Source: Candidatus Sumerlaeota bacterium (GTDB lineage: Bacteria; Sumerlaeota; Sumerlaeia; SLMS01). From it: a stretch of DNA of 39,890 bases. The translations under genes were made by a program, and so were the position numbers. Below the pieces are notes generated by a model that worked only from the letters and a program-made list of their open reading frames with translations, searched no databases and had not been told where the DNA came from. Positions 1 to 39,890 of the stretch are shown in pieces (the stretch's first letter is position 1; every line of letters starts with the position of its first letter). The stretch spans positions 1 through 39,890 of the forward strand of contig JADZDZ010000073.1 in assembly GCA_020850785.1 (NCBI GenBank). The letters are read 5' to 3'.

Positions 1-2153
1 AAGGTGTCCGACCGGGCGCGATCGTAGCGGTCGTAGGCCTCCTTGAAGCGCTTCACAATTTCATCGTCCTTCAGTTCATCGTTAAGCACAAGGTCCTTGT
101 AGCGGTTGTCGCGCACGTTCAGGCTGAAGAGCTGCAGGTAGTCATACCAGCGCTGACGTTCCGCGAGCAGGCGTTCAAGGTCGCCCCGGATGCCCGTGGG
201 GAACGGGCCCGTCGGCTGTTGGTTGAAGGCTTCCAGAAGGTTCTTCTTCTTCTCCTCGCGAAGCTGCGCGATTTCTGTCGCGGCCATCTTCGATAACCCG
301 AAGCGGGGATCGCCCTCTGCGGACAAGATGCCTTCCAGCTTCTGGATCACCTGATCGTAGAACTTGATCTTGTTTTGGTCGGGGTTGGCCTTAAAGTCCG
401 CCAGCAGACCAAGGTATTCGTTGTACAGCGTTGAAACCTTGTCCAGCGTGGTCAGTCGGCGATTCACGTCGTCGCGGCCCGTATAATCCACCGCGACCGC
501 GTTGCGCAACTTGCGAACCTCCTCGATGCTCTGGCCGTCGAAATCGTAATAGGCCTTCAGCAACTGCGCGTGCGCGCGGGCCGATTCCACCTTCGCCATG
601 TACTTGGCGATGTCGTTCTTCAACTGCTCGTCATTGGCGGTCTTCGCATTCATGCGATCAATGACAGCAGTCAGATCATCCGCCGTCTGCACGTAGGTGG
701 TGTTCATGTCCTTCATCGCGGCGTTGTAGGCATTGAGCAGCTCCTGCTTCGCCTTGATGCGATTTTCCGCCGCAGGAAGGATCGTGGAGGCGTTTTCAAA
801 CGCATCCTCCGAGGCCTTCTCGCTGGTCTGCTTCAGGATGGCGATCTTGCGAAGCGCCTCATCCCAGTTCTCCGCCGCTTCCGCGCGTTCGTAGTCGTTC
901 TTCGCGGCGGAAACAGCCTCGCGGAAACGACGTTGCACGTCGCGTTGCACGTCCGTGGCGCGATTGCCGATCTGCGACGTGTTGAAATCGAGGGTCTTCG
1001 CTGCGATATACGCACCAATGTAGTCACGCGCGTCGAGGCGCTCCTTCGTGGCGCGCAGCTTCTGCAGGTCTTCCTGCAACGCGCGAATTTCGCCCGCCTG
1101 GCCTTCTGGCGGATTCTTCGACAGGCGAATCAAGACATCATTTGCATCCTCGTAACGACGCTGCGTGACGAAATCGAGCGCCATCGCGGTGTCCACACCG
1201 GCTCCTGCCTTGCTGCCCGATCCGGAAGAACCGCCGGTCGTTGAGGCACCGCCGGTGTTGCTGGCTGTGCCCATCGCCTTCGGCCCGATGTAGCCCATCT
1301 TGTATGCGAAATAGCCGCCCACGCCCACCACCACCAGCACCAGCATGATGATGACGAAGCGCGCCGCCGTGGCCGCGCCCGATTCCTTCGCGTTGGAAAT
1401 ATCAGGCCAATCAACGAAGTGGAACGTGAAGCTGGAATCGCCAATATCGATCTGATCGCCGTCCTTGATGAATGCCTTGCCGATGCGGCGGCCATTCAAC
1501 TGGGTGCCGGAATCCTGCGACATGTTCTTAAGTTGGATCTTCTGGCCCTTCAGGAAGCGGATTTCCGCATGGACGGGTGAGGCGGTGCTGTCGATCACCC
1601 GGATGTCCACCTCGCCTGCGTCGGTTCCAATCAGGACCGCATCCTTCTCGATGCCAAACTTCACGGCATTCGTCACGGAACGCAGCTCCAGATACGCGTA
1701 GGCGCGCTTGTTGGATCGCATCTCCTGCACCCCGCCACCGCCGCCCGCGAATCCTGCGGCTGCGGGACGGGGTTCGGACTTCTGGCTTGCTTCCTTGAAC
1801 ATCGCCGCGATGTCGGGATTGTTCAGGTCCACCGCGAGGGTTTCGTTGCCAGACTGCGCCGCCTTCTTCACGTGGAACTTCACCGCCACATAGCCAAAGT
1901 GAAGCGTCGTGCCATCCTTCAGTTGAACCGGCTTGTTCGGCTCGATCGGCTTCTCATTCACGAAGGTTTTGTTCTTCGCGCCCAAGTCCTCCACGTACCA
2001 ATCGTCGCCCTCGCGCTTCAGCGTCGCGTGGTTGCGCGAAATGCTTTGGTCATCAATCTGGATGTCGTTTTCAGGAACACGGCCAACGGAGTTCGTGTCC
2101 TTCGTCAGTTCAAATCGTTTGCCGCTGGCCAGCAATATGTAGGCGTCGCTCAT
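1..2153 (-). CDS. Tandem-FHA single-pass membrane protein with a long helical extracytoplasmic region (partial; 3' end runs off the window)
   Basis: Absent from the ORF track because it has no stop codon inside the window. My own minus-strand translation starts at ATG 2153 (GAAGGAAG 4 nt upstream, 12 nt after the stop of the preceding gene) and stays open for 717 codons to position 1. It reads MSDAYILLASGKRFELTKDTNSVGRVPENDIQIDDQSISRNHATLKREGDDWYVEDLGAKNKTFVNEKPI (FHA signature GR..SxxH..N). A second FHA-like module follows: AVLIGTDAGEVDIRVIDSTASPVHAEIRF..SGTQLNGRRI. Next is a hydrophobic helix, FVIIMLVLVVVGVGGYFAY (nt ~1299..1364), and then >400 aa of helical, Lys/Glu/Ala-rich sequence. Confidence 0.8.
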   Translation of the reverse strand, partial: MSDAYILLASGKRFELTKDTNSVGRVPENDIQIDDQSISRNHATLKREGDDWYVEDLGAKNKTFVNEKPIEPNKPVQLKDGTTLHFGYVAVKFHVKKAAQSGNETLAVDLNNPDIAAMFKEASQKSEPRPAAAGFAGGGGGVQEMRSNKRAYAYLELRSVTNAVKFGIEKDAVLIGTDAGEVDIRVIDSTASPVHAEIRFLKGQKIQLKNMSQDSGTQLNGRRIGKAFIKDGDQIDIGDSSFTFHFVDWPDISNAKESGAATAARFVIIMLVLVVVGVGGYFAYKMGYIGPKAMGTASNTGGASTTGGSSGSGSKAGAGVDTAMALDFVTQRRYEDANDVLIRLSKNPPEGQAGEIRALQEDLQKLRATKERLDARDYIGAYIAAKTLDFNTSQIGNRATDVQRDVQRRFREAVSAAKNDYERAEAAENWDEALRKIAILKQTSEKASEDAFENASTILPAAENRIKAKQELLNAYNAAMKDMNTTYVQTADDLTAVIDRMNAKTANDEQLKNDIAKYMAKVESARAHAQLLKAYYDFDGQSIEEVRKLRNAVAVDYTGRDDVNRRLTTLDKVSTLYNEYLGLLADFKANPDQNKIKFYDQVIQKLEGILSAEGDPRFGLSKMAATEIAQLREEKKKNLLEAFNQQPTGPFPTGIRGDLERLLAERQRWYDYLQLFSLNVRDNRYKDLVLNDELKDDEIVKRFKEAYDRYDRARSDT

Positions 2154-2165
2154 GAATCTTCCTTC

Positions 2166-3896
2166 TCAGCGGTCGCTGATGATGTTTTTGGCGGTCTGCT
2201 CTCGTACAAGGTGGCTGTAGACGAACCACTCATCGAGGAACACGAATTCCTCCGGTTCCATTCCAAGAGTGGCAAATTGGTAAAGCTCGTCGTTCTTCTT
2301 CTGGGCGCCCTTCCAGTCGCGGTTGTCGCGCAGGCGTTCAATTTCCTTCCAGCTCTGCATGAAGAAGCCCGACTCGCTCTGGCAGTAGTCGTAGATTTTT
2401 TCCGCCTTGGAGAAAATGCGCAGGTAATCGTCATCAAATGCCCACTTGTCCGCGACCTGCAGCAGGCAGAGTGCGCGATGGTAGCGATTGAAGGCGCGGA
2501 AGAAGTTCCACTTATCCTTGTAGTAGTCCAACTCCGCCATCTTGTACGTCATCAGGTCCGGAATCAGTTTGTCCGCTTCCTTCTCCAGATCCAACGCATT
2601 TGCAATCAATGCCTCGTTGTCTTCCTTGCGCTTGGGCGGTGCCATGTTCTGCTTTTCCACCAGCATGCGAATGGCCTCATCTACGCGATCCGCCTGGAAC
2701 GCGTAGTCGCGCGCCGTGAAGATCGCGAGCGATTCCCCCTTCTTCTCCTGCCGCATCATGTAGTGCATGTATGGCTGGTCGCCGATGTTCATGGTGAAGT
2801 CGGCCCATTGCTGGTTGTTGTCGAACTTGGTCCACTTTGCGCGGTCAACCAGCGCGCCGAGCATCTTGGAGATGCGCGGCTTCGAGGCGAAACGCATGTC
2901 CGGCGATTTCAGGTCAAGGCTGACGACCTGAATCGGCGCGGAGGTGGGAAGACTGTCCCAGACTTCGATATAGAAATCGAAGTGGATTGGCGCTTTTTCC
3001 CCCAGCTTGGCGTCATAGCCCGCGCTCTTGCCAATCAGGCCGGGAGGGGTTTCGTTATACAATTGATCGTTGTCGTAGGAAACCCAGCTGACGTAGTAGT
3101 TGCCGAGCACCAAGGGCTGCTCTCCCTTGATGAGACGTCCGTTGCCAAGACGTGGGTTGTAGTTCGACCAGTTGCGGTTGCGGTAAACCAGATTTGAGAA
3201 GGGGTCCGGTGGCAGCACACTCGCTGTTGCAAGCTCGCTGCGGTCCTGATAACCGCCCTTCTTCGCGCCGGGGCGCACGGCGGACTGGAAGCTGTAGAAA
3301 TAAGGACGTGGTGCGGGGGCATCCTTGTCCTTCGGAATGTAGTTGTTCGTCGGCCTGTCGGAAAAATCGCCGGGAACGGGGAGGTTCACCTGCGGCAGGC
3401 CGCGAAAGCCAAGTGTCTTGATGCCGCGCAGCGTGTTGATCACCACCGGCGTCTGCTGCTTCTGCTTTTCCTTTTGGTAGTTCACGCCGTAGTAGACGAA
3501 AATCAGGAGGAGGACGAGGCTTGACGCCACGAGGAGCAGCGCGCCCTTGCGGCGTCCCGTGCGGACGGACTGCTGCATGTCCAGCGGCGCGGAGGCGTTG
3601 CGAATGGTGACCTCTATCGTGGTGTCGCCAATGCCAATGCGATCGCCCTGGGAAAGCAGCGCCTTCGTCACCGAATTGCCGTTGTGCTGCACCTTGTTGA
3701 TGCTGCCGAGGTCCACCACCTGCGCGGTTTCGTTACCAATTTCCAACCGTGCGTGTTTGTTGGAGACGGTGGGATCGTTCAGGCGGATGTGGCATTCCTG
3801 ATCGCGACCAATGATCGTGGTCGCGCCCGAGACCCGGAAGATGCGGCCCTTGTCCGGGCCGCCGATCACTTCAAGTTCAAGTTGTATGTCTGGCAT
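2166..3896 (-). CDS. FHA-domain single-pass membrane protein with a ~430-aa extracytoplasmic domain of unknown family
   Basis: 576-aa ORF. The N-terminus IIGRDQECHIRLNDPTVSNKHARLE..DLGSINKVQHNGNSV carries the FHA signature (GR, SxxH, N). One hydrophobic helix, GALLLVASSLVLLLIFVYYGV (aa ~118-138). The ATG lies 21 nt after the tadC stop. I recognise no family in the remainder; the last ~150 aa look like helical repeats. Confidence 0.85.
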   Translation of the reverse strand: MPDIQLELEVIGGPDKGRIFRVSGATTIIGRDQECHIRLNDPTVSNKHARLEIGNETAQVVDLGSINKVQHNGNSVTKALLSQGDRIGIGDTTIEVTIRNASAPLDMQQSVRTGRRKGALLLVASSLVLLLIFVYYGVNYQKEKQKQQTPVVINTLRGIKTLGFRGLPQVNLPVPGDFSDRPTNNYIPKDKDAPAPRPYFYSFQSAVRPGAKKGGYQDRSELATASVLPPDPFSNLVYRNRNWSNYNPRLGNGRLIKGEQPLVLGNYYVSWVSYDNDQLYNETPPGLIGKSAGYDAKLGEKAPIHFDFYIEVWDSLPTSAPIQVVSLDLKSPDMRFASKPRISKMLGALVDRAKWTKFDNNQQWADFTMNIGDQPYMHYMMRQEKKGESLAIFTARDYAFQADRVDEAIRMLVEKQNMAPPKRKEDNEALIANALDLEKEADKLIPDLMTYKMAELDYYKDKWNFFRAFNRYHRALCLLQVADKWAFDDDYLRIFSKAEKIYDYCQSESGFFMQSWKEIERLRDNRDWKGAQKKNDELYQFATLGMEPEEFVFLDEWFVYSHLVREQTAKNIISDR

Positions 3897-3917
3897 GAGA
3901 AGTTTTCGCCGCGCCTG

Positions 3918-4823
3918 TTATTTGACTTTCCGGAATGCCTGAATCATCATGGGGCCGATCAGCACGAGGAAGATCGACGGGAAGATGAACAGGATCATTG
4001 GAATCAGCATCTGGGTTGGCGCTTTGTTGGCTTTTTCCTCCGCCACCTGAATTCGGCGGAAGCGCATGATTTCACCCTGCATGCGCATCACTTTTCCGAG
4101 CGGCGTTCCCAGTTCCTCCTGCTGGATCAGCGCCGTCACGAACGAGCGCATTTCCATCAGGTCCGAGCGGTCCGCCAGTTCGAGAAGGGCCTTCTTGCGC
4201 GAGCGACCGAGTTGGAGCTGCTTGAAGAAGCGCTTCATTTCCTGCTGCAGTGGTCCCTTCGTCATCAACTCGGACGCGCGGTCGATGGCCATGGTGAACT
4301 CCATGCCCGCCTCCACCAGCAGCGTCATCAGGTCGAGGAAATAGGGCATCGCGCAGAAGATCGCCCAGCGGCGCTCATTCGTGATCTGGTTCAGGTAATA
4401 GAATGGCGCGATGAAAAGGACGCCGCCAAGGAACAGGCTGAACAGGACGATGTAGTTGCGATCCACGTTCGGCAGCAGCACCACCAGCGACATGGGCAGC
4501 GCGATGCCGATGATGAACAGAACGATGTGCGACCCCACGTATTCCTTCGGGGTGAACTTGTCATCAAGGCCGGAGCGATTCAGGTTCCGTTCCGCCCACT
4601 TCAGGTAATTTCCCAGGGGAAGTGACTGAACGACGTCCGTCAGTTTCCCCATTTTGCGTGCCAGAGGGAGCATCAGCGCGAACACGCCAACGTAGCCAAG
4701 GTCCGACTGCTGGAACTCCTCGCCGATGTCGCGGAAAAGCCATGCGATGAAGAACGCAAACGCCGCAAAAGCCACGGCGGCAACCGCCGCAAGCATGTTG
4801 GGATTTTGTATGAACTCAGTCAT
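3918..4823 (-). CDS. tadC: Tad pilus inner-membrane platform protein TadC (T2SSF/GspF-type)
   Basis: 301 aa. It has an N-terminal TM segment, a central soluble helical domain (..RSFVTALIQQEELGTPLGKVMRMQGEIMR..) and a C-terminal TM (PTQMLIPMILFIFPSIFLVLIGP), which is the T2SSF layout. It is the second of two such paralogues directly after cpaF. Confidence 0.85.
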   Translation of the reverse strand: MTEFIQNPNMLAAVAAVAFAAFAFFIAWLFRDIGEEFQQSDLGYVGVFALMLPLARKMGKLTDVVQSLPLGNYLKWAERNLNRSGLDDKFTPKEYVGSHIVLFIIGIALPMSLVVLLPNVDRNYIVLFSLFLGGVLFIAPFYYLNQITNERRWAIFCAMPYFLDLMTLLVEAGMEFTMAIDRASELMTKGPLQQEMKRFFKQLQLGRSRKKALLELADRSDLMEMRSFVTALIQQEELGTPLGKVMRMQGEIMRFRRIQVAEEKANKAPTQMLIPMILFIFPSIFLVLIGPMMIQAFRKVK

Positions 4824-4859
4824 GAAAAACCTTTCGCATCACGGCAACGTGTCGGCGCA

Positions 4860-5753
4860 TCACAGCTTGATGTCCACGATCTTGTTGATGACGTAGTAAC
4901 CAATCGCGTCCAGAACGATCACCATCACCAGAATGACGAAGCCCGCCGTCGTCGTGAACAACTGCGCCGGCAGGTTGGGATCGATGAAGAAGAGTATCAG
5001 CATCAACGCGAAGGGGGCGCTTGTCAGAATCAGGGACTGCGTCTTGCCTTCGGCGGTCAGCGTCTCGATGCGGCGCTCAACGCGGAAGCGCTCCTGCACC
5101 ATCAGCACGGTTTTCTCGCAGACCTCGATGATGCCCTCTCCCATGGAGAAGATCGTGTTGATCGAGGCCACGAAGAGGTGAAGGTCCTGCACGGGGATGC
5201 GCTTTGTGAGGTTCTCCAGCGCGCGCTCCAGCGAAAGGCCCAGGGAGACTTCCTGCACCACGAGGCGGAACTCGCCCGCGAGCGGGTCCTGCGACTCGTT
5301 CACCATCAACTTGATCGCGTCGATGAAGGACAGGTTTGCCTTCACGGAGTTTGAAAGAATCTGGAGCCCGTCGATCATCTGCAGCCGGAACTTGTAGATG
5401 CGGCTGGCGTATGCGCGCTTGATGATGATGTCGGGGATGAAAAAGCAGGGCACGGAGAGAAAGATGATCGGAATGAACTGCGCCTGCATGTTCGGGAGGC
5501 CGATGCCCACGAGGAAACCGACTGCGGCGCCGAAGCCCATGCACGCCAGCTTCAGCGTCATGATGAAGGTGGCCGGCATGTAGATGAACATTTCGCCGAG
5601 GGTCGCCTCGCTGGCGCCCGCGAAGCGCTTTGAATAGGCCTCGCTGCCCGCCGCCATTGCGGAGGTGAGCGTGAAGCCGCAAAGCCCCACGCTAAGCGAC
5701 GCCATGATCAGATACGTCACAAGCCATGCATTGGTGGTTGGCAATTGCATCAT
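4860..5753 (-). CDS. tadB: Tad pilus inner-membrane platform protein TadB (T2SSF/GspF-type)
   Basis: 297 aa with the same T2SSF architecture: N-terminal TMs, a soluble domain (..LERALENLTKRIP..SMGEGIIEVCEKT..) and C-terminal TMs. It starts 6 nt after the cpaF stop. Confidence 0.85.
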   Translation of the reverse strand: MMQLPTTNAWLVTYLIMASLSVGLCGFTLTSAMAAGSEAYSKRFAGASEATLGEMFIYMPATFIMTLKLACMGFGAAVGFLVGIGLPNMQAQFIPIIFLSVPCFFIPDIIIKRAYASRIYKFRLQMIDGLQILSNSVKANLSFIDAIKLMVNESQDPLAGEFRLVVQEVSLGLSLERALENLTKRIPVQDLHLFVASINTIFSMGEGIIEVCEKTVLMVQERFRVERRIETLTAEGKTQSLILTSAPFALMLILFFIDPNLPAQLFTTTAGFVILVMVIVLDAIGYYVINKIVDIKL

Positions 5754-5758
5754 GATGG

Positions 5759-7831
5759 TCAGGTTCCCGCGTCCGTGGACGGCTGGAAGATTTCGAACGG
5801 CACTTCGCCGCCGCGTTCCTTGTGGATGCGCAGGAAATTGGGAATCGTGCCCACGGGGATGAAGTCACCCTTCATTCCGCCCTTTGCATCCAGCGTGTAT
5901 TCGAACTTGTAGATCGACTGCGTAACGTACTCGTTTCCGTCGAGGCCGAGCACTTCGACGATCTCCCCAATGCGGCGGCGCCCGTCGGGGAAACGCTCCA
6001 CGAACACAACAAGGTTCACCGCGCGCGCGATCTGTTCGCGAATTGCCAGCAGCGGCAGGTCAAGCCCCGCCATGAGGCACATCGTTTCAAGGCGCGTCAG
6101 CATGTCTCTGGCGCTGTTTGCGTGGCCTGTGGAGAGCGAGCCGTCGTGGCCCGTGTTCATGGCCTGAAGCATGTCGATCGCTTCGCCGGAGCGGATTTCG
6201 CCGACCACGATGCGGTCGGGGCGCATGCGCAGTGCGTTCTTCACAAGGTCGCGAATCGTCACAGAGGTCGCGCCTTCGGTGTTCGACGGCCTTGTTTCCA
6301 GCGAGATCACGTGCTGCTGCTGGAGTTGAAGTTCCGCAGAGTCCTCGATGGTCAGGATGCGTTCGTCGTCGGGAATGTAGGAGGAAATCACATTCAACAG
6401 CGTCGTCTTGCCGGAAGCCGTGCCGCCGGAGATGAAGATGTTCTGGCGCATTTTGACGGCAAGTTCCAAAAATTTTGCCATGCCGGGGCTGAACGAACCC
6501 TTGGACATCAGGTCCTTCGGTGTCAGCGGCTTTGCGGGAAACTTGCGGATCGTCAGCACGGGGCCAACCAGCGACACCGGCGGGATAATGGCATTCACGC
6601 GGGAGCCATCGGCGAGGCGCGCGTCCACCATCGGGCGTGCCTGATTGATGGGGCGTCCCAGCGGCGCCACGATGCGGTTGATGATCGTCAGCAGGCGTTC
6701 TTCGTCGATGAACTGCTTGTCTGTGCGGACGGTCTTGCCGCGCCGTGCGACGAAAATCTTCGACGGACCATTGACCATGATTTCCTCAATCTCATGATCT
6801 TCGAGGAAATCCTGAATGGGACCAAGGCCCAACGCCTCGTCCAGCACGTCCTTCAGAAGTTGCTTCGGCGACACATCGTGCTGAAGCGACCCGCTCTTCT
6901 GCAGGTCGTAAATAATCTGGTTCGTGATCGTGCGGGCGCGGTTCCACAATTCATCGTCAGCCATCTTGTCCGCGCTGACGGTCTTCAGGCGGATCTTCTC
7001 CACCAACTGCTCGTGGATCGCGGCGCGAAGCTTCGTGTAGGAATCCGAAGCCTCCATCCGCTTCTTTTTTCCGCTAACGAAGGGATTCTTGGCGCCCTGC
7101 ACGGCGCCCGCCTGAAGGGTCGCGCGGTTCAGTTCGACGGTCTTGCCGCTTTCCCCCTCCTGCCGGGGCTCACGCGGGGGGCGCGAAACTGTCGACGGCC
7201 CTCCACCGGAACCGGGAGGACGCGGCACCGCGCCTTTCTGCTGCTTCATGGATTCAAGTTGTTCGGGTGAATATTGCACCGTGGCATTGTCCGGCACTGT
7301 TGGCGCGCCGGGGCCTCCGCGCTGCCGCATCGCCTCAAGCTGTTCTGGTGAGTATTGAACCGTCGCATTGGAGGGCACCGGGTCGCCGGCACCCGCTGCG
7401 CCCGCGTTCTGCATGCGGCGCAAAACTTCCGGGCTGTATTCCATCGTGGCGCCCGCTTCCAGCGGACTTGATCCACCGGGAATTTGCATCGTCGCGCCGC
7501 CCATTGGCAGCCCTTCGTACTCATCGCCCATCGGCGGCGCTTCGTATTCAAGCAGCACATCGCCAATGATGATCTTGTCGCCGTCGGAAAGTTCGCGCGT
7601 GTCGGCCACCTTCTCCGCGTTCACGTAGATGCCGGTTTTGCTGCCCGCATCGCGGATCGAGTAGCCGCCGGGCCTGCGAATCAGGTGGGCATGCTGCTTG
7701 GAAACAGTGCCGCGCGCGATGACCATGTCGCAGTTCTCGTCGCGCCCGATTGTAATGATGTCCGCCGTGCAGTCGAACGAGGCATCGAAGGAGTTGTCGA
7801 AGGATTTTGCTCTTAAAACGGGAAAGGCCAC
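5759..7831 (-). CDS. cpaF: CpaF/TadA-family secretion ATPase fused to an N-terminal FHA domain through a repeat-containing Pro/Gly-rich linker
   Basis: 690 aa. The C-terminal ~400 aa form a T2SSE/VirB11-like ATPase: Walker A GGTASGKTT, Asp box ILTIEDSAEL, Walker B RPDRIVVGEIR, His box GHDGSLSTGHANS. aa 1-97 form the FHA domain (IGRDENCD..SKQHAHL..TGIYVNAEKV). GTG start with AGGA 8 nt upstream. Confidence 0.9.
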   Translation of the reverse strand: MAFPVLRAKSFDNSFDASFDCTADIITIGRDENCDMVIARGTVSKQHAHLIRRPGGYSIRDAGSKTGIYVNAEKVADTRELSDGDKIIIGDVLLEYEAPPMGDEYEGLPMGGATMQIPGGSSPLEAGATMEYSPEVLRRMQNAGAAGAGDPVPSNATVQYSPEQLEAMRQRGGPGAPTVPDNATVQYSPEQLESMKQQKGAVPRPPGSGGGPSTVSRPPREPRQEGESGKTVELNRATLQAGAVQGAKNPFVSGKKKRMEASDSYTKLRAAIHEQLVEKIRLKTVSADKMADDELWNRARTITNQIIYDLQKSGSLQHDVSPKQLLKDVLDEALGLGPIQDFLEDHEIEEIMVNGPSKIFVARRGKTVRTDKQFIDEERLLTIINRIVAPLGRPINQARPMVDARLADGSRVNAIIPPVSLVGPVLTIRKFPAKPLTPKDLMSKGSFSPGMAKFLELAVKMRQNIFISGGTASGKTTLLNVISSYIPDDERILTIEDSAELQLQQQHVISLETRPSNTEGATSVTIRDLVKNALRMRPDRIVVGEIRSGEAIDMLQAMNTGHDGSLSTGHANSARDMLTRLETMCLMAGLDLPLLAIREQIARAVNLVVFVERFPDGRRRIGEIVEVLGLDGNEYVTQSIYKFEYTLDAKGGMKGDFIPVGTIPNFLRIHKERGGEVPFEIFQPSTDAGT
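7244..7498 (-). repeat. In-frame tandem repeats in the cpaF linker (about 27 aa / 81 nt period), each carrying A-T-[MV]-[QE]-[YI]
   Basis: Protein copies are GATMQIPGGSSPLEA, GATMEYSPEVLRRMQ, NATVQYSPEQLEAMRQ and NATVQYSPEQLESMKQ. The two best copies are also visibly similar at nucleotide level (7246..7297 vs 7326..7378). All four Thr use ACG codons, at 7490-92, 7445-47, 7361-63 and 7280-82. Confidence 0.8.
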
Positions 7832-7999
7832 GTCACGATCCTATTCACGCAATTGCGCCGCCTGCTCAATCTGGCGCGAATCCATTCTGTTCAATTCACG
7901 CGGCCTTTTTCAACACTCAATCCGCAACCGGGACCAACCTTTTTTGCCGTCGTCCGCGGCGGCGTGCCGCAAAAAATTCATTCTATCCCAATAGGTGAA

Positions 8000-8030
8000 G
8001 TGGCACGGGCGATTTTGTCACCCGTGCCAC
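8000..8030 (-). other. GC-rich hairpin in the 225-nt cpaC-cpaF gap (possible partial terminator or RNA-stability element)
   Basis: A 10-bp perfect stem, GTGGCACGGG (8000..8009) paired with CCCGTGCCAC (8021..8030), and an 11-nt loop. On the minus strand it lies 27 nt after the cpaC TAA. No immediately adjacent U-tract; a TTTTTT run lies ~25 nt further downstream. Confidence 0.35.
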
Positions 8031-8056
8031 CCCGGTTTCATTCACGACGATGCGCC

Positions 8057-9907
8057 TTACTTGGCGCCCGTTCCGAACTTGTCTTCCGGTGCGGGTGTCA
8101 ACGCCGGCGGAGCAGGAATATCCTTCTCCCAGCCGAGGTAGTAACCCACCGAACCCTTGCGATACTGCGAATCGCGCTCGTAGTACTGGCGTGCGCGGTC
8201 GGCGTTGTCGCTGTGGCGCTTGCGGTTTGCTTCCGTCCAGATGTTCGGCGACGTCGGCGTCACGAAGATGAAGGAACGCACCTGCGTGCCCTGACGTGCC
8301 TGGAACTTGAAGAACAGGTTGATGATCGGAATCTTTCCGAGCAGCGGCATTTCGTTCTTCGTCGTGGAGAACAGGTTCGCGTTGCTGCCGGCGACGATGA
8401 TCGTCTGGCCGTCGCTCACTTCAACCACGCTGGACGTGTTCACATCCTTCAGCGAGAAGATTTCGTCGTCGCTGCTGGTCTGGTTGTTTGTCGTGGCCTT
8501 CGTGGAGGTCGTGATCTGGATGCGAATCTTGCCGTTTTCCAGAATGAACGGCGTCGCGCTGACCTGAACGCCCTGCTCGATGTTCGCCACGGAGGTCGTG
8601 TTTGCGCCCTCAAGGCTCACGAACGTGCTAAGGCCGTCCTTGAAGCTCGCCGTCTCGCCGCTGACCACCGAGAGGTGCGGGGCCTGATAGTGGACGACGT
8701 AGTCCTGCGTCTTGGTTGCTTCAATCTGCGCGAGAACGTTTCCACCCGGATCCCAGGTCACCAGCAATTCATCTTCGCCGTAGCCGGCGTTGTCCGTGCC
8801 GAAGTCAAGGCCCGTGCCTGCACGGCCCCCTGCGGCGCCCGGATAGTTGAACAGGTATTCGCGCGCGGCGTCATCACCGTGGCCGTTAAGGCGCTGCACG
8901 GCCTGCGCCGTGTAGAAGTTGCTGATGATGCCCGTCTGCGGGTCCGCCTGCTCGACTTCGCGGAGCAACTGGAAGTCGATCGAGTTGAGCTGGTTGTAGA
9001 TGTTCGTGCCGCGGCGGTCAGCCTTCGACATGTCAACGGTCACCAACACGACGTCCAGTTCGATGATCGGCTTCTGCAGTTGGATGTGGCTGATCACGTT
9101 CGGGAAATAGAGCTTCGCGATCTGTTCCGCTTCCGACTTCTCGCGGTCCGTTGTCGCGACGCCTGTCAGCCAGGCGCTGATTTCCTTCTCGTTGTTTTCC
9201 TTCAACTCTGCCTTGATCTGGCCGAAGTTGCGGGCATCGAAATCCTGACGCAGTTGCGCCAGCATCTTCTGCTGTTCGCTCTGCGTGATCTGCGATTCCA
9301 CGAGGTCAACCACGTTGAAATTCTTGATGATGGTCTGGTAACGCTGGTAGTCTGCCATCGAGACGATCGTGCCCTGAACGACGAGGAGGTCGCCGACCTG
9401 CGAGGCGCTCACGCCGACCACGTCGCTCAGAAGCTGGCGAAGGGTCTGCAGGTCCTTCGCGACGTCCTGGCTGGAGACGACGAAGCGAATCAGGCGAACC
9501 GAGCCGTCATTGAGCATTGCACGAAGGTCGGAGGTGCCCGCCGCCTTGGAATGCACAAGGATGCCGTTGCCGTCAGGGGACACGGTCGCCGTGATGACGT
9601 TCGTGTTGCTGACAGCGATGCGCCCAACGCCCTGAATGCCCAGATACTCGTCCTGGTCGACTTCCTTGCGCACCACGCGCTCCGGTTCCTGAAGCGTGGT
9701 CTGTGCTGCTGCTGCCGCCGGTGCCGGCGCTGCAGCCGTTGCCGCTGGTGCGGCGGGTGTCGGACGTGGTTCGTTGTCCGTTCTGGTGTTTGTAACGCCC
9801 TGTGCCGCTGGTGTCACTGGGGGGACACTGCCGACTTGGGCCAGCGCCGTGCCCCCGCCAACCATAGCGAGCGAGGCCACAAGTAATGCCTTGTATGCCT
9901 TTTTCAT
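8057..9907 (-). CDS. cpaC: Tad/Flp pilus outer-membrane secretin CpaC/RcpA
   Basis: 616 aa. Signal peptide MKKAYKALLVASLAMVGGGTALA, then an Ala/Pro-rich linker. The C-terminal secretin core is ..GQTIIVAGSNANLFSTTKNEMPLLGKIPIINLFFKFQARQGTQVRSFIFVTPT. Located between cpaB and cpaF. Confidence 0.9.
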   Translation of the reverse strand: MKKAYKALLVASLAMVGGGTALAQVGSVPPVTPAAQGVTNTRTDNEPRPTPAAPAATAAAPAPAAAAAQTTLQEPERVVRKEVDQDEYLGIQGVGRIAVSNTNVITATVSPDGNGILVHSKAAGTSDLRAMLNDGSVRLIRFVVSSQDVAKDLQTLRQLLSDVVGVSASQVGDLLVVQGTIVSMADYQRYQTIIKNFNVVDLVESQITQSEQQKMLAQLRQDFDARNFGQIKAELKENNEKEISAWLTGVATTDREKSEAEQIAKLYFPNVISHIQLQKPIIELDVVLVTVDMSKADRRGTNIYNQLNSIDFQLLREVEQADPQTGIISNFYTAQAVQRLNGHGDDAAREYLFNYPGAAGGRAGTGLDFGTDNAGYGEDELLVTWDPGGNVLAQIEATKTQDYVVHYQAPHLSVVSGETASFKDGLSTFVSLEGANTTSVANIEQGVQVSATPFILENGKIRIQITTSTKATTNNQTSSDDEIFSLKDVNTSSVVEVSDGQTIIVAGSNANLFSTTKNEMPLLGKIPIINLFFKFQARQGTQVRSFIFVTPTSPNIWTEANRKRHSDNADRARQYYERDSQYRKGSVGYYLGWEKDIPAPPALTPAPEDKFGTGAK

Positions 9908-9997
9908 TCGATACCCCTTTCGGTATAGGTTTTACTGCTCCTACTATTTTCCTGCACCGGAAAGCGGGTTCGCATTCCGGGTTTATTCCTTGAACTC

Positions 9998-10864
9998 CTA
10001 CCTCATCCGATCACTGCGCTCAGTCTGCAGACGCGACAACTCTGTCAGATTCAGCACATCCTGATAGGTCACTTCCGTGCGTGGACTGATCGTGCCCGGA
10101 TCGGTCTGCTTGCGAAGCAACAGCGTGAAGACCGCCGTGTCCGTCAGGTTGCCGCCTTCCCTCAGGCCGACGCGCATGGCGAAGGTGAGGATTTGCGCTT
10201 CCCGCGGCGTCACTGCGATGGTGATATTCTGCATTCCGCCGCTGCGGCGCGGGCGCGCCATGTTGATGCCCGGCGTTTCGACGAAGTCCTCGCCGATCGC
10301 CAGCACCTTCACATTTTCGAACATATAGACAGTGGTCGGGCGGTAGGAGAATTCCTCGATCGTCTGCGGCCCCTGATTGGGAACCGTGATCGTGCGCACC
10401 GTCTTGTCCGGAACCTGCAGCGTTGCGATGATGTCCACGCGATCGCCCACGCGCAGGAAGGAGGTCAGCGAGCCGCCCTTTTCGATGTCGATGCTGATGG
10501 CGCGCTCGCCGTCCTGCAGCTTCGTGTCAAAGGTGAATGTCTCCACATTGGAAACATTCTTTTCCACGCTCTGGTCCAGAAGCACGTCGTTGGGCTGCAT
10601 GTCTGCGGCCACGCGGCTTCCGACGTAGAGGCCCTTGTCCTGCGGGCGTGCAAGGCCGCGAATCTTTCCCGCCGTTGCCGCGTCGATGGTCGCTTCACCG
10701 ATGTCCTCAATGCGCAGCGCCTCGCCCTTCTTGCGCTCGGTCTTCAGCACCAGCACGGTCGTCATCTGCGTGCGCTGCTGCTGCGACTTCAAATACTGCT
10801 GAATTCCCAAAAACGCGAAGATACCAAAAACAACCGCGATAATGATCGGCACTTTCGTCTGCAT
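9998..10864 (-). CDS. cpaB: Flp pilus assembly protein CpaB/RcpC (membrane-anchored, SAF-like)
   Basis: 288 aa. N-terminal anchor VPIIIAVVFGIFAFLGI, then ..VLVLKTERKKGEALRIEDI.. (SAF-like) and a beta-rich C-terminal half. It occupies the canonical position between the prepilin peptidase and the secretin. Confidence 0.8.
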   Translation of the reverse strand: MQTKVPIIIAVVFGIFAFLGIQQYLKSQQQRTQMTTVLVLKTERKKGEALRIEDIGEATIDAATAGKIRGLARPQDKGLYVGSRVAADMQPNDVLLDQSVEKNVSNVETFTFDTKLQDGERAISIDIEKGGSLTSFLRVGDRVDIIATLQVPDKTVRTITVPNQGPQTIEEFSYRPTTVYMFENVKVLAIGEDFVETPGINMARPRRSGGMQNITIAVTPREAQILTFAMRVGLREGGNLTDTAVFTLLLRKQTDPGTISPRTEVTYQDVLNLTELSRLQTERSDRMR

Positions 10865-10878
10865 GGTGGTTCCTTAGG

Positions 10879-11388
10879 CTATTTGAATTTCTGGAGAAGA
10901 ACGATCAAAATCCCCAGACACATCGACGTTCCGAAAGGGATGCGCTGGGTCATCAGCCCCAGCACGCCAACCGGCTGCTTTCCAACTTCTGCATCCTGCG
11001 ATTTTCTCAACTGACGATTCCTGTAGCTTTTCCAGACGATGAACCCAAGCCCAATTATGCCTCCGATCATCAGAGCATAATAAAGGATTCGGAACGTATC
11101 TATAGTTCCCACAAGCGCCCCGATGGCCGCCGCCAGCTTCACATCCCCCCCACCCACGGAGGGACGGCCGCGGCTCCAGCCGGTGATCAGGTAGGGGATC
11201 ATGAAGCACCCCCCCGCGATCAGCGCCGCCTTCAGGGCGTCGATGAAATGGGCTTCCAAAAGGGCCAGAAACAACCCCAGCAGGAGCGCCGGGATCGTCA
11301 GCCAGTTGTAGATTTTGCCTTCCTTCAGTTCCGTATAGATGATCACCGGAACCATCAACAGAAGGATGATCGGTTGCAGTGGTGGCAA
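10879..11388 (-). CDS. cpaA: A24-family prepilin peptidase CpaA/TadV
   Basis: 169 aa polytopic membrane protein containing the GGGDVKL motif (second catalytic Asp box of A24 peptidases). Located between flp and cpaB. The start is uncertain: TTG at 11388, with an in-frame ATG 11 codons downstream. Confidence 0.8.
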   Translation of the reverse strand: MPPLQPIILLLMVPVIIYTELKEGKIYNWLTIPALLLGLFLALLEAHFIDALKAALIAGGCFMIPYLITGWSRGRPSVGGGDVKLAAAIGALVGTIDTFRILYYALMIGGIIGLGFIVWKSYRNRQLRKSQDAEVGKQPVGVLGLMTQRIPFGTSMCLGILIVLLQKFK

Positions 11389-11546
11389 CGCAGGCTTTCC
11401 ATGAAGGGGTCACGGCGTGGTGATGCCCTTGTGGAGAGTGGGCGAGCTTCTGCCCTCAGCTAAACAAACGACAGCAGACCGTAATAGGACTGGACGCTTT
11501 CATCCCATCCCCAGCTTTACACAGTCCAGCGAAAAAGTTGTCTTCT

Positions 11547-11584
11547 AAAAAAAGAAAAGGCCGCATCGAGCGATCGATGCGGCC
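11547..11584 (-). terminator. Intrinsic terminator/attenuator after flp
   Basis: An 11-bp stem, GGCCGCATCGA (11559..11569) paired with TCGATGCGGCC (11574..11584), with a 4-nt loop. On the minus strand it is followed by TTTTCTTTTTTT (plus-strand A-run 11547..11558). It sits 17 nt after the flp TAA. Confidence 0.8.
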
Positions 11585-11600
11585 TTTTGGGAGGATAACC

Positions 11601-11876
11601 TTAGTTCAGGTTAACTTCTGTTTCGGCGGCTCCACTCTCGGTCTGGGCCATGTCCGGCTTGTCCGAGGTAAGCTTTCCTGTTTCAGCGATCTTCACCTTC
11701 TCAGTTGTCGTCGTGCTACCGCTGACCTTGTCAACCGACGTCTTGACCTGGCTGCGAAGCTGACCACCGAGGAGCATGAAGGCAAGGATGCCCGCAACGG
11801 CGATGAGCACGAGGATGATGACGTACTCCGTGGAGATGGCGCCCTTGCGGTTGTTGCGTGTGATGAGGTTCTTCAT
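11601..11876 (-). CDS. flp: Flp/Fap-family type IVb pilin
   Basis: MKNLITRNNRKG|AISTEYVIILVLIAVAGILAFMLLGG matches the Flp leader, the G/xxxxEY processing motif and the hydrophobic helix. I prefer ATG 11876 (GGAGAA 4 nt upstream) over the track's start at 11897. Confidence 0.85.
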   Translation of the reverse strand: MKNLITRNNRKGAISTEYVIILVLIAVAGILAFMLLGGQLRSQVKTSVDKVSGSTTTTEKVKIAETGKLTSDKPDMAQTESGAAETEVNLN

Positions 11877-12068
11877 GGTTTTCTCCTGATATTCCAAGTG
11901 GAAGAGTTTGCGAGATCAAAACCGGCGCCCGGCTTGGGTGCGCCGGTCAGCCTCTTGGGGTCCTAACAAGAACTGGATAACACCTAATCTTCGCCCCTCA
12001 AGGGCACCCACTGGGTGCAGTCCTGATTTTGGGGGTGGATTTTTCTGCTTTCCAGTTTCTGAACGTGA

Positions 12069-12097
12069 ATTAATGGGCGGTTTTTCACCAGCGTCAA
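12069..12097 (-). promoter_or_regulatory. Candidate sigma70-type promoter for flp
   Basis: On the minus strand: TTGACG (12097..12092), a 17-nt spacer, then ATTAAT (12074..12069). This would give a ~185-nt leader. Sequence pattern only. Confidence 0.25.
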
Positions 12098-12235
12098 CAC
12101 AAAAGGGTTCGCGTCTCGCATTTTTCCTGATTTAACGGGGCAAATTCCCTCCCCTTGACCCCTGACGCCCTCCCCTTGGACCGTTGGGGATATTGAAGCT
12201 AGTCCACATACCCTCCCCATTTTTGAGGTTTTCCC

Positions 12236-13345
12236 ATGATTATCGGCGTTCCAAAGGAAATTAAGGATCAGGAATACCGCGTTGCCATGACGCCCGCTGG
12301 TGTCAAGGAACTGACGCGCCGCGGCCACCGGGTGATTGTCCAGACCCGCGCCGGCGTTGGCATCGGCGTCGAGGATTCCGCCTTCACCGCCGCCGGGGCG
12401 GAAATCGCCGATACCGCCGAAGAGGTCTTTGAGCGCGCCACCCTGATTGTTAAGGTGAAGGAGCCGATCAAGTCCGAATACAAGCTCATTCGCCCGGATC
12501 ATGTTCTTTTTGAATACTTCCATTTCGCATCGAGCAAGGACCTGACGGATGCGATGATCGCCAGCAAGGCCACGTGCCTGGCGTATGAAACGGTTACCGG
12601 CCCCGGCGGCCATCCGCTGCTGACGCCCATGAGCGAAATTGCCGGACGCCTCTCCGTGCAGCAGGGTGCCAAGTATCTGGAAAAACCCTCCGGCGGTCGT
12701 GGAACCCTTCTTGGCGGCGTGCCCGGCGTGAAGCCGGCCCGCGTGATGGTGCTGGGGGGCGGCGTCGTCGGCACGAACGCGGCGAAGATCGCCGCAGGCA
12801 TGGGCGCGCGCGTGACCATCCTCGACATCAATCTGGAGCGGCTTCGTTATCTGGACGATGTGATGCCGAAGAACATTTCCACCCTCTATTCCAACGAGCA
12901 CAACATCGCCAGCCAGCTTGACCGCGTGGACGTGATCATCGGCGGCATCTACCGCAGCGGCGCGCGCGCATCGCACCTGATTCGGCGCGAGCACCTGAAG
13001 ATGATGCCCAAGGGGGCCGTCGTCGTGGACGTCGCCATCGATCAGGGTGGCTGCTTCGAATCATCGCGCCCAACCACCCACAGCGACCCGATCTACGAAG
13101 AGGACGGCGTCATTCACTACTGCGTCACCAACATGCCCGGCGCCGTGGCCCGCACATCCACTTTTGCACTCACCAATGCGACGCTCCCCTACGTCATCTG
13201 GATAGCGGAGCAGGGATGGCCCGATTGCGTTACGGAAAACGAGCACCTTCGCCACGGCCTCAACATCGCCAAGGGGAAGGTCACCCATCCCGGCGTCGCG
13301 GAAGCGTACGGCCTCCCGCTGGAAGCGGTGGACGCGGTCCTGTAG
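12236..13345 (+). CDS. ald: Alanine dehydrogenase
   Basis: 369 aa. MIIGVPKEIKDQEYRVAMTPAGVKEL.., NAD-binding VLGGGVVGTNAAKIA, ..HYCVTNMPGAV... GAGG 7 nt upstream of the ATG. Confidence 0.92.
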   Translation: MIIGVPKEIKDQEYRVAMTPAGVKELTRRGHRVIVQTRAGVGIGVEDSAFTAAGAEIADTAEEVFERATLIVKVKEPIKSEYKLIRPDHVLFEYFHFASSKDLTDAMIASKATCLAYETVTGPGGHPLLTPMSEIAGRLSVQQGAKYLEKPSGGRGTLLGGVPGVKPARVMVLGGGVVGTNAAKIAAGMGARVTILDINLERLRYLDDVMPKNISTLYSNEHNIASQLDRVDVIIGGIYRSGARASHLIRREHLKMMPKGAVVVDVAIDQGGCFESSRPTTHSDPIYEEDGVIHYCVTNMPGAVARTSTFALTNATLPYVIWIAEQGWPDCVTENEHLRHGLNIAKGKVTHPGVAEAYGLPLEAVDAVL

Positions 13346-13357
13346 GAAATGAAGAAT

Positions 13358-13389
13358 GCGGCGCGGGCGCATACAAACGCCCGCGCTGC
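13358..13389. terminator. GC-rich hairpin between convergent ald and rsmB (possible bidirectional terminator)
   Basis: A 9-bp core stem, GCGCGGGCG (13361..13369) paired with CGCCCGCGC (13378..13386), extendable by 3 bp including one G-U pair. The loop is 8 nt. No clear U-tract on either side. Confidence 0.35.
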
Positions 13390-13406
13390 GGAATGTTCCG
13401 AGTGCG

Positions 13407-14819
13407 TTATTTTTCCTTCCGTCGCATTCGGGCGATGAAGAATCCGTCCGTGTTGTGTGTGGAAGGAAGCATTGTCAGTGATGACCTGTCCGCGCTTTGC
13501 GAAGCGCGGATTTTTTCATTCTGGAAGGGAAGCCAGTCCGGCGCAAAATCGGGAAAGCTGCGCTGCAATTCCGCCATCATCCCCGTCGTCTCCTCCGGCT
13601 CGAAGCTGCACGTTGCATAGACGAGAATCCCACCCGGCTTCACCAGCGGTGCGTACAGCGCAAGGCACTCGCGTTGTTGCGCCGTGGTCTCCGCGATGCG
13701 CGCATCCATCGGCCCGCGCCATTGAAGCGTTGGCTCCCGCCGCAATCGACCGAGCCCCAGGCAGGGCGCGTCGATCAACACCGCATCGTAGGGCGCAAAC
13801 ATCGCCGCCGTTCCGGGCCACGCAATGCGTACGTTTGTGAGTTGGTTTCTGGGGATGCGCTGTTCCAGCGGCTTTAGTCGTGCGGGATCGGTGTCATGCG
13901 CGTACACGACCCCCTTGCCTCCCATCAGCGAAGCCAAATGGATCGTCTTCCCGCCGGCGCCCGCGCATGCATCCAAAATTTTCCATCCCGGCTCCGGTGC
14001 CACGGCAAGGCTCACCAACTGGCTGGCCTGCTCGTGAATTTCGCACCAGCCTTCCTTCATCGCCGGCAGGTCCTTCAGCGACGCCTTCTTGACGAAGCGA
14101 ATGCAGTCGTCGGAGTACGCGCCGGGAGACACCTCCAGCCGATGCTCACGCATGTGCTGCAAGACATCCTCGCGCGATTTGCGGTGACGGTTCACGCGCA
14201 CATCCAACGGCGCCGGTTGGTGGAACGCCTTCGCCAGTGCCACCGCTGCGGCCTCGCCCCGCTCTGCGGTCCATCGTTGCAGCAATTCCGGCGCGATGGA
14301 AAACTCCGCCGCCAATTGGATCGCTCGCGGCGCGTGGGATAGCGCGGGGTCCTTGGCCACGCGTCGCGCGAAATCGCCAACCGTCGCGGAGAGGGCGTCC
14401 AGTTCCTCCTTCGTGGCAACGCCCTGTTCAGCGGCATGGTCCATTGCGGTCAAGGTGAGGGCCTCCGCCTTCCGCGACTCGGCGCCCAAGTCCTTCACCA
14501 GCCACAAATAGGTCGCCAGCGCCGCTTCCTCCAGCGGAGGCGTTCCTGCGATCGCCTCCATCAGGGACGGCGCACCCGATTGGCGCTCCGCCCATTCCCG
14601 CAGCATCAGCAGTTGCGGGCGCCGCCGCAGAAGCGAATAGAGCGCCGCAGCGAGGAACATCCTCCCCTTCATGGCGATTTGCGGGCGTGTGCGAAAAAAG
14701 CCCTCCACAAACTGATCGGTCGGCGTCGTTGTGCGAATCACCGCGTAATAGAGTTCCGCCAGCCGCCCGCGGAGGCGGTCGTGCTGTTCAGATTCGGGAA
14801 TGGATTTCTCAGGTGCCAC
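13407..14819 (-). CDS. rsmB: 16S rRNA (cytosine-C5)-methyltransferase, RsmB/Sun (NOL1/NOP2/Sun) family
   Basis: 470 aa. SAM motif DACAGAGGKT, motif IV DAPCLGLG, motif VI YATCSFEPEE, and an N-terminal NusB-like helical region. GTG start. Confidence 0.85.
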   Translation of the reverse strand: MAPEKSIPESEQHDRLRGRLAELYYAVIRTTTPTDQFVEGFFRTRPQIAMKGRMFLAAALYSLLRRRPQLLMLREWAERQSGAPSLMEAIAGTPPLEEAALATYLWLVKDLGAESRKAEALTLTAMDHAAEQGVATKEELDALSATVGDFARRVAKDPALSHAPRAIQLAAEFSIAPELLQRWTAERGEAAAVALAKAFHQPAPLDVRVNRHRKSREDVLQHMREHRLEVSPGAYSDDCIRFVKKASLKDLPAMKEGWCEIHEQASQLVSLAVAPEPGWKILDACAGAGGKTIHLASLMGGKGVVYAHDTDPARLKPLEQRIPRNQLTNVRIAWPGTAAMFAPYDAVLIDAPCLGLGRLRREPTLQWRGPMDARIAETTAQQRECLALYAPLVKPGGILVYATCSFEPEETTGMMAELQRSFPDFAPDWLPFQNEKIRASQSADRSSLTMLPSTHNTDGFFIARMRRKEK

Positions 14820-14893
14820 GCGCTTCGCTTTTTCTTTCCATTAAAGGTGGGTATTCATTTCTTTTTCCTGCCCGACTTGACTCGGAACGGACC

Positions 14894-15457
14894 ATGCGAA
14901 TGAACTTGCTGGTTGGTTATAAACCACGGGAGTTTGTTTTGTCCGACGTCTTGACCATCAACCATGAAGTGCCGGATTTCACGCTTCCGGCGGATACAGG
15001 AGGAACCATCACGCTGAGCGATTTTCGCAATCGCCAATCGGTGCTCCTGTTTTTTTATCCGGCGGATTTTACTCCCGTCTGCACTTCGGAAGTTTGCGCC
15101 TTCCGCGATGATTATGAACACTTTCGCGCGCGCAACGTCGCTTTGTTGGGCGTCAGCGGCGACTCGGTTGAAACACACCAGCGCTTTTCCAAGGAATGCC
15201 GTCTCCCCTTTCCACTCCTAAGCGACCAATCCTACAGCGTCGCTCGCGCCTTCGGCGCCAAGGGGCTTCTCGGAATGCGCCGCGCCTACTACCTCATCGA
15301 CACCCGCGGCGTCCTCCTTTGGCAACACTGCGAATGCCTTCCGGTCTTCCGCCTCTGCAATTCCCGCCTTCGTGACGTCATCCAGCGCAACCTCCCCGAA
15401 CCACAATCCGCCGGCACCAATCACGACATTCCCCTCGTCTCACCGCCGCACCTTTAG
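14894..15457 (+). CDS. bcp: Peroxiredoxin, Bcp/PrxQ type
   Basis: FYPADFTPVCTSEVCAF contains the peroxidatic and resolving Cys in a CxxxxC arrangement; ..LGVSGDSVETHQRF... I chose ATG 14894. The track's ORF start at 14687 overlaps the rsmB 5' end and encodes non-protein-like sequence. Confidence 0.85.
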   Translation: MRMNLLVGYKPREFVLSDVLTINHEVPDFTLPADTGGTITLSDFRNRQSVLLFFYPADFTPVCTSEVCAFRDDYEHFRARNVALLGVSGDSVETHQRFSKECRLPFPLLSDQSYSVARAFGAKGLLGMRRAYYLIDTRGVLLWQHCECLPVFRLCNSRLRDVIQRNLPEPQSAGTNHDIPLVSPPHL

Positions 15458-15669
15458 TTTCCGATCTTCGCGCGCCTCTCGCGCTCCATCCGCTTGGCCT
15501 TCGGCGCCACATACTGGACATAATACCAAATCCCCGCGCCGAATAGTGGCAGCGCGAGCACGAACACAATCCACAACGCCCGCGCGACGCCGCTGCGAAA
15601 TGTCCGCAGCACATCCGCGATCACCAGAATATCCAGCACGATCACGGCAACGTAGAGCAAGTCATTCAA
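15454..15669 (-). CDS. Small membrane protein, PLD-nuclease N-terminal (PLDc_N)-like
   Basis: 71 aa with two hydrophobic helices, VAVIVLDILVIADVL and ALWIVFVLALPLFGAGIWYY, and a basic tail. It overlaps the yicC stop by 8 nt. Confidence 0.6.
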   Translation of the reverse strand: MNDLLYVAVIVLDILVIADVLRTFRSGVARALWIVFVLALPLFGAGIWYYVQYVAPKAKRMERERRAKIGN

Positions 15670-16534
15670 TGTTCGCTGTCTGCTCCTTCATCGACTCCGC
15701 AAGGTTCTTTAGCTCCAGCACCTGCGTGATGATATCCAGATCGCGCGACTTGCTGCCGATCGTGTTCACCTCGCGCAAAATCTCCTGGTTCAGGAACTCC
15801 AGAGCGCGCCCCTTTCCCTCATCACTTTCGTCGGAAAGAATGTCGTTCAGGCGGGAGAGATGCGCGCGCAGTCGGATGATTTCCTCCTCAATGTCCGCCT
15901 TGTCCGCGAATAGCGCGACCTCCTGTTCCAAACGCCCCGCGTCCAGCGCGGCCCCCTTTGGTCCCAGCAATTCCGCAATGCGCTCCTGCAACTTGTCACG
16001 ATACTTCGCCGCCAGTCCCTGACGTCCGCGATCCACGATTCCAAGCGCCGCCGTCATGCGCTCGTGGATTCCCCGCAGCGCCGCGCGCAGTGCTTCGCCC
16101 TCCCGCCGACGATCCTTCTTCAGTCCCTCCATCGCCGCATGGAACGCCGTGGCGAACAACTTCTGCAGCGCCTCCGTTGCGGCGCTGTCCTGATGAGTCA
16201 CGATGATGCCCGGCACCGTCAGCAGGTGCGCGAGCGACGACGATTCATTCCTATCACGGCAGAATTTTTCAAGCATTCCCAGCAGCGGGCGATTGATGTC
16301 ATAGTGCTCCGCAGCGCCGGGAATCGCGTCGAATCGCGCGGTCAGCACAACCTGCCCGCGGTGAATGCGCTTTTGCAACTCCGCGCGGGCGGAGGGTTCC
16401 GCCGCGCTCAGTTCCGACGGGATTCGCGCGGACACGTCCAGAAAGCGATTGTTGACCGAGCGCAGCTCCACTGTCACCGCGCCCAGGGGCGATTCCGCCC
16501 GTCCTGATCCAAAACCTGTCATGCTGTTCATCAA
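15662..16534 (-). CDS. yicC: YicC-family stress-induced protein
   Basis: 290 aa. N-terminal SMTGFG, ..LNQEILREVNTIGSKS.., and a C-terminal ..ELKNLAESMKEQTANIE typical of YicC N/C domains. Confidence 0.85.
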   Translation of the reverse strand: MMNSMTGFGSGRAESPLGAVTVELRSVNNRFLDVSARIPSELSAAEPSARAELQKRIHRGQVVLTARFDAIPGAAEHYDINRPLLGMLEKFCRDRNESSSLAHLLTVPGIIVTHQDSAATEALQKLFATAFHAAMEGLKKDRRREGEALRAALRGIHERMTAALGIVDRGRQGLAAKYRDKLQERIAELLGPKGAALDAGRLEQEVALFADKADIEEEIIRLRAHLSRLNDILSDESDEGKGRALEFLNQEILREVNTIGSKSRDLDIITQVLELKNLAESMKEQTANIE

Positions 16535-16559
16535 GGGTTCACCTTCACCGTGGTCTCCG

Positions 16560-18047
16560 CTAGAATTCGTATAGATGTCTATACTTGTTGGTCAGGTGTC
16601 GGATCAGCGCGTCGCAGCTTACGGGCTGTCCCGTGACGCGCTCAATCAGGTCGGCGGCCTCGTGGCGGCGCCCCACCTTGTGGATGTTCGCGCGCAGCCA
16701 TTGCAGGACGGGAGCGAACTGCCCCTGCGCCACCAAATCCCACATTTGCGGCATATCCTTCTCCATCTTCTCCACCAGCATCGCGCAGTAGATGTTTCCC
16801 AAAGTGTAAGTCGGGAAATACCCAAAGGAACCGTAGGCCCAATGCACGTCCTGAAGGCATCCCTTCGAATCGTTTGGCACATCCAGCCCAAGGTACTTCT
16901 TGTACAAGTCATTCCACGCTGCGGGAATGTCGCTCACGGAAAGTTCTCCGCGGAAGATGCGAACCTCCAATTCAAAGCGGATGATCACATGCAGGTTGTA
17001 GCAGATTTCGTCCGCCTCCACGCGGATGAAATCGGGTTCGATGATGTTGATCGCGCGGTAAAACTCCTCCAGCGTCGCGTCGTCGAGTTGGCCGGGGAAA
17101 TACTGCCGCAGGATGGGATAGTAGTGTTTCCAGAACGCCTCGCTCTGGCTGATCCGCACTTCCCAGAAGCGTGATTGCGATTCATGCACGCCAAGGCTGG
17201 GCGCCTCCGCCAACGGTGTGCGCGCATCGGCGGGGTCAAAGCCCTGCTCATACATGGCGTGACCCGCTTCATGAACGGTGCCGAACAACCCATCGAGCAG
17301 TGACGTCTGGCTGTAGCGTGTTGTGATGCGAACGTCGCCATGGCCGAAGTTGGTGCAGAAGGGATGGGGCGCCAAGTCCTGCCGGCCCGCACCCATGTCG
17401 TAGCCGATGTCACGCGCGACGCGCAGCCCAAACTCCCGCGGACGGTCGATGTCCCACTTCTGATCCAGAAACTTTGTGTTCACCTGCGGGCGTGTCTGAA
17501 TCTGCTGAAGCAGTTTCACCGTCGCTTCGCGGAGCGGCTTGAAAATCTTCTCCACCTTGGCGGCCGTCAGCCCGCGCTCATAGTCCGTGGCAAGCGCATC
17601 CCATGGCGTCTCCTGATAGCCCCAGCATTCCGCCGCCTGCTTCTTCAGTTCGATCACGCGCGACAGATGGGGCGCGAAGATCGAAAAATCATTCAGCTTC
17701 CGCGCGCGCGCCCACGCCTCGAACGCCTTCGATTCCTCCAACGACATTTCCTTCACCAAGGTCGCCGGAAGCTTCATGCTGCGGTCGCGTGAGAAGGAAA
17801 GCTCCCGCAGGAAGGCCTCCCGGTCGCCCGACAATTTCTCGCTGCGCGCTTCGCTAATCAGGTCGCCCAGTTCCGGCGCCGTCATGCGCTCGTGGATGAT
17901 GCCGCTCAGCGTGGCCAGTTGCATGCCGCGCGCCGCCGCACCGCGTGGCGGCATGTACACCTGCTGGTCCCAACTCAGCAATGCGGACGCATTTCCAAGG
18001 TCTGAAATCTCGCCGTAGCGCGTCTGGATCTTTTCGAAGGCGTTCAT
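16560..18047 (-). CDS. Carboxypeptidase Taq-type metallopeptidase (M32)
   Basis: 495 aa. HEAGHAMYEQG (HExxH), HESQSRFWE and IRVEADE motifs characteristic of the M32 family. Confidence 0.9.
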   Translation of the reverse strand: MNAFEKIQTRYGEISDLGNASALLSWDQQVYMPPRGAAARGMQLATLSGIIHERMTAPELGDLISEARSEKLSGDREAFLRELSFSRDRSMKLPATLVKEMSLEESKAFEAWARARKLNDFSIFAPHLSRVIELKKQAAECWGYQETPWDALATDYERGLTAAKVEKIFKPLREATVKLLQQIQTRPQVNTKFLDQKWDIDRPREFGLRVARDIGYDMGAGRQDLAPHPFCTNFGHGDVRITTRYSQTSLLDGLFGTVHEAGHAMYEQGFDPADARTPLAEAPSLGVHESQSRFWEVRISQSEAFWKHYYPILRQYFPGQLDDATLEEFYRAINIIEPDFIRVEADEICYNLHVIIRFELEVRIFRGELSVSDIPAAWNDLYKKYLGLDVPNDSKGCLQDVHWAYGSFGYFPTYTLGNIYCAMLVEKMEKDMPQMWDLVAQGQFAPVLQWLRANIHKVGRRHEAADLIERVTGQPVSCDALIRHLTNKYRHLYEF

Positions 18048-18152
18048 GGGGGACTGTCACCGGTGCGGAAGTTGTGCCTACAATGGGCCTTCCCCGGTGC
18101 AGCGCAAACTGAAAGCGCTTGAGCCACGGCGCCCGGACGGGAAACTGCCGCG

Positions 18153-19340
18153 ATGCAAAAGACACAGCACCATTGGCAGTATATACAGGACGACGCGGCG
18201 CTGAAGGCCGCGTGTGAGGCGATGGCGGGCGCACCCCGCCTCGCGGTGGACACGGAATTCATCGGCGAAACATACTACTACGCAAGGCTTGAACTCCTGC
18301 AGATTTGCGACGGCCGGAACGTCTTCCTCATCGACGCTCCAATGATTCGCGATTTGAAGCCGATCGCGGCGCTCCTCGGCAATTCCTCAACGTTGAAGCT
18401 GTTTCATGCCTCCTCGCAGGACCTCGTGATTCTGGAACGCGCTCTTGGCATTGATTGCACGCCGCTGTTCGACACGCAAATCGCCGCGTCGCTGCTGGGC
18501 TACGGCGCGCAGATTTCCCTCGCGAATCTCGTTCGCGAAATCACGGGGATCGACGTGTCCTCGCGCCACACCACCAGCGACTGGTCCCATCGCCCGCTCA
18601 CAGAGGAGCAACTGGACTACGCGGCGAACGATGTGCTGCACCTGCACGCGATTCATGACAAGCTGGCGGGGGAACTTGCGGCGCGTGGGCGCACCCCGTG
18701 GATGGAGGGGGAGATGCGCGACTTCATCGCCCACGTTTTTTCCGCCGACGAAAAGGGGGACGATGAAATCCATCGGCGAGTGAAGGATTGGATGTCGCTG
18801 AGCGGCCGCGAGCTTGCGATCCTGCGCGAGCTTGCGATCTGGCGCGAGAACATGGCGCGCGAACAGAACCTCCCCCGCCGCAGCGTGGTCACTGATGAGG
18901 GCCTTGTTGAAATGGCGCGCTTCCAACCCGACACGAAGGAGAAGGCGCAGAAACTGCGCCGCGCGAACGCCGGCCAGATCATGCGCCATTTCGCGGCGTT
19001 GCGCGATGCGATCCAGCGCGGCCGCAACGTCCCAAAGGAAAATTGGCCGCGCAAACCGATCGCGCAGAAGACGGAGATTCCCGAAGGCCTCGTTGAGCTG
19101 GCGCTGGCGCTCCTGCGCACCGAAGCAAGACGGCAGGACGTTGCGCCGATGGTCCTCGCCACCACTTCCGAACTGGAGCAGGTCGTCATCCGCCACAGGG
19201 AACCCAACGCGGAGGAACTTCCGCTGCTCCACGGGTGGCGTCGTGACATCGTGGGGCGGAAGATTTTTGATTTGCTTGATGGCAGGATCGCGCTGTACCT
19301 TGACGCCGATGGTGAATTGCGCACCCACGAATTGAAGTAA
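18153..19340 (+). CDS. rnd: Ribonuclease D (DEDDy 3'-5' exonuclease plus HRDC domains)
   Basis: 395 aa. Exo motifs LAVDTEF, LFHASSQDL and YAANDVLHL, followed by HRDC-like helical repeats. Confidence 0.88.
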   Translation: MQKTQHHWQYIQDDAALKAACEAMAGAPRLAVDTEFIGETYYYARLELLQICDGRNVFLIDAPMIRDLKPIAALLGNSSTLKLFHASSQDLVILERALGIDCTPLFDTQIAASLLGYGAQISLANLVREITGIDVSSRHTTSDWSHRPLTEEQLDYAANDVLHLHAIHDKLAGELAARGRTPWMEGEMRDFIAHVFSADEKGDDEIHRRVKDWMSLSGRELAILRELAIWRENMAREQNLPRRSVVTDEGLVEMARFQPDTKEKAQKLRRANAGQIMRHFAALRDAIQRGRNVPKENWPRKPIAQKTEIPEGLVELALALLRTEARRQDVAPMVLATTSELEQVVIRHREPNAEELPLLHGWRRDIVGRKIFDLLDGRIALYLDADGELRTHELK

Positions 19341-19341
19341 C

Positions 19342-19950
19342 TTGCCGAAACAATCAAGGCAGCAGGCGGAGTTCGAGAAGCTTCTGAAGGAGGTCCGCGC
19401 TTGTCGCGTGTGCGAAGCACACCTGCCGCTCGGCCCGCGCCCAACGCTTCGCGCGAAGCCCTCCGCCCGTGTTCTGATCGTCGGTCAGGCACCCGGCACG
19501 AAGGTTCACAAGACCGGCATCCCGTGGAATGATCCTTCCGGTGATCGGTTGCGCGAATGGTTGGGCGTCTCGCGCGAGGAATTCTATGACGAAAGAAAAA
19601 TCGCGATCATCCCCATGGGCTTTTGCTATCCGGGAAGAGGAAAGAGCGGCGACAATCCGCCGCGCAAGGAGTGCGCGCCGCTGTGGTTTGATCGCCTGCT
19701 TGCGGGACTCCCCAACATCAGGCTCGTGATCCTGATTGGCCAGTATGCCCAGGCGTGGCACCTGAAGGAGCGGAGGAAAGCCACGCTGACGGAAACGGTG
19801 CGCGCGTGGAAGGAGTACGCTCCGCGCTACTTTCCCCTTCCGCATCCTTCACCGCGAAACGGTTTCTGGTTCCGAAGGCACGCATGGTTTGGGGAGGAAG
19901 TGATCCCCGAATTGCGCCGTCGTTTTCACGAGGCCCTGAAGGCGCGCTGA
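19342..19950 (+). CDS. Uracil-DNA glycosylase superfamily protein
   Basis: 202 aa. VLIVGQAPG..IPWNDPSGDRL and PLPHPSPRN motifs (UDG-fold motifs A/B). TTG start 1 nt after the rnd stop. Subfamily not assignable by eye. Confidence 0.7.
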   Translation: MPKQSRQQAEFEKLLKEVRACRVCEAHLPLGPRPTLRAKPSARVLIVGQAPGTKVHKTGIPWNDPSGDRLREWLGVSREEFYDERKIAIIPMGFCYPGRGKSGDNPPRKECAPLWFDRLLAGLPNIRLVILIGQYAQAWHLKERRKATLTETVRAWKEYAPRYFPLPHPSPRNGFWFRRHAWFGEEVIPELRRRFHEALKAR

Positions 19951-19976
19951 TGAACTCCGCGGGAATCCATCAGCCG

Positions 19977-21527
19977 TCAACTCTCCTCCACCCTCACACC
20001 CATGCTTCGCAGCGTGTCAAACCATCCGGGGAAGCTCTTGCTGACGTGCTCCGCACCGTGGATGCGCAGCCCCAATTGGCAGCGAAGCGCCACAATGCTC
20101 AGCAGCATGATGACGCGATGATCGCCGCGGCCATCCACATCGAGTCCCCCGCGAAAGCCCTGCGGCGCGCCCCACACATGAATCGTGTCGGGATCGTCGG
20201 TCGGTTCGTAGTAGAGCGCCTTTTCAACGGGCCGTGGTTTTTCGTCGTCGGCTGAAAGCAATGTTTCGCGCACCTTGCGCAGTTCATCAATCGGTTCGCG
20301 AACGCGGTCGCATTCCTTGAACTGGAGGTTGCGAATCTGCACGAAGCGCGATTCCCCCTCCGCCACCATGGCCGCGCCCATCATCGCCAGCACCGCATCG
20401 GTGCACAGGTCGCCATTCACCGATGCGCCTTTCAGCGCCGCCGGTGATTCGATGCGCAGTGACGGACCAGCCGTGCCGGCGCCTTCAAGTTCCGTGATGG
20501 TGCAGCCCATGCGGCGATAGAACGGGACGCATTCCTTCTCCCCCTGTTCGTCCTGATACAATCGCGACACGGTGATTGCGCTGCCGGGCACGGCGGCCAC
20601 AGCGCCAAGAATCGCCGAGGAACCGGGCCAATCGCCGTTCGTCTGCCAATCAACCGCGCGAAAAACCTGCCCGCGATTGATGGAATGTTCGTCGCGATCA
20701 TTGGAAGAACCGACCGACACCCCCGCGTTTTGCAGCACGAACCGTGTTGTTTCAATCAGCGGCAGTGACTTCAAGTTCCCCGTCACCTGAATGCGCAAAT
20801 TTTCGTCAAGCAGCGGCGCCAGAAACAACAGCGCGCTCGTGAACTGGCTGCTGACGCCACCATGAACGGTGATCGTGAAGGGATCATCCGCGCCAAGCCC
20901 CTGCTCCTTGCGCTTCGCGGCGATGTGGGCCTTGATGCGATCCCGCCCGCCTTTCAGCGTGATCGGCAGCAGACCTTCCCCGCCGCGATATTCCACCTCC
21001 ACGCCGAGCTGCTTGAGCGCCTCAATGAGGTCGATGTTGGGGCGCTTGCCCAGAGAGTCGTGATGATCCGTTACCCACGTCACCTGCGGCAGCAGCGCGC
21101 TGACCGCCAGCAACATGCGGAACACCGCACCGGCGTTTCCCGGATTGAGCGGCTGCGCCGGGTTCACCAACCTTGGACGCGAACCAAAGCCATGAATTTC
21201 GAGGCGGTTTATCCGCGCCGCATTTTCAACCGTGTAATCAATCGTTTCGCCCGTGGCGGTCTTCGCCTCAATGCTGGCGCCCATCCCCCGGCAACAACGC
21301 ACAAGCGCCACCGCATCATCCTGCACCGCAGGGCGATGAACAACGCTGCGTCCCTCCGCCAAGCAGCTTACCAGCACATAACGCGTGGTGTAATTCTTGG
21401 ACGATGGCGGATCGATGGTGCCGCGAAGCGGTTGGGCGGGTGGAAAGACGTGCGCTATCATTTGCGGAGGGTTGGCTCGGTTGAGATCACGGGCCACAGC
21501 AGACGTCCCCTCCGATGCCGGGGTCAA
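19977..21527 (-). CDS. aroA: 3-phosphoshikimate 1-carboxyvinyltransferase (EPSP synthase), long divergent form
   Basis: 516 aa. N-terminal PPSSKNYTTR corresponds to PGSKSxSNR with the Lys and Arg conserved; C-terminal ..GDHRVIMLLSIVAL... The track's start is TTG 21527; ATG 21461 (MIAHVFPPAQPLRG..) is an equally plausible start. Confidence 0.85.
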   Translation of the reverse strand: MTPASEGTSAVARDLNRANPPQMIAHVFPPAQPLRGTIDPPSSKNYTTRYVLVSCLAEGRSVVHRPAVQDDAVALVRCCRGMGASIEAKTATGETIDYTVENAARINRLEIHGFGSRPRLVNPAQPLNPGNAGAVFRMLLAVSALLPQVTWVTDHHDSLGKRPNIDLIEALKQLGVEVEYRGGEGLLPITLKGGRDRIKAHIAAKRKEQGLGADDPFTITVHGGVSSQFTSALLFLAPLLDENLRIQVTGNLKSLPLIETTRFVLQNAGVSVGSSNDRDEHSINRGQVFRAVDWQTNGDWPGSSAILGAVAAVPGSAITVSRLYQDEQGEKECVPFYRRMGCTITELEGAGTAGPSLRIESPAALKGASVNGDLCTDAVLAMMGAAMVAEGESRFVQIRNLQFKECDRVREPIDELRKVRETLLSADDEKPRPVEKALYYEPTDDPDTIHVWGAPQGFRGGLDVDGRGDHRVIMLLSIVALRCQLGLRIHGAEHVSKSFPGWFDTLRSMGVRVEES

Positions 21528-21630
21528 TGGCCCCGGTTAACCTTTGACCACCACGGCAGCGCTCCCTTTGATGTCCAATCGTGAATTCGCCGGGTGATTT
21601 CCACGCGGCAAAACTTCCGGGAAGCATTGC

Positions 21631-22803
21631 GTGGCACTGCAAGCCTATCAGTCGCTCCAGCCCATCCCCATCGCGCTGCGCCTGCCGCCGCGCCCGCGCA
21701 TCCTCGTGGTTGCGAACGCGCTGAAGGAAACGCTGGGCGTGAAGCTCGCCCGCAGGAGCCTTCAGCTGGGAACCGAAGTCGGTGGTGGCAGCGTATCCCA
21801 GGGGCTTTGCGTCACCGATGGGGGCGACGGATTTCTGGAGGCTTTCGGCGACATCCATCCGGGGCGCCGCATCCGCTTCCTTTGCGCTGATCCCCTCGGC
21901 CAGCCGGTGCTGGCGGAATTCATCCATCATCAATCGTCGCTGACAGCCATTATCGAAATGGCCCGTTGCTGCGGCCTGCATCTTGTTCCGCAGGAACGAC
22001 GCGACATCATGCGCGCCAGTTCCGCCGGCCTTGGCGAGGTCATCTTCCACGCGCTTGTGCTTGGCGCGCGCGAACTGCACATCGGCATCGGCGGTTCCGC
22101 CACCTGCGACGGTGGGATCGGCATGATGATGCGCTTGCAGCAACTTGTCTTCGGGCAGCGCCGCGACCGCGACCACGTGGCCGCCGACCTGTCGCGTCCG
22201 CCACAGTTGATGCTGGGGCGGTTGATCGAGCGCCTGCGCGGCCTGAACATTGTTGTCTACTCGGACGTCTCCAACCCGCTGTTGGGCGACGCGGGGACGG
22301 CAAAAACCTTCGCGCGACAGAAGGGCGCGAGCGATGCGGACATCATCCAACTTGAGCAGGGGATGACGATCTGGGCGGACGAAATCGAGCGCCAGACAGG
22401 CACGCGGCTGAGGGAGCTTCCCGGTGCGGGAGCGGCGGGCGGTGTTGGCTTCGCGCTGGCCGCGCTTGGTGCGCGTTTGAAGGACGGCGCGGAGGAATTT
22501 TGCCGCATCCTTCGTCTGAACGAACATCTGGCATCGTGTGATGGCATCATCACCTGCGAAGGGAAGTTTGACGAGACCAGCTTCCGCGGCAAGGCGCCCT
22601 ACCACGTGGCAAAGGCCGCTGTTGCTGCGGGTCGCCGCGCGATGATCGCCTGCGCGCTTGCCGATGCGGAGTCCGTGCAGCGTGCCCTCGACGAAGGCAT
22701 CCGCGTTGTCACCTTCGCGGACGAGAATGCACGGGCACGCACATCCGACGCCTTCGTTGGCCTTCATCAGGCCGCCACCGCCTACGTGCGCAATCAAGCC
22801 TGA
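21631..22803 (+). CDS. Glycerate kinase
   Basis: 390 aa. DGGDGFLEAF, GGSATCDGGIGM, LPGAGAAGGVGFAL and ITCEGKFDETSFRGKAPYHVAK motifs. GTG start; the exact start is uncertain. Confidence 0.85.
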   Translation: MALQAYQSLQPIPIALRLPPRPRILVVANALKETLGVKLARRSLQLGTEVGGGSVSQGLCVTDGGDGFLEAFGDIHPGRRIRFLCADPLGQPVLAEFIHHQSSLTAIIEMARCCGLHLVPQERRDIMRASSAGLGEVIFHALVLGARELHIGIGGSATCDGGIGMMMRLQQLVFGQRRDRDHVAADLSRPPQLMLGRLIERLRGLNIVVYSDVSNPLLGDAGTAKTFARQKGASDADIIQLEQGMTIWADEIERQTGTRLRELPGAGAAGGVGFALAALGARLKDGAEEFCRILRLNEHLASCDGIITCEGKFDETSFRGKAPYHVAKAAVAAGRRAMIACALADAESVQRALDEGIRVVTFADENARARTSDAFVGLHQAATAYVRNQA

Positions 22804-22822
22804 CGCCGGGCTCCCGGTTTCG

Positions 22823-24889
22823 CTATTTCCCCTGAAGAAAATCCTCGTCGAAAAACATTTCCTTGTGCGGTGGACCGGAGGAGCCGGGAAGCATTTTCAC
22901 GTCAAGACCGCCGATAATGTTTTCCTTCGCGACGCGGAACAACAATCCTCCCCCGCTGATCTGCGCATCACCCTCCGTCACGGACTTCTCCGACCAGTTG
23001 GCGATGATCTCCACGCCGCCATCGTACACCAACCGCGTCACACCCGTGGTCGCGCGTTCATCGTCGAAGCGAATGATCCGCTGCCCGAACGCCGCGCCGC
23101 GCACCACGCGCTGGATTTCCGCCACGCGATTCAATTGCTCCACGTTGCCGAGAATCAGGTCATACGACATTTCATAACCCAGCGCGAGGTTGTGAATCAG
23201 CGTTCTCCGGTCATGCACCATCGCCTCCGGTGCAAGGTTGTGCGCGTAGAAGGCCACCTGCGCGCCCGCCATCACCTGCGCCAGCGGATACGGACGCCAA
23301 CAATCATCCGGCAGCTTCGGCTGCTCCCAATCGAGCAGCATGTTTCCGCACATTCCCGCCGCGCTTTCCGCAATTCGATCCCAGCCACCTTCCACATAAA
23401 GCGGAAGATGCGCCGCCGCCACCGTGGCGTTTTCCGCCAAGCGATGATTGTATGCGAAGGGATGCTGCTCACTCGCATTCCCGTCATACATCCAGCCGCG
23501 CGCGCCCACCTGATCCTCAAACAACAAATCGGAGGGCACCCGCGTCCGGAAATCCTCATAGGTCTCCAGCAATCTTTTCTTCACGAGGTGATGCGACGGA
23601 CTGACAACAACACCCGATCGCTCGCCGTATTTTTCACGTCGCAGCGAGCCGTGCTCGTCCCGCGCGATCACGTCCTCTCCCAGCGCCTGCATCGTTTCGC
23701 TGTCCTCCTGCCACCACGTTGGATTCGTGTATGGCATCACCATGTGGCCGTGCGCGCGCGCATCCCGTGCGAAGGCCGCAAGGTCCTCCGTCGTGCCGAA
23801 CTTCGCTTCGGGCGGCAGGTAGTCGGGATAGTGCGAATCATGGCCGCCGCGCATGTATGCCGCCAAATGCAGGATCGCGGGATGCGGAACCTGCGCCAGG
23901 AGGCTTCTCTGTTTCAGCGTGCTCGCGTCGTCGCGCCAAAGCGGATACTTCACCAGCACGCTGCGTGACACCGCGTCAGCCTTTCCCTTCAGCTTGTCCC
24001 GCAGCGTGGGAAATTTCCGCGACGCGCCCTCGCGCCAGTGCTGCTGCGCCGATTCGACGACCGTCTTTCCAACGTACCAGACGACGTCCTCGGAAACAAA
24101 ACTTTCCGCAGAGGCACCCTTCTCAAGACGAAGTTCATTTCGATAGTGGGTGATCGGAGTCCGCGAACGATTACTTCCTCCACCGTTTGCAATCACCATC
24201 GTCGTGCGTCGATCCATCGGCGGATGATCGCGCAGCGGCGTGAAGATCGCCAAGGTGTCATCTTTCGTCTCAAACCAGACGAAATTCGTGAAGAGTGATG
24301 GGTAATCGCCAACGTACTGTCGCGGCCTATCGAAGAACTTCTCCGTCAGCACAATGCCGTTGCGATGGGGGACCACGGCCTGCCGCAGCGCATCGCTGTC
24401 GAAGGCCACATGGGCAGGAAACCGCACGGTGCCGAGGGGCGCGTCCTCCCGTGGGATGTAGGCGAAACGGGACACAACGCGCGGCGCATCATCGTCGAAC
24501 GACAACGTCACCATCACATTGAAGTCCGGCCCATCATCCGTCCAGGAGTAGGATAGCACCAGCTCATCGGCCGCGTCGCGACGCCGCGTGGTGTAGGCGA
24601 ATTTCCGCTTTTCGTTGGTGCTGGAAAAATTCCACGATTCGATCGTGCGGCCATCGACGAGATCGATGCTCCAGAGCGCCGTCTCGCGATGAACGCTCAG
24701 CATCGACCCGCGCGCGGCGCTCAGCGCGCGAAGGCTGCCGTTTCCCGCATTGAACCGCGCGGTGCAGCCCCGTTGCGTCGTGACGAAGATCGAGCCGTCC
24801 TTCGCGAGGATTTCCGCGCCGCAGGATGCCGCCGCCAGCAGGCACGCCAGCAGCGCAACGACGTGTCGCAGCGTCCCGCGCGAAGTCAC
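22823..24889 (-). CDS. Secreted/lipoprotein-like protein of unknown function (possibly glycoside-hydrolase-like)
   Basis: 688 aa. Signal peptide with Cys (VVALLACLLAAASCGAE). It starts 1 nt after the pepF stop. The central region (..HLAAYMRGGHDSHYPDYLPP.., ..VMPYTNPTWW.., ..LLFEDQVGARGW..) resembles TIM-barrel glycosidase-like DUFs; that resemblance is judged by eye only. Confidence 0.6.
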   Translation of the reverse strand: MTSRGTLRHVVALLACLLAAASCGAEILAKDGSIFVTTQRGCTARFNAGNGSLRALSAARGSMLSVHRETALWSIDLVDGRTIESWNFSSTNEKRKFAYTTRRRDAADELVLSYSWTDDGPDFNVMVTLSFDDDAPRVVSRFAYIPREDAPLGTVRFPAHVAFDSDALRQAVVPHRNGIVLTEKFFDRPRQYVGDYPSLFTNFVWFETKDDTLAIFTPLRDHPPMDRRTTMVIANGGGSNRSRTPITHYRNELRLEKGASAESFVSEDVVWYVGKTVVESAQQHWREGASRKFPTLRDKLKGKADAVSRSVLVKYPLWRDDASTLKQRSLLAQVPHPAILHLAAYMRGGHDSHYPDYLPPEAKFGTTEDLAAFARDARAHGHMVMPYTNPTWWQEDSETMQALGEDVIARDEHGSLRREKYGERSGVVVSPSHHLVKKRLLETYEDFRTRVPSDLLFEDQVGARGWMYDGNASEQHPFAYNHRLAENATVAAAHLPLYVEGGWDRIAESAAGMCGNMLLDWEQPKLPDDCWRPYPLAQVMAGAQVAFYAHNLAPEAMVHDRRTLIHNLALGYEMSYDLILGNVEQLNRVAEIQRVVRGAAFGQRIIRFDDERATTGVTRLVYDGGVEIIANWSEKSVTEGDAQISGGGLLFRVAKENIIGGLDVKMLPGSSGPPHKEMFFDEDFLQGK

Positions 24890-24890
24890 C

Positions 24891-26687
24891 CTATTCGCTC
24901 GTCAGCAGGTCTTCCAGTTCACCAATCGCCGCATCGAAGCGCGCGAAGGCCTGCTCCAGAACCTTCGGATCCGCCAGGTCCACACCGGCAGCCCTCACCG
25001 TATCCAGAGGGTCACGGCTGGAGCCCGATTTCAGGAAGCCAAGGTATGCGTCGCGCTTCTCCGCGCTCTCGATGATGCGCTGGGAGAAAATCTGCGCCGC
25101 CGCGAAACCGGTGGCGTACTTGTACACGTAGAAGTTGTAGTAGAAATGGGGAATCCGCGACCATTCGATTGCGATCCGGTCGTCCGTCTTCACGTGCGGC
25201 CCGTACAACTTCGCATTCATGTCGTAGTAGTATTCCTTCAACCAATCCGCCGTCAGCGATTCGCCGCTCTCCACCCGCTCGTGGATTGCCAATTCGAACT
25301 GCGCAAACATCGTCTGGCGGTACATGGTGCCGCGGAACGAATCGCACAAATGGTTGAGCAGGTATGCGCGCAGTCGCGGATCGCTCTGTGTCTTCATCAG
25401 GTAATGTTGCAGCAGCGCCTCGTTTGTTGTGCTCGCGATCTCCGCCAGGAAAATCGGGTAATCCGAATAGCGATACGGTTGGTGACGATGACTCATCAGC
25501 GTATGCATCGAATGGCCAAGCTCATGCGCCACGGTGAACACGTCATCCAGCGATGAATGATAGTTCAGCAGCATGAAGGGCTTCTGGCCGAAGGCGCCGG
25601 TGCTGTAGGCACCGCTCCGTTTTCCCTTGTTCTCGAAGATGTCGTACCAGCGCTCGTCGAACGACGCCAGAACCCCCTTCTGATATTCCTCGCCCAGAGG
25701 TTTCGTCGATTCCACCACCCACTCGCGGCACTCCTCCCAGCTCACCGACAATTCAAAATCTGGAACGATCGGCACGTGCAGGTCCCACATGTTAAGGTCG
25801 CCGCTCAGCCCAAGCTGCCTTGCGCGCACGTCCAAATAGCGGTGGAAAATCGGCAGTGCATTATGCACCGCCTTGATCAGCGAGTGATACACCGCCGTTG
25901 GAACGTTGTCGTTGAAGAGCGATGATTCCAGTGCGCTGCCAAACCTGCGCACCTTTGCGTTGAAGGCATGCGTCTTCGTCGATCCGTTCAGCGTGGAGCA
26001 GAGCACGTTCACGTGGTCGCCGTAGCCCTCGTAGATCGAACCGAAGGCGGCCTTCCGGAGCGGGCGCTCCGTGCTCTGCAGCAGCGAGAGGAAACTGCCG
26101 TTGGAAACGGCGTGCTCCGTTCCCGCTCCATCGTGCACGGACTTGAATTTCATGTCCGCATTGGTCAGCTTGCTGAATGATTCGTAGGGAATGCTGAAGA
26201 TGTCCGATGACAATCCAAGCAGCGTTTCCTCCTCGGTGCTGAGCGTGTGCGGCTTCTCGCGAAAGAGTAGGTCCATGGTGCGCCGGAATCCCTTGAGGGC
26301 CTCGTGGTCGCGCCATGCCTTCAGGGTTTCCTCCGATTGCATCAGGATTTCCGGTCGTATATACGCCGTGTCGCCGCTGATCTTCGCCCACTGGGCGCGA
26401 ATCTTTCCCATGCGCGCCTGATTTTCCCCAACAGTGGTGTCCACGTCCTCCATCATGTGCGCGTAAAGGTGCAGCTTGCCCAGCAGTAGTCCCAGTTCGT
26501 CCTCCGCCTGGAAGACCTTCGCAAGCGCCTCCGGTGTCGTCAGCTTTCCGCGCATGTCCACCACGGGTTTCAACAGCGATGGAATGCGCGAAAAATCCGC
26601 CTCCCACTCCGCCGGTGATGTATAGACTGATTCCACGTCCCATCGTGCATTCAGCGCGATTTCACTGCGTGTTGCCACTGCGGTCAT
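24891..26687 (-). CDS. pepF: Oligoendopeptidase F (M3B)
   Basis: 598 aa. HELGHSMH zinc motif in the typical M3B context (..FTVAHELGHSMHTLMS..EIASTTNE..). Confidence 0.9.
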   Translation of the reverse strand: MTAVATRSEIALNARWDVESVYTSPAEWEADFSRIPSLLKPVVDMRGKLTTPEALAKVFQAEDELGLLLGKLHLYAHMMEDVDTTVGENQARMGKIRAQWAKISGDTAYIRPEILMQSEETLKAWRDHEALKGFRRTMDLLFREKPHTLSTEEETLLGLSSDIFSIPYESFSKLTNADMKFKSVHDGAGTEHAVSNGSFLSLLQSTERPLRKAAFGSIYEGYGDHVNVLCSTLNGSTKTHAFNAKVRRFGSALESSLFNDNVPTAVYHSLIKAVHNALPIFHRYLDVRARQLGLSGDLNMWDLHVPIVPDFELSVSWEECREWVVESTKPLGEEYQKGVLASFDERWYDIFENKGKRSGAYSTGAFGQKPFMLLNYHSSLDDVFTVAHELGHSMHTLMSHRHQPYRYSDYPIFLAEIASTTNEALLQHYLMKTQSDPRLRAYLLNHLCDSFRGTMYRQTMFAQFELAIHERVESGESLTADWLKEYYYDMNAKLYGPHVKTDDRIAIEWSRIPHFYYNFYVYKYATGFAAAQIFSQRIIESAEKRDAYLGFLKSGSSRDPLDTVRAAGVDLADPKVLEQAFARFDAAIGELEDLLTSE

Positions 26688-26717
26688 GTGCCTTGTTCCA
26701 TGTTGTGATATGAACGA

Positions 26718-27713
26718 TCAGTTCGATCCCTGCGCCCGCGCCGGCATCAAGGTGTCGGGCCGCGGCGTTGGGGTTGACTGCGTTTTCGAAGCCGCGCGCT
26801 GCGGCTGGTTGCTTTCGTAGGTGTTGGCTTGCGACAGCACAACCTTCCGGTCCCCCCGCTCGGCCGTGCTCACGGGCAGCACCCAGTGAAACGACTCGCC
26901 GGAGTAAGGGTCCTTGTAGGTCGCGACAAGCGTGTAGTTGTTCCCCGGAAGTTGATCGAACGCAAAGCGCCCGTCCGAATCCGTCAATTGTTCGTCATAG
27001 GCGCGATGGTTTTTCTGTGCCAGTGCAAGCACCTGCGGAAAGCTCATCGCGCGAAGGCGCGCCTCCGCCAATTTTTCCTGTTCGACGCCGAGCATCTCCT
27101 CCAGCTTTCCCTCCACGTAGCCAAGCTTGTGAAGCCTCCGGTCAATCTGGTCGGTCGCCTCGCCGGCGCGCACTCCGCAGCGCTGGATGATCGTGTCCAA
27201 TCGCTTCTCTGATTCAAGCCTGTTGTGCTGCCAGGAAAGCATCACGTTCTCTTCGCGGATGGGATCATAAATCTGGATTTGCTCGTATCCCTTGTCCAGA
27301 AAATCGTCACGCTGCCGCGTCATTTTCTGTTCCCAATTCGCCCAGCGCTCCGCTTCCGTCTTCAGTTTCAGGCACTCCTTCAGGCTCTCCACGCGCTCCG
27401 CCAGCGCATCGGCATTCTGCTTTGCATCCGCTGCGGTGCCCCTGATTCGTTCAACGTCGCCGAGCATCGACTGGTCGTAGAGGGACACCTGCATCCCCGA
27501 CAGCATTTCGTTGCCGCGCGCCAGTTTCAGGAACGCCTCCCCGCTGATTGACGTCAGCGATGATCGTGGCGGCGCCGGCGTTTCGACGATCTTCACTTCC
27601 ACCCGTGCGGGAGTGAGCGTGCTGCGATAGACGATGGCGGCGCAGATCGAAACACCGACGATCATCACGATCGCCGCGATGATCCATGGCGTTCGTCCCG
27701 CCGCGCTCTTCAT
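26718..27713 (-). CDS. Membrane-anchored hypothetical protein with coiled-coil and a carboxypeptidase-regulatory-like beta segment
   Basis: 331 aa. N-terminal anchor PWIIAAIVMIVGVSICAAIV, a central Glu/Lys/Arg-rich helical region, and C-terminal ..TDSDGRFAFDQLPGNNYTLVATY.. (CarboxypepD_reg-like motif). The start overlaps the pgl stop by 4 nt. Confidence 0.6.
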   Translation of the reverse strand: MKSAAGRTPWIIAAIVMIVGVSICAAIVYRSTLTPARVEVKIVETPAPPRSSLTSISGEAFLKLARGNEMLSGMQVSLYDQSMLGDVERIRGTAADAKQNADALAERVESLKECLKLKTEAERWANWEQKMTRQRDDFLDKGYEQIQIYDPIREENVMLSWQHNRLESEKRLDTIIQRCGVRAGEATDQIDRRLHKLGYVEGKLEEMLGVEQEKLAEARLRAMSFPQVLALAQKNHRAYDEQLTDSDGRFAFDQLPGNNYTLVATYKDPYSGESFHWVLPVSTAERGDRKVVLSQANTYESNQPQRAASKTQSTPTPRPDTLMPARAQGSN

Positions 27714-28459
27714 TGCACGCCGACACTCTTGGGAAGGAGCGATGCCGCCGCCTCATCCAGCAGCCACTGCACGTTCTCCCCGCGCACCCGCGTTATGGGA
27801 AACTCACCGCCGGTGCCGTCGAAAATTCGCCTCAGCACCGTGGCCTTGTTGCCGCCGGTGCACAGGATGACAACCCTCCTTGCAGCGTTCAGCACCGGAA
27901 AGGTGAGCGTGAGCCGCCAGGTGTTCAACTGGCGCACTTCGTTTGCGATGAAGCCGGGAGCCGTGTTCGTCAGGCCCGCCGTGTTCGGAAACAACGACGC
28001 CGTGTGGCCGTCCGTCCCCATTCCCAGAAAAATCAGGTCGAACACCGGCACGCCCGCAGCGTTCGTTTGTGCGTGATCGTGCAGGCGATGCGTCAAGCGC
28101 GCGGCTTCCTCATCCAGATTCGCCGCCGCGCCATCGGGCGCCACCAAGTGTGAATGGGGAATCTTCAGGGCGCGCACGAAGCCGCTCACGGCAAGTTCCA
28201 CGTTGGAATCCGCATGATAATTGTCCACGGTGCGTTCATCGCCGAAGAAATAGAACGCACTCCGCAGCGCCTCCGCATCCTCCGCTGATGAGCCGCGAAG
28301 CACGTCGTACATCGTCTTCGGCGTTGAACCGCCGCTCAGCGCCACCAGCGCGCCGCTCCTTCCCCGCGCCGTCTCAATCAGGCAGCGTGCCCCCTCCTGC
28401 GCGACGCCCTCTGCGGACGAAAGAATCTTCACCTGCAAGTTATCACTCACCGACGTCAT
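27710..28459 (-). CDS. pgl: 6-phosphogluconolactonase
   Basis: 249 aa. LSGGSTPKTMY, FFGDERTV and LIFLGMGTDGHTASLFP motifs. Confidence 0.9.
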   Translation of the reverse strand: MTSVSDNLQVKILSSAEGVAQEGARCLIETARGRSGALVALSGGSTPKTMYDVLRGSSAEDAEALRSAFYFFGDERTVDNYHADSNVELAVSGFVRALKIPHSHLVAPDGAAANLDEEAARLTHRLHDHAQTNAAGVPVFDLIFLGMGTDGHTASLFPNTAGLTNTAPGFIANEVRQLNTWRLTLTFPVLNAARRVVILCTGGNKATVLRRIFDGTGGEFPITRVRGENVQWLLDEAAASLLPKSVGVQ

Positions 28460-29577
28460 TTCCCGAAATGCTCCAATAATGGAATAGCCAATTCCGCCGT
28501 TTCGCGGAAGTAAAAGACACGCGACGGAGTGTTGAGCGCGATCCCAACCGCATCCGCCTCGTCATTTTCCGAAAGACTGATATTGCGATGGTAGGTCTGC
28601 TTTCCCGCGCGGCTGCAACAGAGGCTCATCGCCTTCACGCCCGTCCCGCTGTGCAGCGAAACCTCCACCGTCTGCCCCTCGTCGTCGAACAGCCGGATCG
28701 TGTCAAGCGTGCCGCAGTTCGCGTGATCCTGCTGCGGGGTCTTCAGCGTAATTTCCACCGGACCGTCGGCGGAAAGGTAGGAGCATGATCCATTGCCACC
28801 AGCGGGGGCGGGCTTCCATCGCAGCTTCGCCGCAAGCCAGCCCACAATCATCGCGCCAACAATTTCCGCCAGTGATCCCGTGGCATCGTTCGTGAAGGCG
28901 CTGATCTCCACCCTGCGAATCCTTGATAGCTGGAACGAATTCGCCGGATCATCGAAGAACGCCGCCATCTGCTCCCGCACGGGGCGCATGCGAAACCACG
29001 ACAGGTCGAACTCCGACAGCGAGGATTCCACCATGCGCCTCAGCAGCAGCGACGGCCTGCTGGAAATCGACGCCTGAAAGAGAATGCGGTCGCAGTATTT
29101 CTCCAGCTCCGTCGCCTGCTTCAACTCCACGTCGCCAAGGCTGCTCCACAGGATCGTCTGCAGGTCCGCAATCAACAGCGGTGCCACGCATCCGTGCAGG
29201 TGCTTTGCGCCGTTTGGCCCGAACGTCATGTGAATCACTTCGCAGCAAACCGGCACCTCATTCTTCTTCGGAACAAAGCACTGGGCGTTCACCGCAGCCT
29301 GAATGCTCGCTCCCGTCTCGTCGGGTTGGTACTCCAGAAGAAAGAGGCGGCACGGATATACAGGCACAACTTTCTGGATGACTGCGCGCAGCCGGTCCAT
29401 GTGCGTAGTCGCCGCGATGCAGATCACATTGCCAAGCACCACGCGGGAGACGGAATTCGTCCCGCCGTCGCCGCCGGAAACCGGCTTCCACAGCGATGAC
29501 AATTCGCGTTCGATCTGATCCGGCGACAGCGTCACGCTGTGGCCGTTTAGGAACATTGCAAAGGAGTCCACTGCCAT
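28456..29577 (-). CDS. opcA: OpcA-like protein (putative glucose-6-phosphate dehydrogenase assembly factor)
   Basis: 373 aa. N-terminal ..SPDQIERELSSLW..SRVVLGNVICIA.. resembles OpcA N-termini. It overlaps the pgl start by 4 nt, and opcA-pgl synteny is typical. The family call is by eye. Confidence 0.55.
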   Translation of the reverse strand: MAVDSFAMFLNGHSVTLSPDQIERELSSLWKPVSGGDGGTNSVSRVVLGNVICIAATTHMDRLRAVIQKVVPVYPCRLFLLEYQPDETGASIQAAVNAQCFVPKKNEVPVCCEVIHMTFGPNGAKHLHGCVAPLLIADLQTILWSSLGDVELKQATELEKYCDRILFQASISSRPSLLLRRMVESSLSEFDLSWFRMRPVREQMAAFFDDPANSFQLSRIRRVEISAFTNDATGSLAEIVGAMIVGWLAAKLRWKPAPAGGNGSCSYLSADGPVEITLKTPQQDHANCGTLDTIRLFDDEGQTVEVSLHSGTGVKAMSLCCSRAGKQTYHRNISLSENDEADAVGIALNTPSRVFYFRETAELAIPLLEHFGK

Positions 29578-29597
29578 TGTTGCGTATTGTCCTTAGG

Positions 29598-30131
29598 TCA
29601 TGGAACCGGCGTCGGGACGACGATCCCGTCCGGCACGGTTTTCAGAATCTTCTGTCGTTCCGCCTGATACTTTCGGTCATAGGCTGCAAATTCGTCGGGA
29701 GGGAGGTTCTTCTTCGCATTCTGGCGCCGCTTCTCAAAACGTGCGGCGATTTTTCCCGGCACCAGCGCCCGCGCCTTGAGCTTCTGCATCGGCGTCAGCA
29801 CCGATTCCGCCTTGTACAGCCGGTTCAGCCGTTCCTGAAAATCCTTCGGCGGGCTGTCACCCTTCAGGATCACATCGATTTTCTTTTCCTGCTCCGGCGT
29901 GATTCCGATCTGCCGCGCCAGCGCCAACCGTTCCTGTTCGGTGAACAGGGAGCCCTCGCCGTTGGGTGCCGGCTTCGCGAAGGGGGACAATCGTCCCGAA
30001 TCCGTTTCCCCCTCCACTTTCTCCGGCGGCAGCCCATAGACCGCCGCCCGCACCTTCGGCCAGGCAAAGACGCCCATCGCCACGACTGCCAGTAGGGCAA
30101 AGATTCCGATGGCTTTTTGTTTGCTGGTCAC
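29598..30131 (-). CDS. Membrane-anchored hypothetical protein
   Basis: 177 aa. N-terminal anchor AIGIFALLAVVAMGVFAW, then a Lys/Glu/Pro-rich helical region with repeated ..TPEQ/TPMQK.. segments. First gene of the long minus-strand operon 30131..22823. Confidence 0.55.
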   Translation of the reverse strand: MTSKQKAIGIFALLAVVAMGVFAWPKVRAAVYGLPPEKVEGETDSGRLSPFAKPAPNGEGSLFTEQERLALARQIGITPEQEKKIDVILKGDSPPKDFQERLNRLYKAESVLTPMQKLKARALVPGKIAARFEKRRQNAKKNLPPDEFAAYDRKYQAERQKILKTVPDGIVVPTPVP

Positions 30132-30311
30132 TGCGCGGAAATCCTGTCCTGCGGCCCATTGCCGCCCCGGCTCTTGGGTCGTTCAAGAGGCCGGAAAAGT
30201 CCAGTGGAACGTGCGCAGCCGGCCCAGTCGCTCAAGAAGCGCTTGCCTTGAAACCCGGCCCGAAACCACCCTGCTTCCACTACTGTTCGAGGCAACCCGC
30301 AAAACCCTCCC

Positions 30312-31466
30312 ATGAAGATCAACAAGCCCAAACATCCCGTCGTGATCATTGGCGCCGGTATCGCCGGCCTCGCCGCCGCGCAAACGCTTCAGGAACTAGG
30401 CATCCCGCATCTCATTCTGGAGCGCACCTCCGTCCCCGGCGGCCGACTGGCCAGCCAGTACGGCGAAGGCTGGATCGCAGATCACGGAACCCAGTATGTT
30501 GAGCAGAAGGACACAACGATCCTTGATCTGATCCGCAAGGTCGGCATGGAGGAAAACCGGGTCTCCATTCAGGGCGGCATCCTGAAGCTGAACGCGGACC
30601 GCACCATCTCCACGCCGCCCGGCGGGGGCATCGACCTGCGACGCCTGTGTATCGACTACGGCTTTGGCGCCTTCACCGACCGCCTCGCACAGATGCGCAA
30701 TGTTCGCTACGGCACGCACGTCAGCGCCGTCCGCTGGGACAATGACGACAAGACCTTCTGGTGGGAAAAGGAAGGCAAGGTGTTCTGGTTTGAGGATCAC
30801 GAAGGGAAACCCATCGCCGATCCCGTGACGCAGAAACTCGTCCTCGGCAGCGGCCTCATCATCGCCACGACACCCACGGTCGCCTCCACGATCGCGAACA
30901 ACAGCCCCTCGCTCGCGCTCATCGCTCCGCTCCTTTCGGAAGTGCACTTGAGCGCAAACCTGACCGCCGTCTTCAAGGTTCCCCATCAGCCCGGCAACTA
31001 CTACGCGCTGAAGGGAGAGCCCGGAGCGCGCATCAAGTGGCTTGCCTTCGAAGACCGCAAGGCACCGGAACGCATCGCCTCCGAATTTTCCCTCCTCGTT
31101 GTCACTGCAAGTGATGAATGGAGCGCGAAGTTGCTGAAGGAGGATGCCGAAACGGCGCTCGCGGAGCTTTGGGTGGAGACGCGCAACGTGTTGCCGTCGC
31201 TGCCGGAACTCCCACTGGACCAAATGTGGAAGAAATGGTCTGCCGCAGTGCTCACCTCCAAGCCCCTCGGCCAGCCGCTTCAGCGCGGAATCGCCAGCGG
31301 GCATTGGCCCACGAACCCCGACTACGCACCGTTCGCGCTTGCGGGCGATTACATCCACGGTCATGACGCCGATGACGCCGCCCGTTCAGGCGTTGAGGCG
31401 GCCTACATCGTCGCCTCCCAGCTTCCGAAGAAGCGCCACATCCTCGGCCTTGAAATCCCGGCGTAA
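30312..31466 (+). CDS. FAD/NAD(P)-binding oxidoreductase (amine-oxidase/renalase-like)
   Basis: 384 aa. N-terminal dinucleotide fold VVIIGAGIAGLAAA..ILERTSVPGGR and C-terminal ..ALAGDYIHG... Substrate unknown. Confidence 0.75.
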   Translation: MKINKPKHPVVIIGAGIAGLAAAQTLQELGIPHLILERTSVPGGRLASQYGEGWIADHGTQYVEQKDTTILDLIRKVGMEENRVSIQGGILKLNADRTISTPPGGGIDLRRLCIDYGFGAFTDRLAQMRNVRYGTHVSAVRWDNDDKTFWWEKEGKVFWFEDHEGKPIADPVTQKLVLGSGLIIATTPTVASTIANNSPSLALIAPLLSEVHLSANLTAVFKVPHQPGNYYALKGEPGARIKWLAFEDRKAPERIASEFSLLVVTASDEWSAKLLKEDAETALAELWVETRNVLPSLPELPLDQMWKKWSAAVLTSKPLGQPLQRGIASGHWPTNPDYAPFALAGDYIHGHDADDAARSGVEAAYIVASQLPKKRHILGLEIPA

Positions 31467-31494
31467 TTTTTGGTCGGCACAAAATTGTGGTTTG

Positions 31495-31525
31495 AAGGCG
31501 CGGGCATTTCGTCCGCGCCTTTTTT
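31495..31525 (+). terminator. Intrinsic terminator after the FAD oxidoreductase gene
   Basis: Stem AAGGCGCGG (31495..31503) paired with CCGCGCCTT (31513..31521), a 9-nt loop, and a T-run 31520..31525. Confidence 0.8.
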
Positions 31526-31576
31526 GTGACGCGGTGAAATCAATTCATGAGGACGTGACGGGAAAGGAAGGCCTCT

Positions 31577-32395
31577 TCATTTTTTCATCCTCCCTTTCGC
31601 AGCCTTCAATATCGCAGCCGCGTCCAATTCCCATTTCCCTTCGCGATCGTAAATTTCCAGAAATTTCTTCAGGTCCTCCTCCACAAGACCGGACGTGATC
31701 AACGATTCCGCAAGCTGCCTCATTGCCCGATCCCGCTCCCCCCTACTGACGGCGCGCCCGCAGCGCGAACCGTCCAGATCAATCAGTGCCCAGCAGCGCG
31801 TCGGCGGCTCGCCCGCCGCGATGCAATCGCGATCCATGAACAAATGGTCGCTGCGGTAATCGGAATGCAGCACCCCGCGCTCGTGCAGCAGGCGCGTGAA
31901 CATCGCAAGGCTCTCCCATTCCGCTGCAAACGTGCGTGATCCCTTGAAGAATTCCTTCGCGACCTTCCAGCGTTCCGGCAGCGCCCGCGTGGCGTAGAAA
32001 ATGGCGCGCGCGGATTCGCTCTTCATCGGCGCCTCGCTGTAGTAGAGCGGTTCCGGCACCGTGAATCCGGCGCGCAGGAACGCCCCCGCCAGCTCGAATT
32101 CGCGCAATTCCTTTGAATCGCGGAACCTTGCAGCCAGTTGGCGGAATGCCCCGCGCAGCAGGCTGCGCTTCACGTAGATGCGCTGCGGCGCTCCGTTGCG
32201 GTCCACAAAGGTCAGGCCGACCACCGTGCGTGCCCGCGAAACCTTCGCCACGTCGCGATCGGGAAAATCGCGGGGATTTTTCCGCATTTCACGCCATGGC
32301 AGCGCCAGCGGATCGAACGCCTCCAGCGACGCGACGCAACGCCGCGACTCATAGGGCGGCGGCGCATCGTTCAACATTTGTTCCGTCGGCTGCAT
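31577..32395 (-). CDS. Lipopolysaccharide kinase (Kdo/WaaP/InaA) family protein
   Basis: 272 aa from ATG 32395. ..RIYVKRS.. (Lys), catalytic-loop-like GVLHSDYRSDHLF, and ..ALIDLDGS.. (DFG-equivalent). The track's longer ORF (to 32914) adds non-protein-like sequence that overlaps the divergent TPR gene. Confidence 0.7.
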   Translation of the reverse strand: MQPTEQMLNDAPPPYESRRCVASLEAFDPLALPWREMRKNPRDFPDRDVAKVSRARTVVGLTFVDRNGAPQRIYVKRSLLRGAFRQLAARFRDSKELREFELAGAFLRAGFTVPEPLYYSEAPMKSESARAIFYATRALPERWKVAKEFFKGSRTFAAEWESLAMFTRLLHERGVLHSDYRSDHLFMDRDCIAAGEPPTRCWALIDLDGSRCGRAVSRGERDRAMRQLAESLITSGLVEEDLKKFLEIYDREGKWELDAAAILKAAKGRMKK

Positions 32396-32449
32396 TGGGG
32401 AAATTTCGCGGTTTCGATGGACTTGACGCCCCGCCGGGGTGACACGGAA

Positions 32450-32812
32450 ATGAACGAAACAGCGGGCCTTGGTGCAACCCTCATGGCATTCACAGCAGAG
32501 GAAAAGATCCAGCAGCTTGAGAAACTCGTGGAACTGGATCCCAGCGACTACCTCGGCTACTTCATGCTCGCCAAGCTGTACATCGAAACAAAGAACTTTC
32601 CCGCCGCCGTCGTCGCTGCGGATCGCTGCATCGAACTGAAGCCGGATTACTCCGCAGGCTATCGCGCATGTGGTGACGCCCACCGCCTTGCGGGCGAAAA
32701 GGAACGCGCCCGCGAAGTCTACACGCGTGGCATCACCGTGGCCGAAGCAAACCGGGACCTTCAAACCGTGAAGGAAATGAAAATGTTCCTGAAGAAGCTC
32801 GGCCCGCCATGA
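32450..32812 (+). CDS. Small tetratricopeptide-repeat protein
   Basis: 120 aa from ATG 32450. TPR-like helices: ..DPSDYLGYFMLAKLYIETKNFPAAVVAADRCIELKPDYSAGYRACGDAHRLAGEKERAREVY... The stop overlaps the GT2 start (ATGA). The start is uncertain. Confidence 0.65.
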   Translation: MNETAGLGATLMAFTAEEKIQQLEKLVELDPSDYLGYFMLAKLYIETKNFPAAVVAADRCIELKPDYSAGYRACGDAHRLAGEKERAREVYTRGITVAEANRDLQTVKEMKMFLKKLGPP

Positions 32813-33840
32813 CAACCAACGCTCCAACACCGCTCGAACGTCCTGAACGTCCCTTTCTGTCGGTCGTGATTCCCTGCTACAACGAGGAGGAATCGCTTCC
32901 ACATCTTTATGCACGCCTCACGAAGGTGCTGCAGAAAGCGACGGATCGCTACGAGATCGTTTTCTCCAACGATGGCAGCCGTGACCAGACGCTGATGGTC
33001 ATACGCGATCTCGTCTCCAAGGACCCGCATGTGCGCGGCGTAGACCTTTCGCGCAATTTCGGTCATCAGGTGTGCCTTACCGCGGGCCTTGATGCGGCGC
33101 GCGGCGAGGCGATCGTGATGATGGATGCCGATTTGCAGGACCCACCCGAACTGATTCCGCGCCTTGTCGCAAAATGGCGGCTGGGCGCCGATGTTGTCTA
33201 TGCCGTGCGCAAGAAGCGCCATGGCGAGGGAGCCTTCAAGCGCGCGACCGCCGCGATTTTTTACCGCGTGCTGCGCTACTTCACGCGCATCAGCATTCCC
33301 GTGGACACCGGTGATTTCCGCCTGATCGACCGCCGCGCTCTGGATGCCGTGCTTGCGATCCGCGAATCGAATCGCTTCCTGCGCGGCCTGTTCACCTGGG
33401 TGGGATTCCGTCAGGAACCCGTCTACTACGTGCGCCAACGGCGCCACGCAGGCGAAACAAAATATCCACTGACGAAGATGATGCGCTTTGCCATGGACGG
33501 CATCACCAGCTTTTCCTCCGTGCCACTTCGCTTCGCCATGTGGGTTGGGCTCGCGTCTTCCGCGCTCGCTTTCCTCTACGGCCTGCGCGTGATCTACACG
33601 GGCCTCTTCGGCGGCGGCGTTCCCGGCTGGGCTTCCACCACCGTCAGCGTTCTCTTCTTCGGCGGTGTGCAGCTTTTCACCATTGGCCTGCTGGGCGAAT
33701 ACATCGGGCGCATCTTCGACGAAGTGAAACGGCGCCCGCTCTACCTTGTTCGTGAAGTGATCGAAAACAAAAGCGTCACCGCGCAGCGCGCGGAGTCCAA
33801 AATCATTCCTGCCTACGATGCGCAGAAAGGGACGTCATGA
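32809..33840 (+). CDS. GT2 polyprenyl-phosphate glycosyltransferase (ArnC/GtrB/DPM1-like)
   Basis: 343 aa. LSVVIPCYNEEE, DADLQDPPELI (DxD), and two C-terminal TM helices (FAMWVGLASSALAFLYGL; VLFFGGVQLFTIGLLGEYIGRIF). This is the characteristic ArnC/GtrB layout. Confidence 0.85.
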   Translation: MTTNAPTPLERPERPFLSVVIPCYNEEESLPHLYARLTKVLQKATDRYEIVFSNDGSRDQTLMVIRDLVSKDPHVRGVDLSRNFGHQVCLTAGLDAARGEAIVMMDADLQDPPELIPRLVAKWRLGADVVYAVRKKRHGEGAFKRATAAIFYRVLRYFTRISIPVDTGDFRLIDRRALDAVLAIRESNRFLRGLFTWVGFRQEPVYYVRQRRHAGETKYPLTKMMRFAMDGITSFSSVPLRFAMWVGLASSALAFLYGLRVIYTGLFGGGVPGWASTTVSVLFFGGVQLFTIGLLGEYIGRIFDEVKRRPLYLVREVIENKSVTAQRAESKIIPAYDAQKGTS

Positions 33841-34607
33841 AAGGCATCATCCTCGCCGGTGGTCTCGGCACGCGACTTTATCCGCTGACGAAAATCACCA
33901 ACAAGCACCTGCTTCCCGTGTACAACCGGCCCATGATTCACTGGCCGATCCTGTCGCTGGTGGAAGCCGGTGTGCGCGACATCATGATCGTCACGGGCGG
34001 AAATTTCGCCGGCGCGTTCCTGCAACTGCTCGGCAACGGGAAGGAATTCGGCCTCAAGGACATTCACTACACCTATCAGGAAGGCGAGGGAGGCATCGCG
34101 CAGGCGCTGTCGTTGACGGAAAATTTCGTCGATCGCGACAAGTGCGTCGTGATCCTCGGTGACAATGTGCTCGAAAAAAGCATCAAGCCAAGCGTCGATC
34201 AATTCCGTCGGCAGGAGAAGGGCGCGCGCATCCTGCTGCGCGAAGTTCCCGATCCGGAACGCTTCGGCGTCGCGGAGCTTGATGCGAAGGGGAACATCGT
34301 CGGCATCGTTGAAAAGCCGAAGGAACCGAAGAGCAACTACGCCGTCACCGGCGTCTACATGTATGACGAAATGGTTTGGGACGTCGTGAAGACGTTGAAG
34401 CCGAGCGGCCGCGGCGAGTTGGAAATCACCGACGTGAACAACGCCTACCTGAAGGCGGGAACCCTTCAGCACAGCATCATGGATGGCTGGTGGACGGATG
34501 CGGGACAGTTTGAATCGCTGCTGCGCGCCAACAATCTGGTGGCGGAACGGGAGGAGCGCGAATCCTTCGCCTCCTTCCTTCCCAAAGACACCGCCGCGAA
34601 GAAATAA
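33837..34607 (+). CDS. Sugar-1-phosphate nucleotidylyltransferase (short-form glucose-1-phosphate thymidylyltransferase-like)
   Basis: 256 aa. MKGIILAGGLGTRLYPLT (GxGTRLxPxT), ..LGDNV.., ..EKPKEPKSNYAVTGVYMY... ATGA overlap with the GT2 stop. Confidence 0.85.
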   Translation: MKGIILAGGLGTRLYPLTKITNKHLLPVYNRPMIHWPILSLVEAGVRDIMIVTGGNFAGAFLQLLGNGKEFGLKDIHYTYQEGEGGIAQALSLTENFVDRDKCVVILGDNVLEKSIKPSVDQFRRQEKGARILLREVPDPERFGVAELDAKGNIVGIVEKPKEPKSNYAVTGVYMYDEMVWDVVKTLKPSGRGELEITDVNNAYLKAGTLQHSIMDGWWTDAGQFESLLRANNLVAEREERESFASFLPKDTAAKK

Positions 34608-34615
34608 CAGCGCCA

Positions 34616-35851
34616 GTGCAGCCGCTCCGCATCCACGTCCTCGCGGAGCCGCCGCTTGCGGACGCGGAACGGCGTGCGCTTGCGGCGCTGCTGCTGCGGA
34701 CGCGCCTCCCCATCGAGATCACCGGTGCGAAGTCCGCGCGCCTTGAGCTTTCCGTCGATGGTCCGCCGGGCCGGGCCATCGTCGTCGCGCGCGCCGATTT
34801 GGCAGCCATCGGAGGGCACCTGAACGGCGAGGCGGAAAAAAATCTTCCCCGCGATGCGCATCAGCGGCCGCTGCCTCCCTCCGCGCCGGGCACTCCCGTT
34901 GTGGACGAAATGGGCTGGTCGTTGCGCGATCAGATCATCGCCAAATTTCCCGAATATGGGTCGAAGCCGCCGGACTGGCGATTCTGCCTGACCTTCGATC
35001 TTGATTCCGCAGGAATGTTTCACGGCACCAATTCCTGGCACAGCTTTCGGCAACTTCCGAAGCAGCCCGCGAAGTACGTCGAATTCCTACGCTCCGGATT
35101 TACGACGGCCATCGGCACCGCGCCCGACCCGCACCTTCCCTTCGATTTTCTGCTGAAGCTGATAAAGGTTCAGGCCATCCCGGCGACCTTCCTCGTGCAG
35201 ACCCACCGCGAGCACAAGCTCGACAGCTATGACCTCGCGAAGGCGGGGGCGCTGCGCAACGCCATCAAGGATGCCCTTGCCGACAACCATGCGGTTGGCC
35301 TTCACAGCAGCTACGCAACGCGCGACCGGGACGGTGATTTTTTTCAGGAGCAGTGGAAGCGGCTGCGTGATATTTTTGGAGGCGCCGTGCAGGATGTTCA
35401 TCGCGCGCACTATCTGCGCACGCCCGACGATTTTTCCAGCTACGCGGGCGCCGCGCATATGGTCGATTCCTCGCTCATGTACAGCCCCCACAATGGCTTT
35501 CGCCGCGGCACATCGCTCCCATTCCGCGTAAATGACCGCATCGTGGAAGTCCCCCCGTTGGTCATGGACACCACGCTGCGATATCAGGAAAAACTCGACC
35601 ACAATCAGGCGCTGGCGGCTTCCCTTGCCTTGATGGCGGAGGTGAAGAAGCATGGTGGTGTGTTCACAATCATTTGGCACCCGCACAACCTCAACAACCT
35701 GACGTGGGAAGGTTGGGCGAAAGTCCTGTTTTCCATCATCGGCGAGGCGAAACGCCAAGGTGCCCGGTTTCAAACGCTTGCGGACGCCGCGCGCGACTTG
35801 CAGGATCACGGGGACGAAATGGAGCGCGCGCTCGCCACAGCCCCCCGATGA
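34616..35851 (+). CDS. Hypothetical protein, polysaccharide-deacetylase (NodB/CE4)-like C-terminal domain
   Basis: 411 aa, GTG start. ..FCLTFDLDS.. (resembles NodB motif 1), ..VGLHSSY.., ..RAHYLR.., ..IIWHPHN... The N-terminal ~130 aa belong to no family I recognise. The family call is tentative. Confidence 0.45.
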   Translation: MQPLRIHVLAEPPLADAERRALAALLLRTRLPIEITGAKSARLELSVDGPPGRAIVVARADLAAIGGHLNGEAEKNLPRDAHQRPLPPSAPGTPVVDEMGWSLRDQIIAKFPEYGSKPPDWRFCLTFDLDSAGMFHGTNSWHSFRQLPKQPAKYVEFLRSGFTTAIGTAPDPHLPFDFLLKLIKVQAIPATFLVQTHREHKLDSYDLAKAGALRNAIKDALADNHAVGLHSSYATRDRDGDFFQEQWKRLRDIFGGAVQDVHRAHYLRTPDDFSSYAGAAHMVDSSLMYSPHNGFRRGTSLPFRVNDRIVEVPPLVMDTTLRYQEKLDHNQALAASLALMAEVKKHGGVFTIIWHPHNLNNLTWEGWAKVLFSIIGEAKRQGARFQTLADAARDLQDHGDEMERALATAPR

Positions 35852-36456
35852 TCGACCCGACGGTAAAAATTCATCCCAGCGCCTTCGTTGATGAGCCATG
35901 CACCATTGGCGCGGGAACGCGCGTGTGGCATTTCTGCCACGTTCGCGAGGAAAGCATCATCGGCCCCAACTGCCAGCTTGGCCAGGGGTGCTACGTTGGG
36001 CGCGGCGTGCGAATCGGCGCCGGCTGCAAGCTGCAGAACAACGTGTCCCTCTATGAGGAGGTTACGTTGGAGGAGGAGGTCTTTTGCGGCCCCAGTTGTG
36101 TGTTCACCAACGTCACGAATCCGCGCGCGGCCATTGAGCGAAAGCACGAGTTCAAGCCGACGATCGTCCGGCGCGGCGCCACCATTGGCGCAAACGCCAC
36201 CATCCTTTGCGGCACCACGATCGGGCGTTGGGCGCTGATCGGCGCAGGTGCCCTTGTGCGCCAGGATGTTCAGGATTTCGCCCTCATGGTGGGCGTGCCC
36301 GCGCGCCGCATCGGTTGGGTGAGCATCAACGGCGACACGCTGCCATCCCTTCTCGTCGGTGATGTCTATACATGCCCCGCGGACGGATCGCAGTATCGAC
36401 TTACGCGTGCGAACCTGCTTGAACTCATCACGCCGGAGCCGCCCGTCCGCCGATGA
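35848..36456 (+). CDS. Left-handed beta-helix N-acetyltransferase (WbpD/WlbB/QdtC-like)
   Basis: 202 aa from ATG 35848 (ATGA overlap). MIDPTVKIHPSAFV.. is followed by hexapeptide repeats (IGAGTRV, IGPNCQL, IGAGCKL, IGANATI, IGAGALV). The track's upstream extension from 35674 was rejected. Confidence 0.85.
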   Translation: MIDPTVKIHPSAFVDEPCTIGAGTRVWHFCHVREESIIGPNCQLGQGCYVGRGVRIGAGCKLQNNVSLYEEVTLEEEVFCGPSCVFTNVTNPRAAIERKHEFKPTIVRRGATIGANATILCGTTIGRWALIGAGALVRQDVQDFALMVGVPARRIGWVSINGDTLPSLLVGDVYTCPADGSQYRLTRANLLELITPEPPVRR

Positions 36457-37493
36457 CCAGCACCGTGCCGATCTCCGTCGCTGTTTGTGGCCTTGGCGAA
36501 TGGGGCCCGAACCTGCTTCGCAACCTGATGCAGAATGGTGACTGTCGCGTCACGGTGTTGTGCGACCGCGACAGGGCCCGCGCCGCCGAGTATGCGAAGA
36601 CGCACAACATCAGGTCCGTTTACGAGTCGGTCGATGACGTCGCGCTCGATCCCTACGTGGATGCGGTGGTGCTTGCGACGCCTGCCGGCGTTCATGAGGA
36701 GCAGGTGCGAACGCTTCTTGAATCCGGGAAGGACGTGCTTGTCGAAAAGCCGCTCGCGCTCACGCTCGATGGCGCACGTGAACTTGTGAAGCTTGCGCGC
36801 GCGAAGGAACGCGTGCTCATGCCGGGGCACACGTTCCTCTTCAACCCCGCCGTTCGCCGCGTGAAGCGCGAACTCAACAATGGCACGCTGGGAAAGCTGA
36901 ACCTCATTCTCGCGCAGCGCATGTCGCTCGGCCGCGTGCGCGAGGATTGCAACGCGCTCTGGAACCTCGCGCCCCATGACATCTCCATCCTGCTTTACTG
37001 GCTGAACAAGATGCCCATCTCCGTCACCGCGCGGGGCACCGCATTCCACGAAGGCTACACGCAGGAGGACATCGCCCTCTGCATTCTGGAATTTCCCGGC
37101 ACCATCGCCTCCGTGCAGGTCAGTTGGATGAATCCCGTGAAGGTCCGCCAGATGACGCTCGTCGGGTCGCAGCGCATGCTCATTTACGACGATGTTGCGC
37201 GCGAACACCCGCTTACGCTCTTCGATCAACGCATTGAGCAGGTTCCGCGCTCCCGCGGCGAAGGCACCATGGAGGAGTTCACGCTGCGCGCCCGCCGCGG
37301 ACCCGAAACTTCCATCGCCATCGACCAGAAGGAACCGCTTGCGGAGGAGGTCAGCCATTTCCTCGCCTGTGTTCGCTCCCGCGAAGAACCCATCGGTGGC
37401 GGCGAGCAGGCCCTTCGCATCATGAGCGTCCTCGAAGCATGCCAACGTTCGCTGCGAAATGGCGGGCAGGCCACGCAGCCGGAGGTGATATGA
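36453..37493 (+). CDS. Gfo/Idh/MocA-family NAD(P)-dependent sugar oxidoreductase (WbpB/GnnA-like)
   Basis: 346 aa. N-terminal Rossmann VAVCGLGEWGPN and the EKPLALT motif. ATGA overlap with the acetyltransferase stop. Confidence 0.85.
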   Translation: MTSTVPISVAVCGLGEWGPNLLRNLMQNGDCRVTVLCDRDRARAAEYAKTHNIRSVYESVDDVALDPYVDAVVLATPAGVHEEQVRTLLESGKDVLVEKPLALTLDGARELVKLARAKERVLMPGHTFLFNPAVRRVKRELNNGTLGKLNLILAQRMSLGRVREDCNALWNLAPHDISILLYWLNKMPISVTARGTAFHEGYTQEDIALCILEFPGTIASVQVSWMNPVKVRQMTLVGSQRMLIYDDVAREHPLTLFDQRIEQVPRSRGEGTMEEFTLRARRGPETSIAIDQKEPLAEEVSHFLACVRSREEPIGGGEQALRIMSVLEACQRSLRNGGQATQPEVI

Positions 37494-38623
37494 AAGCCAT
37501 TCCCTTCCTCGATCTTCAAACACTCCATGCCTCCATCGCCGGCGAGTTGAACGACGCCATGGCGAAGGTGATGCAGCACGGCCAATTCATCATGGGGCCG
37601 GAGGTTCGCCGCTTCGAACATCAGTTCGCAAACTTCACGGGCGCCCGCGCCGCCATCGGCTGCGCCAACGGAACCGCCGCGCTGCACGCCGCGCTTTGTG
37701 CTCTGGAAGTCGGCCCCGGCAAGGAGGTCATCCTTCCGTCCCACACGTTCATCGCCACTGCGGAAGCTGTGCTTCTTACGGGGGCGCGCCCCGTGTTTGT
37801 CGAGGTGGATGAGGAAACGATGCTCATTGATCCCGCAAAGGTTCGCGCCGCCTTCTCTGCGCGCACCGCAGCGATCATCGCAGTCCACCTTTATGGAATG
37901 CCGTGCGACATGGATGCGCTTCGCGCGGTCGCAGCGGAACGCAATGTGCCCATCGCGGAGGACGCCGCGCAGGCCCACGGTTCCACCTACAAGAAGAAAC
38001 AGGCGGGCACGCTGGGCGCCGTCGCCTCCTTCAGTTTTTTTCCCGGCAAGAACCTCGGAGCCTTTGGCGATGCGGGCGCCGTGACGACGAATGATCCGAC
38101 GCTGGCGCGCACGCTTCGCCTCTACGTGAACCATGGGCGCGAGGCGAAGTTCGAGCACCTCATCGTCGGAAACAATTACCGGTTGGATACCGTGCAGGCT
38201 GCGGTGCTTGGCGTGAAGTTGCGCCACTTGGAAAACTGGAACCTCCAGCGCCAGCGCCTTGCCGCGCGCTACCTTGAACACTTTTCGCAGGAACCCTTCG
38301 CCTCGTTCCCGGTGCGTGTGCAGGCCGCTCCCGCAGGGGCCGCATCAACCTACCACCTCATGGTTGTGCGGATTCCCCGCCGCGATGAAATCATGGATGA
38401 ACTGCACAAGCGTGGCGTGCCGACGGGATTGCACTACCCGATTCCCTGCCACTTGCAGCCCGCACTGCGTGAGCTCAGCGACGGTCCCGGTTCCCTTGTG
38501 GTGACGGAGAAAATCGCGCAGCAGGTGCTCAGCCTCCCCATGTGCCCAACCTTCACGCTCGATGACGTTGATCGCATCTGCGACATCTTCCGCGCCGTGA
38601 TCATTCATTCGAAAGCGAGATGA
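37490..38623 (+). CDS. DegT/DnrJ/EryC1/StrS-family PLP-dependent sugar aminotransferase
   Basis: 377 aa from ATG 37490 (GGAGGTG upstream, ATGA overlap). MKAIPFLDL.., ..AEDAAQAHG.., and SFFPGKNLGAFGDAG (PLP-Lys motif). Confidence 0.9.
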   Translation: MKAIPFLDLQTLHASIAGELNDAMAKVMQHGQFIMGPEVRRFEHQFANFTGARAAIGCANGTAALHAALCALEVGPGKEVILPSHTFIATAEAVLLTGARPVFVEVDEETMLIDPAKVRAAFSARTAAIIAVHLYGMPCDMDALRAVAAERNVPIAEDAAQAHGSTYKKKQAGTLGAVASFSFFPGKNLGAFGDAGAVTTNDPTLARTLRLYVNHGREAKFEHLIVGNNYRLDTVQAAVLGVKLRHLENWNLQRQRLAARYLEHFSQEPFASFPVRVQAAPAGAASTYHLMVVRIPRRDEIMDELHKRGVPTGLHYPIPCHLQPALRELSDGPGSLVVTEKIAQQVLSLPMCPTFTLDDVDRICDIFRAVIIHSKAR

Positions 38624-39654
38624 CAATGCAGGAGACGTGGATCGTTACCGGCGGCGCAGGATTCATCGGCAGCAACTTCGTTCGTCTGGCGCTGGCGGAA
38701 AACTGGTGTGCGAAGGTCGTTGTTTTTGATGCGCTCACCTACGCGGGGAACCTCGACAACCTGCAACCGTATCTGGAATCGGATTCACGTCTGGTCTTCG
38801 TTCGTGGCGACGTGGCCAACGCGGGGGATGTCGAGAAGGTTTTTGCCGATCACAAGCCCCACCGCGTCTTCCACTTCGCGGCGGAATCGCACGTTGATCG
38901 CAGCATCCAGAATTCGGCCCCCTTTGTCATCACCAACGTCCTCGGCACCCAGCTTCTCCTCTCCGCGGCGCGGAAGCACGAAACGAAACGCTTCCTCCTC
39001 GTGTCCACCGATGAAGTTTACGGCGCGCTGCCGCTAAACTCCGCCGACAAGTTTCACGAGAAGCGTCCCTACTGCCCCAGCTCCCCTTACGCGGCCAGCA
39101 AGGCTTCGGCGGATTTTCTCGCGCTCGCCGCGTTCCATACCTACGGGCAGGATGTCGTCATCACCAACTGCTCAAACAACTACGGGCCCTATCAGTTTCC
39201 GGAGAAACTGATCCCGTTGATGATCATGAACGCACTGAAGGGCGAACAGCTTCCCGTCTACGGCGATGGTCTTTATGTGCGCGACTGGATCCACGTGGAG
39301 GATCAGTGCCGCGCGGTAAGGTTGTGCGGCCTTGAGGGAAAATCCGGCGAGACTTACTGCATCGGCTCCGACAACGAGCAGCCCAACATCGCCGTCGTGA
39401 AGATGATCCTGAAGCTCACCGGCCGCGACGAAACGCTCATCAGGTACGTCAAGGACCGCCCCGGCCACGACCGCCGCTACGCGATCGACTCCGCGAAGGT
39501 CCGCGAGCAACTTGGCTGGAAGCCGCGAATCGACTGGGGCAACGGCCTTGCGGCGACCGTGCGTTGGTACGTTGACAACGCCACGTGGCTGGATCGCATT
39601 CGCACCGGTGAATTTCAAAAATACTACGCGGAGTTATACGGCGACCGCCAGTAG
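38620..39654 (+). CDS. rfbB: dTDP-glucose 4,6-dehydratase
   Basis: 344 aa. TGGAGFIGSNF, STDEVYG, YAASKASAD (YxxxK), ..HDRRYAID... ATGA overlap with the aminotransferase stop. Confidence 0.92.
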   Translation: MTMQETWIVTGGAGFIGSNFVRLALAENWCAKVVVFDALTYAGNLDNLQPYLESDSRLVFVRGDVANAGDVEKVFADHKPHRVFHFAAESHVDRSIQNSAPFVITNVLGTQLLLSAARKHETKRFLLVSTDEVYGALPLNSADKFHEKRPYCPSSPYAASKASADFLALAAFHTYGQDVVITNCSNNYGPYQFPEKLIPLMIMNALKGEQLPVYGDGLYVRDWIHVEDQCRAVRLCGLEGKSGETYCIGSDNEQPNIAVVKMILKLTGRDETLIRYVKDRPGHDRRYAIDSAKVREQLGWKPRIDWGNGLAATVRWYVDNATWLDRIRTGEFQKYYAELYGDRQ

Positions 39655-39707
39655 GCGGGGCTCGGTGATTCGGCGTGACGAATCCCGCCGCGCAAACGTT
39701 CTGACTC

Positions 39708-39741
39708 AAAAAAATGGGCGGCTGATTTCTCAGCCGCCCAT
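39708..39741 (-). terminator. Intrinsic terminator between convergent genes (strong on minus strand, may also stop rfbB transcripts)
   Basis: A 12-bp stem, ATGGGCGGCTGA (39714..39725) paired with TCAGCCGCCCAT (39730..39741), with a TTTC loop. A plus-strand A7 run (39708..39714) gives a U-tract on the minus strand. Confidence 0.8.
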
Positions 39742-39785
39742 TCCGTTGGTTTCACTTTTCAGCCCTTCAAACTGCGAACCTTCCC

Positions 39786-39890
39786 TCAGTTCTCCTGCGA
39801 CTTGATGCGCATTCCGTAGAACGAGCGCCACACGAAGAAGGCCGCGATCACAAAGAAGACAATCGCCGCGCCCATCTTGATGCTTTCCGG
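39786..39890 (-). CDS. 3' end of a membrane-protein gene (partial, start beyond window)
   Basis: My own translation of the minus strand gives ..PESIKMGAAIVFFVIAAFFVWRSFYGMRIKSQEN*. It contains a hydrophobic helix, has its stop at 39786..39788, and is followed by the terminator. Too short to name. Confidence 0.4.
   Translation of the reverse strand, partial: PESIKMGAAIVFFVIAAFFVWRSFYGMRIKSQEN

Follow-up and report, generated by a model that had tools for sequence, protein, structure and literature searches.

A putative Kil-like Tad pilus operon in Candidatus Sumerlaeota joins an FHA-fused motor ATPase with FHA membrane proteins and Ser/Thr kinases

The window analyzed here, a stretch of 39,890 nucleotides from Candidatus Sumerlaeota, opens with nine genes on the minus strand (1-11897). 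We consider it probable, at roughly 60%, that these begin an operon of 14 genes that encodes a Tad (type IVc) pilus machine of Kil-like, FHA type. An earlier note, made from the letters of the window, had read them as a Tad locus running from flp to tadC and followed by two FHA-domain membrane proteins, and Pfam profile searches backed each gene that it named. Judged by these matches, the core machine is a Flp pilin, a prepilin peptidase, CpaB, a secretin, a TadB/TadC platform and a CpaF motor. The genes and noncoding features of the locus are as follows.

11601..11876 (-): flp-type major pilin, 91 aa, with a class-III signal motif and a weak Pfam Flp_Fap match (E 0.008)
11555..11588 (-): terminator-like strong hairpin directly 3′ of flp, with a 15-bp stem and a T-run
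10879..11388 (-): TadV/CpaA-type prepilin peptidase, A24 domain only (Pfam Peptidase_A24, E 2.3e-12)
9998..10864 (-): CpaB/RcpC (Pfam RcpC, E 7.6e-15; NCBIfam TIGR03177 equivalog, 96 bits against a cut-off of 71)
8057..9907 (-): CpaC/RcpA secretin, 616 aa (Pfam Secretin, E 2.7e-23)
7832..8056: secretin-ATPase gap, 225 nt, non-coding
5759..7831 (-): FHA-CpaF motor ATPase, 690 aa (Pfam FHA, E 2e-16; T2SSE, E 7e-60)
4860..5753 (-): TadB-type platform protein (Pfam T2SSF, E 1.7e-10)
3918..4823 (-): TadC-type platform protein (Pfam T2SSF, E 7.6e-19)
2166..3896 (-): accessory protein 'A', 576 aa, with one FHA domain and one transmembrane segment (Pfam FHA, E 1.5e-14)
1..2153 (-): accessory protein 'B', cut by the window edge and 767 aa in full (Pfam FHA in two stretches, E 1.7e-35)

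The standard order of CpaB, secretin, CpaF and TadB/TadC is shared with the canonical Tad/Cpa systems (Aggregatibacter tad, Caulobacter cpa), as are the A24-only peptidase and the G/xxxxEY processing motif of the Flp pilin, present here as a predicted cleavage site (RKG/AISTEY) followed by a hydrophobic helix. The start of flp, previously placed at 11897, is in fact at 11876, and the gene shares 97% identity with a 91-aa gene called in L003 and 81% with one of equal length called in L004. In L004, which comes from a related lineage, two pseudopilin-like genes lie upstream of flp. The hairpin 3′ of flp is likely an attenuator separating the pilin gene from the assembly genes. The prepilin peptidase starts at 11388 (TTG) or at 11355, as called in L116, for a product of 158-169 aa, and an alignment of about 40 homologues places Glu at the position of its first catalytic Asp. 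Two other ORFs were rejected as spurious: 10874-11413, a candidate peptidase gene, as the Peptidase_A24 match sits in the overlapping frame 10879-11388, and 11984-12994 (-), where the actual gene is an alanine dehydrogenase on the plus strand. The secretin scored 22.9 bits against Pfam T2SS-T3SS_pil_N, slightly below the 23-bit cut-off. No effector genes were evident within the window.

In canonical Tad systems, the ParA/MinD-type ATPase TadZ positions the motor. The window differs from the canonical loci in having no TadZ/CpaE between secretin and ATPase and no TadD, RcpB or TadE/F/G-type pseudopilin. The earlier note had already called the TadZ slot empty and the other genes missing, and both calls held: the 225-nt gap contains no ORF, a TadZ HMM built on Pfam-verified ORFs found no match either within the window or across the extended operons of Sumerlaeota, and our search of the window found neither a TadZ-like ParA/MinD gene nor TadD, RcpB or minor pilins. 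Matches of the TadZ HMM in L030 were rejected, as they fall in a post-operon gene bearing Pfam Response_reg. L029, too, yielded no minor pilins TadE/TadF(/TadG), no pilotin TadD and no RcpB. Because pseudopilins are missing from the locus in the window's lineage, the machine as encoded there is incomplete in cis; the minor pilins of this lineage may be encoded elsewhere in the genome.

The pairing of an FHA-bearing CpaF with a locus free of TadZ, which the earlier note had described for the window, extends well beyond it. Among the matches listed from an 80-genome sample, an adjacent TadZ was present at 46 of 49 plain CpaF loci and at none of 20 FHA-CpaF loci (Fisher p 1.5e-14, with kinship ignored). 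The same sample showed kinase genes within 10 kb of 6/24 FHA-CpaF loci as against 0/56 plain CpaF loci, and extra FHA proteins at 8/24 as against 2/56. A second T2SSE ATPase was found at none of the 56 plain CpaF loci.

We then took the proteins of the locus in turn. The FHA-CpaF motor runs from an FHA domain (about aa 20-97, or aa 26-90 when drawn more tightly) through a disordered linker and a three-helix bundle to an NTD and the ATPase domains, and among PDB entries it matches Caulobacter CpaF best (E 1e-101), the match beginning at aa 205-282. The linker is a low-complexity stretch of ~160 aa in which the motif G-A-T-x-x-Y/I recurs three to four times (T113, T129, T157, T184), and these threonine repeats are kept in four orthologues. 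The same domain order, with a disordered linker joining FHA to the CpaF core, defines a published class of CpaF, 'class III' (FHA-IDR-3HB-NTD-CAD; Nat Commun 2025, PMC12019362), reported mainly in betaproteobacteria in a paper that does not discuss gene neighborhoods. In the beta- and gammaproteobacterial loci that we sampled, FHA-CpaF occurs without extra FHA proteins, whereas FHA membrane proteins, kinases and a second ATPase accompany it in the loci from Sumerlaeota, Lentisphaerota, Myxococcota and Riflebacteria. A neighbor-joining tree of ATPase domains placed the FHA-CpaFs near one another in a grouping without bootstrap support, and with bootstrapping neither a single nor a multiple origin of FHA-CpaF, nor any particular relation of the Sumerlaeota motor to the Kil ATPase KilF, gained support.

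Four FHA domains in three genes had been claimed for the locus. All four matched Pfam, but FHA2, the second such domain of B, is without the phosphate-binding Arg, a loss seen in Sumerlaeota, L075, L065 and L085, whereas KilD retains the residue. The phosphothreonine-binding Arg/Ser/His/Asn set (GR / SxxH / N) is kept in the other three domains, those of CpaF, A and B FHA1. All four also match Pfam Yop-YscD_cpl (E 1e-11 to 5e-25). Protein A is composed of a cytoplasmic FHA domain, a transmembrane segment (aa 120-138) and an extracytoplasmic 436-aa domain of a narrow family, represented by only 12 clusters at 50% identity among 1.84 billion proteins; nine of ten A-family clusters tested had an FHA-type N-terminal match, seven to the FHA model and two solely to the related Yop-YscD_cpl model. 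In B, FHA1, a linker, FHA2 and a transmembrane segment (aa 260-278) precede an all-helical domain of ~480 aa. For neither A nor B did we detect sequence similarity between the extracytoplasmic domain and its positional counterparts from other phyla. Against the NCBIfam SctD model TIGR02500, A scored E 2.7e-5 and 23 bits, far under the 86-bit cut-off, and structure prediction gave no reliable fold for the periplasmic domain (pLDDT 38).

The earlier note had pointed past position 1 as the place to look for Ser/Thr kinase genes. Two contigs, L116 and L001, are colinear with the window at 98% nucleotide identity and extend past position 1 into kinase genes, L001 as far as a second CpaF gene; the kinase genes lie outside the window and are assigned to the operon through these contigs. 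The extension encodes two receptor-type Ser/Thr kinases (K1 and K2), a lipoprotein, a tail-anchored pseudokinase (K3) and a short second CpaF ATPase (CpaF2). K1 and K2 are membrane-spanning Hanks-type kinases with extracytoplasmic domains, and with an intact Gly-loop, VALK lysine, HRD, DF[G/S] and PE of the APE motif they are, by their motifs, apparently active. K3, in four lineages, is missing the Gly-loop as well as the lysine and the HRD aspartate, and CpaF2 lacks the FHA domain, linker and three-helix bundle. Kinase number varies, with K2 missing from L030 and L032. No PP2C phosphatase gene was found in the Sumerlaeota operon; PP2C was seen only in L065. From FHA-cpaF through cpaF2, all genes lie on a single strand with intergenic gaps of at most 36 nt. 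A normal TadZ and pseudopilin set just past the window had been named as an observation that would speak against the earlier reading; the genes 3′ of cpaF2 are unrelated, and neither follows the operon. The note had also proposed that the FHA membrane proteins stand in for TadZ/TadD-type accessories; for the TadD role, the lipoprotein of the extension is an equally good candidate.

The operon layout is common to four Sumerlaeota lineages, in which FHA-CpaF identity to the window is 91%, 78-80%, about 59-69% and 53%. Conservation of the FHA membrane proteins beside FHA-CpaF, a further point on which the earlier reading had been made to depend, was borne out, with A and B adjoining FHA-CpaF in each Sumerlaeota lineage among the matches listed. 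The secretin-ATPase gap measures ~210-260 nt throughout these loci. The architecture recurs in Myxococcota, including the cultured Sandaracinus amylolyticus, in a Riflebacteria MAG, in a Lentisphaeraceae MAG and in one unclassified MAG. L075 (a Myxococcota MAG), L085 (Lentisphaeraceae), L112 (Sandaracinus amylolyticus), L113 (Riflebacteria) and L114 all match, and L065 has genes for an FHA-TM protein, a 2xFHA-TM protein, PP2C, a kinase-like protein and a short CpaF. A short CpaF adjoins FHA-CpaF in Sumerlaeota and in five of the loci from other lineages (L065, L075, L112, L113 and L114). At L115, a CpaF2-type ATPase gene occurs with TadE-like and A24 genes, and FHA-CpaF is not within 10 kb.

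The closest described relative is the prey-killing Kil system of Myxococcus xanthus (Seef et al. 2021, PMC8460266; Nat Commun 2025, PMC12075869), which shares with the window locus a Tad-derived core, an N-terminal FHA domain on the ATPase (KilF, with orthologues in L045 and L051), several FHA accessory proteins beside the ATPase and platform genes, and the lack of TadZ, TadD and RcpB. The Kil paper describes the FHA-fused ATPase and several FHA accessory proteins, reports that a second ATPase, TadG, RcpB and TadD are absent, and puts forward a T6SS-like phospho-cascade; Kil assembly is triggered on prey contact, and KilD reaches the contact site before pilus polymerization (PMC8460266; PMC12075869). 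KilD orthologues, at 740-751 aa, resemble B (767 aa) in carrying two FHA domains and a transmembrane segment ahead of a helical C-terminus, and because the two-FHA protein B has the KilD architecture, we regard the locus as an FHA-type Kil-like Tad system and not as a new kind of machine. Outside the FHA domains, BLAST and hhalign detected no similarity of A or of the B C-terminus to Kil proteins. The systems differ in that Kil is split between two clusters and is described with a single ATPase, whereas Sumerlaeota has one operon that includes two predicted-active Hanks kinases, a pseudokinase and a second, short CpaF. The canonical Tad/Cpa systems, too, have one bifunctional motor where the Sumerlaeota operon has two CpaF-type ATPases. 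Kil-like systems are said to be confined to predatory 'delta-proteobacteria', outside which the Sumerlaeota host lies. The supplementary table of the Kil paper flags MXAN_4649 as PrgH-like and contains no gene with a protein-kinase domain. The earlier note's caution that the association of FHA domains with Kil might be known was justified: FHA enrichment and the FHA-ATPase fusion have been published, for Kil and for class III CpaF (PMC12019362). Same-operon kinases, a second ATPase lineage and the mutual exclusivity of TadZ and FHA-CpaF are not described in the literature that we searched.

Two systems offer a model for how kinases and FHA domains might work together. In the T6SS of Pseudomonas aeruginosa (PpkA/PppA/Fha1), kinase activation leads to phosphothreonine, FHA docking and then assembly or firing. 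There, as here, a machine that spans the envelope is encoded together with an FHA scaffold and a membrane Hanks kinase. We draw the parallel at the level of function alone; the T6SS is another machine, PP2C is not part of the Sumerlaeota operon, and here FHA is fused to the motor and to membrane proteins. In the Mycobacterium tuberculosis ABC transporter Rv1747, phosphorylation by Hanks kinases of a phospho-acceptor linker drives multivalent clustering through two FHA domains. Rv1747 carries other cargo, and we claim homology for the FHA domains only, but its disordered, threonine-bearing linker between two FHA domains plausibly shows how B and the repeats of the CpaF linker could work.

From domain content and gene order, we infer, on well-motivated grounds, that phosphorylation may gate the pilus machine. 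With their extracytoplasmic domains, the receptor kinases would sense a cue from the envelope or from contact, and they would phosphorylate threonines, with the CpaF-linker G-A-T-x-x-Y/I repeats, the kinase juxtamembrane regions and the B inter-FHA linker as candidate sites. The three FHA domains with intact phosphothreonine-binding residues (CpaF, A and B FHA1) would bind these sites, and the resulting multivalent network would recruit, cluster and/or activate the motor at the TadB/C platform. CpaF2 could serve as another motor, perhaps one for retraction, or regulate FHA-CpaF. In a more elaborate version, which we hold only tentatively and think rather doubtful, a two-motor Tad machine has pseudokinase-tuned kinases that phosphorylate linker and scaffold sites and so choose FHA-CpaF or CpaF2 at the platform, dividing extension and retraction as PilB and PilT do, with FHA-phosphothreonine docking in place of TadZ.

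A purely structural role of the FHA domains is possible, because B FHA2 has lost its Arg, also in L075, L065 and L085, and all four domains match the non-phospho-binding YscD model. On this account, they are phospho-independent scaffolds: A and B form a ring or cage in the cytoplasm and inner membrane around the TadB/C platform, like SctD (YscD/PrgH), and dock the FHA-CpaF hexamer by ordinary contacts, and the kinases regulate expression or another target. The SctD-like order of FHA domain, transmembrane segment and large extracytoplasmic domain, the weak match of A to the SctD model and the PrgH-like flag on MXAN_4649 all fit. However, that match lies far below the model's cut-off, the extracytoplasmic domains have not revealed a ring-building fold, the full binding set persists in three of the four FHA domains, and predicted-active Hanks kinases sit inside the operon across the Sumerlaeota lineages and recur elsewhere, once with PP2C. 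We therefore judge this account unlikely, yet the strongest of the competing explanations.

Less probable still is that the locus is a Kil-like contact-dependent killing or secretion device and not an adhesive pilus, its kinases being prey-contact sensors and the Sumerlaeota bacterium a predator. The Kil parallels in FHA-ATPase, KilD-like protein and missing TadZ would suit this, as would the extracytoplasmic domains of the receptor-type kinases and the upstream signal through which prey contact drives Kil assembly. Sumerlaeota genomes, though, read as those of chitin-degrading organotrophs, predation goes unmentioned in the Sumerlaeota genome paper that we searched, the architecture also occurs in Sandaracinus, Lentisphaeraceae and Riflebacteria, and the window offers neither a tree-based link to KilF nor evident effectors. 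Two separate modules side by side, a minimal Tad pilus (the genes from flp to tadC together with one or two for FHA proteins) and an unrelated Ser/Thr-kinase signalling cluster whose short CpaF serves another type IV filament system with its genes elsewhere, could account for the arrangement at L115, the loss of K2 from two loci and the missing pseudopilins of the window's lineage. This we find very unlikely given the tight single-strand spacing through cpaF2, a gene order kept down to 53% FHA-CpaF identity, the recurrent pairing of short CpaF with FHA-CpaF in Sumerlaeota and five other loci, and plain CpaF loci of which none had a nearby kinase or a second T2SSE ATPase.

The phosphorylation-gated Kil-like pilus that we favor bears on questions raised by the Kil papers and by a 2025 review, namely the role of the many FHA domains of the Kil/Tad-like predation machine and the upstream signal for its assembly. 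The loci described here place candidate kinases beside an FHA-tagged motor and scaffolds, in one case with a phosphatase, and so supply concrete kinase-substrate pairs, including in the cultured Sandaracinus amylolyticus. The exclusivity of TadZ and FHA-CpaF suggests a general rule, in which a Tad motor would owe its position either to a ParA-like ATPase or to phosphothreonine docking. The short CpaF paralogue, conserved as it is, calls into question the view that Tad pili always run on one bifunctional ATPase.

Nine collinear genes on the minus strand of the window, between positions 1 and 11897, encode, as homology shows, a Tad-type pilus core together with FHA-domain proteins, and each has Pfam support:

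11601-11876 (-): Flp-type pilin; weak Flp_Fap match, clear class-III signal (RKG/AISTEY)
10879-11388 (-): A24 prepilin peptidase (E 2.3e-12)
9998-10864 (-): CpaB/RcpC, above the NCBIfam equivalog cut-off
8057-9907 (-): secretin (Pfam)
5759-7831 (-): FHA-CpaF, the motor ATPase with an N-terminal FHA domain (FHA E 2e-16; T2SSE E 7e-60)
4860-5753 and 3918-4823 (-): two T2SSF platform proteins (Pfam)
2166-3896 (-): protein A, 576 aa, one FHA domain and one transmembrane segment
1-2153 (-): protein B, cut by the window edge, two FHA domains

The top PDB match of FHA-CpaF is Caulobacter CpaF (E 1e-101). The 225-nt gap between the secretin and ATPase genes is without any ORF, and no gene for TadZ (the ParA/MinD-type CpaE), TadD or TadE/F/G was found across the whole 39.9-kb window. 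The Pfam support for the nine genes, the ORF-less gap and these absences confirm the earlier note, which had described from the sequence alone a Tad locus lacking those accessory genes and bearing FHA domains in CpaF (one), the 576-aa protein (one) and the edge-cut protein (two), all of them found with Pfam; only small coordinate corrections were needed.

An ORF at 10874-11413 was ruled out as the prepilin peptidase, being non-hydrophobic and without a Pfam match; the overlapping frame is the true gene. In the true peptidase the first catalytic Asp, at about residue 20, is Glu in all four Sumerlaeota lineages (YTELKEGKIYN), whereas nearly all of about 35 other aligned Tad peptidases have Asp at that position (motif ...TDLRxRRIPN...); the second catalytic Asp is retained (GGGDVKL). 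Beside flp, a 336-aa ORF at 11984-12994 (-) is an artefact lying antisense to the alanine dehydrogenase gene, the true gene there (369 aa; 12236-13345, +), and antisense ORFs of this sort are typical for GC-rich DNA. A strong terminator-like hairpin at 11555-11588 (-), with a 15-bp GC-rich stem and a T-run, lies 13 nt past the flp stop codon and is likely an attenuator raising pilin expression over that of the assembly genes; an Rfam scan of window positions 1-13500 returned sub-threshold chance matches only. The window outside the Tad locus holds housekeeping and sugar metabolism genes. Its sole kinase-like gene, of the Kdo/WaaP LPS kinase family (31577-32914, -), adjoins glycosyltransferase and nucleotidyl-transferase genes and has no relation to the Tad locus.

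The closest named homologues come from Candidatus Sumerlaeota, and three contigs (L116, L117 and L001) that are colinear with the window at 98% nucleotide identity extend beyond its position 1. On these contigs B has a full length of 767 aa and is followed, in order, by:

K1: Hanks-type Ser/Thr kinase, 760 aa, with three transmembrane segments by prediction and a helical domain at the C-terminus
K2: Hanks-type Ser/Thr kinase, 760 aa, with a single transmembrane segment and about 410 aa forming a domain outside the membrane
Lipoprotein, 275 aa, coiled-coil
K3 (L001 14891-16339): kinase-like, 482 aa, C-terminal membrane anchor, directly upstream of the cpaF2 gene
CpaF2: CpaF-family ATPase, 386 aa

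K1 and K2 keep every catalytic motif and are by homology predicted to be catalytically intact. Since the Gly-loop, the ATP-anchoring Lys of VAIK and the HRD Asp (HGR or HGL instead) are missing in four lineages (seen in L001, L003, L004 and L030), K3 is, as judged from these motifs, a conserved tail-anchored pseudokinase. CpaF2 shares 45% identity with residues 336-682 of FHA-CpaF and has Walker A, Walker B, catalytic Glu and His box all intact; it has no FHA domain, no linker and no three-helix bundle. Of the genes that the earlier note had suggested seeking past position 1, kinases are thus present, while neither PP2C nor TadE/F/G-type pseudopilins were found; downstream of cpaF2 lie unrelated genes, without TadZ, PP2C or pseudopilins, and the normal TadZ and pseudopilin set that the note had allowed for is not there. 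When metagenomes were scanned with the incomplete sequence of the second ATPase as query, the Sumerlaeota contig was not retrieved; the matches were all generic Tad loci with TadZ, about 50% identical, and later served as controls.

The exact sequence of the window's A is not on record, and a 99% identical protein (P0001) was used in its place. The family to which the extracytoplasmic domain of A belongs is narrow, with only 12 clusters at 50% identity among 1.84 billion representative proteins, and an FHA-type N-terminal match was found in nine of ten clusters tested (seven to Pfam FHA, two only to the related Yop-YscD_cpl). Because AlphaFold2 pLDDT was too poor for both A (38, five-sequence alignment) and B (50, single sequence, all-helical), the models of these extracytoplasmic domains were unfit for fold searches, and against PDB sequences neither domain had matches up to E 1. 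BLAST and hhalign comparison of the post-transmembrane domains with their positional counterparts in L065, L075, L085, L088 and the orthologues of Myxococcus xanthus KilD gave nothing significant, the sole exception being a marginal link between A and L088 (probability 69%, E 4e-5).

A search of GTDB species genomes, for which we used an alignment of FHA-CpaF, recovered at least 80 loci, annotated with HMMs built for this analysis; the TadZ HMM was seeded from ORFs with Pfam-confirmed receiver and ParA/AAA_31 domains.

Table. Neighbours of FHA-CpaF and plain CpaF genes among the matches listed; the Fisher tests treat loci as independent and ignore kinship.
TadZ adjoining the motor gene: FHA-CpaF 0/20, plain CpaF 46/49, p 1.5e-14
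Hanks kinase gene within 10 kb: FHA-CpaF 6/24, plain CpaF 0/56, p 4.5e-4
Extra FHA proteins: FHA-CpaF 8/24, plain CpaF 2/56, p 7e-4

Among the matches listed, FHA-CpaF loci fall into two sub-types. In the first, from beta- and gamma-proteobacteria, FHA-CpaF directly follows the secretin in an otherwise ordinary locus; in the second, as in the window, FHA-CpaF, TadB and TadC are followed by FHA accessory proteins (in several loci one single-FHA and one two-FHA membrane protein), often along with a kinase and an additional, short CpaF. Members of the second sub-type are:

L065: unclassified MAG, also with a PP2C phosphatase
L075: Myxococcota MAG
L085 and L088: Lentisphaerota
L112: Sandaracinus amylolyticus, complete genome (CP011125.1, ~10.162-10.183 Mb)
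L113: Riflebacteria
L114: a further member

The neighbourhood comparison that the earlier note had called for shows FHA accessory proteins recurring after TadC, in Sumerlaeota and in sub-type 2 loci. The short CpaFs grouped as a separate clade in 163 of 200 neighbour-joining bootstraps. A first neighbour-joining tree suggested a single origin of FHA-CpaF, which we do not claim because the 200 bootstraps gave it no support, and no bootstrap-supported placement with respect to KilF was obtained for the Sumerlaeota motor.

The disordered linker of FHA-CpaF (aa 100-260) carries, at residues 110-195 (window ~7250-7500, -), three to four repeats of the form G-A-T-[M/V]-[Q/E]-[Y/I]-SPE..L..M, kept in orthologues down to 71% identity and absent from more distant FHA-CpaFs; T113, T129, T157 and T184 in them are the predicted phosphosites. 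FHA domains bind pT-x-x-Y/I, a shape that the repeats have, and we regard them as candidate phospho-acceptor and FHA-ligand sites. We propose that the kinases would sense an envelope or contact cue and phosphorylate threonines, possibly including those of the linker repeats; FHA-phosphothreonine docking would then recruit or activate the motor at the platform, substituting for TadZ, and CpaF2 may be a second motor. Homology shows canonical phosphothreonine-binding residues in three FHA domains; in the B proteins of Sumerlaeota, L075, L065 and L085, FHA2 no longer has its phosphate-binding Arg, a residue that KilD retains. That the FHA proteins form an SctD-like scaffold independent of phosphorylation is a possibility we hold at rather long odds. 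Intergenic gaps measure at most 36 nt throughout from FHA-cpaF onward, and gene order is common to Sumerlaeota lineages in which FHA-CpaF shares 91%, ~80%, ~59-69% and 53% identity with that of the window; K2 is missing from the more distant of them. We consider it quite improbable that two unrelated modules are merely adjacent here. In one Sumerlaeota lineage more distant from the window (L004 234-1558), a pair of pseudopilin-like genes (322 aa and 119 aa; motifs G/AVMVEF and G/VMMTEY) lies upstream of flp. The window lineage has alanine dehydrogenase in that position, on the opposite strand, and its minor pilins are therefore elsewhere or missing.

A Kil-like killing device is also unlikely, if a little less so than chance adjacency. 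The Tad-like Kil apparatus of M. xanthus has an FHA-fused ATPase, KilF, and further FHA proteins (MXAN_3104, KilD, MXAN_4648 and MXAN_4649), lacks a second ATPase, TadG, RcpB and TadD, and has already been suggested to use a phospho-cascade modelled on the T6SS (PMC8460266; PMC12075869). MXAN_4648 and MXAN_4649 adjoin platform genes (PMC8460266; PMC12075869), which bears out the earlier caveat that FHA genes occur near Kil. KilD orthologues (L051 11715-13934, L045 2088-4367; 740-751 aa) share the architecture of B, with two FHA domains, a hydrophobic segment and a helical/TPR C-terminus, but outside the FHA domains no similarity to B was detectable by BLAST or hhalign. KilD is described as cytoplasmic in the literature; the strongly hydrophobic segment after FHA2 (~aa 291-315; 19 residues, Kyte-Doolittle mean ~2.5) suggests that the orthologues are single-pass membrane proteins with the C-terminal TPR part outside the cytoplasm.

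FHA-CpaF as such is the published 'class III' CpaF (PMC12019362). The system is not new in kind: it is a Tad locus of Kil-like type with a class-III CpaF. In the literature searched we found no description of kinases and a pseudokinase inside such an operon, of a conserved second short CpaF lineage, or of a general exclusivity between TadZ and FHA-CpaF. Kil-like systems have been said to be restricted to predatory 'delta-proteobacteria' (PMC8460266; PMC12075869), and the Sumerlaeota locus carries Kil-like architecture beyond that group.

What the first reader, a model, noticed from the sequence alone, without database searches (positions are those of the whole stretch)
5759..7831. Secretion ATPase CpaF/TadA with an N-terminal FHA domain
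Seen: one continuous 690-aa ORF joins an FHA module (aa 1-97: IGRDENCD..SKQHAHL..YVNAEKV) to a complete T2SSE ATPase core (Walker A GGTASGKTT, Walker B, Asp and His boxes) through a ~160-aa Pro/Gly/Ala-rich linker. Known: textbook CpaF/TadA proteins have a short N-terminal helical domain and depend on TadZ/CpaE for docking. Inference: the FHA module could recruit the hexameric motor to a phosphorylated partner, or auto-inhibit it. That would explain why no TadZ is present.
Basis: partly seen in the sequence, partly recalled or inferred. Interest (0 to 1): 0.65.

Follow-up and report, generated by a model that had tools for sequence, protein, structure and literature searches.

The report
FHA-fused CpaF motor, TadZ-less Tad locus
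This gene is a real fusion of a phosphothreonine-reader (FHA) domain to the motor ATPase of a Tad pilus; the design is already published, but here it sits in one operon with extra FHA proteins and protein kinases, and across 87 loci the FHA fusion and the usual docking protein TadZ never occur together.

Summary
The ORF at 5759..7831 (minus strand, 690 aa) encodes FHA (aa 1-100), a Gly/Pro/Ala-rich disordered linker (101-262) and a complete CpaF/TadA ATPase. Four independent assemblies and diverged orthologues encode the same fusion, so it is not a frameshift artefact.

The architecture is already published, as "class III CpaF" and as KilF of the Myxococcus Kil system. This is a new member, from Candidatus Sumerlaeota.

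The surrounding operon is Flp, prepilin peptidase, CpaB, secretin, FHA-CpaF, TadB, TadC, an FHA-TM protein and a 2xFHA-TM protein. Past the window edge it continues with two transmembrane Ser/Thr kinases. There is no TadZ.

In my survey of 87 non-redundant cpaF loci, TadZ was present in 0 of 29 FHA-type loci and in 54 of 58 others. I did not find this exclusivity stated in the papers I could search.

The FHA domain keeps the phosphothreonine-binding Arg and Ser. The linker carries five T-[MV]-x-[IYL] motifs, where 0.23 are expected by chance.

The most likely mechanism is kinase-controlled, FHA-mediated recruitment or licensing of the motor, in place of TadZ. That step is inferred, not shown.

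The parts
5759..7831 (-). FHA-CpaF/TadA motor ATPase gene, 690 aa, GTG start (class III CpaF architecture)
   Evidence: ORF. Pfam FHA and T2SSE. Sequence match to the solved CpaF structures 8rkd/9e24 at E~1e-101. AF2 model with Foldseek TM 0.86 to CpaF 8rjf.
7532..7831 (-). FHA domain (aa 1-100). G29-R30, S44-x-x-H47 and N71 are conserved. The Asn of the usual S-T-N-G loop is Thr66.
   Evidence: Pfam E=2e-16. AF2 pLDDT above 90 with an all-beta fold. Invariant and near-invariant columns. Best solved FHA relatives are Rv1747 (6cah) and GarA.
7046..7531 (-). Disordered Gly/Pro/Ala-rich linker (aa 101-262) carrying five T-[MV]-x-[IYL] motifs
   Evidence: AF2 pLDDT is below 50 over most of the linker. 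A short strand plus helix follows each of three repeats. Composition and motif statistics.
7481..7492 (-). Linker motif 1, T114-M-Q-I
7436..7447 (-). Linker motif 2, T129-M-E-Y
7352..7363 (-). Linker motif 3, T157-V-Q-Y (start of the repeat ATVQYSPEQLEAM)
   Evidence: Local pLDDT is about 79.
7271..7282 (-). Linker motif 4, T184-V-Q-Y (second copy of ATVQYSPEQLESM)
7130..7141 (-). Linker motif 5, T231-V-E-L
5762..7045 (-). CpaF core: three-helix bundle (aa 264-334), N-terminal domain (348-430) and ATPase domain (about 445-685), with Walker A 469-477, Walker B 491-500, Asp box 537-551 and His box 558-572
4860..5753 (-). TadB/CpaG-like platform protein (T2SSF), 5 nt after cpaF
   Evidence: Pfam T2SSF E=1.7e-10
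3918..4823 (-). TadC/CpaH-like platform protein (T2SSF)
   Evidence: Pfam T2SSF E=7.6e-19
2166..3896 (-). FHA-TM-periplasmic protein, 576 aa (FHA 1-100, TM 120-138). The layout resembles SctD/PrgH. The family is restricted to Sumerlaeota.
   Evidence: Pfam FHA E=1.5e-14. Weak NCBIfam match to SctD. TM segment. Only 4 full-length homologues in the 5.8-billion-cluster database.
3..2153 (-). 2xFHA-TM protein with a helical C-terminal domain (767 aa in full; its C-terminus runs off the window start). The architecture matches KilD.
   Evidence: Two Pfam FHA stretches. Full gene seen in L001. The same tandem-FHA-TM architecture follows kilF-type genes in L024, L030 and L054.
8057..9907 (-). Secretin (CpaC/RcpA-like), 616 aa
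   Evidence: Pfam Secretin E=2.7e-23
9998..10864 (-). CpaB/RcpC
   Evidence: Pfam RcpC. NCBIfam pilus_cpaB at 96 bits, above its cut-off of 71.
10879..11388 (-). Prepilin peptidase (TadV/CpaA, Peptidase_A24)
   Evidence: Pfam E=2.3e-12
11601..11897 (-). Flp-type pilin (…NRKGAISTEYVIILVLIAV…)
   Evidence: Weak Pfam Flp_Fap match. Similar to Flp ORFs of other FHA-type loci.
11555..11588 (-). Strong hairpin plus T-run directly after the pilin gene (terminator or attenuator)
   Evidence: 15-bp stem with 8 GC pairs, followed by CTTTTTTT

Best explanation
The ORF encodes the single motor ATPase (CpaF/TadA) of a Tad/Flp-type pilus or secretion machine belonging to the FHA-type, TadZ-less branch. This is the branch that includes 'class III CpaF' and KilF of Myxococcus.

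Shown:
- The protein is FHA, a roughly 160-aa disordered linker, then a three-helix bundle, N-terminal domain and ATPase domain. All catalytic boxes are intact.
- It lies in one tightly packed operon: Flp, TadV, CpaB, secretin, FHA-CpaF, TadB, TadC, a bitopic FHA protein and a bitopic 2xFHA (KilD-like) protein.
- In the orthologous contigs the operon continues with two bitopic Ser/Thr kinases.
- No TadZ is present.

Inferred mechanism:
- The receptor-type kinases respond to an envelope or contact signal.
- They phosphorylate threonines in cytoplasmic disordered segments. The five T-[MV]-x-[IYL] sites in the CpaF linker are the best candidates.
- Four FHA domains per protomer set (one on CpaF, one on the 576-aa protein, two on the 767-aa protein) then cross-link the motor to membrane-anchored partners.
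- This recruits and licenses the hexamer at the TadB/TadC platform. In canonical systems the ParA/MinD-like TadZ ring does that positioning and scaffolding job.
For: - Identity: Pfam; CpaF structures by sequence, E~1e-101, and by fold, TM 0.86.
- Context. Intergenic gaps from cpaF to the second kinase are 5-36 nt.
- Conservation: the whole operon, including both FHA-TM genes and the kinases, is kept in two further Sumerlaeota-like genomes whose CpaF is 53% and about 78% identical (L011; L092).
- Phosphothreonine-binding Arg30, Ser44 and His47 are conserved.
- Linker motif: 5 copies against 0.23 expected, and 0 of 5000 shuffles reach 5. The motif is conserved in the nearest relatives and in L011 even though the rest of the linker is not.
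- Both kinases have the catalytic Lys, HRD and DFG/DFS motifs.
- Survey of 87 loci: TadZ in 0/29 FHA-type against 54/58 other loci (p=4e-19); a kinase within 10 kb in 8/29 against 0/58; extra FHA genes in 12/29 against 2/58.
- Bdellovibrio-type ATPases carry TadZ fused at the same N-terminal position, and they group with the FHA-type ATPases in the tree.
- Precedents: KilF and KilD form prey-contact clusters in M. xanthus (PMC8460266). In Rv1747, a solved FHA relative found, FHA domains bind phosphothreonines in the protein's own disordered linker (this last point is from my own knowledge of the literature).
Against: - No phosphorylation or binding data exist for any FHA-CpaF.
- The conserved Asn of the S-T-N-G loop is Thr66 in this clade.
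- The linker motif is absent from 61 more distant FHA-CpaFs.
- About half of the FHA-CpaFs (beta/gamma-proteobacteria) lack the Arg and Ser and have no nearby kinase, yet also lack TadZ. TadZ replacement therefore cannot depend on phospho-binding in general.
- No PP2C phosphatase was seen in the visible 10 kb.
- TadZ could be encoded elsewhere in the genome.
- The exclusivity may reflect only one or a few ancestral events. The split between canonical and FHA-type/fused ATPases has 65% neighbour-joining bootstrap support.
Confidence: 0.55

Rival explanations
1. Cis auto-inhibition, as in GarA/OdhI. The FHA domain binds a phosphorylated threonine of its own linker and folds back. This switches the motor off (or on) without any role in docking.
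For: FHA, a flexible linker and several TxxPhi sites lie on one chain. GarA is among the closest solved FHA relatives. AF2 gives locally ordered strand-plus-helix elements at three of the motifs.
Against: Three more FHA domains on two membrane proteins in the same operon argue for interactions in trans. The AF2 output gives no contacts, so cis docking could not be evaluated. The motif array is lineage-specific, whereas the FHA fusion is widespread.
Confidence: 0.2
2. Phospho-independent scaffold. The FHA fold is simply a protein-protein interaction module, for example contacting TadB/TadC, CpaB or neighbouring protomers. It replaced the TadZ ring structurally, and the kinases regulate something else.
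For: All 29 FHA-type loci lack TadZ, including the roughly 13 whose FHA has lost the phosphothreonine-binding Arg and Ser and which have no extra FHA genes. Those loci are otherwise ordinary tad loci with TadE, TadG and TPR genes.
Against: In this protein and its clade the Arg, Ser and His are strictly kept. Kinases and FHA partners are co-operonic and conserved across three diverged genomes.
Confidence: 0.15
3. Coincidence. TadZ is encoded elsewhere in the genome, or is dispensable in this lineage for unrelated reasons, and the FHA domain only adds a regulatory input.
For: Only +-10 kb around each cpaF could be examined. Kil genes of M. xanthus are split between two clusters (PMC8460266). The FHA-type ATPases are mostly one phylogenetic group, so few independent events are needed.
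Against: There were 0 of 29 against 54 of 58. In the others TadZ lies within 500 bp upstream on the same strand, or is fused. A Moraxella bovis plasmid carries an FHA-type tad locus with no TadZ annotated within the 9 kb flanks examined.
Confidence: 0.1
4. Artefact: two genes (an FHA protein and CpaF) joined by a sequencing or assembly frameshift.
For: None found.
Against: The identical ORF occurs in four independent assemblies. The same fusion is seen in orthologues down to about 43% identity and in about 100 of the 120 best clusters. GC3 is typical of coding sequence across the whole ORF.
Confidence: 0.01

Closest known systems
Class III CpaF (FHA-IDR-3HB-NTD-CAD), e.g. Achromobacter xylosoxidans E3HIW0; defined in PMC12019362 (Nat Commun 2025)
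   Same: Same domain order. The CpaF core is 43% identical to the solved C. crescentus CpaF and has the same fold.
   Different: That paper reports class III mostly in betaproteobacteria. In my sample it also occurs in Sumerlaeota, Myxococcota, Verrucomicrobiota, Lentisphaerota, Kiritimatiellia, Planctomycetota and a spirochaete MAG. The proteobacterial members have a degenerate phosphothreonine pocket (K/S and G/A in place of R and S), whereas this one keeps it. The paper does not discuss TadZ/CpaE at all (0 occurrences).
Kil system of Myxococcus xanthus (KilF = FHA-CpaF; KilD; MXAN_3104, MXAN_4648 and MXAN_4649 are FHA proteins), PMC8460266
   Same: An FHA-fused single ATPase and several FHA proteins. 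One of these is a PrgH/SctD-like FHA membrane protein. Another is a 2xFHA protein directly downstream of the ATPase, where KilD sits. No TadZ. No TadD or TadG seen here either.
   Different: Here all genes lie in one operon rather than two clusters. Two or three bona fide Ser/Thr kinases are inside the operon. The C-terminal domains of the FHA partners show no detectable sequence similarity to the myxobacterial ones. In the neighbour-joining tree this ATPase is not in the myxobacterial sub-clade. A role in prey killing is unknown.
Canonical Tad/Cpa machines (A. actinomycetemcomitans tad, C. crescentus cpa) with TadZ/CpaE
   Same: Flp pilin, TadV, CpaB/RcpC, secretin, TadA, TadB and TadC in the usual order.
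   Different: No TadZ/CpaE. In C. crescentus six CpaE dimers ring the CpaF hexamer (PMC13170226). In control loci TadZ lies directly upstream of cpaF.
Bdellovibrio TadZ-TadA fusion (TadZA), bioRxiv 10.64898/2026.07.08.737194
   Same: An accessory module is fused to the N-terminus of the Tad ATPase. These ATPases group with the FHA-type ones in my tree.
   Different: The fused module is the ParA/MinD-like TadZ, not FHA.
Threonine-phosphorylation pathway of the type VI secretion system (PpkA/PppA/Fha1) and M. tuberculosis Rv1747 (FHA domains plus a phosphorylated disordered linker)
   Same: A membrane Ser/Thr kinase together with FHA proteins controls assembly or clustering of an envelope machine. 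Rv1747 FHA is the best solved match to this FHA domain.
   Different: The machine is different. No PP2C phosphatase was seen in the visible part of the operon. The analogy rests on established knowledge of those systems, not on a test made here.

Membership tests
CpaF/TadA secretion ATPase (Pfam T2SSE; PilT/VirB11-like) | Walker A, Walker B, Asp box and His box intact | tested here: met
   GGTASGKTT 469-477, RILTIEDSAE 491-500, Asp box 537-551, His box 558-572. These columns are invariant in 72 homologues.
CpaF/TadA secretion ATPase (Pfam T2SSE; PilT/VirB11-like) | Closer to CpaF than to other family members, with the 3HB-NTD-CAD fold | tested here: met
   By sequence, CpaF chains score E~1e-101 against 7e-47 for the next family. 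Foldseek TM is 0.86 to 8rjf. AF2 helices at 264-334 form the three-helix bundle.
CpaF/TadA secretion ATPase (Pfam T2SSE; PilT/VirB11-like) | Encoded next to TadB/TadC, the secretin, CpaB, the prepilin peptidase and Flp | tested here: met
CpaF/TadA secretion ATPase (Pfam T2SSE; PilT/VirB11-like) | Hexameric ATPase that powers pilus extension and retraction | not testable with these tools
   Needs biochemistry or cryo-EM.
Class III CpaF (PMC12019362) | N-terminal FHA domain joined by a disordered region to the CpaF core | tested here: met
   Pfam FHA E=2e-16. AF2 gives FHA pLDDT above 90 and a linker mostly below 50.
FHA domain (phosphothreonine reader) | Pfam PF00498 above the gathering score | tested here: met
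   60.6 bits against 20.7
FHA domain (phosphothreonine reader) | Conserved pThr-contacting Arg (G-R) and Ser (S-x-x-H), plus the structural His | tested here: met
   R30, S44 and H47 are present. G29 and H47 are invariant, and R30 and S44 are at least 90% conserved.
FHA domain (phosphothreonine reader) | Asn of the S-T-N-G loop (beta6-beta7), which contacts the peptide backbone | tested here: not met
   The loop reads S-K-T-G. Thr66 replaces the Asn in this clade, while more distant FHA-CpaFs have STNG. N71 is kept.
FHA domain (phosphothreonine reader) | Binds phosphothreonine peptides | not testable with these tools
   Needs ITC or a pull-down with pT114/129/157/184/231 peptides.
Canonical Tad locus | TadZ/CpaE (ParA/MinD-like ATPase with an atypical receiver domain) encoded with tadA | tested here: not met
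   No hit in any frame of the window or of L001, L011 and L092. Controls L009 and L010 score 302 and 330 bits with the same profile.
Kil-type Tad-like system (M. xanthus) | FHA-fused ATPase plus several FHA-domain accessory proteins | tested here: met
   Three FHA proteins carrying four FHA domains
Kil-type Tad-like system (M. xanthus) | KilD orthologue (an FHA protein downstream of the ATPase) | tested here: inconclusive
   The architecture is the same, 2xFHA-TM followed by a helical C-terminal domain. The tandem FHA region aligns collinearly with the gene after kilF in L030 and L024. The C-terminal domains show no detectable similarity.
Kil-type Tad-like system (M. xanthus) | Assembles on prey contact and is needed for contact-dependent killing | not testable with these tools
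   The phylum is uncultured and there are no functional data.
Kinase/phosphatase/FHA control module (as in the T6SS threonine-phosphorylation pathway) | Membrane Hanks-type Ser/Thr kinase in the operon | tested here: met
   Two kinases follow the FHA genes in L001, L002 and L003, and three in L092. NCBIfam PknB-like kinase-domain match at 276 bits (below the 450-bit full-length cut-off); HRD and DFG motifs present.
Kinase/phosphatase/FHA control module (as in the T6SS threonine-phosphorylation pathway) | Cognate PP2C phosphatase in the operon | tested here: not met
   None among the called genes within 10 kb downstream. Sequence beyond that was not visible.

The most novel reading that the evidence does not exclude
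FHA-type Tad machines form a second major design of the Tad family. In it, an FHA module on the motor takes over the positioning and scaffolding role of TadZ, together with KilD-like tandem-FHA membrane proteins where they are present. In the Sumerlaeota version this is a complete, self-contained, kinase-triggered circuit: receptor Ser/Thr kinases phosphorylate a multi-site TxxPhi array in the motor's linker, and multivalent FHA cross-linking follows. That would make assembly signal- or contact-dependent, as in Myxococcus Kil, and would hint at contact-dependent antagonism or predation in an uncultured phylum.
Probability: 0.3. Interest if true: 0.7.

Novelty: new member of a known kind. Interest (0 to 1): 0.4.

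Why it matters
The fusion is not new, so the finding as written is modest. Three things around it add value.

- The FHA fusion and TadZ were mutually exclusive in my sample (0/29 against 54/58). The papers I could search do not state this. TadZ/CpaE is described as a ubiquitous Tad component (PMC13170226).
- This operon encodes the ATPase, the FHA partners and the kinases together. The Kil papers postulate a signalling cascade but leave it unidentified; here it becomes directly testable.
- Five specific candidate phospho-acceptor threonines are named.

If confirmed, this would explain how Kil-like machines are recruited on demand without TadZ.

Tried and rejected
- Frameshift or chimera artefact: rejected.
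- AF2 of the 576-aa FHA-TM protein from a 4-sequence alignment: unusable, mean pLDDT 37.5. Its periplasmic fold and any SctD/PrgH-like ring motifs remain untested.
- Only 4 full-length homologues of that protein exist in the 5.8-billion-cluster database, so a deeper alignment is not available.
- tblastn of this protein and of a betaproteobacterial FHA-CpaF against 72,556 plasmids: no place covering 80% or more of the query. The FHA part is too diverged to be joined to the core match. The top hit (Moraxella bovis) nevertheless turned out to be FHA-type by Pfam.
- Sequence similarity between the C-terminal domains of the 2xFHA proteins of different phyla: none detected.
- Promoter scan of the 225-bp gap upstream of cpaF: no more hits than in shuffled sequence.
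- The AF2 output gives no coordinates or contacts. I therefore could not tell whether the ordered linker motifs dock on the FHA domain, on each other or on the core.
- No PP2C phosphatase was found.
- Literature searches combining forkhead-associated/FHA with CpaF, CpaE, TadZ or TadA found no paper that links the FHA fusion to the absence of TadZ. The library misses many subscription-journal papers.
- A whole-genome check for TadZ was not possible.
Full report
**1. Observation**

The window has one uninterrupted ORF at 5759..7831 on the minus strand. It is 690 aa, starts with GTG, and has an AGGA element about 8 nt upstream. Its third-position GC (0.76) matches the other genes of the window.

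Pfam finds FHA at aa 26-90 (E=2e-16, 60.6 bits against a cut-off of 20.7). It finds T2SSE at aa 334-609 (E=7e-60).
- G-R at 29-30
- S-x-x-H at 44-47
- Walker A at 469-477
- Walker B at 491-500
- Asp box at 537-551
- His box at 558-572

The stretch between the domains (aa 98-262) is 38% Gly, Pro and Ala.

Four contigs from different samples encode the identical protein. Orthologues at 92, 80, 75 and about 53% identity keep the fusion. About 100 of the best 120 homologous clusters carry both Pfam domains. A frameshift or assembly artefact is therefore excluded.

**2. What the protein is**

The closest solved structures by sequence are CpaF of Caulobacter crescentus (8rkd, 8rjf, 9e24), with E about 1e-101 over aa 205/282-652. 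The next family, archaeal GspE/FlaI, scores 7e-47.

An AlphaFold2 model built from 72 homologues has mean pLDDT 80. It shows:
- a confident all-beta FHA domain at aa 1-100
- a linker at 103-255 that is mostly below pLDDT 50
- three long helices at 264-334, the three-helix bundle
- an N-terminal domain at 348-430
- the ATPase domain

Foldseek places the model on CpaF 8rjf with TM 0.86. This is exactly the "class III" CpaF architecture (FHA-IDR-3HB-NTD-CAD) described in PMC12019362. It is also the architecture of KilF, the ATPase of the Myxococcus xanthus Kil system (PMC8460266). The fusion is therefore real but already known. The nearest named relatives are from Candidatus Sumerlaeota.

**3. 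Surroundings**

On the minus strand the genes are, in order:

| Gene | Coordinates |
|---|---|
| Flp-type pilin | 11601-11897 |
| Prepilin peptidase | 10879-11388 |
| CpaB/RcpC | 9998-10864 |
| Secretin | 8057-9907 |
| FHA-CpaF | 5759-7831 |
| TadB | 4860-5753 |
| TadC | 3918-4823 |
| 576-aa FHA protein with one TM helix | 2166-3896 |
| Protein with two FHA domains, runs off the window start | 3-2153 |

A strong hairpin terminator follows the pilin gene.

An orthologous 73.6-kb contig of the same organism (L001) shows what the window cuts off. The 2xFHA protein is 767 aa with a TM helix at 260-278. It is followed by two 760-aa transmembrane Ser/Thr kinases. Both have the catalytic Lys, HRD and DFG/DFS motifs. 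Gaps between genes from cpaF to the second kinase are 5-36 nt.

The same gene order, including both FHA membrane proteins and the kinases, is kept in two more genomes. Their CpaF is 53% identical (L011) and about 78% identical (L092). L092 also has a third kinase and a second CpaF-like ATPase.

The rest of the window is housekeeping genes. No ParA/MinD-like TadZ/CpaE is found in any frame of the window or of these contigs.

**4. Survey of FHA fusion against TadZ**

A scan of one genome per GTDB species returned the 80 best cpaF loci with 10-kb flanks. I added six metagenomic and plasmid loci.

I translated all stop-to-stop ORFs and searched them with profiles I built and iterated here. The profiles covered FHA, TadZ, the kinase domain, the CpaF core, T2SSF, secretin, CpaB and the peptidase. 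The TadZ profile was seeded from two annotated control loci in which an "AAA family ATPase" sits directly upstream of cpaF.

After removing duplicates of the window organism, 87 loci remain:

| Feature within +-10 kb | FHA-type loci | Other loci | Fisher p |
|---|---|---|---|
| TadZ-like ORF scoring at least 100 bits | 0/29 | 54/58 | 4e-19 |
| Ser/Thr kinase | 8/29 | 0/58 | 7e-5 |
| Additional FHA genes | 12/29 | 2/58 | 2e-5 |

- In the non-FHA loci, TadZ lies within 500 bp upstream on the same strand in nearly all cases.
- Eight of those 54 are N-terminal TadZ-TadA fusions of the Bdellovibrio type.
- Of the four exceptions, one is cut at the locus edge. Three have only weak TadZ-like hits (28-50 bits), below the 100-bit threshold.
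- An independent all-against-all clustering gave the same picture. The TadZ cluster has members in 0 FHA-type and 49 other loci, and 9 further TadZ hits lie inside CpaF ORFs.
- Pfam confirmed FHA on representative proteobacterial, myxobacterial and Sumerlaeota ATPases.
- A cultured example is a Moraxella bovis plasmid. RefSeq annotation of its tad locus lists no TadZ, while its 576-aa ATPase has FHA at E=4e-13.

Caveats:
- Only +-10 kb was visible around each cpaF.
- The loci are not phylogenetically independent. In a neighbour-joining tree of the ATPase cores, the FHA-type and TadZ-fused ATPases fall on one side and the canonical ones on the other. That split has 65% bootstrap support (39 of 60 replicates). 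The FHA-type ATPases alone are not monophyletic.

**5. Two flavours of FHA-CpaF**

I aligned the 29 fused FHA domains.

- The phosphothreonine-contacting Arg and Ser are kept in 14: Sumerlaeota, Myxococcota, Verrucomicrobiota, Lentisphaerota and others.
- They are replaced (Arg by Lys or Ser; Ser by Gly or Ala) in the beta/gamma-proteobacterial group.
- That second group has no extra FHA genes, and its loci otherwise look like ordinary tad loci with TadE, TadG and TPR genes.
- Loss of TadZ therefore goes with the FHA module itself, not only with phospho-binding.

In the group that keeps Arg and Ser, a recurrent gene pair follows the platform genes. It consists of a 1xFHA-TM protein (about 530-650 aa) and a 2xFHA-TM protein (about 750-820 aa).
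- Both genes are seen in L001, L011, L044 and L064.
- The 2xFHA gene alone is seen in L005, L024, L030 and L054.
- In the myxobacterial loci L024 and L030 the 2xFHA gene sits directly after the kilF-type gene, which is the position of KilD.
- Its tandem FHA region aligns collinearly with the window's protein, and it has a clear TM helix. The C-terminal domains are not detectably similar.
- Supplementary file 1 of the Kil paper lists KilD as FHA+TPR and MXAN_4649 as a PrgH-like FHA protein. The 576-aa protein here gives a weak SctD match.

**6. The linker**

The linker contains five copies of T-[MV]-x-[IYL]: T114, T129, T157, T184 and T231. Five of its eight threonines lie in this motif.

- Shuffling gives 0.23 expected copies, and 0 of 5000 shuffles reach five.
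- The copies are conserved position by position in the three nearest orthologues. One to three copies occur in the next relatives and in L011, although the surrounding linker sequence is not conserved.
- The motif is absent from 61 more distant FHA-CpaF linkers (0 observed against 2.9 expected).
- AF2 predicts a short strand plus helix after three of the sites, with pLDDT up to about 79.
- pT-x-x-hydrophobic is a common FHA ligand type. That statement rests on established knowledge, not on a test made here.
- Among solved FHA domains, the closest to this one are Rv1747 and GarA. In both, an FHA domain binds phosphothreonines of the protein's own flexible segment (again from established knowledge).

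**7. Most likely mechanism**

Shown:
- the protein's identity and architecture
- an intact catalytic core
- a retained phosphothreonine pocket, except for one loop Asn
- an operon with four FHA domains and two kinases
- the absence of TadZ
- the family-wide exclusivity between the FHA fusion and TadZ

Inferred:
- The receptor kinases phosphorylate disordered cytoplasmic segments. The linker array is the best candidate.
- FHA domains on the motor and on the two bitopic partners then tie the hexamer to the membrane at the TadB/TadC platform. This would replace the TadZ ring seen around CpaF in Caulobacter (PMC13170226).
- KilD and KilF clustering at prey contacts in Myxococcus is the closest experimental precedent.

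I put this explanation at about 0.55. The rivals are:
- cis auto-inhibition in the manner of GarA (0.2)
- a phospho-independent scaffold role (0.15)
- TadZ simply encoded elsewhere (0.1)
- an artefact (0.01)

**8. Comparison and novelty**

The protein is a member of the CpaF/TadA family and of its class III architecture, with all testable features met. The locus fails the canonical Tad criterion of having TadZ.

It resembles the Kil system but differs in four ways:
- it is one operon rather than two clusters
- it contains real kinases
- the partner C-terminal domains are lineage-specific
- the ATPase lies in a different sub-clade

I therefore rate it a new member of a known kind. Two by-products were not found in the searchable literature:
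- the exclusivity between the FHA fusion and TadZ
- the kinase/FHA/multi-threonine circuit encoded in one operon

**9. What did not work**

- AF2 of the 576-aa partner failed (pLDDT 37.5).
- Plasmid tblastn did not join the FHA and core matches.
- No phosphatase was found.
- No whole-genome TadZ check was possible.
- The structure tool reports no contacts, so docking of the motifs could not be assessed.

Noticed in passing
window 11555-11588 (minus strand), just downstream of the Flp gene at 11601-11897: A 15-bp-stem GC-rich hairpin followed by a T-run sits directly after the pilin gene and before the peptidase gene. It looks like a terminator or attenuator that would give excess pilin transcript relative to the machinery genes.
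   Followed up: no
L092:18740-21716 (Sumerlaeota-like JGI contig), downstream of the operon: After the two kinases come a 277-aa protein with no Pfam hit, a third Ser/Thr kinase (482 aa) and a second CpaF-like T2SSE ATPase that runs off the locus end. The equivalent region of the window organism lies beyond the window start.
   Followed up: no
L015, L018, L022, L039, L040, L047, L071, L074 and others (beta/gamma-proteobacterial FHA-CpaF loci): The fused FHA domains have Lys or Ser in place of the phosphothreonine-binding Arg, and Gly or Ala in place of the Ser. They are probably phospho-independent. These loci have TadE, TadG and TPR genes but no extra FHA genes and no TadZ.
   Followed up: partly
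L031, L033, L038, L041, L045, L050, L053, L076: These are TadZ-TadA fusion ATPases of the Bdellovibrio type, with TadZ in the same ORF about 300 aa upstream of the core. Seven of the eight form a clade with 100% bootstrap support that groups with the FHA-type ATPases.
   Followed up: partly
L091 (Moraxella bovis plasmid NZ_CP087831.1), 13451-18001: An FHA-type tad locus on a plasmid of a cultured pathogen is followed immediately by a 1516-aa RHS repeat protein gene, which is typical of polymorphic toxins. This is reminiscent of a contact-dependent killing role.
   Followed up: no
P0006, P0007, P0012, P0015-P0022, P0025-P0027: These are CpaF-family proteins of about 690-1184 aa from Chloroflexota-like sources. 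They lack FHA but have very high bit scores over only about half of the query. They may be tandem or otherwise extended CpaF proteins.
   Followed up: no
window 7498-7550: A 27-bp unit occurs twice in tandem (84% match) inside the linker-coding region, around aa 94-111 (PMGDEYEGL / PMGGATMQI). The two ATVQYSPEQLE repeats lie 27 codons apart. The linker seems to have grown by short duplications.
   Followed up: no
window 2166-3896: The 576-aa FHA-TM protein has only four full-length homologues among 5.8 billion protein clusters, and the named ones are Sumerlaeota. Its 440-aa periplasmic part matches no Pfam family.
   Followed up: partly
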